From: Catajapyx aquilonaris
Lineage: Eukaryota
Length of the DNA stretch: 64,000 nt
Direction of reading: 5' to 3'
NCBI GenBank assembly: GCA_000934665.2
Contig: KZ538380.1
Coordinates: forward strand, 1 to 64,000
The position numbers were made by a program, and so were the translations under genes. The notes beneath the pieces were generated by a model. It had not been told where the DNA came from. It was given only the letters and a program-made list of their open reading frames with translations, and made no database searches. This document shows, one piece after another, positions 1 to 64,000 of the stretch; within the stretch, counting starts at the first letter, position 1; each line of letters opens with the position of its first letter.

Positions 1-464
1 CGGCCTCATGGGGAGGCGACAGTTCCACCAAAGAGATGAGCACACGGCCAGTATGGAACAGCATAGGGAGTCAGTCACTCTGTATTATTTACTCTTGACC
101 GTACCCATTCCAAACTGCTACGTTATGGTATGAGAAAATATAACTATATAGCCATACTGTTGTAATTTATGATATTTTAATCTGTGAATTACTTTTTAGC
201 TTGTTCTCAGATTGACTTTTTGGAGACTTGTCGCTGTTTTTCAAGCACGTGGTGCTTGTGGGTGGAATGTAGCCGACTACAGCCCTCCTATTAGTGCTAT
301 TATACCTATGCCCGATACTCTATCATTTTACTAACTTAGCAGGAAAACTGAAGGTCGGGAGCAAATATCAAAAATGAAAAAAATGAATTTCTTTTGTTAT
401 TAATATTGTTGAGTAGTTTCTGTCAACAATTAATTAAATACAAGCAGAAACCTTCGTTATTATA

Positions 465-903
465 CAGGGTGTATCAAAACTCTACCGTATAAGCCATATG
501 CCAATGGCGTAATGGTCAGCAGATGATCATATACAGTATCGGAATCATAGGCCTGGGCCGCCGCATGACCGAGATAATTGACCTCAACCAATAGGTATAA
601 AATATCCTGGCAGGTATGCAAACCTTCAGCCGCCAATCGCATCACAGGTGATGTCGCAGCTATTTTCTGGGGGGCTACTGCCACACTGCTATTGGGGTAG
701 TCACTAAGGGCTCTTAGAATGCAGTTCCCCCCAGATGCACTGCTATTCTACAATCACGCTTAAGCGCAATCGCTACTTCGCAAATGATCAATTATCTACG
801 TAATGTGGCTGCCTAGAGATGATGACCCCTCTACATATAATGATGCTCTGGTGCCCCTTATGCTATTGGTACATGGCTTACGGTAGAGTTTTGATACACC
901 CTG
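465..903. mobile_element. Tc1/mariner-type MITE
   Basis: Termini CAGGGTGTATCAAAACTCTACCGTA...TACGGTAGAGTTTTGATACACCCTG flanked by TA on both sides; interior similar to 31742-32166. Confidence 0.85.
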
Positions 904-1101
904 TATAGGCCTACTGTGTTTGGTACACTAGGTTCTGAATCAAAATGAGACACCATCGCATCGGTTCTTCTCAATGCATAACAAGACATAATTGATACAC
1001 TTTCTGTAGAAGGGGTCAAAATAATATTGTTAACATAGAGACACCATGCGTAACCATGGAACCACTGAATGTCAGTCTGCCACTTTTCGGCCTAAGTCCA
1101 G

Positions 1102-1151
1102 GTAAGTATTAACATTTCAAGTGCAGTATTATCTCATTATCTTTCATGCAG
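1102..1151 (+). other. Putative 50-nt 5'UTR intron of the PP1-like gene
   Basis: CAG|GTAAGT donor and pyrimidine-rich ...TCTTTCATGCAG acceptor ending 22 nt before the ATG at 1174. Confidence 0.55.
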
Positions 1152-1173
1152 AGAGCGTAGGGTCTCACATGCC

Positions 1174-2157
1174 ATGGCCACTCAGTCGAGGAATGGGCCG
1201 AACAACATCGAAATCGACACCCTGATCAGCCAGTTGATAGAGATGAGTAGCGCTCGAAAGGTCACGTTCGTCGAGATGACAGAGCCCGTCATGCGAAGAG
1301 TGGTGGCGGCAGCAAAGGAGATATTTTTGATGCAGCCCATGCTCCTGGAGGTGCAGACGCCCATGAAGGTATGCGGAGATATCCACGGACAGTTTAAAGA
1401 CATGCTCACAATATTCCGCCTCGGAGGACACCCTTCCAATACTAAGTATCTCTTCCTGGGGGACTACGTTGACCGGGGACCCAATTCGGTCGAGGTTGTG
1501 ATGCTGCTGTTATGTTATAAGATCAAGTACCCAGAACAAGTATACCTGCTAAGGGGCAACCACGAGATCTGCTCAGTCAACGGTAAGTATGGGTTCCTAA
1601 AAGAGTGCAGGGAGAGATATTGTTTTAGGGTTTGGAAGATGTTTAATGCCTTGTTTGATGTGCTTCCTGTGGCGGCCATCATCGAGGGTAAGTTCTTCTG
1701 TTGCCATGGGGGACTCAGTCCACATTTGACGGACCTAGAGCAGATCAGATCTATCGAACGTCCAGCGGATATACCGAATGAGGGTCTTCTGTGCGACCTG
1801 TTGTGGTCTGATCCCAAAGAAGGTCTTCAAGGGTGGGCACCCAATACCAACAGGCGAGTGAGTCTTGTATTCGGCGAGGACGTCCTCACACAATTCCTGA
1901 GAAAGTTCAAGCTAGACCTCGTGTGCCGGGGCCATCAGATATGTCCGAAAGGGTACGCCTTCTTCGCCAACCGACAGCTCCTCACCATCTTTTCGGCTCC
2001 CAACTACTGCGGGATAATGCCCAACTGGGGCGCCTTCATGAGCGTAGACAAGACCCTGCGCTGCCAATTTGTGAAGATAGAACCATCATACGAGTTGGAA
2101 AAGAATCAACCTGTGCAGGATGACCCCAGCAACTCGCACGGTTCATCAGAAAAATAG
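1174..2157 (+). CDS. Pp1: Serine/threonine protein phosphatase PP1-like catalytic subunit, divergent, intronless CDS (327 aa)
   Basis: PPP signature motifs GDIHG, GDYVDRG, LRGNHE, HGG, DLLWSDP, RGHQ, FSAPNYC; collinear with PP1; GCCATGG start; no introns in CDS. Confidence 0.95.
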   Translation: MATQSRNGPNNIEIDTLISQLIEMSSARKVTFVEMTEPVMRRVVAAAKEIFLMQPMLLEVQTPMKVCGDIHGQFKDMLTIFRLGGHPSNTKYLFLGDYVDRGPNSVEVVMLLLCYKIKYPEQVYLLRGNHEICSVNGKYGFLKECRERYCFRVWKMFNALFDVLPVAAIIEGKFFCCHGGLSPHLTDLEQIRSIERPADIPNEGLLCDLLWSDPKEGLQGWAPNTNRRVSLVFGEDVLTQFLRKFKLDLVCRGHQICPKGYAFFANRQLLTIFSAPNYCGIMPNWGAFMSVDKTLRCQFVKIEPSYELEKNQPVQDDPSNSHGSSEK

Positions 2158-2244
2158 GAGAGCACGGGCCACCTCTGAGAATCGGAGATCATAGATTAAT
2201 CTATGTCGGAGATATGATTCTCATGTGGACAGAGGTTAGAGAGA

Positions 2245-2398
2245 GGTTCTCTCCGTGCTGGCATGGGTTTTCCCGGGGTACTCCCGTTTCCTCCCACAGT
2301 GAAAAACCTCCAAAAAGAGTTTCGAAATAGGTTCTCTTCTCACTCGTGTGGGTTTTCTCGGGATTCTCCCGTGTTTCCCACAGTGAAAAACCTCCAAT
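2245..2398 (+). repeat. Tandemly duplicated SINE-core (V-domain-like) remnant
   Basis: Two ~65-bp copies GGTTCTCT...GGGTTTT..CGGG...CTCCCG..TT.CCCACAGTGAAAAACCTCCAA; same core as SINEs at 28278 and 33655. Confidence 0.6.
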
Positions 2399-4742
2399 AT
2401 CATCAGGCAGACATCATATAATAAATTTATGGTATGAATAAGCACGTATTTAATCTATTTACTGTAATATAAGATACCGGGATATGATGGGTGTTCCAAT
2501 GGAAATGTCCAGTGCTTAGCCACTTCTGGCACTAAGCAAACAAGCAGTTAGGCCTACTCTATAGCATAGTAACTTTCAAAAATGATAGTCTGCTAAAATT
2601 AGGCCGAAATGAATCTACGTATAGTCTATACTGTGAATTGTATTCTGTTTAGGAATGTCCTGTTGTAATTATGACTGACATCGAACATCAAAAATAAATT
2701 TAATTTTCGCAGGCTCAATTGGAACACCCTGTGGGGAGGAATAGGACAGTGGACTTTGTTTTCAGAGAGGGAAACATCATATTAATATTATTGTTTTTCA
2801 TGGTAAGTTATGAAGTTATGGTAAGTTATGATGACTGGCCCCTTTGTCGCCTATAATAATAATTGAAGTCAGTGTCAGTGTGAAACTAATAAGTGGAAGA
2901 AGAAACTACTTTCAGACATCCTATTTCTGATGCCTCTATTACTGTAGAAGATATTCGTCGGTAACATTACACTGTGAGGTACTGTAATGTCGTATGACCG
3001 CAAAGGCGTGCTTCCAGAAGGAGCTGGCGAAACTCAGCCTGCTTTCCCCTCTTCAGCTGGCGATTTGCAAGGAAGCTACCTGGTTTTATGAGGGAAACCT
3101 TTTTTTTGTGTGTGTGGAAGAGTCATGCTCAGTAGGAATGGGACAGAATCCCGCAGGACAAAGTGGTATAATTTAGTATGCCCAACATACAGCAAGGTCT
3201 CCTTAACTGTACGTATATCCAGCCTTTACTGGCAATTTATCTCTTGGCAACCCTGGTTTCTGTCTATTATGCAGTAGAATTTCTAATTCATTTTAAAGGT
3301 GAGGTCCGCTTATTGATTAGCCTACTTAACATAATATAAATCAGTATACAAGTACGCGTACCACGTGTTCCAGGCTCACATTCATTTTGGACTATCATTT
3401 CTGATCGATCATGTCACCTCACCAGCAAATGTGGCTGTGAGTTGTTGGAAGGGCTATTCATGGGATATGTATAAAATATTACACCGGTTTTTGTACAGTA
3501 GGGGTGAGTTTTTGTACAGTATATGAATACAGGTGATGTGCCCTTATCTGTGCCAAGGACAATTTTGCTACTAAAGAGCCTTATTTTCCCCGCAATAAAT
3601 TCATCTTTGTTGAGATTCCTGGTCAATTGGGAGTAATTATTACTCCCAATGGACCAGGAATCTCAACAAAGATAATTATTATTTTAGGTGTGTGAAATGG
3701 GGGGGGGGGTTGTGTGTTTGGTTTCAGGGATGTAAGTATAATTTAATGATATTTAAAATTTAAAAGGCTTTTGTCATAGCATGTGACTGCCTCTTTAATT
3801 ACATTACATACGTTACTCAAGTAGGGGAAGGTGGGACAAAGTGACACAGTTTCAGGGATGTGATTTTTTAAAATATTAACCTGATTAAAAGCTCGATGGG
3901 ATATAATGTGCATAACACAATACCTTTATGTCTCCTCCAAACCGTTCCACAGGTGAGGCAAAGTGGAACACATACGGTATGCTTTAATGAGATAAATAAG
4001 TAATGTAGGGTATAAACCATATTTTAACCAGCGCAACCGAGTACGCACCACAGTTCGAACAGAGTGCGTGGTTGGCATCAGCCCCCGGACACTCCCCCTA
4101 TCATCAGATCTTATGATCTGATGATCTGATGAAATTAAAAATCTCATACGATCTCATACGAGTATGAGATTCTTAATTTTGACAGACACGACGCTTTCCT
4201 TCTTCCTAATAAGTTCAGTCCTGTCTGGTAGGGTCGCCACGTATGTATAGGTTCGGAAAGGCGCTCTCAAGTGAGCACCTCCCGAAAAACGCCCCGTCAG
4301 GCGATAAGAGGTAGTGACCATACCTTAGTATTCTAAGGCCACGGTTGGCATTATCACTGACAGCTGGTATAGTGGGTGCACTGAACTGCACTTGTTTCCA
4401 ATGCTACGCCCCATACAAGATGATTAACAAAGTCCTGTTTCTGCTCTGGTATGAAGATCGAGCTGTCTTGGCTGTCTGTATCTGCCCAGTCTCATCTCGG
4501 GTGACTGATTGGGGGTTGTTCATATTATTTTGCATATAATGGGATGTGTTCCACTTTGCCCCGTACCAACGTAGTCTCATTTTAAGTTACTGGCATTTTA
4601 ACAGTGCTGATCAAAACAAACTTGAATAACTACGATGCTCTGAACTGTGAAGGATGATATTAAATACCCCAAAAGTAATCGATAGCTTTGACAATGACTT
4701 ACGTACAGTTCAGCAGCTTTATATATTGTCAAGAGACAAAAT

Positions 4743-4953
4743 GAGGGGTGTGGTGGAAAAAGGTGATAACCCTCATTTTTGTCATGACAAACAGTTTGGT
4801 ATACACCAAGTTCACGTATCATGCCTAATACAGCAACACAGACTATATCAAAACCCGTATTCCCTATGATTTGTGAAGAGAATGCAAACTTCAATTCGCT
4901 CTCCTGAAATATTACACTTTTGAGGGTTATCACCTTTTTCCACCACACCCCTC
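4743..4953. mobile_element. Sola-type non-autonomous DNA transposon (MITE)
   Basis: TIR GAGGGGTGTGGTGGAAAAAGGTGATAACCCTCA and its exact reverse complement; GAG..CTC ends; AAAT 4-bp TSD. Confidence 0.75.
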
Positions 4954-5007
4954 AAATCTACATCAGCCTGGGCTGAAAACGTAATATGGCTCTCTGGGGA
5001 GGTGTAG

Positions 5008-5200
5008 ATGGCCGAGATGGTAACGTCACGGCTTGCTGAGTGAAAGGCCCCAGGTTCGATCCCCGACTGGGGAACTTTCCTTTCACCTGCGTCAGGAGGG
5101 TCTCTGACCTGCACCAAGGAGGTGTCTGGCAACCTAACCTCCTGGGGAACAGCACAGTCATGACCCCTTTACCGACATTGCCCTTGCACCAATGTTCCCT
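5008..5200 (+). mobile_element. tRNA-derived SINE fragment
   Basis: A box TGGCCGAGATGG and B box GGTTCGATCCC; related degenerate copy at ~5965-6120. Confidence 0.65.
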
Positions 5201-6866
5201 CCCCAAAACGCAAAATTACCTCCATATTTTTGTGCGCTGCAGTACATTAATTGTCACCTACACTTCTGTAGACTACTGAGGAAGTTCTAGAATTCTAGAT
5301 GATCTGGATGACTAACCCAGGAAGCTAGACGTAAGACTGGAGTAGTTGAAATGTAGTAATTAATAGTAAACCTGCTGGTTGTTCTGGTATTTCATTTAGG
5401 ACTACTTATTAATTTATAAAACCTTTTACTACTACTTTACATTATAGTCCACTTATTAGGCCCGACATTTAACCTGTCATCAACCTCCATAAGCGCCGGG
5501 ACCTTTATCCCACCCTTAACGATACACATATATCCGGAATAAAACAATAAATATCCACAATTTTATTGAGGACTCGGACAAGAAGTAATGTAATATTCAA
5601 ATACAACTAAATGGCCCTAATATAACTATATAAACTAATATAACGGTTCTGGTGTCTGACAACCCCTTCCCCCCCCCCCCCCCTTTAAACCCATTCGCTA
5701 CCAGCTATACTGCCACCGTCTCTAGATATTTGCTTACATGTCCTCCAAGGTAAGGACAATATGTTTTTTTACAAATAATAACTTCTATACTTGCACGTTC
5801 ATTCTCTACCCTATGAATGTGTTGAACAAAATTCTCCTCATCTAGAAGTCCCTAAATTAATTTTCAAGAAGATCTCCGTAAAAACTCCAAATTCAAGTAC
5901 TACTGACCAACTGTTAGGCTGATTTAATCATTAATTACCGCGTATATGGCATATCAACCTTGAGAACCGTAACGTCTCGGCTTGCTGACTGAAAGGTCCC
6001 AATCCCCGTCTGGGAGTTCCCTTTCACCTGTGTCAGGAGAGTCTCTGACCCGCGCCTTGGAGGTGCCTGGTAACCTAATTTCCTGGGGAACAACGACATT
6101 GCACTTGCACCCACGGCCGCTTGAAGAAGACTTGCTTTTAGTATGGCTGGTTCACGAGCAATACTATTAGCTTTTCTGACGTCAGCTCCCGCCCCTTTCG
6201 TCCCTTCTCAGAACTGTGACGTACTCACGGCCATTCCCTCCCGGATCGTGCTTTTTCTTATGGAAGAGTTGAATTTTCAAACTTTAATTACAAATTCCTG
6301 GATGCGGTGAAAAATATGCAGATTTTATTCCAGATTCCTCGACACACTGTCATTGACATATATAATCCAATCCAACGACATGTACGAGGAAATATATATT
6401 TTAAATGGGAGAAATGCGCCCAGATAACTCATCATTAGCATGTCGAGTCAAAGTATAGCAGGCCCATGATTGCCTGAAATTTGATGAGTGGCCCGGTCAC
6501 TATCTGCGTGCCAATCTACGAAGGTTCAAAAATTCGCAAACGGCTCAGAAAAGCCAGGGTTGCCAATTTTATGCAAGATCCATCAACAATAATTACACGC
6601 AGGAGGTGGCACGTGCTGAGTGGCTTCCAATTGAAGGGTCAGTTTCACATTGCGACTTTTTCGCACTAAGTTGTTTATCGTGGAGAAGTTACTTTAGAAC
6701 AGTTACTTTTAAAATATTACATGCTACTCAACATTTCGGGGGGGGGCCCGGCCCCCCCGGGCCCCCCCCCCTGCCTACGCCACTGTATATATATATATAT
6801 ATTAACGGTAAGGGATTGTTGTTGTTGTTGTTGTTAATGCCTCGGTTTATTTCAAATGCTACTTAT

Positions 6867-7004
6867 CCTCCTGACGCCCAGAATATTTTTTAAATATTTT
6901 TTAAATTTTTAAATTTTTTTACAAAAATATTTTTTTCTAAAAATATTTTTTTCAAAAATTTTAAAACCCAATGGCTAGAGGGCTGTACGCTGGGCGTCAG
7001 GAGG
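6867..7004. mobile_element. piggyBac-like MITE
   Basis: 15-bp TIR CCTCCTGACGCCCAG/CTGGGCGTCAGGAGG, TTAT duplicated on both sides, AT-rich interior. Confidence 0.65.
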
Positions 7005-7305
7005 TTATATGGGCTTGGATGCGAGGAAAATATACAGATTTCTTACCTTCTTCCATACACTCTCATTCACTGAGAAATTGATTCACCTGCAGTGACGTTA
7101 ATGGCAGATATACGTTTCACGCAATACATAGGCTAGTGTATTGCATATGTTCACCACCTTTCTCGTACAACATTTTAAAAATACAATAAAAATGCGTAAT
7201 TAATTGTAGCCTAACTATTTTATTACAAAGGCAGGTAGCATATTCTAAAAGTGTCATTTACAAAAGGGCACAAGGGGGCAGAGGTCACTTTCTACTTTCA
7301 TACTA

Positions 7306-9670
7306 CTAAAAAGACAAGCTGGACATGGCAAGCTGACGGGTTCGCCTGACTTGTGCCCGTGATTTTGCAGCTCTTAAATTGGCCAATCGCTTATTGATAG
7401 CTTTAATCCTAATGAAAGTTCTGATGCGGGAGTAGACCTGGATAACTTTGGCTGGTACTGCAGGAAATCGCGATTACAATTTATGTATAAGTGTTCTGAC
7501 GACATATTTGTCTGAACGTAGGCTTGTCCCATGTAACGCGGTGAATGCTCCCTCAAACATGTAAACCATGTCTAACCAAGCAAAGCTTGGTTTCGTCAGG
7601 TTACCTCGCGAAATTCTGCCCATCCACCCACTGCCATCACCGTCTGATTTTATCCCCAACGTCGCGAAACTGGTGCGCAAGCGACGAGCGAGATACCCGG
7701 CCACATATTTTAGTCCATCATTACCCTGCTGTTTTTCCACTGCATGTCATCTGTGCCTTTCTGGGTAGAAGGATTTTCTCCTTTGGGCTGCCACACCTCT
7801 CCTGCGTCAAATGTCTCAGTTCTTGTTTTCCAAATGAAGGGCTAAGTATTTTTGATGTCTCATAATTTACTGTCTGATCACGTTCATTCACACTCGCATT
7901 CTTCGATATTCCTGGCAATGTAGGACATAGGAGGAGTTGTTTCATCCGATATTTAAAATCAGTTGGCAAGGGATTGGCATTAAAATTTCCCAGCCCGCGC
8001 ACCTGGCTAAAGAGATTTTCTAAGCAGTCTTGGTTACAGCGACTTGTCATGACATAAGACATTCCTTTGTTGTTAACATCTTCGTACGAACTCCTGATGG
8101 ATGAAATACTTACTAGTAGCCCTCTCTGGAAAGGCAGACGTCTGCTTTTTTTTAAATCTCCAACTCGCATAGTTTTGCAAAAATCTTCCATTCTTGAGAT
8201 AATCTCATCCTGCTGGTTTAGTGTCACTCCATAAGCACTTTTCTTCCAGTTGCTTCCGTGTCTCGGTACCTTGGAATTCATAACGTCAAAAAAGTCATCG
8301 ACTAATTCAAACACCTCGGACGATTTTTCGTCTTCTGTAACATTCAAATTCATCCTGATCATATAATATATCATCCAAAATATCCTTGGTAATGACACTG
8401 CCACATCCAAGGGCAAAACCACTGTCTAGGAAATGATTACGCAGGAGTTTTAATAGGTGAGGTATGTCGGCAAAAACATGCCCTCTTTCACTGGGAATAT
8501 CAGGGTGCATGAAATGACTGCTTGAGGGTGATATCTTGAGTTCTCGCCAGAGTCTTGCATTTTTTCCCCCCATATTGGAAACTACCCCCACAACAACATA
8601 TTCTGCTTGGTACAGAGTGGTAATTATATTGAAAAGAATCTCCTTGGTCATCTGCCTGTCAAATTCATAAAAGATAGGCTGCATCCATCGAGAAAACAGT
8701 CCCCTTATCATAACCACTTGCACATCCTTGTGCGGACCCAACACCTGGTCTTCCTCTGGATCATACACTACACGTGAATCAATGCTCATCTCATCAAATG
8801 AGAGCACGCACATCTTTTCCCTCATTGTCCTCTCCAATGCACTGGTTTTCAAAATGTCCACGGCTCCTCTAATAATTCCTGGCGAGCAGCAGAACGATCG
8901 GCACCATCTTCGCAGAGTGCTGATGCTCGGTAACGGGAAGTTCAGTTTCTCCCGGAGATAGCTGTAGGCTTTCCGGGAGTGCGACCTTAAAGCCAAAGCC
9001 GAGGCGATATCCTCCGATGTCCACTTGCGCGAATAGTTTCCACTCATAAGACACTTCACTTGTGTTTCAGTCAACACTCGGCTTAGAATTTTTTTGACCG
9101 CGGTTGCGTTCCATTTTGAATTCTTTTGTTTTAGTTTCTTTATTTGTAAGAGCATGCTGCTCTTCTCAGTGCGTAGTTTCCTGACATCGCAAAACAGATT
9201 TGAGTTAGATTCCTGCAGCTCTTGCTTTTGCTGGTTTAATGAACTTACAAGAGTCTGAAATCTCTCCTGCATGTCTTGGACCACCTGTGCATGTTGTTGG
9301 CGACTTGCCTTCAGTTCACTCGTTAATGACTCCACCTTCACTCTTAGGTCTTCTTTGTCTGCGCGTGTTTTGTCCAATTCACTGGACATCACCGAAGCAC
9401 ATAGGAGATCCAGGGCTGGCTTTGGAATCTGCTGCACAAGCGCACTGCAGTGTTGGCTGGATTCATCTGAATGATTTATCGCGCACTCTTCGACGCTCGA
9501 CCCATCTTCAGGCTGACCTTCAGTGCACTGTGCGGCTTTGCAAGTCGTGACGTGCTGGATGCTGGATGCTGGATGCTGGATGCAGGTTGATCAACAACAG
9601 CAAGAGCCAACTTCTTGCTACGGTTAATAAATCTGGAGGAACGTGCTGATTCAGGATCATGTTCATGCCC
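7306..9670 (-). pseudogene. P-element/THAP9-like transposase, disrupted
   Basis: ORFs 8307-9437, 7721-8422, 7474-7740 and the frame continuing to 7306 join into a P transposase: AYSYLR...PLPSISTLRRW, LSFDEMSI, FADIPHLLKLLRNHFLD, NQDCLENLFSQVRG, YVAGYLA, RTFIRIKAINK; frameshifts, an in-frame stop, and SDMG read as SNMG. Confidence 0.9.
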
Positions 9671-10331
9671 TGCAAATAGCAATTACAATACTTTAAGCAA
9701 ACAGCGATGTTTCTTCAACTTATGACAAGCCTTGTGCGGTTCCGCAAATGTTTCACGTTGGCGGGAAAAGTACGATTTTATAAGACGAAAGTGCCCAAAT
9801 AGATTTTGGCGATTTCGGCTTCAATACGGAGATAATTGCATGTCAATATTCTCATGATGTCACTCATATATGTGTGCTTGAGATTATCCTGTCGGTTACA
9901 TCACCCAGAAAACACGGGTGGTGGGTGGCGAAGGTTGGAGGTTAAGAGAGTCACTGGCTCTATCCCAGGGTAAATAAAATAAAAATAAATAAAATAAATA
10001 TTGGTTTCATATGGTTTTCAAGGTTGATATTCCGTAGCCTATATTTTAACGCATTTTATTATTATATCAGCTGAACAGTGTTGGGCGGTAGTACTTGAAT
10101 GTCAAGTTTTATGGCGATGTTTTTGGAAATTAATACAGAGACTTGTAGATAGACAAAAATGATTTCTGTGTAAAGCATGAACATGTAACCTATGTATATA
10201 ACGCTCTTCAAGGGACTGACCCAAAGTAGCGTGACTGTATTTTCTTTACCTTCAGAGTTCAGAGTAAGTGTAAGCGAAAATCTAGGGCCCTAGGCAATGG
10301 CGATATAGCTGGGGTTAATAGTAACAAGTAC

Positions 10332-10483
10332 AGGGTGACTCTAAAGTCTGGATGTTGTGTCAACTCCAAGTGCCAACTGTGTCAACTCATCTTTTACTGA
10401 CTGTCAACAATCTGCTAGTTGGCACAACTGGAAACCAACAATCCAATCCAAATACCTGTGCATCCAGACTTTAACGTCACCTT
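10332..10483. mobile_element. Tc1/mariner-type MITE
   Basis: TA|CAGGGTGACTCTAAAGTCTGGATG...CATCCAGACTTTAACGTCACCTT; related reverse copy at ~58040-58198. Confidence 0.6.
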
Positions 10484-10685
10484 AAATGCCTCATTCAACA
10501 ACAACAGCCTACATATTATAGCAAATAGTGTGGTTGTTTGCGATGCGTTTCCAACACGTTGGGAGCCCACCCACCCCGCCCACATTGCTACGGTGCTGGC
10601 AAATGATAATATCAACTATAAAAACCAGGGTCACAAGGATGTATGAAAAATTCATAGTTGAAAAGGTACGCTATGGTCTTACTAA

Positions 10686-10833
10686 GGGCCAGTTGCACCG
10701 GCCTCAGTATAACTTAGAACCTCGGGTATAACAAGAATTGCCATAGCAATCATTGTTGACCAACAATGATTGTTATGGCAATTCTTGTCATACCCGAGGT
10801 TCTAAGTTATACTCAGGCCGGTGCAACTGGCCC
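10686..10833. mobile_element. PIF/Harbinger-type hairpin MITE
   Basis: Near-perfect 148-bp palindrome GGGCCAGTTGCACC...GGTGCAACTGGCCC flanked by TAA/TTA. Confidence 0.8.
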
Positions 10834-12853
10834 TTAGAGGCTACCTCTCCATAAATAATGAAGTGGGTAGTGAGGTGGCTGAACTCGATTGCAGCTCCGA
10901 CGTGCAGTGACCATACTGGCCCTCCTGCTGGAAGTGATGACCCTGCCACAGCCAAGTACGGGAAGAGGCAATTAAGCCACCACCGAACCAGGAAAAAATT
11001 AACACAGGGAAGAACTTACTGTCAACTGAACACTGCGACACCATTCAGCTCCGACAGAAACAATCAACTCAAAATCCTCCCTGTGAGGTTCAGGGGGACA
11101 CAACAGCAAATAAATTCACTGGTCCAATTCTGACACATCCACTCAGAATGTCTTGCCCCAGCACAGACGCATAACATTTGACCCGCAACAATAAATTATA
11201 ATAATGGTGAGGTGGTAAACAAGAACTGAAGTTGCTATAGGTTATGACATCATGAACAAAATAATGAAAAAAATCACGGGAAAAATAAGGGGCAGAAATC
11301 ATAACTTCTATCCTGTAGCAGATGAAACTGTGAGATTTTGAACATAGATCAGCACTGCTCTATTGCATATTCGGCCATTTGATGAGGAAATAGAATTCCA
11401 AATGATTATTGAGCAACAAAATAAAATAAAATGTTTCAACGGGTTTTAATTTTTTTGCGGATTACTGAAGAGGAATTAAGTAAAAGTGTAAATGGTAGGA
11501 AATCACTTCATGACAGTGGGGATCTGTGTTAAAAATTTGGGAGCTCTACCTGCAGCAGAATCAGAGTTAGGGCGAATGAAAAAAAAAACATAACAACACC
11601 AACAACAACGTTGGAAAAATTCATAGTTGAAATTGCATATTCGGTCGCCCCTAAAATTCATTATAAATACTATATTATAAAATCAATGCTTGCCTAGCAA
11701 CCTCTGTATGGCTCTTACGCATATTTATGTTACTTGGGTGTCGTGTGAGACAGGTGCTTCAAATACTGTAATTATGAAAAAAAAAAAAAAACTGTTCAGC
11801 ACATCTTAAATTCAATGGCAATTTTATTTCATAGTACAGTGCGACCCGCTTTATTGGTGGCCCGGTTTATCTCCCCCCCCCCNCCCCCCACCCACAGTTT
11901 TGGACCAAATCGCCAGGACCAGAATCAAATCAATACCATACGTGTAATTTTCCCCCGCATAACTGGTGATTTCCCCGGTTAGTCGGACCAGTTTGGTTGC
12001 TATGATACTATACTACTGCCGATTTTTTTATGCAAGTACGGAATGATGGCGGACCTGTGACTGCACTCGACACCTGCGTGGACTTTGATAACATGAAGTC
12101 AAAAACACGAACCCAACAGTGGTGTTATGAGACAAACTTTTTACAGCAGAGTGAGCACTAAAATTATTACTGTACGGTACAGTACTTTGCACTTCCATGA
12201 CACTTGCATAACGCAGTCACTTTTATACATCGATTTTACCTTTACCTGTTGCACAATCATTTTTGAGGATTAAAGCTGGAAGTGCAGCTACTCATGTGCG
12301 TTTCGCTCACTTTGCTCCCATTCAGAGCCAGTAGCTCAAGAAAAAGTTAGGAGAGAGCTTGGAATAGAGATGTGTTTGTGTGGGTGGGAAACGGTTACAG
12401 ATGTAATTTATATTGTTTGCTAGGTATACCAGTAAAATGTAGTGCTTGGTTTAGTTTCAGCACCGGCTCCTGGATGATGTTTCGGGAGTTTATTGCATTG
12501 GTGGAAACGGATATTGGTAAACTTTCCATTTAAAATTTTTAAGAAACTATTTGGGTAGTGCAGACATCATGTGAGGTAGTCTCTATTTTTCAGTCTGTGC
12601 TACATATGTACAAAGAGCCCAGGCCTACGGGTGGTAAATTTTAGTTGGTTAACAGCAGACTATTGACAAAGATACCCACACTGAGATGATGCTCAAAATT
12701 GTGTGCAAATGGCCACGTGGCTTCACGCTAGAGTTTACTAAATATTTGTCAAGCATAATTCCTATATGACAGTAGTTTGAATACCCCGCGACTGCTGTAG
12801 TACTATTACAGAAGATTAGCCTGCAAGATTCCGCCATCCATTACTATCACTTA

Positions 12854-12980
12854 GGGCCGGTTTCACCGAGCTCAGTATATGATAAAACCAGGGTTCTTTC
12901 TCAAAATCCCTATCTATTTGTATGGGATTTTCCTAAAGAAACCTGGTTTTATCATATACTGAGCTCGGTGAAACCGGCCC
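12854..12980. mobile_element. PIF/Harbinger-type hairpin MITE
   Basis: GGGCCGGTTTCACCGAGCTCAG...CTGAGCTCGGTGAAACCGGCCC with TTA TSD. Confidence 0.85.
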
Positions 12981-13987
12981 TTAGATTAGGAGTTTTGTAC
13001 TACGGGATCCAGTGGGTAGGTTTTATTACAAGCATGAGCTGAATGTATGCTATTAAATTATTCAGCTTTATACTCGTAATTTTTGAACCGGAGTAAATTG
13101 TAAGTCAGTGGCAAGATTTTAGTCTATCCACCGGTTATGATCAACAAACGTGTGCCAATGACAGGCAAGGTTATCTCTGGAAATGGTGACCTAGAACCCA
13201 AGTTTTTTTTATCTGAACACTTGTGCAGCAGATATTATGTGACACAATGCAGTGTTATTATACTGTATGTCATGCTTGTACCTCACAATCAGCATTCATA
13301 TGCAAAGCAAATAGTGAGAATCAGTTTGCAAGGAGGAAACTTGACCATGTTTCCATGGCAAGATGAGGCCAAAGATACATAATTATATGCATTGCTGGAA
13401 AATAAGTATCACTCACAGTGAGTAACCTTCATGCGTGCTTTTTCCTCCGACGCCGTCTCATGAGGCCAAGATGTGGCCAATGTGTATCCCTCGTCTCTCT
13501 CCGGATTATACCTCGCGACACTACTCGTCTTGGTAAGTCTAGAACTGGTACGGAAGTATCCCGCCGTGGGCATCACTCGGCCGCATGTTCCGATCACTCG
13601 ACCTCCCTTCGCCCTGCCCTTCTCATCCGACCTCCCCTGCCTTCCCATGGCCCTTGGCGGGTTCGGCTCGGGTCGGAAACACAAAAAACCTGTCTTGCAT
13701 GTCGTTTGTCGCTATGGTGGCGGTCATCTTTGCAAGTGCTTAGAGCTTCCATTCTTGCCGCTAGAGTGAACCCATGTTCGGCGCTGATTTTTTTAAGAAA
13801 GTCGACTTTGACTTGAAATTTTACGCTTATGGTGCATTTGCTACCAAAACGGAGCGTATATTCAGAATCAGGGAGTCCTGCTTAATTTTTGAAACCCAAC
13901 ATGCAAAATCACCGAACCCTTAATTCCTTTAATGAAAATGAGTGAGTCTCAAATTATGTGTATGTATTCACAATGCACAATCCGGCA

Positions 13988-14336
13988 GGGAGATGAAGTG
14001 GCGCCGCGGTAACGCGCGCGCCCACGGATATTAAGGTCCCGGGTTCAATCCCCACCCGGGGTTCCCACCTTTATCCGTGCAGAGTTGGGCCATCTCTGGC
14101 TTCATTTCGGGTGGCAATTTCCGACAGACTAAGCCACCCGGGGGAGTTCACAAAATGACCAAGCAACGACATTGCACTTGCACTTTGCACATCCCCTCCT
14201 ATTCATTCCCCCTTCGCTCGCGGTACCCGGGCGTTACGGAAAAGGACCACTTGTATAAGCTTGTACATCTTAAGCAAATAAAGGTACCGTGCCAGATGCC
14301 CAATTAGGGCGGTGCACTAACCCGATTATTATTATT
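13988..14336 (+). mobile_element. tRNA-derived SINE, full length
   Basis: A/B boxes (TGGCGCCGCGGT, GGTTCAATCCC), (ATT)n tail, 16-bp TSD AATGCACAATCCGGCA. Confidence 0.9.
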
Positions 14337-15970
14337 AATGCACAATCCGGCAAAATCGGATATTATTTTGTAAATAGGCGTTCATACAACTGACAAAAAT
14401 GCAGAGCAGCTTCACAGCAGTTTCATACGAAATTTGCGATACCGGTACCAATACAGACCGATAATAAGTTGTAACATGCGGATGCGGATGTTATGCCAGG
14501 ATGATTTCAAAATCGTAGCAACTAGCAAGGGCAGGTTGTATGAACGCATATTAAGGAAAACCTCCGATTTTGCATACAGGTAATCACAATACATAGCGAC
14601 ATAATCTGAGACGTTTCCTTAATTAGCTTTCAAACAACTGACTTTATTGTGACGATATGTCGGACTTTTTCTTGGCCCCATTTTTTGTGGGAATTACAGG
14701 TAAAGTGTTTCATATTCAAATATGCTATTATCGTTGTCATTCTTGAGTCATCCATGTATGCCATTTACCACGAAAATATGAAAAGTAAAAAAATAAATAA
14801 TAAAATCGGCCACATACGATATAGGTTGATACGACAGGATTCGTTAAGGTCCTACGGGCACAGACCAAGGGTGAAAAATGACAATGGTCCACGTGATGTA
14901 TTCCGAGAAAATGTCACAATAAGTTGTATACCGCCGTTACATACACATATTATGTCGGCATCTCTAGCTGACGCTTGCAACACGTCACTGAATTCACTCA
15001 TAAGGAAGCACATTGCAAGTGGCTTTAAGCTTCTTAATGATCTCCACTTCAAATTACGAAGGGAGTTTATTATCCATTTAATGTGGAGCTTGGCGTTCTA
15101 TCTTCCAACTGGAAGATTAAAAAACTACGATGTCATCAGAAAGTTTATTTATGGGCGTGTAGCACTGTTGACAGATTTTTCATGATTGATGGAATTAATA
15201 AAAAAGGGGGTTATTTGATGTGGCATTTTGCAACTAGCATCAGACTTACTGCATTGCTTGGATATTGCAAATAGCAAAATTTGATCAGATTAAAGTTGAA
15301 ATCAGTGATTACAGTATTCAGGGGGAAAACCTGCTATAATAACTTCTTTTTTTTTTTGTTATTGTAAAGCTGCGAAAAGTGTGTAATTTTGCCTGGGAAA
15401 TTTCAGAACACAACCTTTAAAGGATTTAAAGTTCGAAGCTTCACCTTGACATTTTCCATGATATACAGGCCCCACTCCAAACTTAGGGCCATAACGTGTA
15501 AAAATGATATTTCACTCTGGGAGAGGGCACTCCATCGCTGCGCTGGTTAAAAAACACAGCTGCATATTTCAAATCCCAGGAAATAATTATGTTACATGGA
15601 CTGGAATGAACTTGCATGTGACACTTTCGTGATTGCATCAATTTTTAAAAAGAACCTATTCAAGGCAACAAGAGTGTAGATAAGCGTTCTAGCATCACAG
15701 TACATTACACTTTGCGGACTTCCCAGTTGGAGAGTATCAATGTTGACCTTTTTTGGTTTTTTATTTGTTTATTGGAATCTAGTGCATATTCAGGTCCAAC
15801 ACTTTTATAAATAATCAATCAGGTTTTGTAACTTTTATAATATTAATTGGAAAACAAAAAATGGCAACTGCCTAACAATTTGCAATTTGAAAATACACAA
15901 CTCTTGCAAAAACTAACAACAGTTAAAAAAGGAGTGCTGAAGGAAACCCTCCTGCACCACATGTATGGGA

Positions 15971-16045
15971 TTACTCCCACAGATCGAGTAGGCTGTGGGT
16001 TCGCTTCCTCGTCCCAGTGGTTCCCTTCTTCACTTGTCTTGCTCT
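15971..16045 (-). CDS. Coiled-coil gene, exon 4 (last coding exon)
   Basis: TTTATTTTAG acceptor, phase 0: RARQVKKGTTGTRKRTHSLLDLWE*; AATAAA on the minus strand ~200 nt downstream. Confidence 0.55.
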   Translation of the reverse strand, partial: RARQVKKGTTGTRKRTHSLLDLWE

Positions 16046-16353
16046 CTAAAATAAAGTGAATGTAGAAACACAATTTCAGAAAGTGAAGGAGGAACTTTCC
16101 CAGTAGATAATCCTCTCTGGCATGCATGAAGGGGGAGCATGTACTGATCTAAAATCAGGTTTGTCTACAAGTCATGAGGTCCCCGAGCAACATCTGACTT
16201 CCCTCATTTCCCTCACCTCGTCCCTACCTCTTATCTACCTGTCCATATGCCAGCCAGAACCCAATTCAACCAGACTCTATAGTTTGCTAGCATTTGTTCA
16301 TACAACTTCTATGAGATTAGCAGGTAAGCAGTTCAGAATTCATCCTACTAATA

Positions 16354-17104
16354 CAGGGTGGGGCAAAAGTCATGGGCAGGTTTAAACGACGCAGCATGGC
16401 GTAAGTAACGAACGATTATATATATTTTAAATTACACTACACAGAGAAAGATATGCCATTTATGGATCAAGGTCCAAAAAAGTCACTTCTTGAAAACAAC
16501 ACCAGATAGATGTCCACCTTTGCGGGCAATGCATATTCCTCCAACGCCGGCTGAAACCCTTCATAACAACGCGCTCCAGCATGTCCAGGGGAATGTTTCT
16601 CACAGCGTGTCTTATCTGATCCTTAAGATCAGCCAATGACTGAGGACATGTGGCGAACACCAAACAAATTAAAAGTCAAGTGTTTCCTGGGAGGGTCATT
16701 TCCTTGGTCATTTCGAGATTTGGGGACATTCCTTGGCCGTCGCGGTCGCCGAATTTGACCACCCCCGACTTCTTATTGTGGGGGTACCTGAAGAGTTTGG
16801 TGTTCGCCACACGTTCTCAGGCATTGGCTGATCTTCAGGATCAGATAAGACACGCCATGAGAAACATTTCCCTGGACATGCTGGAGCGCGTTATGAAGGG
16901 TTTCGTCCGGCGTTTGGAGGAACATGTGTTGCCCGCAAAGGTAGACATCTATCCGGTGTTGTTTTCAAGAAGTGACTTTTTTGGACCTTGATCCATAAAT
17001 GGCATATCTTTCTCTGTGTAGTGTAATTTAAAAAATATATAATCGTTCGTTACTTACACCATGCTGCGTCGTTTAAACATGCCCATGACTTTTGCCCCAC
17101 CCTG
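16354..17104. mobile_element. Tc1/mariner-derived MITE built from two inverted 3' ends
   Basis: TA|CAGGGTGGGGCAAAAGTCATGGGC... ~305-bp inverted arms; each arm encodes transposase C-terminus; centre encodes FGDIPWPSRSPNLTTPDFLLWGYLKS. Confidence 0.9.
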
Positions 17105-17109
17105 TATGA

Positions 17110-17272
17110 GTGAGTGAGTGTGAGAGAGAGAGAGAGAGAGGGAGAGGGAGAGAGTGAGGGGGAGCCAGGCTGTTATCTGAACANTGGGGGAGAGGTGGGG
17201 GGAGTGGGAAAGACAGGGAGAGAGAGGGAGAGAGAGAGGGAGAGAGGGGGGGAGGGAGAGGGAGGGAGACAG
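17110..17272. repeat. GA/GGGA-rich microsatellite
   Basis: Directly visible (GA)n/(GGGAGA)n runs. Confidence 0.9.
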
Positions 17273-17403
17273 AGGTCATTATGTAACCCCAGTGTTAATG
17301 GCAATGTTCCTCCAGCCCTAACAGTGTGCAGAGATTGTTTTATGCTGTGCAAAAAACATAATCTTATGTCAGCTCTCATTTCCTGAGCTACAAAATTAAT
17401 GTA

Positions 17404-17774
17404 CCGTATTTACGCGCATATAAGACGCACCCCGGTTTTGAGGCAAAAAATCGTGGAAAATCGGTTGTTGACGTATAGGTGGCAAGGTCACACCGGAATT
17501 GTGCACGTGTGTGGACGGGGAGAGCATAACAATGGAAGTAAAGGAGAAACGCTGGTCGTACCGTGCCGTTTTCAAGAGGAAAGTGATCAACTGTGCTGAC
17601 AGGACATCAAACCGACAAGCTTAAATTTTTCAATAAACGATTTTCACGATTTCTCACGGGTTTCACCCGTTGTGCCCTGCCATATAAGACACACACGCGT
17701 ATAAGACGCACCCTACTTTTTGAGCTACAAAAAAATCGGAAAAAAAGGTGCGTCTTATATGCGAGTAAATACGG
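17404..17774. mobile_element. pogo/Tigger-like non-autonomous element
   Basis: TA|CCGTATTTACGCGCATATAAGACGCACC...GGTGCGTCTTATATGCGAGTAAATACGG|TA. Confidence 0.85.
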
Positions 17775-17823
17775 TAATAAAACTTGGCAAAATTTTAGTG
17801 GCTAGTCTGGGGCTTGACCACTC

Positions 17824-18389
17824 ACAACCATAGTAACTCTTCTTACCTTCCTGAATGTTGAAATTTTTTGGATTTTCTAATTCTGCTTGCCCTATAGTGT
17901 TGAGAAACATCACCTCCGCTGCTAATAGGGTGAAAATACAGCCAAATGCGATGTTCCGTAGCCACAACACCTGCATCCGATCGCAAGTCACCGGTCCTGG
18001 CTGCCTGGTCGCGATTGCTTTTCACCGCGTCTGTAGCTCTCTCCGGTGCCGCGAAGGAGAAGGGTCATCTCGCATGCTTTGAAGTTGAAGGCGATTATCA
18101 TAATGGAGAGCCAGGACTCCAAGGCTCTCCATTTCCCTTCTCCTTTGCGGCACAGGAGAGCGCTACAGACGTGGTGAAAGGCAACCGCGACCGGACAGCC
18201 GCGACTGGCAACTTGCGACCGGATGCAGGTGTTGTGGCTTTGGAATATCACCTTTTGGCTGTATTTTCACCCTGCTAACGTGGAAATTAGCAGCGGAGGT
18301 GATGTTTTCTCAACACTATAGGCCAAGCAGAATTAGGAAATCCAAAAATTTTCAAAATTCAGGAGGGTAAGAAGAGTTACTTTGGTTGT
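17824..18389. mobile_element. Long palindromic MITE, copy 1
   Basis: ACAACCATAGTAACTCTTCTTACC...GGTAAGAAGAGTTACTTTGGTTGT; long inverted arms; second copy at 44235-44823. Confidence 0.85.
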
Positions 18390-18604
18390 CAGATATTGTT
18401 GGTATGTGTGAGCATGTGATAAAGAAGAGTACCGAAGTTATTAAATTTCCAATATATTAGTCTTAAAACATTACTGCACCATCATCAGCAACTCAATATC
18501 AACTGGATCCTGCAAAACTACTGTGCCACATGTATATTGACAGCCTTATATTTAACTCTAATGGCAATAAATCAGACTCTTTCTGTCTCATTTTAAAAGG
18601 TTAC

Positions 18605-18916
18605 CTTGGCTAGAACATTCTTCTGGGAACTGGGGCTTCCCAAAGGTGACCTTCTTTCAGCTGACAGTAAAGAGACTGCAGGTTGAATTGGCTGCAGATT
18701 AGTTCTTGCCACTTTGGCAGCCTTGCCAGCATTGTCCTCTGCAGTATTGAGGCCCCTGACATCAGGCACAGACTTGTTTGTGGCAGCAGAATTAGATGAA
18801 CTTGCTTCCACAAGTTGTTTCATAGAATTAGTTAAGCCTTCAATTTTAGCATTGTTTTCAGCCAACTTCTCTTTCAGGTCCTTGACCAAGTTCTCCTTTT
18901 TCCCCAACTCCACCCT
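18605..18916 (-). CDS. Coiled-coil gene, exon 3
   Basis: TTGATTGCAG acceptor, AAG|GTAACC donor, 312 nt, phase 0/0; RVELGKKENLVKDLKEKLAENNAKIEGLTNSMKQLVE heptads then S/P-rich tail. Confidence 0.75.
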
Positions 18917-19028
18917 CTGCAATCAAATTACAAACAATTAATAATGCACAGGGACTGACAAAATATTTCACAACAATAGCAGATGTAAATAAAAAATTCC
19001 ATCAAAGATGTACAGAATGATACAAATT

Positions 19029-19811
19029 GAAGACGTTTCTTGCAAAAGGGCCCACGTCCCAAAATTTCGAAAAAAAAAAAACCGTTTTATTGCAGATTCC
19101 TACTTTTGGAGTTGGGCCTCACAGCCCTGGTGAAGATGAAGAGCCAAAGTCAATCAGAAGTGCCTTAAAATTGAGGCGCTCAGAGGAAGAATAGCATATC
19201 CCAACCGGAGTTCATTTTGAGAAAGGTGGCTTTTTGTGTTTTGCTTTACCATGCAGCTCAAGCTATGGACTGATTTTACAAGTGGAATATGTGAGCTTTG
19301 GCATGTCCCAATTCATTTGGTATTTCAGCACATGAGAGGTAGATGGAAGGAGAGTAGGTCGGTTGGGATATGCTGTTCTTCCTCTGAGCACCTCAATTGA
19401 ATGTGATGATTTGGGGTCCATTGCCTACTACTGGACTTGGGCCTTTTGGCAACTGACTGGACGTAAATCATAATCTGATTGATGTTATAATAATTAACAT
19501 AGGATGGAAATAACACTGGTCACACCTTTCTTTGTAGTAGTACTTTATGAATATGATGTGTTCAGATGGACAAGCGTGACTTTATACCACTGAAATTTGC
19601 AACATGAAATGTTGGTGCAGGCAGTCACTTGCCAAAGGGCCCAAGTCCACTGGTTTTCACCTTCAATATACTCTGACCTATTGCTTTCTAGTAGATGATG
19701 TTTCTGCCACTAGGAGTGTATAATGGTGCCTTATTAGCATCATAAACCACGAAACTCTGAATGGAGCAATTTCACCTCGTGGACTTGGGCCCTTTGGCAA
19801 GTGACGTCTTC
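19029..19811. mobile_element. Sola1-like non-autonomous DNA transposon
   Basis: TIR GAAGACGT..CTTGC.AAAGGGCCCA / TGGGCCCTTTGGCAAGTGACGTCTTC, AATT TSD, internal GGACTTGGGCC repeats. Confidence 0.75.
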
Positions 19812-20378
19812 AATTGTGCGAGGAAATATTATACATATGCATACACCTGCAAAAAATTATATCAATCACTTGCTTGGCAATATATGTCATATCAATTCAA
19901 TCTCAGCCTCAGAAACAAGTTAAATTAAATTAGTCAGACTCACAAAGTCACAATCAAGTGCTTCCAACAAAACTGTAGTAACACTCATCAGTTTCATTCT
20001 GATGGTATCATTCCACAGCCATATGACAATGCTGTGCGTGGCTTATTGATGTAGATAGGTAAGTTAGCCATTACAACCCACAGTCTCCTCTGATTGAGAC
20101 TCAAAATCAGTGCATTCCATGCCCACGACGTGGAAGGCAGAACCACACCTTCACAACTGTACTTGTATGCAGTATGTTTGCTATGAAATCATGCAAGCAG
20201 AGTCAAAGTTGGGTGTAGTTGTAGCTTTGATGAGTTTTGTGGAAATGCCACTATAGGGTCTTGCCATCTGGTCAGGCTCAGCATTCCCTGATTCACCACT
20301 GTAAATTTTGTAAATGAACGTAATTTTTCGTATTTAAAAAACATTTAGTTCCAATGTCTCGGACACACAGTACAACAT

Positions 20379-20760
20379 CAAGGTTGCCACAGGCTTCCCA
20401 TTTTTAATTTCCCTGACTTTTCCCTGACTCTTCCCTGACCTTTTATCAAAATTCCCTGACCTTTCGACATACCCATAGCAAACTCAAAAAACCCATTCCA
20501 AAAAAGAACACAGCAAGGGGTGTAAATCAGACGCATTTTTGGCTTTTTTTTGTTTAATGAAACGCATGCCGGCCCGCAATGATAATCACATGTACAAACT
20601 GAGACGGTCCTATCCGCGACCGACGTTAGGTCAGCGATTTTAAACACATTTTCCCTGACCCATTTTCAAATTCCCTGACTTTTCACTGATTTCCCTGACC
20701 ATTTTTTTATTCCCTGACTTTTCAAGAATTTCAAGGATTTCAAGGTCTGTGGCAACCCTG
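20379..20760. mobile_element. hAT-like non-autonomous element
   Basis: CAAGGTTGCCACAG...CTGTGGCAACCCTG termini; many subterminal TTCCCTGAC repeats; TSD not clean. Confidence 0.7.
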
Positions 20761-21283
20761 AACATAACATATTGTGGGCATACAAGTGAAATCCAGAAGT
20801 CCAATTTTAGAAGTGTTGAGTTATTTATACCAATAAGTAGCATTTTTTACTAGCCCTCGTACATCCTTGACTTTTTATCCCAATCTCCTTTTGCACATGT
20901 CAATAATATCTTGCAAAAAAGCAACTATACCAAAAGGAATTATTGTAAAAATTAACAGTTTTTTATTAGGGGATGGCGCTAAGTTTTGGCCTTACAAGGC
21001 GCCAAATTACCGAAGTGTCCTCCTGGTATTGCACACTCATTGGGGTTGCATTACTCTGCACATTTTGAGTATATTACTTTGCTATTGTTAGATTATTCAA
21101 GTGGGTTAACAGAATTGTCTAAATTTTCCATAAGCCCAATAAATACAGCGACTTCTAAGGCAACTGGTGCCCTAATTTTCCTAGTGGGGGTCACTTTTTG
21201 TGCAATTGGAATGGGGACATTTCATTGTGCAACTCATGCTAATTAAATTTAAAATCCTAGATTGCGGCATATTGCTTAATATC

Positions 21284-21535
21284 ACCCCGGGGGTCGCCGA
21301 CCCTGACAGTGGTTTTCTGTGGTGTCCCACGGTCCCACCAGGACAATTCCGGGGTCGTGTCCGTAATTATAGGCCACAGCCGCTTCCTTCCGTCCCTATC
21401 CCATCCCCAATAAGGAAAAAGCAAAAATGCAAGAAAGAGTTCAAGACAGAAAAAAATATGGTGGTATCCCCCCCCCCCCTAAGAGAGCCCATGGCTCTAG
21501 CACGGGGTACAAATTATTATTATATTATTATTATT
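21284..21535 (+). mobile_element. 5'-truncated SINE
   Basis: 15-bp TSD ATATTGCTTAATATC, (ATT)n tail, core GGTTTTCTGTGGT...AGGCCACAGCCGCTTCCTTCC shared with 30501-30921. Confidence 0.85.
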
Positions 21536-21773
21536 ATATTGCTTAATATCTAGCAAGATAACAGGTTTTTGAAATGAAACATCAGCCTCAATTTACACAT
21601 GCAGTACAACATTTATGCCTAATTTGCTTAATATCTATTTATACAGAGAGTGGCAGTGGGTGCCAGCTCCTCTCTGAAGTGTCCACCTGATTACAATTGC
21701 TAGTGATTAAAAATATTCAGGCTAACAGCACTGCAACCAATCAGCAATAAAATGTCAATCAGTTATGACTAAC

Positions 21774-22019
21774 CCATGCATTTTCCTTCTCTGCACAAGC
21801 AGCCCAGATCTTCTCTGCACAAGCAGCCCAGATCTTCTCTGCACAAGCAGCCCAGATCTTCTCTACATCCTCCCTCAACCTTTTTTGTCCTTCCACCATT
21901 GCATCATAGTCGCTTTTTGCCTTGATCAAACCTTCCTCCACAGACTTGGAAACTTCCATGCACTTGTTGAGGATCTTCCTCTGATTCTCTTCCTGTTCCA
22001 TCATAGCTTTCTTCCAACC
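21774..22019 (-). CDS. Coiled-coil gene, exon 2
   Basis: CTTTTCTGCAG acceptor, TGG|GTTAGT donor, 246 nt, phase 0/0; GWKKAMMEQEENQRKILNKC...(EKIWAACA)x3 EKENAW. Confidence 0.75.
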
Positions 22020-22368
22020 CTGCAGAAAAGTAAGTGCAATGAAAAAATGCTACTCAATGAGCAGGAAAATCGACAAATGGCAACAGTTGCAGAATCTGAC
22101 AAGACATATCAATGGTGTTACTGATTACTCAATTTCTACAGTGTCCTTCAATTAAAGTGAAGCTGAGAAGCTTGATAAATTTGAGGAGTTCAATACAGTT
22201 GACTCTAGATGTAAGAGATTTCTAGGGACAGCAGAAATCAAGTATCCTATAACCAAGGTTTCCTCTGTCCAAATCAGCCCCACGGAACTCCCACCCTTTT
22301 TATACGGTGACAGTAGGGGTACTTACAGAGTGTAGGAGTTGCGGGAGGCTGTTCCAAGTGCACAAGAC

Positions 22369-22699
22369 CAGCCCGGGGACATTTCTATCCCAGGCCAATA
22401 GAAAAAGCTGTGCCGTTATCTCTTCCCGCAGAGGCGCTAATATATCTGCAATGGAATCCCTCGGTGGGTCATAAGTTCAGCGCCCCTTCCTGCACAACTA
22501 TCCACTAACCCCTAGCTCTAGGTCACGCTCTAGGTGTTAGTGCATAGTTGTGCCGTAAGGGGCACTGAACTTATGGCCCAGCGAGGGATTCCATTGCAGA
22601 TACATCAGCGCCTCTGCGGGATGGAATAACGGCACAGGGGTTGGAATAACGGCACGCAAGATAGCGGCAAGTGTCCCGACCTATTGTTTTAAGACCGTG
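22369..22699. mobile_element. Palindromic MITE with CA..TG ends (P- or hAT-type)
   Basis: 8-bp TSD CACAAGAC at 22361-22368 and 22700-22707; ~230-bp internal hairpin at 22408-22637. Confidence 0.7.
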
Positions 22700-23105
22700 C
22701 ACAAGACATAATTACATGGAAGCATGGCACTATAACTCTATAAGTTGGCTATAACAAAGGGTTAGTTATATCTCTTACTCAGAGTTGACTGTGTATGCAA
22801 GCAAACAACTAAGTGAACTCTTTGAAACTAGTCACCTACATAGTTATGCAAATACAGGAAGTACATGGTTTAATAACAACCATAATTATAGCAATTCGTC
22901 CTTATAGTCCGGGCCCTATGCGTTTTAACCTTGCACTTTGTGATAAGAAGGTGACACTCGGCACATATGTTCCTTAGGCCTATAGGAGCAATTCCAGAAT
23001 TTCAGGCAATTTCGTACCGGCGCCCGGTTAGCTAATGGAACGAAATTTTTTGCATTGTCAATCGAAAATGGATGAGGATTTTCAGGCCCACAATTTCGCA
23101 CCCAC

Positions 23106-23231
23106 CTGATCTATCCTGGACCTCTCGAGTGTCAGACTCACAGGGCCCCCCGACAGAGTCTGGATTTCACAGGAGTTGCCCGGATTATGACCGATTCGGG
23201 GCATCTCGCCTTGAACCCCACGGTTCTCCAT
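23106..23231 (-). CDS. Coiled-coil gene, alternative first exon 1b
   Basis: ATGG start, 42 codons MENRGVQGEMPRIGHNPGNSCEIQTLSGGPVSLTLERSRIDQ, CAG|GTGGGT phase-0 donor; homologous to exon 1a. Confidence 0.6.
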
Positions 23232-23256
23232 CAGAAACTGATCAGAAACTACTAAG

Positions 23257-23395
23257 AAGATGGCCGCCCCCAATCGAACAGAACACAACCCGGTTGGATG
23301 AACTGCCAATCAGGCGACCGCTTCCTGAACAGATCGCCGATCAAGGTGTCGCCGATGACGTCACTAGGTACGCGTGAAAACCCGCTCCTCATTGG
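23257..23395 (-). promoter_or_regulatory. Promoter module 1b (YY1-like, CCAAT x2, CRE)
   Basis: AAGATGGCCGC, CAACCCGGTTGG, CCAATCAG, TGACGTCA and ATTGG; CpG-rich. Confidence 0.55.
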
Positions 23396-24123
23396 TCCAA
23401 ATACATCTGCGTCACACAACGATATTTGGCAACGTGATATCGATATTACTAACAAAAATATCGATATGGAATGTGCAGACTGCAGCAAATATTATTAACG
23501 CGCGTAGCGCGTATATAATATTTGACCGCAGAGGCTCTGCCTTTTTCAGAGGCCAGGATCATTGCCCTTCCCAGAAGTGTTCCATTCCATGACAATAAAT
23601 ATATCAACATTGCAGAAGTGGAATATGGAATAGGTGGTACAGTACAACAGAGTAATGCGGTGTTATTATTTGGAATGAATGGAATATTTTCGTGACATTT
23701 TTATCACGCACAAACTGAGCAGAGAGAGCTCCACTATTGCATCCTCTGAAAATTTTGGGCCTGGTCAATGGGGTAACAACTGCCCAAAAAAGTGTACACC
23801 AGTTCCTGGAACCAGCTGGTTCCACCCGGTTCAAGGCCGGTTCCACAGGGACCCTGTACTCTGTACACCGGTTTCACGAAGTTGTTACCCTCTTGTGCCT
23901 GGTATGGTTTTGTTCGAGTTTTATTTTTTGTCCGACTGGCTGTTCGATTCGGAGTGTCCAGTTACCTGCGTATCATAAACTGATGCAAAACTTGCACACA
24001 TTTTATCCCACAGCCAATTCATAATTTCCGGTCATTCCGCCGCTCGACCGCTTTGAACATGGAATATAGCCCATTTTTCGAGCAGAAATAATTGATTCGA
24101 AACACCCGTACATTCCAGCTCAC

Positions 24124-24228
24124 CTGGGTTATCTCCCTCATGTCGCTGTCGAGTGTAGGGGACGCGGGGAATTGCGGCAGAGGCTGCATGGGGCTGGATG
24201 CTGACGGATTCGAACGGATTCCCTCCAT
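24124..24228 (-). CDS. Coiled-coil gene, first exon 1a
   Basis: AAGATGG start, 35 codons MEGIRSNPSASSPMQPLPQFPASPTLDSDMREITQ, CAG|GTGAGC phase-0 donor. Confidence 0.7.
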
Positions 24229-24320
24229 CTTTGACCAGCAGCAGCACACAGAAACGATGCTTCCCCTTCAAGCGCTCGCCTGCATCTGACCAGATCTGCC
24301 GGCAGAAAAAAAACTAGTCA

Positions 24321-24450
24321 CAAAATGGCGGCTCAAAATAGAACGCAACCCGGTTGGCTCAACAGCAGCCAATCAGATATTAGCCTGTTGTAGAATATTC
24401 CATGAGGCAATGGAACGCAGCTTCTGATTGGCCGAATGTCGTGACGTCAC
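24321..24450 (-). promoter_or_regulatory. Promoter module 1a (YY1, CCAAT x2, CRE)
   Basis: CAAAATGGCGGC, CAACCCGGTTGG, GCCAATCAG, CTGATTGGC and GTGACGTCAC; no TATA box seen; CpG-rich. Confidence 0.65.
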
Positions 24451-24924
24451 ATATTCCTCCAGAATTACCGATAAATCTACCGTACAAAATGTACTGTACC
24501 GGTACTGAATATTTTCGCGGATCGTAATTAACAGAGTTGGTGTAGAGGAATTAAATCATCAAATAATTGCAAATAAAATATCAGGTCTAGTCTCCGCGAT
24601 GCCACATTTCATGCAATACCGGTAATAGATTTTCAAGAAAGCCCAGCTGTAATCGTTGTCTTTGTCGGAACTAGAATGTTACACAGAACAAGCTGTAACG
24701 ATGCAGAAATTCTGCATGTTCCATTCTTAATTACGCACATTTCATAACAGCTGAATTAGCACGAACAAACAAATTGCTGGTCTGGAATATCCTCAACATT
24801 AATTGCGATAGTGAACATAAATATACAGTTGGTCCATTACATGAAGCTGATGTCGGAATCCTTTTGCAATAATAACACAAAAAATACCAATGACTTCTTC
24901 GTAACACTCCCGTCAGTATTTGTA

Positions 24925-25092
24925 CAGTGTTGGACATAAATCGAGCCATATTGCTACCGACATTTTCCGAAGCGGCAGAAGATGGAATCGAAGATAAGGA
25001 TAGGCCTACTGCAATCCGGGCGAGCAAGATTCCTTCTTCTGCCGCTTCGGAAAATGTTGCTGGCAGTATGCCTCGATTTATGTCCAACACTG
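24925..25092. mobile_element. Palindromic MITE (CAGTG..CACTG, TA TSD)
   Basis: CAGTGTTGGACATAAATCGAG...CTCGATTTATGTCCAACACTG; half-copy at ~53447-53528. Confidence 0.8.
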
Positions 25093-27380
25093 TAACAACC
25101 TCTGTACACCACTGTACATCTCAATCATCACGTTGCATTACCATTGTTCCCCCNCCCCCCCCCCCCAATATTCACTTACTAGTGGCACCCACTAACTCTA
25201 CACCAAATATTCTTACACACTGACAAAGCAACTGGTGTCTTGAAATTACAACTGAGAATTTATAATTGAGTTCACAGTCACATAGAAGGTAAACATAAGC
25301 AACTAGTCAGCGGCGGATTTCCCATTAGGCACAATAGGCACTGGCCTAGGGGTGGCCGCGAGTTGCAATAAATCATATTTATCAAATACAATAATAAGAA
25401 ATGATGGCGAGGTCACAAAGAAAAGCAAATCGTTGACAGCTTGATTTGCCACTACATGCAGAAAAGGTTTGCAGAGGTTTGGTATGCAACTGCTTCAGAG
25501 GCCCAAGAATCACAACACTGGATGGGGAAGATGCAAATAAGAAAGAGGGAAGCAGTCATTACAAGGATGTGTAAAAACCCACATCCATGCAATTAATGCT
25601 CCCCACTTTATTATCAGATTCTCTGAAGTACACCATAGGTGGTCTATTTTTACAGTACAATAATTGTGCTTGTCATTGATGAGATCAGAGTGCAAGTAGG
25701 TAAGGCAGTATTCTTGTAGAACACCAAGTCTGCTTTGTTAACTAAGATCTTTTTCGAGAGCCGGTACAAGTACAAAAAGCTGCTGGATAGTGTTTTCTAG
25801 AAAAGTGCCAGTCAGAATTGCACACCAGGGATACTTGTACAGAGCTGAAATGTCTGCATCAGAAATTCGCTAATTTGCAAGTTTCACATACTTGCAGATG
25901 ACACTATAGGCACCTGTAATATCACTATGCAACACGATATTTGTCCATGGAAATTCATTGCTATTTCCATGTTCCTTGGGTCACTCGTAACTCATAATGA
26001 CCATTCATTTTGTGTTCGATTTCTTTTTCACCTCGGGGCAGTCGAACAACCAACATTCTCAAATATAGGGGGTTTTCCCAATCAAGTGGAGTGGGCCGAA
26101 ATGTTGCTAGAACATCTCGGATTTTGCTGAAAATAATCACAGCTGTACACACATGCCATAACACTGCACATCAAGTTTCTGCCAAATTTCGAAATACCGC
26201 GGGGAGGGAAAAACTGTTACATTTTGGAAATGGGGCCTTTTTTGAATAATTTTTCCATTGGTGGAAGTGGACAAAACCCAATCAACATATACATCAAATG
26301 AAAGAAAAACATGAGGAAAATGAGCCTATGAAATTTGTCTTCCTCCTAAATGTAACCAGCAAAACATGTGTGGCATTCCATCAGTCCCATGTTCAAGAAG
26401 TTGGGTCCTTGAAAATTAATGGTATATCTGCAAAACATATCTATTATTTTCTCGCAAGCAATGCATGACCCAGGTTTGAAACTGAACATATTAAATCTTG
26501 TATAGGTCACAACTCCTGTCACCAAATATGGTTGTTGTTCCCCAAATACGTACATCACTAATTGAAGGGTTCTCTGCAATAAGAAGGTAGGTGAAAATTA
26601 TTCACTTTGAGAAAAACGCACTTGAACATTTGATTTTGTGATTTCATGCTGGTATATGTGAATCATTTGAAGATACCATCAAGTCCCATCAAATACATGT
26701 GAAAGATGTTACCTAGCACACTTTGTTTTTAAGAAATAAATATACTTAAAAATTTCATTTGCATTCTTCTTGCAGAGATCCCTATGGGAGCGCATCCGGG
26801 CGCCTTATTTATTTGATATCTTGGAGCCTAATATGAATACAACAATGAAACTTACATAACTGAAAGGTTATGAATAGAGGATTACTACAAAAATGTTCTG
26901 AAATTTCAAGTCTATTAGGCTCGTGTCAAGGGTCATGAACTTTGACCTGCCAACATGACACGTAATTTCAATCGGATATTTTCTTGGCTGTTATCACCGG
27001 ATTACGCGTACCGTTTAGAATTGAAAGCCAGCTTTTTAATGTATGTGGGATGCACATTTACTGAAATAATCGGGTTATTGTAAGCCACCTACTATGCCCA
27101 GATTCAGGTCCAAGGCTTGTGTCATTAGCCTTTTTACCACATACAGGCGCCACGTAGGCCTTAGAGATCTTTGCAGTACGCAGTTAATAATATTTTCCAG
27201 TGTTTTTAAAACGAAAAACCTTATTGCAGAGAACCCTTCAATTGTTGGGGTCTAAATACTTGGACATGTGACTTAGCATCTGACCGATGGAATGCCACAC
27301 AAGTTTTTCTGGGCACATTTTCTAGAGAAACAAATTCCATACACGCATTTTCCTCGTGATTCTCTTTCAGTTAATGTATG

Positions 27381-28035
27381 CAGGGTGTTCTCGAGCTAAC
27401 TTTACAAACTTCTAGGGGTAATAGAGGGGACCAAGACAAACATATTTCACATAGGAACCCGTGTCCGGAAACGCCATCTAGAGGGGGTTCATAAATGAGG
27501 AACGGGTGTGCTCAGACGTGTCAGGTGGACGGCGTCAGCGAGGGGACCGTTTAGTTGCTAAGTGGAGTGCGGATAGTACACAACTTCGCAATTCGCAATA
27601 ACCTGGCAACAACAGAGCCACCTAAAGGCCATTTCACAAAAAAATGGCGTGCGGCAAACGGCGCGCGTTGCGGCATATTTCTTATTTATATTTATTATTG
27701 CCAATAATTAATAACAATTGGCGGGGCAGGCGTTTGCCGCTTATCGCTGCCGCAAAATCTTTTTGTGTTTTGGCTAGGTAGCGCGCAGATAATAAACAAC
27801 TCTGTTGTTGCCAAGTTATGGCGAATTGCTGAGTTGTGTACAATCACCGCGCCACCAAGCAACTAAACAGTCCGCTCGCTAATGCCGCCCGCCTGGAGCG
27901 TCTGAGCACACCGTTCCTCACCTATGAACCCCCTCTAGATGGCGTTTCCGGACATGGGTTCCAATGTGAAATATGTTTGTCTTGGTCCCTTCTATTACCC
28001 CTAGAAGTTTGTAAAGTTAGCTCGGAAACACCCTG
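27381..28035. mobile_element. Tc1/mariner-type MITE
   Basis: CAGGGTGTT..CGAGCTAACTTTACAAACTTCTAGGGG...CACCCTG|TA, ~240-bp inverted arms. Confidence 0.85.
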
Positions 28036-28277
28036 TATGTTTCTTGAGTTTTGACCACTTCCACTAACTGAAAAACATTATCCAAAAAACTGAAAAAAGG
28101 CCCAATTTCCAAAATTTCGCGATTTTCTTCCTCCCCACAGTATTTTGCAAATTGGCTGAAACTTGATATGCAGTGTTATGGCATAGGTGTGTACAGCTGT
28201 GATTTATTTCAGAAAATTCTGAGATGGTCTAGCAACATTTAGGCCCACTTGATTGGGAAAAACACCTACATTTGAGG

Positions 28278-28530
28278 GGGGCAGCACGGTGGCAGAGTGG
28301 TTAGCACCACAGCCTTCCACCTCTAAGGTCCCAGATCGCGCAGAGGATACTTATGTGGATCGAGTTCCAATGGGTTCTCTCCGTGTTCGTGTGGATTTTC
28401 TTGGGGTTCTCCCGTTTCTTCCCGCAATCAAAATCCATCACAGCGCAGGCAATGATTAAAGACGGTCAATTAAAAGATGATCCCCTAAAAAGCCCAAGGA
28501 GGCTTATCACAGGGTATCCATTATTATTAT
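28278..28530 (+). mobile_element. tRNA-derived SINE with V-domain-like core
   Basis: A box GTGGCAGAGTGGTTAG, (ATT)n tail, TSD ATTTGAGG; same family as 33655-33978. Confidence 0.85.
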
Positions 28531-28619
28531 ATTTGAGGATTTAGGTTTTTTGACTGCCCCACCGTCAAAAACAAATCGAAGACAAAATGATTGGTCATTT
28601 TGAGTTCCAGCATTAAAAA

Positions 28620-29260
28620 TAATCAAAAATCTAATAAGCTGGCTTGTTAAACTAGAAAATATATACAGTCGACCTCGCTAATTAAAAGAAGTTTGAAATA
28701 TGCACTATCGAACACACAGTCCCACCCTATAAAAAGTTGGACATGGCTGCTAAATCGAGAATTTAATAAAATGGGAATGTCTATCCATGGCTGGTTACAA
28801 AATATAGAGAATAATTATATCCATCCAAAGGATGCTAATCACATATATTGATGCAACGATTCAACAGGACTATACAGACCTAAACAATTCAAAGAGATAT
28901 GCCAATTATGTATTACTTAACAATTCTCCATATCTAGAAAATTATTTAACCTACAATTTACCGCTACATTCAATTAGAATTGTGGCTAACCTCCGGAATG
29001 AATCCGCCTGGTTCTATATAAACGGATACAAAATACAGCTAGAATTAGAGAACTACTGTTCATTATGCAATATCAAAGAAGAATTTACTATACACCATAT
29101 GTTATACATTTGCCCTTTGTTTCTGGCCCGAGGAGAACATTACTCATATCATGGCCTTCGGTCCCACCTGATAGATTAAACTGGATTCTGGATGATATAC
29201 CGGCTCAGGAAATTGATAAATTATATGTTTTTTAATAAAGCAAAACTATTGTTGGAAAAT
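28620..29260 (+). mobile_element. Non-LTR retrotransposon 3' ORF2 fragment
   Basis: ORF 28832-29179 aligns with 29546-30052 (YL...PL...R...N.RN, CSLCN..E....H....C). Confidence 0.75.
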
Positions 29261-29269
29261 GCTGATATA

Positions 29270-31740
29270 TTAATAATAATATAATATAATAATAATATAA
29301 CAATATATTTATTTCCTTGTTACAATTGATGTAAATGGAAAGCCTCCTGCCAGGAGATTTACATAACCAAAAAGAAAAAAAAAACATTTGCATAATGTGT
29401 TTACATACTAATATCGCAAAGTTGTAGTTTTTTACAGCCATTGAAAAAAATCTGCACAGCGCAAAAACCTTTATGGGCAGCATATCGATAAATAATGTAT
29501 ACAATTTTTCTGGCGGTACTCCTTGAAATTCATTTACACAACCCCTTACTTAACTCTGAAAAATAAACATTCAAATAGGAGGACATGAAAAAACGTCATT
29601 TCTGTCATCATATTGCATAACGAGCAAATTTCCTCTGACTGGAATTTTAAGCAATATCCTTGGATATATAGAACCTTTGACTTGTTTCTTATATTGATCA
29701 GCATACGAACCAGTTTCAGTGGCATCGACCTTTGTAAATATGTTTCATGTAAGTAACCATTTGACACATCAATGTAATGTTTGTAAGCTCTCGTGTTATA
29801 CAAATCCTTCATATCCCTTTCGATTGTATTATCCACAAAGGTGGTCAGCATTTTGTTCACATCCATAGTATCATAGTTTTGCTGCCAGTAAGCCCATGTA
29901 ACACCCGCATCTTTCAATAAAATTTCTACCGATGCGAACCAGTCCCAACCATTTCTTTTCCTAGTACTTGTTTGGTACTGAAAGGCTTGGCCAATTTGAC
30001 TGCTTTGGGGCTCCATAGTTATTTTCCTCAAAAACAAGAACAACCTTTGCATAATTTGGAGCGAGATTGGTCTACAACCAGTTTCCAGTCTTTAAAAAAA
30101 ACCAGCACAAGAGCGAGGCAAGGTAAAAAATTTTTTCAAAAAAAACGTCTGGACTCGTTCTAATTCATGTGTGCGTTATACAATACAGCTGGTACCACCT
30201 GTGCGTCAAACAGCCTCATTGCTGTGTTTATATTCCTCAACTTTAACTTAATCAGGTTTGGCCACATCATATTTCTTAATTTCTTGCCCTCGTTAACAAA
30301 ATAATTTAGCGCTGTATTGGGGTTTCCAGTTGTCGACAACAGAATTTATACTCCTTCACTATTTCCAACTTTTCTCCATCACAAAAAAAACTTGGCAATT
30401 TTCTGCCCCTCCGAAATACCATCACCTTGGTTTTAGCCAAGTTTAAGTGTAATTCATTTTCCTTTAAATAGGCTGTAAAAACATTTATTGCTCTCTGCAA
30501 CCGAAGCAGTAGTGGTGTAGTGGATATGGTGTCCTACTGCTAATCGGGAGGTCCTGGGTTCGAGTCCCAGAGGCCGGAGGTTCTGACCTTGGTTTTCTGT
30601 GGTTTTCCAAGGTCACCCCAGGGAAATCCCGGGATCATACCGTTAAATAGGCCACAGCCGCTTCCTTCCTTTCCCTGCTATGGAGGAGGCACGGTGTTCG
30701 GTGGGGAGCTTCCGGCCGCGCCTAGGGGGGGTGTCTAAGCTTGGCCCCCTGAGGGACTGCACACGGCCCCCACCACAGGACAATGCACTGCACCTTTGTT
30801 CCTCCCTCCCTATCCCTTCCCTGTCCCTGCACCGGTGAGATTGAAAAGTATAGAAAATGGAGGAGATCTCCTCCCCCTGCATTGACCAATTGGACTCAAG
30901 GGGGAACCAAAATAAATAAAATATTGCTCTCGGCAAATATAATGGTTTATCAGTCAAAATAACAATGTCATCCGCGAATTGTAGAAAATTTATATCCCTT
31001 TTGCCTGGGCCAAAATTTACCCCCGGTATTCCATTATCAGTAAACAGGTTTTCCATATCTGCCATATACAAATTAAATAAAACGGGACTTAGTGGTTCCC
31101 CCTGCAATACTCCCTTACCTATCGGGATGACTGTGTCATTTCCCTTTGCTATTATTACTGCATTTTCATACATATTAATTACAGTTTCCAAGAACTTATT
31201 TTTCCCTATTCCGTACCTCCCTAGATTTTCCGATAGTAGTTTGTGATTGACAGAATCAAAAGCCTGTTTTAGGTCCACGAATACTGCATAAAGTTTCCCT
31301 GATTTTTTTCCCACATATTTTTGTACTAGTGAATTTAATACAAAAATCAAATCTGCACACGATCTTCCTTTCCTAAACCCAGCTTGCGATTCAGGGAACC
31401 AATCCATCTTCTCAGCCCATAGAGACAATCCGTTTACTAATATCGATGTGAGCAATTTTAACAGGTGGTTTAGTAAAGCTATGGGTCTATAATTTTGCGG
31501 TTCCTCGGGGTTTCCCGCTTTAAATATCGGTATCATACGTATTTGTACCCAATTTCTCGGTAAAACCCCCGTTGCCAAGATCTGGTTATACAATTTCAAC
31601 AATAAAGCCTGCAATTTGGGGGACTCAAGTTTCATTATTTCATTTGGGATTGAATCCGGACCCACCGCCTTCTTTAATCGTAAACGTCTAATACTCCCCT
31701 GGAGCTCAGCCAATCTTATATCACCGTCCAATTCTTCTAT
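29270..31740 (-). mobile_element. Non-LTR retrotransposon (RT ORF2), 5'-truncated and interrupted
   Basis: KAVGPDSI, NYRPIALL, QAGFRKGRS, FVDLKQAFDSV, GVLQGEPLSPVLF, QFADD, NLAKTKVMVF, C-terminal CSLCN..H..C; AATAAA plus ATT-rich tail near 29270-29312. Confidence 0.92.
30501..30921 (+). mobile_element. tRNA-derived SINE inserted into the RT ORF
   Basis: A box AGTGGTGTAGTGG, B box GGTTCGAGTCC, A-rich tail; TSD TATTGCTCTC(T/G)GCAA duplicates the L(Q/P)RAI codons. Confidence 0.9.
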
Positions 31741-31741
31741 A

Positions 31742-32166
31742 CAGGGTGTATCTGAACTCAGTGCCCCGACGTATATGCCTGCCTTCCTAGCCACCACAGG
31801 ATCAACTTATGTAGAGGAGTCATTATGTCTGGGCAGCCTCATTACTGAGATACACTCTTTAGCATTTTTTGCCTAATCGCTCCTTCTGACTTTTAAATAG
31901 AATTTTCTGGTGTAACTAGCCAAAGAGGCCTTACCACCTGTGGGCAACAAACCAACAAAGTCCCGCCCCCAGACCTTCCAGAGCCTTCTGACTGGGGGAG
32001 GGTTCGATGGGTGGCCTAACCGACAGGATATTTTGTACTACATGTTTGCGGCCAATTATCTCAGTAATGCGGCGGCCAGACATAATGACTCCTATACTTA
32101 AATCGCTCCTCTGGTGGCTAGGAAGGCAGTCATATACGTCGGGGCACTGAGTTCAGATACACCCTG
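31742..32166. mobile_element. Tc1/mariner-type MITE
   Basis: TA|CAGGGTGTATCTGAACTCAGTGCCCCGACG...CGTCGGGGCACTGAGTTCAGATACACCCTG|TA. Confidence 0.9.
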
Positions 32167-32289
32167 TATAAGTTGGGATGATGTCCAACATCCCCAATGC
32201 TTGGTTATCCCTCACCGCTATTTGCGAAGAACTTAAGTAAGACAACCAAGTGTCTTCCTTTGCTTTCGAATATGGTGTACTGCTTTTAA

Positions 32290-32519
32290 ATTTTTTTACA
32301 CGGATGCCAGGGGGAAATGGCCACTCTGGGGATCTTTAATGTGCACTCGCGCAATGTCACTTAAGCACACCGGACCGACGCCTTCACTTCCCCTCCGAAG
32401 GAAGGCGCACTCTCACTTTTCTACCACCCAGAGAAAAGTCACCGACCTCGGCCGGGTTCGAACCCACAACTTAGGGACCAGAGGCGAGCACACTAACCGC
32501 TAGTCCACCGGCACTGGCC
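32290..32519 (-). mobile_element. tRNA-derived SINE with Nin/Deu-like central domain
   Basis: A box GTGGACTAGCGGTTAG, B box GGTTCGAACCC, then CCTTCGGAGGGGAAGTGAAGGCGTCGGTCC...GCACATTAAAGATCCC. Confidence 0.7.
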
Positions 32520-33448
32520 ACCCAATTATGGCTGAACTCTACCAGCACCTCGAAATAAAAAGCTGTATATTTTATCACCACAAGAGTGAAATAACCATAT
32601 GTAAGGTAAGGGCAAATCCACGTGAAGTGCATCACCTTTTTCACGAAAAAATTTGCCCATCCATGAGTGTGAGATATTTCAGTCCAGGTCAAGTTATAAC
32701 CTTTCCAATAAGGATTTGGTCCGATGATACGCAGTTCCCTATCTACAGGCGCTAATTGCACTTGGATCACAGTTATAGGTGCCCCCCTATTACATTTACA
32801 CCACAACGTAAATGCATGATGTGACACATGTTTCATGTGTGAAATTGTCTCCTCTTTTCTACAAATATGTTGATTTTCATATAGCTGTGCAAATATATGC
32901 CAAAATCGACATTTTTTGAAAAAAATGTAATTTTCGAATTGAAGGCCCAAGTCAAATGTCATCACGTTGATATCAAAATACGTCCCATAGTGTCCTCTGT
33001 CAGCGATGTAAAGGAATTATGGGGAACGAAATGGTTGCGGAGCTATGGGCACTGACATGGAGCGCTGCGGGAGTGCCACGGCCATATAGTGAAAGCTAGC
33101 TGCGCATGTGGAGCTTCAGGGGCGTCTTCATGTCTCAGGTACTCTTGTTCTTTGAGTTTCATTATGTCCTACGAGAACTTAAAACTTATCGTAAAAATAT
33201 AGTTTCACAAGAACCGAGCACGCTTGTGTGTGGCTGCTCCCACTCGATGTTGTTTGGAAGCGCACATGTTATTGTTGGTTTCAAAGCATGAGAGATCTTC
33301 CTGGGTTTTTCAAACTACCCAAAATTCCCCAACCCCTACGCCCTACCAAAGCACCCTTCAGAACCCTTTTTCGGATTAAGCTGGGTGAGTAGGATCTTAT
33401 TTTGGAGGAGGCGGAGGGTGGGTTGCGGAGGAACCTTGAACCCCATGA

Positions 33449-33617
33449 AGGCCCATACACACAGGCGGTCGACGGTTTTGGTCTTTGGTTGCGGTGACGC
33501 CGCGGACCAATCAACAAGCGCAACACAAGTGTTGAGCTTGTTTACATGAGTCATGATTGGTCCGCGGCATCAACGCGACCAAAGACCAAAATGTCGACCG
33601 CCTGTGTGTATGGGCCT
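33449..33617. mobile_element. Harbinger-like hairpin MITE nested in the Sola element
   Basis: AGGCCCATACACACAGGCGGTCGAC...GTCGACCGCCTGTGTGTATGGGCCT with TGA TSD. Confidence 0.8.
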
Positions 33618-33650
33618 TGAATGCTGGTCATGCTTTCAAGCCAAATATAG

Positions 33651-33654
<4 letters not shown>

Positions 33655-33725
<71 letters not shown>

Positions 33726-33978
33726 GATAGCCCGTGATAGGCCCCTTGGGCCTCTTAGGGGATCATCTTTTGAATAACCGACTTTAATCATTTGCCTGCA
33801 ATGTGATGGATTTTGATAGTGGGAGGAAACGGGAGAACCCCGAGAAAACCCACGCGAACACGGAGAGAACCCATCGAAACTCTATCCTCATAAGTATCCT
33901 CCGTCCAACCCGGGGATCAAACTCGGGACCTTAGAGGTGGAAGGCTGTGGCGCTAACCACTCTGCCACCGTGTCGCCC
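33655..33978 (-). mobile_element. tRNA-derived SINE (V-domain-like) with long microsatellite tail, nested in the Sola element
   Basis: 16-bp TSD AGCCAAATATAGTATA; A/B boxes; (TAA)n at 33655-33723. Confidence 0.9.
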
Positions 33979-35024
33979 AGCCAAATATAGTATAAGTTGA
34001 CAAAAGGTGACAGCCACCTGTCACAGCATAGCAGGTGTTCAGTCGGAAGGAAGGACTACACCCATCACCACTAGTCATCACACGCGGTCCACTCGGTCTC
34101 CTGCTTGCAAGTGTCGGACATGTGTGGATTTGCTCGTCATCCAAGTGCAGTGTAGTCTGCAGATAATGTGAACAGAGAGTATTAGTGCCCTTCAAGCTCA
34201 CTCAGCACAGGAGAAGTGCAGGAGGTTTGCGGCCAGTTTCGAGTGCAGTTTTGGGACAATAAAGAACGATTCCCAAGGGTTCTATGTGCTGCACTGACTG
34301 CAGGCACAGGTTGGAGGGCCGAGAACCTTTGCCATGTGGTAGGCCGATATCAGGAAAGTCTTCGACTTCACTGGACAACCCAAATGTGCAAGGTAAGTTC
34401 TGTCAAACATGTTGGACGTTATTGAAGAAAAACGATTGATATGTTTCCTAGTGTTCCATATTATCCTCAAAATTAACAAAGGTTATTTCTCTGGTAAAGC
34501 AGGGAACAATGAGCCCCCAGATCTTGCAGCAGGACCTTCCAGTGGTTCTAGTCCACTTGTAGATGCTAATGAGCCCTGCACTGCTGCACAAAAGGATCAA
34601 CAATCAGAAGCCGGATGTTCTGAATCTCAACAGGTAAAAGGCTGATTAAGAAGTGGTTGAAACTTGAAAGTGTTGCATTTTCTCTTAAGTCGCCGATTCA
34701 CCTTTCTGGTGACACAGTATACTGTAGTTCCAATGAACACGTAGATGACACTCGCCTAAGGATGCATGCATATTATTACAGCCTCCAACACAGTCGCCGG
34801 ACGTCAGTGAGATCCCATCATCTAGCTCGTGTGATATGGACAGAGGTTCGATCTTCCCTTCACCAACCAGAAAACAGGCTAGGCTCTCCAATGAGGCATC
34901 ACTTGACTTGGCCTGCAAAGAGGTGCTGCAAAATTTAAATCATTGATACATCCAATCAAGTAGTGATGCTGAAAGGCTGCAAATATTGTCTCTTGCTCCT
35001 CGCCAATCGTGATCCAAGAGGCAG

Positions 35025-36470
35025 GTGGCTTTATACTTCGGCTACTCAGCAAGGAAAGTCCACAAGGTACGTGAGCTTAGTGTCGGAGAGAAACCTGGAC
35101 GAAAATCGGGAAGAACTCTATCAGAGGAAACTGTTGCAGTTATTCATGACTTTTACGAGTGCGACGAGCATTCTCGCGTTATGCCAGGAATGAGGGATGT
35201 AAAATCAGTGAAGGAAAAGGATGGCAAGAGAGTGCAGAAGTGTAAGAAACTGATTCTGTGTAATCTCGAGGAACTCTACGCCACATTCCAGCACAAGTAT
35301 CCTGGAATTGAGGTGGGATTCAGCAAATGTGCACAGCTGAGACCCCTTCAGTGCATCTTGGCAGAAGGCAATGGTACTCACACTGCGTGCATGTGTGTAT
35401 CATGAAAATTTCAAGCTTATGCTGGAAGGGGGCTCAGCTGTAGAATTAATAGAAAACTGCGCGACACCACTGGGCTCGTACAAAGACTTTATGAATTTCA
35501 CCATGTGCTCTCCACCAACAGCAGATTGTTTCTATAGGAAATGTGACGGTTGCCCGGGAACAAGCGTCCTGAGCGACCTACGACTTCAGCTGTATGAAGA
35601 AGAGTGCCTCGAGGAAGTGCAATTCGATCAGTGGGAAAGCACAGATCGGTGCACTTTGACCCATCAAACTTACCCACAGGTGAGTTTGTAGAACAGTTCT
35701 GCACCAAAAGCATTAAACTAAGAGCCCACGATTTTGTCAGCAGGAAGCAAGCAACATTTTTTCGGGACTTGAAAAAAAATTTAAAAGATAAGGAACTTAT
35801 GGTGCACATGGATTTTACTGAGAATTTCACTGTTGTCGCACAAAATGAAGCTCAGTCTTTTCATTGGGGAAAATAACAAGTGTCTATTTTTACATTGTTT
35901 GCTACTTCATGAAGGATGGAGAGCTAGTACATCGGAGCATTGCTATACTTTCTGATTCAAGAAAGCATGACATGTCATCAGCTCTATATTTGTGCCAACA
36001 ACTCATCCTAAATCCAGAAAAAGTCTTCAACGTCACAGACGGTGCAGCTCAGCATTTTAAAGACAAAGATCAATTTATCGACCTGCTCAATTACAAAGAA
36101 GACTTAGGCATGCCAACAGAATGGCACTTTCATGCTACAGCACATGGGAAGGGTCCCAGCGACGGTATAGGGGGTAACCTGAAGATGAGGGCTTCTAGAA
36201 CTAGCCTCCAAGGAACAGTGATGCTGGACACAATTTCGGTGTACATGTGGGCTGTGGAAAACAAAAAGGAAACTGATATTCTTTTCTACTCATCAGAGGA
36301 TCACAAGAGAACCAAGGATGAATTGTGCAAGAGATTTGATATGGCGGTGACAATCCCTGAACATTGCAATACCACTGTTTTATTCCCAACTATGAGAAGA
36401 AGGAACTGATTGTAAAAAAATATTCAACTTCCACAAACTATGAAGTATTTACCATCGTACAGCAAGAATA
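35025..36470 (+). pseudogene. Sola2-type transposase, frameshifted
   Basis: Overlapping ORFs give GFSKCAQLRP..C, C.C.YHEN, C..RKC..CPG, HMDFTENF...QSFHW, TDGAAQHFK, WHFHATAHGKGPSDGIGG; at least three frameshifts. Confidence 0.85.
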
Positions 36471-37299
36471 AATGAATATTACATATTAATGTTCAAGAAA
36501 GTTTCTATTATTTTTCGCAAGTGACAAGTGTTAAATATGCTGGATTAGATAGAATAAATTTCATGTAGCCTACTCTATATTTATTTTTTCATTCCTCTAG
36601 TCGTTCCTAGTCACAGTCCAAATTAATGTTCACTATATAGACATGTATGGAATTCCTTCTGGCTCCATACGGGCAGCTAGCTTACACTATATGGGCGTGG
36701 CACTCCCGCAGCGCTCCATGTCAGTGCCCATAGCTCCGTAACCATTTCGTTCTCCATAATTCCGTTTGCATCCCTGAGAGGACACTATGGGGGGTATTTT
36801 TATATCAATGTGATGACATTTGACTTGGGCCTTCAATTCGAAAATTACATTTTTTTCAAAAAATGTCGATTTTTGGCATATATTTGCACAGCTATTTGAA
36901 ATTCAACATTTTTGTCGAAAAGAGGAGACAATTTCACACATGAAACATGTGTCACATCATGCATTTACGTTGTCATGTAAATGTAATAGGGGGGCACCTA
37001 TAACTGTGATCCAAGTGCAATTAGCGCCGGTAGATAGGCAACCATGCATGATGGTACCAAATCCTTATGGGAAAGGTCATAACTTGACCTGGACTTAAAC
37101 ATATGTCACACTCATCGATGGGCAAATTTTTTCGTGAAAAAGGTGATGCACTTCACGTGGAATTGCCCGTAAATAAGTGAGAGAATTTAATTAAATCTAA
37201 ATATTCAGGGAAGCTCCCCCATGTAAAGGTGTTAAGCCTACCGGGGTAAATAAACTAAACTAAAACTCTATCAGCAGGTTACCAAACGATCAAGAAAAT

Positions 37300-38950
37300 T
37301 AATAGCTTCCATGGGTTCCTGACCAAGTCTATCAGGAATTTGCCCTGGGTTTTACCTGATGCTCTGGCACAAGGGCTGGCAGAGTTTGCAAGTGACCCAG
37401 CCTAGGAAAACCCCACACCCATTCTCATCACCCAGCCGCATGCCTTAATTCAAATAAATGCAAACAATTACAAACGATTACAAACTACCAAAGATAAAAG
37501 TCCGTATCTTCTATTAGAAAGGAGTAAGCAATCAGCTAATCAAAAAAGAAAACACCCCCAGTGTTGTATGGAGAGCACAAAAACCAGCCAGCTGCCCTCA
37601 CAGCAACCAGGTACACCCAGGAATGTCTGAGGAGAGACTGGGTCTCCTCCTCCACATGGCACCTCCTTCAATCCATTTCTGGCTTCATCAACTCCCCCAG
37701 CGTCAGAAATTCGGCGGGATCCCTGGCCTGAGGTCGGTGTGGCAGCAACAGCCCCAGTCATGTGGTCATATCAGGCTATCAGCTCCCCCTTTCCGGTCAT
37801 CCCACCGCAGGTCATTTTCTCAACCATCCTGGTCTGTAGATGTGGCATTGTGTGGAGATCGCAGGGCCAGGGAAGAAGCCAAAATACCACTTGTCTCTCC
37901 ACCCCTCCCATTCCAGCCGATTTCCAGGTTTCGAGGGCCAAATGGAGAATCTGGCACAGCACACGGGGAGGTGACTCTGGCAGGAACTGTTGTTGTCTCG
38001 CAGTGAAAAGCTTGGCTTCCTGATCAGCCAATTCGTTGCCGAACGTGACCTGGTGTCCCTTCATCCAGCACATCCCCACCCAGTGAATCTCCTGACTAGC
38101 TTCCCTCATGTACCTTCGTGTATACAGGGCCATAGATGAAGTGGAGCAAGGATTCGTCACCATCTGCAGCGCAGATCTGGAGACCACCCAGGTAGTGTGT
38201 TCTGATTGTGCAGAGACGGCAATCTCCAAAGCACACCTGACCATCACTAATTCGATGTAAATATCCCGACTGATGCAGCGAAAGAAGTGCCCTCGTGAGC
38301 AACGACCTGCTGGCCGCCATCCAGAATGACCATGGCTCCTCCCGTCCCATCACTGAGCCATCAGTAAATATCAAGCAATCTGCTCCCACAGGCACCCCCT
38401 CCCATGTGTTGATGGCGGGCCATCTCCATTCCCACGACAGCAAAGAGTCCTGCACAGGAACAGGCATCCTCACCAGACCTGGCTCAGCCGGGCATGATAT
38501 ATCGATACACATTGTCTCACACCTCTGACTGATTTGATATGCCATGATATTATTGCCAAGGCTGATCCTTGAATTGATACTTTGCATAGGTTACGATATC
38601 CATGAAAATATGCGCTTATAGGCTTGCGTTGGTCTCAGACGGTCTCAGATGTAGGACTTTGAGGGTGACAGCACCAAGTACTGTCTGTCTTGTGGCCCTA
38701 CCAGGCATGGTAAGTCATATTGCATGATGATTTCAGTTCATTGCGATGCATAAGCGAGCTAGGCGCTTATTGTTGGTTGTGTATCCGCAACATGTACTGT
38801 CCGTCTTGTGGCACCGCAGGCCAAAGAACCCTTATTACGGGTTTGCCAACCAGTCCAAATTCAGAATTTAATTCCACAGCCCTTGTGCCATACGGCCAAG
38901 TAAAACCTGAGAAAATCCCCAATACACTTGATCAGAAACCCACGGACACT
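37300..38950 (-). mobile_element. Degenerate non-LTR retrotransposon with RNase H domain
   Basis: LIFTDGSV (38096-38587 ORF) and W.KGHQVTFGNELADQEAK (37771-38247 ORF); boundaries approximate. Confidence 0.75.
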
Positions 38951-40821
38951 ATTTCCTAGAATTGCAAGGTAACCCGCTGGTAGCATTAAACCCCAATTAT
39001 TATTTTAACAATTATGACAACTCATAAATTCCTTTCACCCCTGCAAAGATAATTGTTTTTATATATCTCTCCACATTTAAAAAGTAACAATAGCTTACAT
39101 ATTTTTGTCCCTATTCACCTGAATTTACCCATGGTATTGGGCATTAGGGGCAACTGAAGCACTTACTACCGCACTTACAGCATTAGCGACTAGCCCGAGG
39201 ACTAGCCACTGGTGCAGTGGAGTACATGTGCTGCAGCTTCTCGTTGTACACTGTACCGGCAGGACGACGCAAACAGAAGCAATTCAAGCCGGCATCGGCA
39301 GCATGACAAGCAGAGTTGTTCGATGAAAAAGAACAAAACAAATACAAAACAAGAAAACCGCAGTAGACTACGCCATCTTGGACAAGGTTGCCAGGTGCAC
39401 GAGATGGTTCAAAGGTGTTGCCAGATCATGGGATATTACTGATGGAGCGCGGATTTCAAAAGTAAAATTGAGACACTTTAAAAAGAGGAATTATTTAGAC
39501 GCTCACGAGGATTCTGGACCTGGTGTGCTGTCTGGATGATTCAGACGATTCAGACACAAAATTTACAAGCCAGATCAGCTGATTACATAACAACTGCGAA
39601 GAATTGTGCGCGCAAAATTAATAAAAACTTCAAAAGTACAGACCCCGGTACAGACTGTCAACATTCTATGTCATTGTACGTTGTTGTCCAATTTGAATTT
39701 CCATGGAAATGTGAAAAAGTCTACTTTAATCACGCACGAGCAGAATTTCATGCACGTTGATGTACAGTAATTTATACAATCCGACGAACAAATTGGCATT
39801 CAAAATTCATAAACTCGATCGTGGTATTACTGGATCACATGAAAATGTGTGCTTGCTGTGGTAGAGAGAAATTTATTAACTCGAGGGAAGTGCACTGCCT
39901 TTTTTTGTACTGCTGTATTTGTCATGTGTAAAACTAAAAATAAGATGTGCAAATTTTTACAGGGGCTATAATAAGGACCTGTATAGATGAATTTTTTGAT
40001 GAGCGCAACCGAGTGCGCAACCAGGGCTGGATTTAGATCTTGGGGGGCCCAGGGGATATTGGTTAGTGGGGGGCCCCCGAAAGTCGAAATTTAAATATAC
40101 ACCAATAAAGCAGGCGCGTAGGCAGAAAAATTTTCGGGTGGGGGCCCATTTCATAAGCACTCTGAGGTGAACAAGCGGTAATGGGCGGGGAGGAAGCCCG
40201 CCGCAGGTGAAATTTTGGGGGGATTCAAGGTCACACGAGCTTAGGTGAATGTGGGAGATTTGAATGGGTGCGTATTTGATGAAATTGGTAGCCCATTTTC
40301 AAAAAAAATAAATCATGAATTCGTAATTTCTAATGCTATTTCCGGCTATTTCAAACATTTCTGGGAGGGGGGAACCTGCCCGTCTCCCCTGCATACGCCA
40401 CTAAGGATATTAAATTCATGGCCACGGGAAAGCTGGTAGTGCTCCCGACACTTTGACTATTTCCGATGAGGAATTGCTTACTATATTAACCTATTAAGCA
40501 CTTTAGCCTGGAGCTGGAGGTTCGTAAGTATCGTCACAAGTTGTTAATATATTTTAAACTTTTAATAATTAAATAAAGTATTTTAAACTTTTTGTCATGC
40601 CCCCCCCTATAAATCCGGCCCTGTGTTGAACATTCAGTGTAATACTCCTCTCCTTGCACCTGCTGTTTGATATTACACCGGCACTGTAAGGGACAAAAAA
40701 AAATTGGGAACAAAGTGGAAAAAAATAAACTCGCCGCCTTCCAAGAGCCATTGAAGAGATCATTTATTGTAACTCTGGCAGAAGATGCATATATGATAAT
40801 GGTCATCATGCAATCTTCGTA

Positions 40822-40956
40822 TTAGGAGTCAGATTTCTCGGGATTCTCGGGATTCTCGGGCTCCTGGCGCTGAAGGCGTTGCCTCTTACGATCATCTAGG
40901 AACGACAGGGTGCGATTAATCACGTCACGATAACGATGGTATTTTCGTAGACATAG
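40822..40956 (-). CDS. Acidic low-complexity gene, last exon
   Basis: TTTGCTTTGTTGCAG acceptor after a 70-nt intron; LCLRKYHRYRDVINRTLSFLDDRKRQRLQRQEPENPENPEKSDS*. Confidence 0.6.
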   Translation of the reverse strand, partial: LCLRKYHRYRDVINRTLSFLDDRKRQRLQRQEPENPENPEKSDS

Positions 40957-41026
40957 CTGCAACAAAGCAAATATGTCAGAAAACAAGATCTCCTGGTTAA
41001 TCTCAAGTCAAAATTGAGCCATATAC

Positions 41027-41280
41027 CTGCCCAGGAAAGTACTCGGGATCCTCATCCCCATCGCTGTCCGCCGCGACACGCATGTCTGTCATGTGGGCCA
41101 CTGTAAAAGTCAGTTTCTCCACAGTGGAGAGAGAATCATAAGGTCGAACTTCGTGTGGCAGAGCACGCTGCTGTAGATCGGCATATGCACGGCGCACACC
41201 TGCAGCATAGGGGCCTTCACCATTCGATGTCCCCTCATCCTCACTCTGCTCAGTAGCATCAGGAGTCGTTGATGATTGTC
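41027..41280 (-). CDS. Acidic low-complexity gene, middle exon
   Basis: TTGTTGAACAG acceptor (phase 1), CAG|GTATAT donor (phase 0); QSSTTPDATEQSEDEG...DSDGDEDPEYFPGQ open throughout. Confidence 0.65.
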
Positions 41281-43340
41281 CTGTTCAACAAGCAAAATTT
41301 CTATTTCAATGGCAGCAAACAGTATGTTGCCCTCAATAATAACTTTTGAGTTTTATCTCCACTACGACATAACTTCGTATGCTTGTACTATACCCAGCAG
41401 TAGGGCTACCGTATTTGTTGATTGTCTGATGTTTAGATGAGGTGTAGAAAAATGTCCAAGTAGGCCTACAGACTTACCGGTATGTTTTTTTAAGCATCCA
41501 GAAGTGCTACACTAATTGAATGTTGAAAATTTTACATACCGTAACTTATAGCTGGATGTAATCAAAGGCCTTCCATAAGCCCATGAACAATGAGGATTTC
41601 GCGTTTCGCTGTTACTGAGAAACGTTTTCGTCACAGAGTAGAACTATACAGGTGAGTGACTGAACAGCAGTTCATTCAGTGGCCAGTATAGCTAGATTTC
41701 CAAAAACAAGTCTAAAATGTAGTGGTGGAAATTGCCAAGAAACCAACCGGCTCCGACGTTGACGATGACAAACTGACTCATGATTATACCTCTATACCTC
41801 TGCATATCATTATTACAATCATGATATAAGGTGAAATGCAGGTGGCCTCTGGTGTCTTCTGCGTTGTTACCTGTTGGTGTCTCGACATTTCCCACTCCTG
41901 CACTAGTGCACTTTACACTTGTTTGTGGCCAATCACTGGCAGCTGGATGACCTGTCTATATAATTATGACTCATCGTCTACATTTGCCATAAGAAAGTCC
42001 GCAGGTGTTACGTCGGATGTAATATTGCATAATTATTTGAGAACAAGGGCAAGAACTCGAGCCCTGGCTTCTGCCCCATTTATGTGCTACAATACTTCTG
42101 CAAACTTTGCAACAGGTTAAATTTTAAAATAGGCATTTTCCATACAAGTAGTGTGAACAAATCATCACTTCGGAACGTTTTCCCTAATATGACCAGTTAT
42201 TTACAAGAATAATTACTGTTATTATACCTTCAGTTTCCCATAATACCAGGATGTTTCACTAGGTATAGTCCCCCCCAAAGAACCGGCTATAATTATTATT
42301 CCTTCCACTCTACCTAGACAATTATGATGTTTGAGTTCAAACTTCCCTTATTAGTTCATGGGAATGTAGGCTACATAGGTAACACCATTCAGAATAAATG
42401 CTGGAAGTGTGTTTCACTGACATGCAAACTCACTCGAACGCGACGCAACGTGACACTCCTTATCGATGTTACTTCGCAGCATGTCTTCGCCAATTATAGT
42501 CTAGAACTCTAGATGGCTGCACTGATGTTGCTTTCCAAGCCTTCTAACGTCCAGGCTTATTGTTGTAAATACAGTATAAGTCAAGTAATATAACCCTATT
42601 CGATTCGGAGCTCTTTGGCAGGTGGAAACAGAATAACCAATATTTCTTGTGGCAAATGTAGTAACTTTGTTGGTCATGCCAGCAGCCTGTGCATCACTTC
42701 TTAAATTTTTCATCTTCTAAAGGAGGTCATCTGTCACTGGACTGGTCTAAACACTCAGTGCAGTAATCCGGAATATTAATATCGATATGCTGAAGAGAAC
42801 CTTCGATAATAAGGATATTCGCGTCGTGTCGCTTTCGAGTGCATGGAGGTCGGTGAAGGTCAATTACAGCATTTATTGTGAATGGTGCTACATTCTCATG
42901 AACAAAGGTAAATTTTAAACCAAACGTCACGTTTCTAGGCGGAGTAGGAAGAAAAATATAGCCGGTTCTATAGGCCAAGCAAAATTAGTATACTAATTCT
43001 GCTTGGTTCTACTTACTCTTTTGCAAAGGAATTACCGTTGTAACAGGATACCCATGCCATGCAAAGTTTTGCATGTGAGATCGTTAGTGCTCAGAATCCA
43101 ATAATATTCAAAGGAATAAGCCATGCAGTTACTCCACTGACGCGATTAATGCAATTTTACAGAAACCGTAGCATGCTAGTCCAGCACTTTGAAAGTGAAT
43201 TTTGTACTCAATATTCTGAAAACTACTATATTTTCAACTGGAGACTGGAAAAAACTGCAGTAGTTATTCGTCTGGTGTTCTGCACGGTTGGGCTGATCTG
43301 TGACTACACTCGTGCGCTCTAAATCGCGAAGTGCCCCCAC

Positions 43341-43491
43341 CTGCTGCACCTTGACCTGCTGCACCTTGACCTGCTGCACCTTGACCTGCTACACCTTGAC
43401 CTGATGCACCCTGTTCGTCCGCATCCTCCGTTTCCGCGGTGGGCTCATATCCAGCAGCTTCCATCTGGTTATTTTCTTTGTCCTTGTCCAT
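43341..43491 (-). CDS. Acidic low-complexity gene, first coding exon
   Basis: ACAATGG start; MDKDKENNQMEAAGYEPTAETEDADEQGASGQGVA(GQGAA)x3; phase-1 G|GTGGGG donor; 15-bp tandem repeat. Confidence 0.6.
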
Positions 43492-44234
43492 TGTTCCAAA
43501 ATACGATGTAAACGAAGGAAGAAGAACAGTGCCTGGAATCAACAAGAAAAATGAAGCACAAGTCGATGTCAAAGTTGTGTCACTGGGTTGTGACACCCCC
43601 TAGATTGCGGGGGTGTCTTATGGTGGACCACGGAAGCTGGAGTTTGTTTCTGAAGTAGGAAGACAGCCTCGTGCGAGGCTGGACGAATAAATCGGAATAA
43701 ATAGGTTTTGGCAACCTGTATATAATTATTGGACCACGATAACGACCCTGAGGTGACCTCGCGACTGTCGCGAGGTCGGAGTAACGACCTAGAGAGGTCA
43801 TATCTTACCAAGCGTGTGATGGGAACTAACTACTGGCAAGCGTCCTGTACCACTGCACTGCTTATACTGGTGAGGCTGCCAACAGCCAATGTGCGAAACA
43901 CGACCCAATATGCCGGACGGTCTTCCGTATTTACGAGGCAAGCGAGGGTCTGAGTCATATCTTATCTCTATCGCTGTTATGCTGTATTGTTTTTCTGGAC
44001 AGACTGGAGGTTCGGATTTCTGCCCTCATTAGGTACTCAGGAAGTGCTTCATTGGTGTGGACCCAGAAGTGGATCAGATTTTACTGTAGTATATCCAAAA
44101 AAAAAATCAAAATTGAGGAGGGTAAGAAGAGTTAGGCCTACTTTGGTTGTCAGAAAAGGAAGAAACGTACGTTATACGTTATACGTTTCGGTTGATTTTA
44201 CCGAAACGTAAAACGTACATTTCTTCCTTTTCTG

Positions 44235-44823
44235 ACAACCAAAGTAACTCCTCTTACCCTCCTCAATTTTGAATTTTTTTGGATTTTCTAATTCTGCTTG
44301 GCCTATAGTGTTGAGAAAACATCACCTCCGCTGCTAATTTCCACGTTAGCAGGGTGAAAATACAGCCAAAATACGATATTCCGAAGCCACAACACCTGCA
44401 TCCGGTCGCGAGTCGCTGGTCCCGGCTGCCCGGTCCCGGTCGCCTTTCACCGCGTCTATAGCTTTGAAGTCGAAGGCGATTATAATAATGGAGAGCCTTG
44501 GAGTCCTGGCTCTCCATTATTATAATCGCCTTCGACTTCAAAGCGTGCGATATGACCCTTCTCCTTCGCGGCACCGGAAAGAGCTACAGATGCGGTATGC
44601 GGTGAAAGGCAACCGCGACCGGGCAGCCAGGACCGGCGACGCGCGACCGGGTGCAGATGTTGTGGCTTCGGAATATCGCCTTGTGGCTGTATTTTCACCC
44701 TGCTAACGTGGAAATTGGCAGCGGAGGTGATGTTTTCTCAACACTATAGGCCAAGCAGAATTAGAAAATAATTAAAAAATTCAAAATTGAGGAGAGTAAG
44801 AAGAGTTACGGTACTTTGGTTGT
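44235..44823. mobile_element. Long palindromic MITE, copy 2
   Basis: Same family as 17824-18389; preceded by an inverted extra terminus at 44098-44150. Confidence 0.85.
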
Positions 44824-46261
44824 GAGTCTGTCCAGCTAAGGTCAAGAGAACTCCTCATTTATTCCCATGGACCTTTTTATCCGCTCTGCACCACTTGATG
44901 GACTGATTGGAGTAATATTACCTCCCATAAAGCGCCATGCCGGTATAAAACGAGGTCGACCAGCACATGCCGGTATAACCCGGGGGGTGGCCGGCATACC
45001 GCAATAACCGAGGTAGGTTTCTGTAATTTTGATCCTTGTCATTTTTAATGGAATGCTTCTAGTACCGTACTGAAATATTATGATATGTTGCGATGAAAAT
45101 TGGCGAGTGTACAGGGCTGTGAGAATATGCAAGTTCTGTTGCACAGTGCATAGTGTGTGACCCAAGTGTGACCAATCCCGTATCCCGTCATCAGCCTGCT
45201 TTGAGAGGGGAAACCCCTACTCCAACACAATGGATCAAGACCAAGGGAGGAATTATTTTCGTCGTATTACTAGTTACTGCTAACTTAGCAGTAAGCTACC
45301 ATTGCATTACACTGGGGCATACACTGGTAGGTATTTATCATTTTAGTGTAAGAATAATATCGGTCATGTTTGAAAAATGAAAGGGTCGATTTGGAAAAGT
45401 GAAAACCTCGCCCTATACCGGCATGCATGCAGCGCCAGATTATCTCNNNNNCTCCCCCCCCCCCCCTGCATGACGCTTAAAAATGGCCACCCTTTGGCAA
45501 TTTCCTTTACTGCCTATAGTGGTAAATCAAGCTCTCAAAAATGTAATTTTCTTTGTGATCTCTCCTTTATTTCCTAGGCCTATTTGAGAAATATTATTTA
45601 TTGTTTATTGCAACTCGCGGGAGGGGTTTTAAAATATCTCCAAAACATACCACGAATTTTTAAAATATTTTCTTACGACTTTTGTAGAGGAAGGTTTCAA
45701 CTTCCCAACCATAAACTACCATAAACTACAACTACTTCCAACATACTTAACATGCAAATTATGCAAAGCCCACAACAGGAACATACTACACTTTAGCTAA
45801 ATCAAATCCTGTAAAACACAGGATAACCATCACATATCAAGCACGTGGAAAAAATAGAACCATTCGATAAATTTCCATAGGGTAAACCTTGGGGTAAACC
45901 AAGGACCATGGGAATCCGAGCTGATAAGGAGGCCAGGCATTCCAAGCCTGTGGGATTAGCAACAGGCAGAAAATGATTCCTGAAGAGAGAAATAAAAAAC
46001 GCATGCTATCACACTGGCACAAAATTCCAGCTCACTAGCCCTTATCAGTAATTCAACCCATTTGAGTCAGACAAACAGCCATTGATAGCCACCTCAGCTG
46101 CTTCCCAGGCTTCCTCTGACCTCAGGTGACCTGGAGCATTATTATTTTTAGATGTCATCCTCGTGTAGCCTACGTAGCTTCAAATAGCTGTAAAACATGG
46201 ATCAGACAGAAAACTGAGTCGTGTCCATAGTTTCGATGTTTCGTAATAGCCTATGTACGTA

Positions 46262-47244
46262 CAGGGTATGGAAAAACAACGTACAGTAGCCTACATAATC
46301 TTTGCGGGATGGTACCTAGAGAGGTTCTAGGCAATCAATTTATGATGCGTCATGGGTCTGCGCAGCCTATAGATACCGACATAATGGACTACAAACACAA
46401 GGTATAAAATATCTTGACAGGTGTGCGTCACTCTGTGCGACTTTCCTTTTTCATGTACATTTTAGGTGTTTCCATGTAATTGAATTGTAAGATATGATCC
46501 CATTCGGCGTATCAGTTAATGGCCTAGGCGATGGAAGTTCCGTACCAAGGGTAAACACAAAATTCGACACCAGCGGCACTGTCTTGCAAGCGAAGGGAGC
46601 ATAGGCTATGAGGAGTGAGGAGTGTGTACTGATGATCGACAACGGAGCTCTTGTGACGAATGCCTGAGCAGCCGAAATCACAGTGGTGGGTGTCTAAACA
46701 GCTACTAGCTACACATTCCTCGCAGAACACTGAAAAAAATAAAGAAATAGCCTACCTGAACTTAAAGCCATGTCACCCTCGTTTGCTTAATGCTCTCAAT
46801 GAGGACGACCCGGATAGGCATATGCAGTTGGAAGGCGTATATGGCTGGGAATGCTGCAGAAAAATCCAGGCTTGGGTTCATTTGGACAGATGGGGTCAAA
46901 TTTTTCGTTTCTGGTACATCGCATCAACAAAGTCACTGCCTCCTAACTCAGCTGCTATCCTTTGTTTCACCTCCACATAATATTATTTGTTGCGGAGTAT
47001 AAACGCACACAACGTATATATACGCGCTGCTCCAGTGACAATTGGTTCGCCACCATTCCCTTTCACAACAATGGGGGGGATTGCCCAATGAAGCACATCA
47101 TTATTCCCAATCTCAGGCCACACATTGATGGCATTTTCGACACTTTACACTCAGTAGTTTATGCTACAGACTGTGAAGCATCATGCACATAAATATGTGC
47201 CACCCTGTATTTATGATTTAATATGGTATGCTTTCCATACCCTG
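46262..47244 (+). mobile_element. Degenerate Tc1/mariner element
   Basis: TIR CAGGGTATGGAAA/TTTCCATACCCTG; transposase remnant LKPCHPRLLNALNEDDPDR...IWTDG. Confidence 0.7.
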
Positions 47245-47916
47245 GTAGTAGTTTGTGTGAAAAGTTGGACTCTGAACATTCTTTTATAAGGTGCCATTTG
47301 TAACATTGATATACTTTAATTGATTGGAATACCATAGGATTTGACCAAAATGTAGGTCATGAATTTCTAACTATCATATAGGCCTATCAGTATTTAAAAT
47401 GTCCAAATCAGGTGCAACAAATGAAAAGCTTAATATTGGTTTCACTGGGGTGAGGAGTATTTGATTTTGGGAATTGGTAAATAACTATGCAAAATTACAA
47501 TATATTCCAGAAATATTATGGTTGGGGTGGATATGTATTATTATTGAGGAGATTTCTATCATGTTACATCATTTCTCATTGTCACTTTTATATTCCTGAA
47601 CCAGGAGGTAACCTCTGTATGCTAAAGAAATGTTAAGACCTAAAAGAGATGTCCAAGGATTACTATTGTCTTTGAACAGAATAATTTTTAGTTGTGATAT
47701 CTGTGGAACCATTTTAATGCACATTATTTCTAGTGATATTAGGGTTCTGAAACTTGTGAATATGGTTCCCTATTTCACTGCATATTTTTTGCAATAATTA
47801 AAGCCAAAAAGATGGCGACCCAAGATGCAACCATTCTTGGACATCCCCGAAGGATTAGGGTATATCCCAGATTCTGTCATTTATAACTTATTGTACATAA
47901 ATTTAAGCTCATATTT

Positions 47917-48252
47917 ATTTATTTTTTATTATTTTATTGTACCCCGTTGGGAGTTAATTTCCATTAGGGGGGTGGAATTACCACCATTTGGGTGGAACTG
48001 GTGTACTGTGCGATAGTACTTAGTGTGTTCCAAGGGTAGGTAGGAGGGGATGTGCAAAGTGCGTGTGCACAGACGTTGTATTTGCCGTTTTGTGAACTCC
48101 CCCGGGTGGCTTATGTGCAAGGATCGCCACCCGAAACGAAGCCAGAGACGGTCTCACTCTGCACGAAAGAAGGTGGGACCCCGGGTGGGGATTGAACCCG
48201 GGACCTTAACTTCCGGGGGCGCACGCGTTACCACGGCGCCACTCTGTCTCCC
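47917..48252 (-). mobile_element. tRNA-derived SINE (head shared with 13988-14336)
   Basis: TSD AATTTAAGCTCATATTT; B box GGTTCAATCCC; A-rich tail. Confidence 0.9.
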
Positions 48253-50230
48253 TAATTTAAGCTCATATTTTGTACTAATACTAGACAGTTTCCAGTCATT
48301 TTCTTAGATTTAAACAAAGTAATTATTCAGGTACTTGTGTCAAATAAACTACCTGCCTTCTCTAGACCCAAAGTATTAATTTATTGTTGGTCGACAAACA
48401 GACTGTATTTTTGTATGGAATAAAATGTCACAGTTTCACCTCAGCCTTATGGACACCTTTCCAAACACATGGACGAATGGTACTGAATGCAGGTAGTAAT
48501 GAAAGGGGGAAAGGGTGGAGGGTGAAAGTCACGCTTTTACATGGAAAGATGCGTAAGAATAGTTTTTTAAAAGGTCATTATTCAAAGGTGAATGTACAAA
48601 TGATTACAGACTGAAGAGTTGTAATGCATGAGAATAGTTTTTAAAAAAGTAATTATTCAAAGGTGAATGTACAAATGATCCAGGCTGACTTGTGAACCTC
48701 TCTGTGAGCTCACTCTGTCAGTTGTCGGACAACTTGGTTCCACTCCAAAGGACAAATTAATCCAACTCCTTATTCCTCAGGGTTCCCAGGATTGAGTGCC
48801 CACAAAACAAGTGTGCATTAAAAAATGGGGTAGCACACGTTGGGGCAACTCATCACATATTCATGCACTGGGCCAATTTGAATTGAAGTACAATTGTTGC
48901 ATATGTACAGTTCCGAGCATAAAGTTGGAGATGGCAGGCCCTCCCCTCCGGAGGGAACTTGGGTCAATCCACACCATTACGGTATCAAATACACTAATAC
49001 ACATATAAAGCAGCTGATAACTCGGCCAAAAAAGTGTCAATTAATTTAAGTTGGATGAAGAGGGTCAGAGAAGGCCCGCAACTATACCTCTCTGTTGTGA
49101 AGGGCTTGTCAATAGGCTTTATCAAGGAAGACGGTCCTGTTCAAATGACAGGTGGGAGTCAAGACAGTAATGGCAAGTCAAAGAAGTAAGGACAGTTATT
49201 TAACATAACTATTGATACACCACAATCTGATTTTCCGCAAGAAAGTTGTACTGTTGCCCTGACATCCAAGGGGGTACTCACTTCGGTACTCTGGTGTACA
49301 CCTGCAGTGGTACTCTTCAGTACTCCTTAGGTACTCCGGTGTACACTTTACAGTCGAGTGAGTACCCCCTCTCTGACATCCATCAAATTCTCGTATTTGT
49401 ACAGTGGTGTTTATTTATTACATGGTAATATGTAATGGACAGGAAAAAAATTCTGTGACTTTCTCGTTGTTACGTCATCTCGCATTTATTCTCTTTGAAC
49501 TGCATCTGTAAATAGGCTAGACCATATCTATACACCCACAATCTCGCTACGAACAGTTACATGTGGTAACACTTCAGACTCGAGATTGAAGGGTTCCAGG
49601 TTCAAATCACGGTGCTTCTTTGATTGTGATCTGTAGAAGAAAAAAACTTTCCCTTCTACATCATGCCAGCACTTCTCTTTAACAATTTATCCACTTATGC
49701 AATCAGTATGGGTGCAATTGGAGGTTATCTGGAAGGATTTTTAGGATGGGATGGGTTTGGAGTTTGGATCAGCAAGACAAGGAGAAAGGCCCAGAAATGA
49801 GGTTTTTGATGACCCACAGAAAAGCCGGTGCAAAAGCTGTTGGATTCTCTGTAATGAATCGGGTGTGGAGATATCTAATATATGCACACTTATTTCATTT
49901 ACATGCTGTATTCCTTTACAGTGGCATTTTTATTATCCACAAATTAAATGCACTAGTAACGGAAACATCTGCCCAAAATGTACTACTTATATCCCATTGG
50001 CCATAAGGGTTCATGATGATATTGTCATGACCATGTCAGAATCAGTGTCAGGGATCAGGGGTGGGCTCCAAGTGGAAGGTCACTTCTTAAGACATTTCCT
50101 TTTCACAGCAATTTTCTTTATTCTAGCAAGGTTGCCACATGATCATACCACCTGCACATGAGGCATGTATCGGCTCTTGCAGGACTTATCCCTATCATAA
50201 ACAAATGCGCAATGAAATCTGGGATAAACA

Positions 50231-50958
50231 CAGGGTCATTGAAAAAGAATGCACGTATTTTAAAACCCTATAACTCGAAGACTTGAGACATATCCTAGTC
50301 ATTTGAGTTTTGAAATACTAAGAAAGGTCTAAAGTTTTGGTCTCACTTTAGTTTGTTTCAATATAAGACTTATTTGTCGCTCGGCCAATTTTAAAAGGCA
50401 ATATTCGGTCTCGTGCCAAACCTGCTTAATAATATCTGGAGAATTTACTGTTTCAATCCTATCCCATAGTGCTGGATATGGTGGGTCTCTACACCACACA
50501 CATTGTTCTTGATGATGCACATAAAAAGTCCCCTCATTCATGAAACAAACCTGCCATAGGAAAGTTTCATTTGTTCGGCGTCCCAGTGTGCAAAGTCTCG
50601 AATGAGAAGTTTCTCAATGCCTAGCCCCAACAAGAGCCCAGATCTTACCCCAATTAACTTTTTTGTGGTGACATATGCATGACGAAAAGATTCGGCATCT
50701 CCAGCACCTACGGGAAAAGATGCAAAGGTATTGCCAGACATGTCTGCCGTCAGATGTCTGAGCAGGTTAGGCATAACATCAATTATCGTATAGATATATT
50801 TAGAGCGACAAATGGAGCTCAAACCAAAACAAACTATGGAAAGACCAAAACTTTAGACCTTTCTTAGCATTTCAAAACTTAAATCATTTAGATACAGTAT
50901 GTCTACAAGCTTTCAGTTATAGGGTTTTAAAATACACGCATTCTTTTTTGATGACCTT
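50231..50958. mobile_element. Tc1/mariner-derived MITE
   Basis: ~115-bp inverted ends starting CAGGGTCAT; internal SPDLTPINFF remnant. Confidence 0.75.
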
Positions 50959-52377
50959 ACACTGAGCAAACTGAATACAAACATCACCTGCATACAAATT
51001 AATTCATGTCATGCTCTGACTTTTTAAAAATGTGGCTACAATACAACAGTGCAATATAAAACCGAATACAGGACACCCATTAATTCAAGATAAAAAACAT
51101 CATGACTCGCACACTACACTATTTTTCGCATAAGGTTAAAAACCGAGACCAATACAAATACAGACACAAAATGATAGACCTGCACGAGCACCTCCATCAC
51201 TTGGGAGAGGCCCTGCTTCAGTAGGCTTACAACCAGAGGTGAGCCCATACCTGTCAACCTCATCAAAGTGAAACTGAAGCCCCTGGCCCTTGGTTGGAGA
51301 GATGGGGGAGGCATGCAAGACCTGGGGCTTCTCAAGAGGTTCTACAAGCCAGCAAGGAAAGTTGCTAAGCCATCAGAGATATTCGATCATGAAGCAGTCT
51401 AGTTTAGTGATCTAGTGCAGTATCACTATAGGGCCAGCCATTGCTCGTACACAATAACTTCAGTAGACCATAGTGGGAATGAGAAAATTTTTTGCCAAAA
51501 TCATTGTAACTGTGTCTTGCATGTTTGGCCTTATAATATAACTGCTGCACTTAATTACTTGATAATTTTAGCAAGTGTGTTTTCAAATATGCATGTGTAA
51601 CTTCATTAGCTCTTGGTAACTTATTGCAAAGGATCTGATTCTAATTGGATGCTAGATCTTATTCTACAAGTACAAAATTTTAAATATGGTGAACTGTGTC
51701 TGTATCTGAGCCCCTAATTTCCAAGCAGAGTGCTGTAACATGCACCAGAACTATTACTGCTTCCTGAGAGAATGGTCCTGACATAAAAATGGCAACACTT
51801 TCAACAATGTAATAAAATTCATCTCTAAGGATCAAAGAAAACTGTTATGCACAAATTTCTGCTGTTTCCAGTGTCTGTTACAGATGAATTTCACTGTAAC
51901 AATGTGTGTACCAGCTGGATAAATGAAACTTGATTATTTAAAAGTGTGAATGGCATGGTGGAAGGACAAAACGAGGTGTATGCAGATATCCACCTGCAGT
52001 TGCAAAAACAGGAACAGTTGCCCCGCAGAGTCAAGAGATGCACTTTGACGAAGCCAAGAAAGACCACTTGAACACTGCGCTCTCAAAAAAGATTGTGTCC
52101 CACCTTTGTACTTTTTGCCATAGATCATAGTTGCCAACTCTGAATCAATAAATGCATGGCTCCACTAGTCACAATCATGGAAAGCACCTCCACAAACAAT
52201 GATTACATTTTAAGAAGTAAGCAACTTTTATCTTTTGGTATCTGCACCACCTCCTTTGTGATGGAATGCCATTATTTTTTACTTAGATGTCGTTTTCTTA
52301 ACAAAAAAATGTAAAAGTGAAAAGAAACATAAGACCAACCACAAGCCAAGTATTTCACTTGAATATTAAACTGTGAC

Positions 52378-52555
52378 TCATCGCCCCTCCAGAAAAGCTT
52401 CCTTGATCTGCCTCACTGTCTTGAAGCTGTTAAACATCTGCTCCAAGGATGCCCGGGTCATTGGTATGTTGGTATACCACTCGGAACTGTCAGCCTCATA
52501 GGACATCTTTGGACTCAGGTAGAAACAGTTGTTGCGAGGCACCATGAGTCCAGGG
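52378..52555 (-). CDS. DUF3504 (ZMYM/woc/QRICH1-like) gene, last exon
   Basis: After a 68-nt GT-AG intron: (C)PGLMVPRNNCFYLSPKMSYEADSSEWYTNIPMTRASLEQMFNSFKTVRQIKEAFLEGR*, matching the ZMYM FYL.P...WY...VRE terminus. Confidence 0.85.
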
Positions 52556-52623
52556 CTGTTAATGTTATAATATTTGTAAGAACTCGACTTTCCCGTAAAA
52601 ACTCCAAAAAGAAGTAAACTGAC

Positions 52624-52720
52624 CATTTAGACAGGTAAAACTCGTAATGCTTCACTGGACAGCGCTGGGGCAGATCCTTGTTTTGAAACTGCTCATAATA
52701 ACTGCGCATTTTGTTCTTGC
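52624..52720 (-). CDS. DUF3504 gene, exon 3
   Basis: CTTCTTGCAG acceptor; KNKMRSYYEQFQNKDLPQRCPVKHYEFYLSKC matches the ZMYM P.RCPVKLYEFYLSKC motif. Confidence 0.88.
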
Positions 52721-53876
52721 CTGCAAGAAGAAATAAATCAGTTGTTTCAAAAACAAAGTCCAATGAAGCAACTTTTGAGAAAAACACAAAAAACTGGTCC
52801 TGGTCATTCCCATCATTACTTTTGTTATTATTATTATTATTATTTTAGTGAATATTCCTCATTTATAGAGGAATATAATATTGCATATTATATCTAGAAA
52901 TTGCCCATGGAATCTGTGAAATTTGAATGGAAACTTAGTGGACTTATGTCCTTTTCAAAACAACTGGGCATGAAAGCAAGTTGTCTACATGAAATTATTT
53001 TTTATATTGTTACAAGTTATATTTATGCTTTTTTGTTTCGTCGTCACTTTCTGCTATAGTTGTTGACCAGCTAATTAATGTTTCATAGAATACTATGTGT
53101 TGTTGGGGGATGTACAGTACTTGATATCTTCCATCATGTGGACATTGAAATTTCCATTTTTTTGCACTAGTTGCGACATTGCAGTATTCAAGAGAGGTTT
53201 AGATATTATGGATATCTTTCATTGCCTGCTTTAAACCCAAAAAATCACAATCGCAAGCAAGCAACATGGCAGTGTTAACTCAAATATTCCAAGTAGTGGA
53301 CATAAGTCTTTTCGAAACAACTTATTCAAATAGCATCAGGTTCACTTGTTGGCGGCCACAAGTTTGCATGCAGTGTATGAAATTATCAACTCATAAGGTA
53401 GGTTCTTCATTCAGCATTATTATATTTTTCAAAGATCCTACAAGTACAGTGTTGGCCATATATCGAGGCAACCGCCAGCGATATTTCCCGAAGCGGCAGA
53501 AGAAGGAATCTTGCTCGCCCGGCTTGTAAGTATGCTTATCATCCTACTGGCCTCAAACAGACGACAAGTGTTGGGTGCCAGTACAGCATGTTCTTTGCGT
53601 TCCCCACTTCTATTACAGGCAGATAATACAAATTACATGAAGTGTCTACTGAACTGATTGATAGAAAGTGGTTGTCCTACCAGAAAAATTTGTCTGATTA
53701 GAGAAGTGAACATTCTGCAGGCTTCACGGTGAGGGTAAGCACATTGAATGTCCTGATTTTATGTAAAAAGCTATTTTTAACTACTAAAAGTAAAATATAT
53801 AAACTTTTTATTGTAGATTTGGAAAGTTCACAAACTTAGCTTTCCAATGGTACCATGTTTGTCACTCTATGGACTA

Positions 53877-54882
53877 CAGGGTTGGCAATAATCAATGATT
53901 ATTTTGAAATAATCAAATAATCGGATTATTTTGATTATAATCGGATTATTTTGATAATAATGTTATTATTTGTAGTACAGCACTTTATTTCATATTCCTG
54001 ATAAAAACCCCACCTGCTATTTGAAGAAAATCAAGAAATGTATGTCAATATTGTCAAACATGTTACATTCCAAGGAAAGTACAATATAATTATACAGTCA
54101 ATCCTCGTTTAACACGGATTCCGCTTACTTGGGAGCGACTAGCCGACTACACTATTCAGTAGTGTATACCTGTGTATACATACCTGTAAGTCTGTAACAC
54201 TTACAGTATTATTGTACACTACTGTATTACGCAGAAAGCAGTGCCTGATGTACTACCTCTGTGGCTCTGTCATGTTCTCATGTACTGATTATGATAATTA
54301 AACTGTAGTTTACTACATATAGAATAGTCAAGTCTCAAGAGTCAAGAGTTTTAACCCTTAACTACGTAGGTGGGCGAAACACCTTTAACTACGTAGGTGG
54401 AGCCTGAGAGGCTCCAACGGTATATTTAAATTTATGCTTATCAACTAAATTGTTATATTGGACTTTTCACATACAGAAAGTGCAGTTCAGATCATTAGGC
54501 TTCCGAAAACGTAAAAATCACACGCTGAGTCAGCATATTCCGACAGGGAAAATTTTTTAAATTAAAAGGTTACATCAACAACTTTGAGTCGCTCTGGCTT
54601 ATTCACCTGCATAGGGATAACCTGAGTGGTTAGAGGGACCTGTTCCTCGTTACGAATTTTTTTAAACCAAAGTATAGGGACTAAAAAAAATTTTCTTTCA
54701 TTTTCATGCTTAGGAAGGGTTTTCTGACAAAGTCACGGAAGGAGAGTGGAAAATAACATTCAATGAAAAAGTTACATGCGCTTAAATAGTGCTTGGAGCC
54801 TCTCAGGCTCCACCTACGTAGTTAAGGGTTAAGTTTTAAATTTTTGACTGGTGAGTTTGTGATTATTGGTAGGATAAATGTA

Positions 54883-54935
<53 letters not shown>

Positions 54936-55018
54936 GTGATTATAATCAAGATTTTCATTATTAATCAGTTGATTATAATCATGATTATAATCAATTGATT
55001 ATAATCATGCCAACCCTG
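53877..55018. mobile_element. hAT non-autonomous element
   Basis: CAGGGTTGGCA...TGCCAACCCTG, perfect 8-bp TSD ATGGACTA, subterminal ATAATC/GATTAT repeats. Confidence 0.9.
54355..54828. mobile_element. piggyBac-type MITE nested in the hAT element
   Basis: TTAA|CCCTTAACTACGTAGGTGG...CCACCTACGTAGTTAAGGG|TTAA. Confidence 0.9.
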
Positions 55019-55561
55019 ATGGACTATCCAAGTTTAACAATTTGCTAGCAAAGTTTCGAGGTCATGGTATTTTTTGACATGCTAATTTCATTTTACAATT
55101 GTAAATAGTCACCGATCATCAAGAGATAATCAAAATCTGATGGAAGTTTTGAAATCAGCAGGTTTCAAATCATGAGTGTAGCAATTTGTAGGTGTGTAGT
55201 ACAAGTAATCACTGCATAGAAAAATAAATTACAAGACATTGCACCTTTCCCAACAATCTAGCGAAGCTCTTTTCCCATTTATGACCAATATTTTGAAAAA
55301 TTCACAACTTTTGATATAACCAAGATATTGACCTAAATTTTGAGGATCTCTCTCTTTTAACACGTGCAACAAGTGTACCTAATTTGATCAAAATCTGAGA
55401 TGGTCGGGTGGCATTCTGTTTTTTCTCTGGATGATCTGACATGGAATGACCCAGAAGCCTATCTCATATGTTTTTCAATGGACTGGCATTAACGACCAAA
55501 ATAATAGCAGCAGGCAGCATAAAATAGTATTAATCAGTAGGACCAGACTAGCTGACTATAC

Positions 55562-55963
55562 CTAGCAGACTGGCTGGGGGATAGAAGCGCAGAATAATCC
55601 TTTTCTCCGTGTTACTTGAGGTGGCACCGACAGCAGGTGAGGAAGTCCCAGATGAGGTGACGTTCTGGTAGTGCCTCATGAGGTGTGTGAAGGCCAGCTG
55701 CATGTGATCCTCCACGCTTCGCAGGCCAAAATAGCGAGTGTTAAAGTACAGGATGGTGTTCAGGAGGGTCACTGGCGAATGGACTCCCAGCTGCTTGCTC
55801 TCCCACAATAGCTCTTCTTCAATGTAAGAGACCAAGCTCTGCTCAGACTCTGAAGCCAGTGGGAATAATCTGGACACTGTTTCATCGAGGCATTCTTTGG
55901 GCTCCTTGTTGTCCAAATCCAAGATGTCCTGACGATTATTCGCAGGTAGGTCCTTCTGGATAT
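55562..55963 (-). CDS. DUF3504 gene, exon 2
   Basis: TTTGCAG acceptor, phase 1/1; SYIEEELLWESKQLGVHSPVTLLNTILYFNTRYFGLRSVEDHMQLAFTHLMR...LRFYPP is the ZMYM2-4/woc/QRICH1 DUF3504 core. Confidence 0.92.
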
Positions 55964-56693
55964 CTGCAAATGGGGCCATGTCATTCTGGAGTCTCCTCAA
56001 CAGTGCATTATTTTTCAGAGCCATAAACAGCAAGGAGGGGGCAAATTTATAAGAGATTAATTCATCCATGGACAAACTAAACGCCACCCTCCACAATCAA
56101 GTACAGTATGTATAAGTGCATTTTTCTCCTAATTTTTACTTAGCCAAATGAAGATTATGTGTCTTTGAATATACAGTACTTTATATATGCTACAGCACTT
56201 TAGTCACCCGTCAACATTAGAAGGCTGTAGTGGTGTGACTGAGAATGAATCTTAAAAGATATCAGCAATGGGAAATAAAATGCAGCGCTGCTTTGAACTC
56301 ATGTAATTATTGTTGTCAACCCTTTATTCAGTTACCTTTTTAGCAGTCACATGTGATCAATTCATTTTTGCCTTGATCCCCAACTTTTAGTCCGGTGATA
56401 TTTCTACAGCACAAATACAGAGTCATACCAAAATAATAGAATCTCTCCCTGAGCATGCATTACAATCCCCCAGGATCATCACTCGTCCAAAATATGGCAA
56501 CAGTGGCTGACAAAATAAAGTACCGTATGTAAATGCAATGAGGACTGGATTACGCGGACCAGCGTGGACTACTACTCACTTCTATCACATGTGAACGAAA
56601 AAAGTACCGGTATTTATTTCTTCATTTGATGCACAATGCCACCGCAACAATGCATTTTAAAAGTGATGGCACAGGATAGTCAAGTCTGGTTTA

Positions 56694-56865
56694 AGCTGCG
56701 TTTACATGCGAGCGATTTATCAGCGATGTTGCAGCAATTGTACTGTACATTGCTCAGCGATGAGATCAATATTGTTTGGGGCGAAAATATTTTATACCAC
56801 CCTGTACCACCTTGGTACCACCATTGTTACATCGCTGATAAATCTCTCGCATGTAAACGCGGCTT
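56694..56865. mobile_element. Harbinger-like MITE
   Basis: AGCTGCGTTTACATGCGAG...CTCGCATGTAAACGCGGCT inverted ends in TTA/TAA context. Confidence 0.7.
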
Positions 56866-57204
56866 AAAACGATGAAATTCTTAACAAAAATCATTTCAAA
56901 TACCTTAATATAGGAATATGGACACTCCAAGACATCGCCCTCTACATTGTTTGTGACCCTTAATTGCATGGCAACAATAGCGGTGTCAAAAATTATGCTT
57001 GTAAATGCAGGGTGTTCCAAGGTCGTGGGTAGTTTTTAGTTATCACTGATATCACCCAAAGTAGTTATTTTATGTCGCTATATTGTTGTGCCCTGATAGT
57101 GCCCCAGGTGGTCGAATAAACAGCAGTTTCAATGAAATAGGGCACATGGTTAGGGTTTAGGGGCACAAGAAGCTACAAAAAAAAAATAATAGCAGCTTCG
57201 AGCA

Positions 57205-57680
57205 AAAGGACATGGCACAAAATGTATGCGGGCCAGTGGCCTTCCGTTCGATTTGCCTGAAAATGGGATATGTTGTATCTCATACTGTCCTGATCAATGT
57301 TAGATAGGGACATTTCGAGGTAGGACCTACAGGGAGCATGCTAATATAATATGAGGAGTATAGTATAGTTACTATACTCCCCATATTACCTTCGAAGGTC
57401 ATTAGCATGCTCCCTGTAGGTCCTACCTCGAAATGTCCCTATCTAACATTGATCAGGACGGTCTAAGCTGCAACATATCCAATTTTCAGGCAAATGAAAC
57501 GGAAAACCAGACCATGTCCCATAGTACCTTTGGAGGTCGTCATTAGCACACTCCCTGTAGGTCCTACCTCGAAATGTCCCTATCTAACATTGATCAGGAC
57601 AGTCTGGGCTGAAACATATCCCATTTTAAGGCAAATCGAACGGAAGGCCACTGACCCATACATTTTGTGCCATGTCCTTT
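57205..57680. mobile_element. Palindromic element with internal arm duplication
   Basis: AAAGGACATGGCACAAAATGTATG...CATACATTTTGTGCCATGTCCTTT; block CTCCCTGTAGGTCCTACCTCGAAATGTCCC present twice on + and once inverted. Confidence 0.7.
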
Positions 57681-57686
57681 CCTATA

Positions 57687-58013
57687 TAGTAGAACCACGA
57701 TTATCCGTCACCCATGGGACTGTGGCATCGTCAGACAACCGAAAAGGTTGGATAATAATCCGAGGAGTAAAAAAAAAACTTTAATAAAACAATACACGTA
57801 AAACATGAAATAAACGTACAATATTATGGTTTCTAAGAAATTGCAAAGTATTTTTCTTTAACTCACACACTCTACTGTACTGAATTTACAATATATTTAA
57901 CAAAGGCAAAACAAACAAATGCTTAGAACATTACAGTATTTCATGAGAAAACAGATTTATTGCCGGAGAGGGATGGTCAGATAATACGAGGTCGGATAAT
58001 CGGGGTTCTACTG
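57687..58013. mobile_element. Tigger/pogo-like MITE
   Basis: TAGTAGAACCACGATTATCCG...CGGATAATCGGGGTTCTACTG|TA. Confidence 0.75.
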
Positions 58014-58370
58014 TAACTAAAAACCCCACAACCATATTTTGACATGTAATTGGACTGTATTGTTGGTTTCCAGTTGTGTCAACTCTCAGGTTAATGACAG
58101 TCAGCAAAGGTCAGGTTGGCACTTGGGAGTGTTGGCACCACTGGCAACCAACAATAAAATCTAGTTACCGATATGTCCAAACTTTAAGGTCACCCTGTAT
58201 AATTACTCGGATTTAAGCAGGCATTTTAACGATAGGCCTACATATACGGAATGACTGTGTGGCTTTTGTTATCCCCGCTTAGAAAGTGTTTCGCTTTATA
58301 AGTGTACTGGTACTCTACGCTGTTTTCATTACTGAAACTGGACAGCATTTGGTACTACACAAACTGATAT

Positions 58371-60348
58371 ATGGCTAATTCCATGCGTGACTTACACGAC
58401 ATGACACTCCGTTTATGCCTAACTTTTAATTTTTTAAAGCACAAACTTAACATTTAAGGAAAGGGTATTTAATCAGAAATAGGTAGTGTGTATCTAAGTG
58501 TTAATTAATGTTTTCATTTTAACAGTTGCACATTTCATTTGAGTTATATAAATATATAACGGAATTCGTGACTTACATGACAAGAAAGCCACTGGTAAGA
58601 GAGGCTCAGATACAAATGTAAAATTCTTCACATTTATGACTTAAATACTACTGTTATTGGGGTGAGGATATTTTCAAAAACCCAAATATATTATTATGTG
58701 TACTTGGTGTTATGTTATTAATTTTACAAGAAATAAATTATTTCTTTTGTGACTTACATGACACTTTTGTCCTCATTGCTTTCTGATTAGATACATGAGA
58801 AGAATGTTGGATATTTAGGACAGTAGTAATCTCTCTTATTACATGTTATTTTATTAAAACATTTAAATCATAGGCCTACATGAGAATGTGCAGGGCTCCA
58901 TTTTTAAAATTAACATTTGAACATGTATAATGCATACATAATGCATGTACCTGAGCAGACAGCAGTGGAGTCATTGTATTGTCATGTGAGATGGCCAGGT
59001 GTGATACGTGATGGTCATTGCTGGCCACCCTGTCATGGGATAATTATAATGCCAGGAAGGCGGAATGTGTATGTAGGCTACTACTGTACATTGCATGTAG
59101 TCCATATGTGTATAAATGGTCTATAAATTAGTAAACTTGCCCAACAAAGCATGTAGTGAGTTCTGTCCATTACATTTGCAGTCAATGACAATCCAGTTAT
59201 CTGCTTTGTTATCGGTAAAACTAAAAGCTGATTCATTACTATTTGTCGATTCTGCAGGCAAATTACACATTTGGGATGAATTAGCTGTATGAGTACCGGA
59301 AGTTCGTGGTACAATGTCTTCAATAAGTAAAGTTAAAAATAAACAATATCAAACTCAAAAATGGAAGCATTGGAAATAAGACAATGTTCTAGTTCATAAT
59401 GTCCAAGTGTACTGAAATAATGAGATTCTCTTAGTCAGGAAAATAAACAACAACTTTTCCAGTAGGATTCCACATTTCATCAAGCAGAGCTATTCTTCTT
59501 TCAATATCCTTTGATTCAATGAATATAATATTAATATTTGGATAAACTCTGTGGGCAACTTCTGCAAATTCTCCAGCAGTGTTTGGATCAAACTGTCTGG
59601 CATTGATGGCTTTCTCAAACTCTACATTTTACCTTCAAAGCGTCTCTCTCACTAAAAGTCATACATTTTTTAAAAAATTACACCTTTCTTTTTGCCTTTC
59701 CAATGCACTTATCTCGGACAGCTCCTTGATTTAACTACATTTGCATTTTCTTCCATTCCACTACTGTAAGTGCCATTTTACCAGCCGGGAAACAATAGTG
59801 ACAGTGGCATTCAAGTGGATTCATGACGTACACGACAAAAATTAAATGCCCATAACAATGTTCAGACAAAAATCATTATTATTATTTGAAGGGTACTACT
59901 GTGTAGTGAGAAGGTAATTAATATCAACTTTTAGATTTTGGTATACTACAGTTAAATTTTTTAAAAAGGTCAAAAAATTGTGACTTACACAACACAAAGA
60001 TGGTATATAAACTAGCTAATTTTTATGCTGAATAAGTCATTGCAATGGAAAGATAAATATATAGTACATTCATCCAGTTCTTATGTGATAGAAATCATAC
60101 TGCATGAAAAACACTACCTCACGTGTTGAATTTTGAAGATTTTTATGGAGCCTTACAACAAAGAAATTTGCACGCTCACCATATTGGAAATAAACAGTGT
60201 TGTTAACTTGAATGTATATGACAATTTTCTAATATCTGTTCAAAAATTTAAAAAAATACACAATCTCAGCTTTCAGAAAAGATCATGGTATCATAGAAAT
60301 CATTTATTTTAAAATCTGACCCTGATGTATTCGCATGGAATTAGCCAT
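58371..60348 (-). mobile_element. Non-autonomous DNA transposon (Sola-like relic)
   Basis: 17-bp TIR ATGGCTAATTCCATGCG/CGCATGGAATTAGCCAT, internal GTGACTTACA(C/T)GAC repeats, minus-strand remnant EFAEVAHRVYPNINIFIESKDIERR. Confidence 0.6.
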
Positions 60349-60897
60349 CATTTAAATTAAATTTTGCACAAAGCCGATTAAATTTTTTTCGCACTCTTTC
60401 TATGCAGGAAGAATTCCATTATTAGATAAGAGGCAGCAAGAGCACATTTATACCTGCCTGTGCATAAAATTGGCGAACCTTGCTCATTCATGTTGCTATC
60501 ACACATTTGCGTCATTTTCTCATTTTTCTCGCATTCCATTTCATAACTGAAAGCTGACGCCCGATTTCCCTTACATATGACTTTTATCTCTGTACTTTGG
60601 TGCTATTGTCTGCTGTTATTAAGTGGCCAGCACAATAATGGCTGCTACAGTAATAAAATCTACCTGCACCGGAATTGGATATGACAAAAACCTTTCTATA
60701 ATAGGCGTACCTAGGTAAAGTTTGCCACCATGGCAACAAGAGGGGCGTTTGCTGGACAATTTTACCGTGGGACGTTGCCTCCCTCTACACAGCAGTCTAC
60801 ACAGTATACCGATGAAATCCTTCATATTGTAATTATTACACAGAGACTAATAAGTTAATCAGTCGCTCTCGCACTCAACCCTGTGAAGTTAACATAC

Positions 60898-61081
60898 CTT
60901 TTTCAGTATTCTGACCATGGTTGGCGTCATCGTCATGGTCGGTATTGTCAGCCGTCGCCAGACTTTTATCGTCGCTGACGTTGTCCAGTTTCAGGGACTC
61001 ACTGCTGGGCACGGGATTGCCCACGGGATCCATTTGGGAGTCTGATGGCACCAACCCAACGCCCTGTTGACAACTCGCCAT
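60898..61081 (-). CDS. DUF3504 gene, putative first coding exon
   Basis: GTGATGG start after an in-frame upstream TAG; acidic MASCQQG...DNTDHDDDANHGQNTEK; strong G|GTATGT phase-1 donor matches the exon 2 acceptor. Confidence 0.65.
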
Positions 61082-62446
61082 CACAACCCCACTACAGCCC
61101 TGCACTGACTGCCAGTGCCAGAAGCCAGACTGCCTGCTCCTGATGTGCGGTCCTCCCACCTACCACCAGTGTGCGCAGCAGTAGCTACCCGGCGCAGCAT
61201 CATGGCGGAGGGAGGCTGACTCTTTCTTCGCCAGCATGCATGGCAAGGCATCTAGGTCATGATCTTAGCATGATGTTTTGCTGCATTGTTTTCTAGGGAA
61301 AATATGCATAAATACCATAATTCCATAAATACCGATATCTGCACTAGGCGCCACCAACTAGATAAGGCAAACCTGCCACCCGGATTTGGAAGAATATCAT
61401 ATTATGCAATAACTACAAAAATTAAGCCATGGTATAACTGCTACCGTGGTATAGACTTCTAAAATAATATACGCGTACGTCATGTTAGATAGTCAGGAAC
61501 ATTTCGTCGGCAACAAGGAGAAAGGGCGAATAAACCATTTTTGATGTTATGAGAGGTAAAGAGGTTGAAAAGACCCAGTCAAAATAAATGGAGACTGATT
61601 TTTTATGTGACAAAGAGAATCAGTTCATGACTCATGGTGAATGGCATCGTGTCCAGTATGGATGGAAAAGTATTAGAACACCGATTCTTGCTGTTCAAAT
61701 ATTCCGCGATCTCAGGCGATGGTGACTCCGGAAGTAGACCTAGGTTCACATATTTGACCTCAGCACTGCCCGGAAGTCGGTGGTGAGACCCAATATTCAG
61801 GGTTGGGGTTTTGCTTCCGTTTGAATAAAACAACCACACAGGTGTACATGAGTGGGTGAAGGACTTGGGTGGGGAAGGAGCCCTGAGTGCACCCCTCATG
61901 CGCTTTTTCTTTGGCCTCCCTCCCGTGCACCCTCCCTGGGGGGCTCATTACCGGCATGTCATCCCGAGTACTGGCCAGGCCTTGGTGCCCAACATGTGCA
62001 AATGATCAATGCAAAATCGTGTGGACACTATCACTGGATGTATCATGTATACCACACATTCTGGCAAGGTCGTCGACGGTTATGCGGTGATCTTCCGCGA
62101 CAATCACTGCATAGGACATAGGTGGTGTCAATGATCTCCTCTGTCAAAAGTCTAAACTGATGGAAGTCTGCAAACCTGTCTCTTTGAAAGCTGACTACTT
62201 ACCCTTGCTGAATGCGTTGTACCATCGGAATGCTGCGGTGGGACACATCTTCGCCAGGTGCAGGTGGGGCGACTGCCCTAGGGCCCCCCAAATTTTCCGA
62301 CGAGTTTTAGAAAAAATTGAGGAAACCCACAAATCCATAATAGTAGGTATATACGTCTATAACCTATATTCTATAAGACGTAAGAAAGCGGGTTCGATCC
62401 AATCAATTCGGGCTCTTACTATCTCTCGCAGTGGCAGTGTCAGTAA

Positions 62447-62819
62447 GGGGTCGTCCATATACCACGTGACCGATTTTCGGGCACTTTTTGACCCCCCCCC
62501 CCCCCTCCACCNNNNNNNNNNNNNNNNNNNNNNNNNNNNNNNNNNNNNNNNNNNNNNNNNNNNNNNNNNNNNNNNNNNNNNNNNNNNNNNNNNNNNNNNN
62601 NNNNNNNNNNNNNNNNNNNNNNNNNNNNNNNNNNNNNNNNNNNNNNNNNNNNNNNNNNNNNNNNNNNNNNNNNNNNNNNNNNNNNNNNNNNNNNNNNNNN
62701 NNNNNNNNNNNNNNNNNNNNNNNNNNNNNNNNNNNNNNNNNNNNNNNNNNNNNNNNNNNNNNNNNNNNNNNNNNNCCCCCCCTCCCCCCAAAACGGTCAC
62801 GTGGTATATGGACGACCCC
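62447..62819. mobile_element. Harbinger-type MITE spanning an assembly gap
   Basis: TAA|GGGGTCGTCCATATACCACGTGACCG...CGGTCACGTGGTATATGGACGACCCC|TAA; N-run 62512-62775. Confidence 0.85.
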
Positions 62820-63398
62820 TAATCAGTACCGTATGGCACAAAAACACTGAAATGAGAAATCATTACAGTAATACAGTAGTAATAGGTAAGGGCTCATAGT
62901 CTACTGCCAATACTTATATCACATGTGGCCACTGGGGCCCCCCGACGAAAATACGTGAGAGACATCATAGCCGTATCCATGGATTGGACCAACATGCAAC
63001 ATGATTGTGGGTTGTGGAGTGTTCAAGGCCTTCCGGCGCCCTCCTGAGAGCCGAATCGTGGGAAATGTTTACACTTAACGCTTACACCTGGTTAGTCTGT
63101 TAGTAACAATGCAGATATTGCACTAGTGGAGAGGAAGTCGTCATGACTCATAGTCTCGACCTGAAAGACAAAGCCAACAGGGGTGGGCCAGTCGCCAGTC
63201 AATCAGACCCACTCACTGATTGAAATGGATCTTATTGTAGTCGCTCTTAATACTTGTGTGAGTTGTGTCTTGTGTCGGGAATTTCAGTTTGGATTGTTTG
63301 TGTGATGGTAGTTCGGACTCGGAGTGTTAACTGTGCAGGTGAACTGTGCAGGTGAACTCGCCATCCTGAGAATAGAAAATGCTCGGGCATTGTCTCTA

Positions 63399-63527
63399 AC
63401 CTCTAGAGACCCAATGTATAGTATGCTATACATCCGGTCTGCANGCATTTTTTAAACCTCAGAAAAAATACTCAGACAAAAATGCAGACCGGATGTATAG
63501 CATACTATACATTGGGTCTCTAGAGGC
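63399..63527. repeat. Hairpin MITE-like palindrome
   Basis: CCTCTAGAGACCC.AATGTATAGTATGCTATACATCCGGTCTGCA and its reverse complement. Confidence 0.75.
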
Positions 63528-64000
63528 TAAGGCAATTGACATCATTTTTGCATAATTTTCTATAGACCTATATAATGACTGTGACAGCTTTTCGGTGAGT
63601 AGATGCGTGTATTTATATCTCATTACTCAATATTATCCTTCTACTGTATATTGATAAGTGATATTGGTATGTTGCGGAAAGTGTAGCAATGTAAGTTACT
63701 ATTAATATGTGCATGGCCTACACATTTGTCCTTTCACCGGCAAAACCTGCGGTGGGTGATTTCACCTTAAAATATGCATTTTCGCCATTTTCTGGAAAAT
63801 TGTCCATTCGCCCTTTCTCCTTATTGCCAACGATTTTAGGTGGACATCTTCAAATGCACTAATCAGCTGAGTGTCAGTTTATGATTAGGCCTATAGGGCT
63901 GGTTCAGGATACCTGGCCCAGGGCACACACGTGGTAAACATCCGCTTCAAGAAGCCTGGCACCTATTGTTATCGCACCTTTTTTCACAGTAGCAAGGCAA

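What the first reader, a model, noticed from the sequence alone, without database searches (positions are those of the whole stretch)
23106..24450. Duplicated promoter plus first exon gives two homologous alternative N-termini
Seen: two modules ~1 kb apart share the ordered motifs AA(G/A)ATGGC, CAACCCGGTTGG and CCAATCAG, and each also has a TGACGTCA and a second ATTGG. Each is followed on the minus strand by an ATGG-initiated exon ending CAG|GTG in phase 0. The peptides align: NPSASSPMQPLPQFPASPTLD..EITQ versus NPGNSCEIQTLSGGPVSLTLE..RIDQ. Motifs, frame and donors are kept while spacers diverged, suggesting both are under selection. The conserved near-palindrome CAACCCGGTTG may be an unassigned TF site.
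Basis: partly seen in the sequence, partly recalled or inferred. Interest (0 to 1): 0.7.

Follow-up and report, generated by a model that had tools for sequence, protein, structure and literature searches.

The report
Twin promoters shared with Ubc9 copies
An unnamed animal gene carries two old side-by-side copies of what is likely its promoter and first coding exon, and a relative of that DNA also sits, again often doubled, in front of extra copies of the SUMO enzyme gene Ubc9; this is likely a known kind of gene tinkering, and its use in RNA is untested.

Summary
Observation confirmed. The two modules are an old tandem duplicate (core 56% identical, far above shuffles). Each has an ATG-to-donor exon in phase with a predicted four-exon gene of about 245 aa that has no homolog found. 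A second genomic copy (C277) keeps both modules and every reading frame. The CCAAT boxes and the YY1-type site are conserved (17 of 17 columns invariant). The peptides show no amino-acid constraint (dN/dS about 1). The TGACGTCA sites are not homologous. The B start kept in frame in both copies is 23204, not the ATGG at 23231. The palindrome is broken in C277's B and is not enriched genome-wide (290 vs 263 control). New: ten more copies of the cassette lie on six contigs of a family of divergent Ubc9 duplicates that lack the parental Ubc9 promoter, and four of these contigs have it doubled. It is not a dispersed transposon family. Best reading: a hydra-like young gene with redundant or dosage-type twin promoters whose cassette was also captured by Ubc9 copies. 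No RNA could be examined. The scan noted a similar promoter capture on other DNA of this genome (e1-7595992); no look-alike of this cassette was in its index.

The parts
24318..24480 (-). Module A core promoter: TGACGTCA 24442-24449, CCAAT box 24427-24431, inverted CCAAT box 24369-24373, CAACCnGGTTG 24346-24356, YY1-type GCCATTTT 24322-24329 (factor names from recalled consensus)
   Evidence: CpG o/e 0.85
24268..24285 (-). Five-codon upstream ORF in the leader of exon 1a, identical in the C277 copy
24124..24228 (-). Exon 1a coding part, 35 codons, donor CAG|GTGAGC, phase 0
   Evidence: C277 copy 115280-115378, 33 codons, 61% aa identity
23960..24750 (-). Stretch spanning the homology with the 5' end of the Ubc9-like duplicates (upstream flank, core and start of the intron align; the exon itself does not score above shuffles)
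   Evidence: score 297 vs 30 +/- 4; alignments
23253..23430 (-). Module B core promoter: CCAAT box 23391-23395, TGACGTCA 23356-23363 (B-specific), inverted CCAAT box 23306-23310, CAACCnGGTTG 23286-23296, YY1-type GCCATCTT 23257-23264
   Evidence: CpG o/e 1.02
23106..23231 (-). Exon 1b coding part; ATG at 23231 (in frame here only) and ATG at 23204 (in frame in both gene copies, homologous to the 1a start); donor CAG|GTGGGT, phase 0
   Evidence: C277 copy 115710-115793, 28 codons, 71% aa identity
21774..22019 (-). Shared exon 2 (predicted), 82 codons, with its own in-frame ATG near the start kept in both copies and a 24-nt triplication; modelled as one long helix
18605..18916 (-). Exon 3 (predicted), 104 codons, charged then Ser/Ala/Pro-rich
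15971..16045 (-). Exon 4 (predicted), 24 codons and stop, basic; AATAAA about 200 nt downstream
15926..40021 (.). Block collinear with G000:C277:109415-132938 (second copy of the gene, introns included)
   Evidence: about 91% identity in aligned non-coding columns

Best explanation
The two modules are an old tandem duplicate, likely two working TATA-less promoters that each start a predicted transcript of one fast-evolving orphan gene, and a relative of the upstream module was likely captured by duplicates of the SUMO enzyme gene Ubc9. Shown: the duplication, the conserved CCAAT and YY1-type sites, open in-phase first exons in two gene copies, the homology with the 5' ends of the Ubc9-like genes, and the breakpoint about 40 nt before the Ubc9 start exon. 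Inferred: unequal crossing-over made A and B before the whole 24-kb block duplicated; NF-Y and a YY1-type factor drive both; each first exon splices to exon 2. The two N-termini (about 33-35 polar, Pro/Ser-rich residues, no hydrophobic stretch) are likely tolerated, interchangeable leaders rather than specialised domains, so the gain from two promoters would be in amount, timing or back-up of expression. The cassette doubled again, independently and recently, at the Ubc9 copies.
For: A vs B far above shuffles. The core is the best-kept part (z 9.8 vs -0.6 upstream, 3.9 exon, 3.6 intron). CCAAT x2 and GCCATnTT 17 of 17 columns invariant vs 37 of 103 other columns in 5 representative copies. C277 keeps A, B, all donors and acceptors and all frames: length differences of 6, 15, 48, 102 and 15 nt, no stops. 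Neutral simulation keeps all five frames in 0.005-0.16% of runs. A groups with A' and B with B' (83-84% vs 56-60%). CpG o/e 0.85-1.18 at the modules against 0-0.38 in exons 2-3, as at canonical Ubc9 (0.91 vs 0.38). Ten cassette copies at Ubc9-type loci. Paralog introns 2-3 are 81-88% identical to canonical Ubc9, while intron 1 beyond the last 40 nt and the canonical promoter are at shuffle level.
Against: No transcript was seen, so exons, starts and splicing are predictions. dN/dS is about 1 in every exon (pooled 1.18 for 1a+1b, 1.02 for exons 2-4) and exon identity (87%) is no higher than intron identity (91%). Survival of just the two first-exon frames has a chance probability of 0.04-0.17. 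In the far part of the block 19 of 51 indels are multiples of three, so the low intron figure (9 of 64) used in the simulation may overstate the effect. C277 module B has a broken palindrome and an out-of-frame upstream ATG. The spacer between A and B is also CpG-rich (0.84), so CpG does not separate two promoters. A-to-Ubc9-cassette flanks (72-78%) are more diverged than the Ubc9 introns (81-88%), so the donor may have been a lost third locus, not module A. The tree of cassettes has no outgroup.
Confidence: 0.55

Rival explanations
1. Only module A is a real start. B is a decaying duplicate kept partly by chance, or it serves as an extra NF-Y/YY1 element inside intron 1.
For: C277 B has lost the palindrome and gained an out-of-frame upstream ATG. 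Frame survival of 1b alone has a chance probability of 0.18-0.42. The 1b start has a weaker context than 1a. Only the A type is found at the Ubc9 loci.
Against: B keeps both CCAAT boxes, the YY1-type site, an ATG, an open frame and a GT donor in both gene copies despite about 44% divergence from A. B and B' cores are as alike (84%) as A and A' (83%).
Confidence: 0.17
2. One reading: the two N-termini are themselves selected and give two functionally different isoforms, perhaps under positive selection.
For: All four first exons are open and in phase. Exon 1b has 10 non-synonymous against 1 synonymous change between gene copies.
Against: That excess is not significant (p 0.28) and pooled dN/dS is 1.18. 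Neither peptide has a hydrophobic stretch or Gly2 (sequence). Exon 2 has its own conserved in-frame ATG.
Confidence: 0.12
3. The cassette is the relic of a mobile element's promoter (an LTR or a LINE 5' end), inserted or exapted at both gene families.
For: Related copies lie at unrelated genes on 8 contigs. YY1 sites are typical of some retroelement promoters (recalled). The region is rich in small repeats.
Against: Only 14 copies were found and all belong to two gene families. Four searches (DNA of A, DNA of B, two patterns reaching the core) and a profile over held loci found no other homologue. A's upstream flank hits only C277. The homology runs on into intron sequence past the donor.
Confidence: 0.08
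4. The whole gene is a young pseudogene or non-coding unit and the open frames are incidental.
For: dN/dS about 1. No protein relative in five searches.
Against: All frames and splice sites are kept in both copies. Exon 2 is modelled as a continuous helix. The gene body is CpG-depleted like housekeeping genes here.
Confidence: 0.08

Closest known systems
Drosophila hydra (Chen et al. 2007, PMC1904467; abstract, 12 passages and section 15 read)
   Same: Orphan gene of about 300 aa and four exons; tandem duplicates of exon 1 with its upstream region and a short coding part; whole locus also duplicated; high Ka/Ks with frames kept despite indels; unequal crossing-over proposed.
   Different: hydra has nine young, similar first exons of nine codons, mostly flanked by DINE-1, use of at least four shown by 5' RACE, and testis expression shown. 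Here there are two old copies (56% core identity) of 33-35 codons, no shared flanking element was seen, expression is unknown, dN/dS is not below 1, and the cassette is shared with another gene family.
Chimeric genes that gain a foreign 5' end by duplication
   Same: A duplicated promoter and 5' UTR placed before another coding sequence, as inferred for the Ubc9 copies.
   Different: Those are young polymorphic tandem events with RNA evidence. Here the join is old, donor and recipient lie on different contigs, and the product then amplified.
Regulatory-element families made by segmental duplication (Weaver and Lowe 2025, 10.64898/2025.12.03.692127; abstract and outline only)
   Same: A family of similar cis-elements spread by duplication rather than transposition and attached to new genes.
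   Different: Human, with open-chromatin and CRISPRi support; here an invertebrate-type genome and sequence evidence only.
UBC9/UBE2I SUMO-conjugating enzyme (for the genes that share the cassette)
   Same: The 20 best PDB hits of the paralog's long exon are UBC9/UBE2I, E 4e-33 to 4e-30, against 7e-20 for the best named ubiquitin E2. Same intron positions as the genome's canonical UBC9, and the HPNVYPSG-x-VC motif with its Cys is kept.
   Different: 65-67% aa identity to the canonical copy, multi-copy, different promoter and first exon; one copy (C6549) has no ATG in the start exon.

Membership tests
Tandem-duplicated alternative first exons (hydra type) | Homologous promoter-plus-exon units in tandem upstream of a shared exon | tested here: met
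Tandem-duplicated alternative first exons (hydra type) | Each unit has a donor in phase with the shared exon | tested here: met
   all four units, phase 0
Tandem-duplicated alternative first exons (hydra type) | More than one unit is used as a transcription start | not testable with these tools
   no sequencing run could be obtained for the stretch
Tandem-duplicated alternative first exons (hydra type) | Coding sequence under constraint | tested here: inconclusive
   frames kept but dN/dS about 1
Dispersed transposon family | Many copies at unrelated sites | tested here: not met
   14 copies on 8 contigs, two gene families; counts are lower bounds
Dispersed transposon family | Defined ends, terminal repeats or target-site duplications | not tested
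   homology fades out on both sides; no formal search for ends was made
Chimeric gene by promoter capture (Ubc9 copies) | Coding part derives from one parent, 5' end from another, with a breakpoint | tested here: met
Chimeric gene by promoter capture (Ubc9 copies) | Direction (which locus gave the promoter) known | tested here: inconclusive
   midpoint-rooted tree only; cassette divergence is deeper than the Ubc9 duplication
Chimeric gene by promoter capture (Ubc9 copies) | Chimeric transcript exists | not testable with these tools
   no RNA examined
UBC9/UBE2I | E2 fold sequence closest to UBC9, catalytic Cys motif kept | tested here: met
   PF00179 over cut-off; PDB ranking; motif
UBC9/UBE2I | SUMO-conjugating activity | not testable with these tools
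   needs a biochemical assay

The most novel reading that the evidence does not exclude
One portable, duplication-prone promoter cassette, with its own palindromic factor site, has been handed between an orphan coiled-coil gene and an amplifying family of divergent Ubc9 genes, wiring them into a co-expressed, probably germline, lineage-specific SUMO circuit in which promoter copy number tunes the dose.
Probability: 0.15. Interest if true: 0.65.

Novelty: new member of a known kind. Interest (0 to 1): 0.4.

Why it matters
Duplicated first exons on a young gene and promoter capture by duplicates are both documented in Drosophila. What this locus adds is a natural experiment: one cassette in three old lineages (A, B, Ubc9 type) and 14 copies, which footprints the sites that matter (two opposed CCAAT boxes and a YY1-type site) and shows tandem doubling twice independently. 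It also points to an amplified family of Ubc9 duplicates, a gene usually single-copy (recalled), in a genome where other notes report divergent SUMO and PIAS copies. If shared expression were shown, it would be a clear case of co-regulation built by promoter copying rather than by transposons.

Tried and rejected
Protein relatives: none for exon 2 among longer proteins (0 of 84 candidates) or exon 3 (0 of 809); near and shorter length classes were not searched. The exon-3 profile against 1.84 billion representatives gave 1 hit, a 743-aa protein matched through nine repeat stretches, rejected as a coiled-coil match. ESM Atlas gave one 0.78 hit, a lead at most. Metagenome contigs: 0 of 598 pattern matches confirmed. 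Pfam: exon 2 hits GCK below the cut-off, exon 3 nothing. Only single exons were used as queries, so a weak relative of the whole spliced protein could be missed. A genome-wide profile search for distant cassette copies was not available. Pattern hits outside the family (4 of 16, 4 of 15) and 12 upstream-repeat loci scored at chance with the profile (best E 0.63). A plus-strand gene starting at the AAGATGGC motif was rejected: the frames stop within about 12-22 codons and differ between modules (read). The P-element transposase at 7340-9590 was rejected as part of the gene: it is broken and has no match in the C277 stretches. An apparent small deletion of the ATG in the Ubc9-type first exon was dropped because that exon does not align above shuffles (z -0.2). 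Canonical Ubc9 promoter as source of the cassette: no similarity. Literature: five spellings of the palindrome gave 51 papers; the 20 listed titles do not concern a factor site and none was opened. Two searches for Ubc9 duplicates listed 1 and 11 papers, none on this by title or abstract start. A search on YY1/CCAAT/DRE core promoters listed nothing used. PMC1463047 was seen as abstract and outline only and not used. No supplements were read.

Full report
Observation. Module A (24100-24480) and module B (23080-23440) align with score 69 against 24.0 +/- 3.6, maximum 40, in 500 shuffles. On the minus strand each is followed by an open exon ending CAG|GTG in phase 0 with the acceptor at 22019. 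The two TGACGTCA are not homologous: A's precedes the first CCAAT box, B's lies in an insertion between the boxes.

The gene. Reading on from 22019 gives predicted exons 22019-21774, 18916-18605 and 16045-15971, all in phase 0, for a protein of about 245 residues. Exon 2 is modelled as one continuous helix (mean pLDDT 93, two-sequence alignment), which suggests a coiled coil (inference); the rest is low-complexity with a basic tail. No relative was found, with single exons as queries, and Pfam gives only a sub-threshold hit. The taxon was not tested; earlier notes call the genome arthropod-like (unchecked).

A second copy. Exons 2 and 3 each match one other place in the genome, C277. Window 15926-40021 is collinear with C277:109415-132938, introns included, and no collinearity was seen in C277 75001-109400 or 133000-145000. 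C277 carries both modules, about 480 bp apart instead of 1060. A pairs with A' (83%) and B with B' (84%), while A-type versus B-type is 56-60%, so the tandem duplication predates the block duplication. All C277 exons are open, with GT donors and AG acceptors, and differ in length by 6, 15, 48, 102 and 15 nt. In C277 the first ATG of B is out of frame; the second, matching window 23204 and aligned with A's start, is in frame.

Selection on the coding part. dN/dS between the copies is 0.76 (1a), 3.6 (1b), 0.93, 1.01 and 0.67 (exons 2-4), none different from 1; A versus B gives 1.29. Exon identity (701 of 802 columns) is no higher than intron and flank identity (3152 of 3456). Frames are nevertheless kept. 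With the intron substitution and indel rates, all five frames survived in 0.005% of 20,000 runs, and in 0.16% at a quarter of the indel rate. The two first exons alone survived in 4-17%. The simulation uses the intron indel spectrum (9 of 64 multiples of three); the far part of the block has 19 of 51, so the figures may be too strong. The fair reading is a protein-coding gene whose sequence drifts or evolves fast, with no sign that the two N-terminal peptides are individually selected.

Selection on the promoter. Between A and B the core aligns best (z 9.8; upstream flank -0.6, exon 3.9, intron start 3.6). In five representative copies (A, B, A', B', one Ubc9-type) the two CCAAT boxes and GCCATnTT are invariant at 17 of 17 columns against 37 of 103 elsewhere; the CRE at 4 of 8; the palindrome at 8 of 10. 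Over all 14 copies the second CCAAT box is in 14, the palindrome in 12, TATCGATA in 13, the YY1-type site in 10 and a perfect TGACGTCA in 2. The copies were anchored on a pattern holding the first CCAAT box, so that box is partly ascertained, although the profile search found the same 14. The names NF-Y, YY1, CRE and DRE are recalled consensus labels. Genome-wide the palindrome is not enriched (290 against 263), and CCAAT-plus-palindrome hits outside the family number 4, against 8 for the control pattern. CpG o/e is 0.85-1.18 at the four modules and 0-0.38 in exons 2-3, like canonical Ubc9 (0.91 and 0.38). This fits an unmethylated promoter on a body-methylated, transcribed gene (interpretation from general knowledge), but the spacer between A and B is CpG-rich too (0.84).

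The cassette is shared with Ubc9 duplicates. Module A also matches six places on five further contigs at 71-73%; patterns and a profile extend this to ten copies on six contigs. Downstream on C2056, C4763 and C1281 lies an intron-containing E2 gene whose best PDB hits are UBC9. C1903 and C6892 end inside the same first intron. C6549 holds a fourth coding copy without a cassette in the 8 kb held and without an ATG in its start exon. C6488 holds a cassette whose intron breaks off. The canonical UBC9 is on C421 with a different GC-rich promoter that shows no similarity to any module. The copies match it at 81-88% in introns 2-3 and 80-85% in the last 40 nt of intron 1, and at shuffle level further up: a breakpoint just before the start exon. 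The cassette lies about 2.5 kb upstream in C1281 and C4763, across a CpG-poor intron, and its first exon has no ATG in the copies read. Homology with A spans window 24750-23960 (score 297 against 30 +/- 4); flank, core and intron start align but the exon does not. The coding copies keep the catalytic-Cys motif and show dN/dS 0.26-0.28 against the canonical gene (partly the canonical branch) and 0.40-0.89 among themselves. On four of the six contigs the cassette is itself doubled, about 2-6 kb apart, at 86-97% core identity. These short contigs are 95-99% alike and some may be alleles, so the number of independent loci is uncertain.

Direction and age. The Ubc9-type core is closer to A (71-74%) than to B (62-65%), one interrupted copy aside, and midpoint rooting puts B outside, which favours the orphan gene's lineage as the older home. 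There is no outgroup, and the A-to-Ubc9-type flanks (72-78%) are more diverged than the Ubc9 introns (81-88%), so the donor may have been a lost sister locus. The rest of the Ubc9-type intron 1 matches only that family, apart from one 36-nt hit, and A's upstream flank matches only C277.

Mechanism. Most likely (0.55) both modules are working TATA-less promoters made by unequal crossing-over, each splicing to exon 2, with interchangeable leaders; the benefit would be dose, timing or back-up. Rivals are a decaying B (0.17), selected distinct N-termini (0.12), a transposon relic (0.08) and a non-coding or pseudogene unit (0.08). Transcription, splicing and factor binding are all inferred.

Comparison. 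The closest case is Drosophila hydra, an orphan four-exon gene with tandem duplicated coding first exons, a duplicated locus and fast coding evolution (PMC1904467; abstract, passages and section 15). Capture of a foreign 5' end by duplication is described for Drosophila yakuba (PMC5460883; passages) and regulatory-element families from segmental duplication for humans (10.64898/2025.12.03.692127; abstract). This locus works like hydra; membership lacks the test that both starts are used. It is a new member of a known kind, made more interesting by the Ubc9 link. Interest 0.4.

Noticed in passing
G000:C2056, C4763, C1281, C6549 (loci L047, L049, L050, L051); canonical gene G000:C421:53453-54571 (L045, L096, L097): At least four intron-containing, divergent Ubc9 duplicates (65-67% aa identity to the canonical copy), catalytic Cys kept; C6549 lacks the ATG. 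Worth its own study with the divergent SUMO and PIAS copies noted by others in this genome.
   Followed up: partly
G000:C2056:7400-10200: The cassette copy nearest the Ubc9-like gene is split by an insertion of about 2.7 kb between core and first exon, while the farther copy is intact: a possible case of a spare promoter taking over.
   Followed up: partly
window 7340-9590 (-): Broken P-element-type transposase (PF12017, PF21787, PF21789 over cut-off), in more than one frame.
   Followed up: partly
window 1096-2157 (+): Intronless, open, divergent serine/threonine phosphatase of PP1 type (PF00149, PF16891); looks like a retrocopy.
   Followed up: no
window 39100-39600 (-) and G000:C277 near 109950: A further promoter-like stretch with a forward CAAGATGGCG motif and a GTAAGT donor, conserved in the duplicated block, followed by RNase H-like remains at 37264-38534 (motif recalled); it may be another first exon or the 5' end of an old LINE.
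   Followed up: no
window 21779-21867: A 24-nt unit is triplicated in exon 2 of the window copy only, lengthening the helix by 16 residues in frame.
   Followed up: yes
window 30643-31806 (-), 29546-30091 (-): Reverse-transcriptase-like ORF fragments of a non-LTR element (recognised by eye).
   Followed up: no
   Followed up: no
window 10682-10837, 12850-12984, 16347-17111, 17820-18393, 22408-22637, 24923-25094, 27378-28038, 44232-44826: Many short elements with terminal inverted repeats (MITE-like), one just upstream of module A.
   Followed up: no
G000:C421:48450-50950: A mitochondrial acyl-carrier-protein-like gene (recognised by eye) lies directly upstream of canonical Ubc9 on the same strand.
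   Followed up: no

Follow-up and report, generated by a model that had tools for sequence, protein, structure and literature searches.

The 64,000-nt stretch of Catajapyx aquilonaris DNA analyzed here (contig KZ538380.1, positions 1–64,000; “the window”) encodes a separate spliced gene product with a DUF3504 domain. We consider that the gene is an expressed, lineage-specific, shortened paralogue within the WOC/ZMYM/QRICH1 group of the domesticated Crypton tyrosine-recombinase family, acting through partner binding by DUF3504, and give this reading a probability of roughly 0.55. It is an unusual shortened family member, not a new kind of gene. The WOC/ZMYM/QRICH1 genes count among the earliest transposon genes to have been domesticated in animals, and the role of their recombinase-derived module is only beginning to be understood.

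Four in-phase exons on the minus strand (61081–60898, 55963–55562, 52720–52624, and 52555–52378) join into an 861-nt frame of 286 residues (32 kDa), as the preliminary description had predicted, and all three introns are of the GT..AG type, with the six splice-site dinucleotides intact. Exon 1 (60898–61092) comprises at least 11 nt of 5′ leader (61092–61082) and codons 1–61 plus one base, with the ATG at 61081–61079, and is followed by the donor GT (60897–60896) of intron 1 (55964–60897, 4934 nt). The first part of exon 2 (55833–55963, residues 62–105) encodes a degenerate remnant of the QRICH1 domain (PF25561), and the rest (55562–55832, residues 106–195) encodes the N-terminal part of DUF3504 and a variable loop. 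Intron 2 (52721–55561, 2841 nt) contains a repeat with inverted ends (54351–54832; 37-nt arms, 97%) and an (ATT)n run. Exon 3 (52624–52720, 97 nt, residues 196–228) encodes the middle of DUF3504, including the CPVK..EFYLSK motif, and the family motif YLSKCP is restored once intron 3 (52556–52623, 68 nt) is removed. The coding part of exon 4 (52378–52555) supplies residues 229–286, the C-terminal part of DUF3504, and the TGA stop (52380–52378); in the alignment of the spliced protein, its coding end coincided with the C-terminal end of the relatives. The start codon has G at both −3 and +4, and the in-frame stop said to precede it was found as a TAG at 61162–61160, 26 codons upstream.

This structure was matched by a transcript contig from run X1 (record 5; 1946 nt, depth 11.4), which had no differing letters relative to the window. 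The contig covers 51304–52555, skips 68, 2841, and 4934 bases exactly at the predicted borders (joints 52555→52624, CT..AC; 52719→55561, cut +1; and 55963→60898, CT..AC on the plus strand), and ends at 61092. An intron-less form of the gene therefore exists, and it is most simply an mRNA; run X1 is public, its library type is not recorded, and its contigs show neither strand, ends, transcript start, nor level. The same contig carries 1074 nt of 3′ UTR (51304–52377). Three further run X1 contigs, again with no differing letters (50099–50511, 50600–50834, and 51032–51233; records 2–4), suggest a candidate continuation of the 3′ UTR over 50099–51303, which we treat as a lead only; a minus-strand AATAAA at 50122–50117 precedes the end of the last contig by 18 nt.

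Residues 106–286 form a complete DUF3504 domain, which is basic (pI 9.1). When the exons were scanned separately, not as one spliced protein, against PF12012 (curated cut-off, 29.7 bits), exon 2 scored 81.6 bits (E = 8.9e−23, profile 2–61), exon 3 scored 28.7 bits (profile 82–117), and exon 4 scored 34.8 bits (profile 109–159); these scores greatly exceed chance expectation, and the protein has both a match above the Pfam cut-off and the whole domain. A phmmer search of 1.84 billion representatives with exon 2 returned 527 matches at E ≤ 1e−3 (best, 3e−22). Residues 63/64–283 of the spliced protein aligned with the C-terminal approximately 220 residues of proteins of 1400–1700 aa; for example, residues 1353–1572 of the 1574-aa protein P0003 aligned with model residues 63–283. 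Insect proteins among these relatives include some annotated as “without children” or “zinc finger MYM-type protein 3/4.” Among the aligned relatives of at least 1000 aa, 13 of 17 contained zf-FCS, and the QRICH1 domain and DUF3504 occurred together in 28 of the 29 relatives scanned. The short protein shares with the WOC/ZMYM/QRICH1 lineage the position of DUF3504 at the extreme C-terminus, and its nearest relatives lie there; a QRICH1 domain directly before DUF3504, which also marks that lineage, was not found in the window, nor was the upstream array of MYM-type fingers that characterizes WOC and ZMYM2–4 proper.

The only solved structure matching the short protein was the QRICH1 module (PDB 9hjt): exon 2 aligned with residues 556–656 of chain 9hjt_H (E = 1.2e−17), and exon 4 with QRICH1 residues 719–767 (E = 9.4e−4). 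The AF2 model of the relative P0005 (pLDDT 91.1) matched 9hjt_H (TM 0.79/0.83, E = 7.5e−25) and then Cre recombinase. The DUF3504 part is the catalytic-domain-like half of the Cre-like module. Near its SEPHS1 interface, QRICH1 has S736 (bioRxiv 10.64898/2026.10.26.761783), and the equivalent serine is kept.

The N-terminal part of the protein departs from the family. Residues 1–61 are acidic (12 D+E versus 3 K+R, pI 4.05), not glutamine-rich, and matched no Pfam family in the profile scan; the 61-residue acidic leader of the preliminary description, fused at xIQKDL, is thus real in frame, charge, and spliced contig. Exon 2 opens at ..IQKDL, aligned to the IQ of the family motif GIQQYL (GIQQYLFENG), and residues 62–105 represent the C-terminal ~34 positions of the 115-position helical QRICH1 domain, namely helix 4 and half of helix 3. 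Of the four helices in this N-terminal domain, the third is interrupted midway by the exon 1/2 border: the P0005 model has helices at 90–106 and 117–137, and exon 2 begins at P0005 residue 99/100. The assignment also follows the relative P0078, whose residues 3–39 represent PF25561 profile positions 77–113. By alignment, about positions 82–115 of PF25561 remain, in degenerate form, and the Pfam scan gave no PF25561 match at E ≤ 1, whether in exon 2 or in the frames upstream. The first ~81 of the 115 positions were absent from the transcript contig and the window, and because the acidic and IQKDL exons are adjacent in the contig, they are missing whatever lies upstream; the earlier remark that the region normally preceding GIQQYL is lacking therefore holds at the transcript level. 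The remnant contains a single aromatic residue, whereas 51 relatives have a median of 9 in this region and never fewer than 4. The ~105 N-terminal acidic residues (leader plus decayed remnant) are probably without a fold.

These features make it very improbable that the gene is the conventional woc/ZMYM orthologue, its MYM-finger exons lying beyond the window, even though its nearest database proteins are full-length woc/ZMYM proteins and little upstream sequence is present. The place occupied by the QRICH1 domain in 28 of the 29 scanned relatives is taken in the contig by a non-homologous acidic exon, the aromatic core of the remnant is lost, and the end branch of the short protein is 1.62, compared with 0.02–0.17 for the C-terminal module of named insect orthologues. 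None of the 90 minus-strand frames of at least 25 aa in 56203–63999 contained an MYM finger (PF06467), a QRICH1 domain, or a further DUF3504, and tblastn with 63 relatives of at least 300 aa against both strands of the whole window gave matches confined to exons 2–4. The fingers of zf-FCS (PF06467) were likewise absent from the spliced contig, so the reported lack of MYM fingers stands in the contig, the upstream frames, and the window. Intron 1 (4934 nt), named earlier as a place where missed exons might make the gene an ordinary woc, showed no coding similarity to relatives in either the Pfam scan of its frames or tblastn, and the contig skips all of it.

The upstream search ends at 64000 and includes a gap of 264 N at 62512–62775, so a related explanation concerns the 5′ end: the contig may be incomplete, with further coding exons beyond 61092, either past 64000 or in the gap, and the true protein longer, perhaps with other domains. 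Only 2.9 kb of upstream sequence lies within the window, 264 bases of it N, the frame is open for 26 codons 5′ of the ATG with several AG dinucleotides, and contigs of this kind cannot show the transcript start. We nevertheless regard this as unlikely, since record 5 stops at its own last letter, 61092, with no joint or loose end, the stretch 5′ of the ATG has by eye no pyrimidine-rich acceptor, and the ATG context is good. Even with further exons, the acidic exon would still replace the first ~81 QRICH1-domain positions, and the gene would not be an ordinary woc.

Crypton (CryptonA) tyrosine-recombinase transposons are the evolutionary source of the DUF3504 fold, some DUF3504 database entries are themselves Cryptons (PMC3212892), and the window is rich in transposon remains. 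Still, of the explanations considered here, the least probable by our estimate is that the gene is an active or decayed Crypton copy. Unlike such elements, it is a host gene with three spliceosomal introns, present as a single copy in the window, and its best matches are domesticated host woc/ZMYM proteins; moreover, it retains a QRICH1-domain tail typical of the WOC/ZMYM/QRICH1 lineage, and its borders coincide with the ends of fragmentary woc-type relatives. Those ends cluster at model residues 63 (2), 190–204 (12), and 225–229 (3), near the borders 61|62, 195|196, and 228|229, and also at 100–109 (26), where the gene has no intron; two conserved intron positions have been described for the lineage (PMC3212892, Fig. 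7A).

The short protein is strongly diverged. Its identity to relatives is at most 43% overall and 39–47% between exon 2 and named insect proteins, and its end branch is approximately 5 times as long as the median (1.62 versus 0.35 in one tree, 2.11 versus 0.41 in a second). It lies inside the family tree, where its sister group changes with the method, and the insect or woc setting in which the preliminary description had placed it was not established. Among DUF3504 columns conserved at 90% or more, 39 of 49 (80%) are kept, whereas relatives keep 98% at the median and no fewer than 76%; in all, 13 columns conserved at this level are altered, including R108Y, E244K, R271S, and K138R, the first replacing a near-invariant family arginine with tyrosine. 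The basic clusters that serve as a nuclear localization signal in ZMYM3 DUF3504 (PMC6424451) look weakened here by eye. Nevertheless, the frame has remained intact, as had been claimed despite such divergence: the 225 homologous codons are intact, and all length differences are in-frame.

Divergence of this degree could also belong to a transcribed but functionless partial duplicate, that is, a slowly decaying, spliced, pseudogene-like relic whose protein is inert or not made. This is possible, though clearly less probable than a maintained paralogue. The very long end branch, the 13 changes at near-invariant columns (several of them radical), a structural domain cut mid-helix, and the lack of an orthologue in database searches are all consistent with decay. 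Furthermore, in a substitution-only simulation at a divergence changing 20% of residues, 8.5% of neutral runs were free of stops, and the open frame by itself is weak evidence of function; frameshifting indels, by our estimate and not by computation, would push the neutral probability well below this value. However, uniform decay would not be expected to produce the observed contrast in family-aromatic columns, of which 0 of 4 are kept in the remnant and 13 of 13 in DUF3504 (Fisher p = 0.00042), although retention measured by identity did not differ significantly (6 of 9 versus 39 of 49). This contrast points to a genuine truncation in which DUF3504 alone has been under selection. Also speaking against a relic are the intact splice-site dinucleotides, start context, and homologous codons, and the retention of 40 of 44 hydrophobic DUF3504 columns.

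Stand-alone DUF3504 proteins are in themselves already known, QRICH1 and KIAA1958 among them (PMC3212892). Like WOC of arthropods and ZMYM2/3/4 of vertebrates, the short protein has the C-terminal ~220 residues to the very end, with a complete DUF3504 and a recognizable QRICH1-domain tail, but it has 286 residues instead of 1400–1700, no MYM/zf-FCS fingers, and a new acidic leader. QRICH1, a subunit of Zincore (PDB 9hjt/9hju), likewise has no MYM fingers and ends in a ~300-residue Cre-like module; it has the whole two-domain module, an N-terminal CARD-type helical domain, and a long glutamine-rich region, as given in the preprint cited above, whereas the short protein has the second domain only. 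Clytia WegA1, a developmental regulator with DUF3504 at its C-terminus and no zinc fingers (PMC4169000), and KIAA1958 belong to other DUF3504 lineages than the short protein (PMC3212892). Databases also hold small DUF3504 proteins without zinc fingers, such as P0005, P0033, and P0001 (308–362 aa), and short proteins combining QRICH1 and DUF3504, for example in the rotifer Adineta steineri. These mostly retain the full QRICH1 domain, and several may be gene-model fragments; only P0078 (240 aa) and P0119 (137 aa) begin where the homology of the short protein begins, and either may be partial. No truncated woc-type gene of this kind is described in the titles and opening abstract lines of the DUF3504 papers in the single collection searched.

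The preliminary description had proposed a partial duplicate that recruited a new first exon. Its second element stands, in that a non-homologous exon 1 is present in the message; that the gene arose by partial duplication from a woc/ZMYM-type gene is plausible and is indirectly supported by the border positions. Under this scenario, a DNA-level duplication would have copied the 3′ exons of such a gene, which then acquired a new promoter and acidic first exon, and selection since then may have kept the DUF3504 fold alone. DUF3504 is a protein-binding surface in relatives, as in QRICH1–SEPHS1 (Zincore) and in the ZMYM3 C-terminus with RAP80–ABRA1 (bioRxiv 10.64898/2026.10.26.761783, PMC5358723, and the title of PDB 9hjt), and the short protein therefore most likely binds such a partner. 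Lacking the fingers and the other parts by which the large proteins are anchored to chromatin, it may act as a competitor or modulator of a full-length factor or as an adaptor with a new partner. A more specific and tentative proposal, which we consider rather unlikely, is that it is a selectively maintained, DUF3504-only decoy that titrates a SEPHS1/SPS1-type or RAP80-type partner of a full-length woc/ZMYM (or Zincore-like) co-regulator, having lost the zinc fingers along with the N-terminal half of the Cre-like module, so that a domesticated-recombinase chromatin factor would be tuned or antagonized in one animal lineage.

If all that is seen here is the decay of a duplicated gene, the case is a common outcome of duplication. 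If it is an expressed paralogue that keeps the DUF3504 half alone, it would represent a natural dissection experiment, indicating that this half of the module can be maintained by itself, and the short protein of 32 kDa would offer a small handle for finding what DUF3504 binds.

Reading frames and splice sites in the window sequence place the woc-like gene on the minus strand in four exons, at 61081..60898 (exon 1), 55963..55562 (exon 2), 52720..52624 (exon 3), and 52555..52378 (exon 4, with the TGA at 52380–52378), which, once joined, give a 286-codon frame of 861 nt. The three introns (4934, 2841, and 68 nt) each begin with GT and end with AG; the family motif YLSKCP is intact only once the 68-nt intron is removed, and read-through would shift the frame. 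Pfam was scanned exon by exon, and PF12012 (DUF3504) matched exon 2 (81.6 bits, profile positions 2–61), exon 3 (28.7 bits, 82–117), and exon 4 (34.8 bits, 109–159), with no Pfam match in exon 1. Because exon joining and the Pfam matches reproduce them, the coordinates, frame, and length in the preliminary description are exact, and the in-frame stop that it placed ahead of the start is a TAG at 61162–61160, 26 codons 5′ of the ATG. This ATG, at 61081, has G at both −3 and +4. There is also a 56-codon upstream frame on the minus strand, with its ATG at 61251 and its TGA (61083–61081) overlapping the main ATG as TGATG, which is relevant only if transcription begins upstream of 61251.

Evidence for splicing comes from the public sequencing run X1 (85,611 contigs, 31.8 million letters), for which the library type is unrecorded; there was no RNA-labelled run for the window. 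A 1946-nt X1 contig (record 5, depth 11.4), with no letter differing from the window, runs from 51304 to 52555, continues across gaps of 68, 2841, and 4934 bases lying exactly at the predicted borders, with ends reading CT..AC on the plus strand, and finishes at 61092. It thus contains an 11-nt leader, the entire coding sequence, and 1074 nt of 3′ UTR. Because all three introns are skipped, an intron-less form of the exact gene model exists in the X1 sample, and the join of exon 1 to exon 2 agrees with the earlier claim that the acidic leader is fused directly at the IQKDL exon. X1 contains only a fifth of the window's sampled words, and of the 191 X1 contigs placed on the window only 33 reach 99% likeness or more. 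Record 5 is most simply taken as cDNA of this organism, a processed DNA copy being much the less likely alternative. Three further mismatch-free X1 contigs extend down to 50099, 18 nt past a minus-strand AATAAA at 50122–50117, which hints at a 3′ UTR of ~2.3 kb, although the contigs reveal neither strand nor ends. No X1 contig covers 61093–61342 and cover further upstream is thin, which says nothing on the transcript start.

When exon 2 was compared by phmmer with 1.84 billion representative proteins, 527 matched at E ≤ 1e−3; none was better than 3e−22 and identity was 37–62% across the aligned parts, so there is no close relative on record. In a profile search, 2089 proteins passed E ≤ 1e−10; the best 120 of these, with 39–47% identity to exon 2, were insect “without children” or “zinc finger MYM-type protein 2/3/4” entries, or were unnamed; 4 of the 150 listed phmmer matches recur in the profile-search listing. 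The single-sequence word search gave one match in “near” mode and none in “longer” mode, a sensitivity limit judging from the phmmer and profile results, and the metagenome scan for close relatives gave 189 pattern matches, none of them confirmed. Atlas matches to exon 2 hint at molluscs, and those to the PP1-like gene elsewhere in the window carried no taxonomic signal. The gene is a member of the Pfam DUF3504 family and, judged by sequence, belongs to the WOC/ZMYM/QRICH1 lineage; it lacks both a complete QRICH1 domain and the fingers, two features that define woc/ZMYM proteins as such.

In a Pfam scan of 29 relatives, DUF3504 was found in all 29 and the QRICH1 domain (PF25561) directly ahead of it in 28, with zf-FCS (MYM) fingers in 13 of the 17 relatives of 1000 aa or more. 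Residues 63/64–283 of the spliced protein align with the last ~220 residues of the relatives, up to their C-termini. Exon 2 starts at the IQ of the family motif GIQQYLFENG, which is roughly position 82 of 115 in the QRICH1 profile (located via P0078, a database relative); therefore, the protein carries a complete DUF3504, only the last ~34 QRICH1-domain positions, and no fingers. None of the 90 minus-strand frames at least 25 aa long at 56203–63999 gave a relevant Pfam match at E ≤ 1, and 63 relatives of at least 300 aa, used as tblastn queries against both strands of the window, recovered exons 2–4 only. The missing QRICH1-domain part and the fingers, which the preliminary description had likewise failed to find, have no counterpart elsewhere in the window, of which only 2.9 kb, including 264 N, lies upstream of the ATG. 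Minus-strand positions 22585–22650, on the downstream side of the gene, drew ten weak tblastn matches (22 aa at 50%, best E 0.071) from the mid-regions of long woc/ZMYM relatives; these are probably low-complexity chance matches.

The structural meaning of the cut was read from an AlphaFold2 model built on the relative P0005 (319 aa, 48-row alignment). The model (mean pLDDT 91.1) comprises an N-terminal four-helix bundle (29–49, 66–79, 90–106, and 117–137) followed by a mixed alpha/beta domain, and it matches a solved QRICH1 chain, 9hjt_H (E 7.5e−25, TM 0.79/0.83), from the entry titled “Zincore (SEPHS1:QRICH1) binding to ZFP91 on DNA” (PDB 9hjt). The next-ranked matches were Cre recombinase chains, with probabilities of 0.77–0.99 and low TM, in keeping with the derivation from Crypton tyrosine recombinases that Kojima and Jurka set out (PMC3212892). 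The beginning of exon 2 aligns with P0005 residue 99/100, in the middle of helix 3; therefore, the helical domain cannot form, and what remains corresponds to the catalytic-domain-like half of the module. The catalytic half of tyrosine recombinases can fold alone, as in the catalytic core of lambda integrase.

The borders of the exons fall at residues 61|62, 195|196, and 228|229, and the ends of fragmentary relatives cluster at residue 63 (2 ends), 190–204 (12), and 225–229 (3), with a fourth cluster at 100–109 (26) where this gene has no intron. P0078 has ten additional residues precisely at the YLSK|C border, and another relative, P0019, runs on past YYPP into sequence of no relation; each reads like an intron left unspliced. 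These observations indirectly support inheritance of the introns from a woc/ZMYM-type gene, and we therefore infer that the copy arose when the 3′ exons were duplicated at the DNA level; such inheritance disfavours retroposition as well as a new Crypton insertion. No second copy of the exon 1 region or of the exons was found within the window, so there is no sign of a repeat origin for exon 1. In the quick LG+G4 tree the protein fell, together with the insect woc cluster, into a group of 30 rows (SH-aLRT 97), and in the careful C20 mixture-model tree its partner was P0001, a rotifer protein that is itself long-branched (83/76); the sister group probably differs between the trees through long-branch effects.

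The two parts of the protein derived from the family, divided at 105|106 (the Pfam start of DUF3504), differ in conservation. The remnant of the QRICH1 domain (residues 62–105) contains a single aromatic residue, the median in 51 relatives being 9 and the lowest count 4, and it keeps none of the 4 columns that are aromatic in 80% or more of relatives, whereas DUF3504 keeps 13 of 13 (Fisher p 0.00042). Hydrophobic columns were kept at 40/44 in DUF3504 and 6/9 in the remnant (p 0.086), and the protein is acidic over residues 1–105 (pI 4.07) and basic over residues 106–286 (pI 9.08). The aromatic contrast would not result from uniform neutral decay, and it is what is expected if the helical domain became functionless when it was cut and selection continued to act on the DUF3504 fold. 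That the gene is instead a transcribed duplicate in slow decay is less likely given this contrast; it nevertheless keeps some weight because the end branch is long (1.62 against a median of 0.35 in the quick tree, 2.11 against 0.41 in the careful tree), 13 nearly invariant columns have changed (including R108Y, K138R, E244K, and R271S), and retention of columns at least 90% conserved does not differ significantly between DUF3504 (39/49) and the remnant (6/9). The DUF3504 figure, 80%, is close to the lowest in the family (median 98%, minimum 76%), and in a substitution-only neutral simulation at matching divergence (K = 0.10), 8.5% of runs were stop-free.

Elsewhere in the window, an intronless plus-strand frame of 327 codons at 1174–2157 encodes a PP1-type serine/threonine phosphatase (Metallophos E 1.5e−43, STPPase_N E 1.2e−09) and may represent either a normal gene with one exon or a retrogene-like copy. 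Two overlapping minus-strand frames at 7721–9590 hold the remains of a P-element/THAP9-like transposase (Tnp_P_element HTH and TNP-like RNase H N- and C-terminal domains), suggesting a frameshifted, decayed copy, and a minus-strand reverse-transcriptase frame of non-LTR retroelement type lies at 30646–31806 (RVT_1 E 2.7e−29), with several more long frames at 29.5–38.6 kb lacking a Pfam match. Intron 2 contains an inverted-end element of ~480 bp at 54351–54832 (ends 54381–54417 and 54793–54829, 97% over 37 nt), which probably belongs to a transcribed MITE-like repeat family because many high-depth X1 contigs, 90–95% alike, fall on it. (ATT)n microsatellites lie in the surroundings of introns 2 and 3 (52810–52852 and 54873–54948), with similar runs at 33653–33726 and 21513–21537. 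The 264-N assembly gap at 62512–62775, 1.4 kb upstream of the gene, is flanked (62357–62900) by C/G homopolymer runs and an inverted repeat reading alike on both strands, which may reflect either misassembly or a repeat able to form a hairpin. Rfam and tRNA scans gave no matches.

DUF3504 proteins without fingers are known, namely QRICH1, KIAA1958, and KCTD1 isoform b (PMC3212892) and Clytia WegA1 (PMC4169000), and short QRICH1+DUF3504 proteins are present in databases. The unusual aspect of the gene described here is that it is an expressed woc-type copy whose Cre-like module is reduced to its second half. P0078 and a further relative, P0119, start at the same point as this protein and may be fragments. 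In a limited collection of literature mentioning DUF3504, no description of such a truncated woc-type gene was found, and Kojima and Jurka (2011; PMC3212892) stated that evidence of more than one WOC gene was lacking for invertebrates.

The DUF3504 module of relatives serves to bind other proteins. The “DUF” of QRICH1 binds SEPHS1, and the disease variants L705R and S736N disrupt this binding (bioRxiv 10.64898/2026.10.26.761783); the complex works as co-regulator with zinc-finger transcription factors (Bianchi et al., Science 2025, via PMC13538652; PDB title). ZMYM3 binds RAP80-ABRA1 through its C-terminal DUF3504 region, with R1274Q abolishing the RAP80 interaction, while chromatin and histone binding maps to the N-terminus of ZMYM3, not to DUF3504 (PMC5358723). 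The serine equivalent to QRICH1 S736 is kept in the 286-residue protein. For the gene described here, splicing, architecture, family membership, and differential conservation are demonstrated. Because DUF3504 binds proteins in its relatives and chromatin binding by ZMYM3 maps elsewhere, the short protein, which consists of DUF3504 and an acidic tail and would presumably be stable and nuclear, should still be able to bind a DUF3504 partner, and it would lack the regions by which a large woc/ZMYM-type protein tethers or scaffolds. By analogy with these relatives, it most likely acts as a partner-binding competitor or modulator of the full-length factor.
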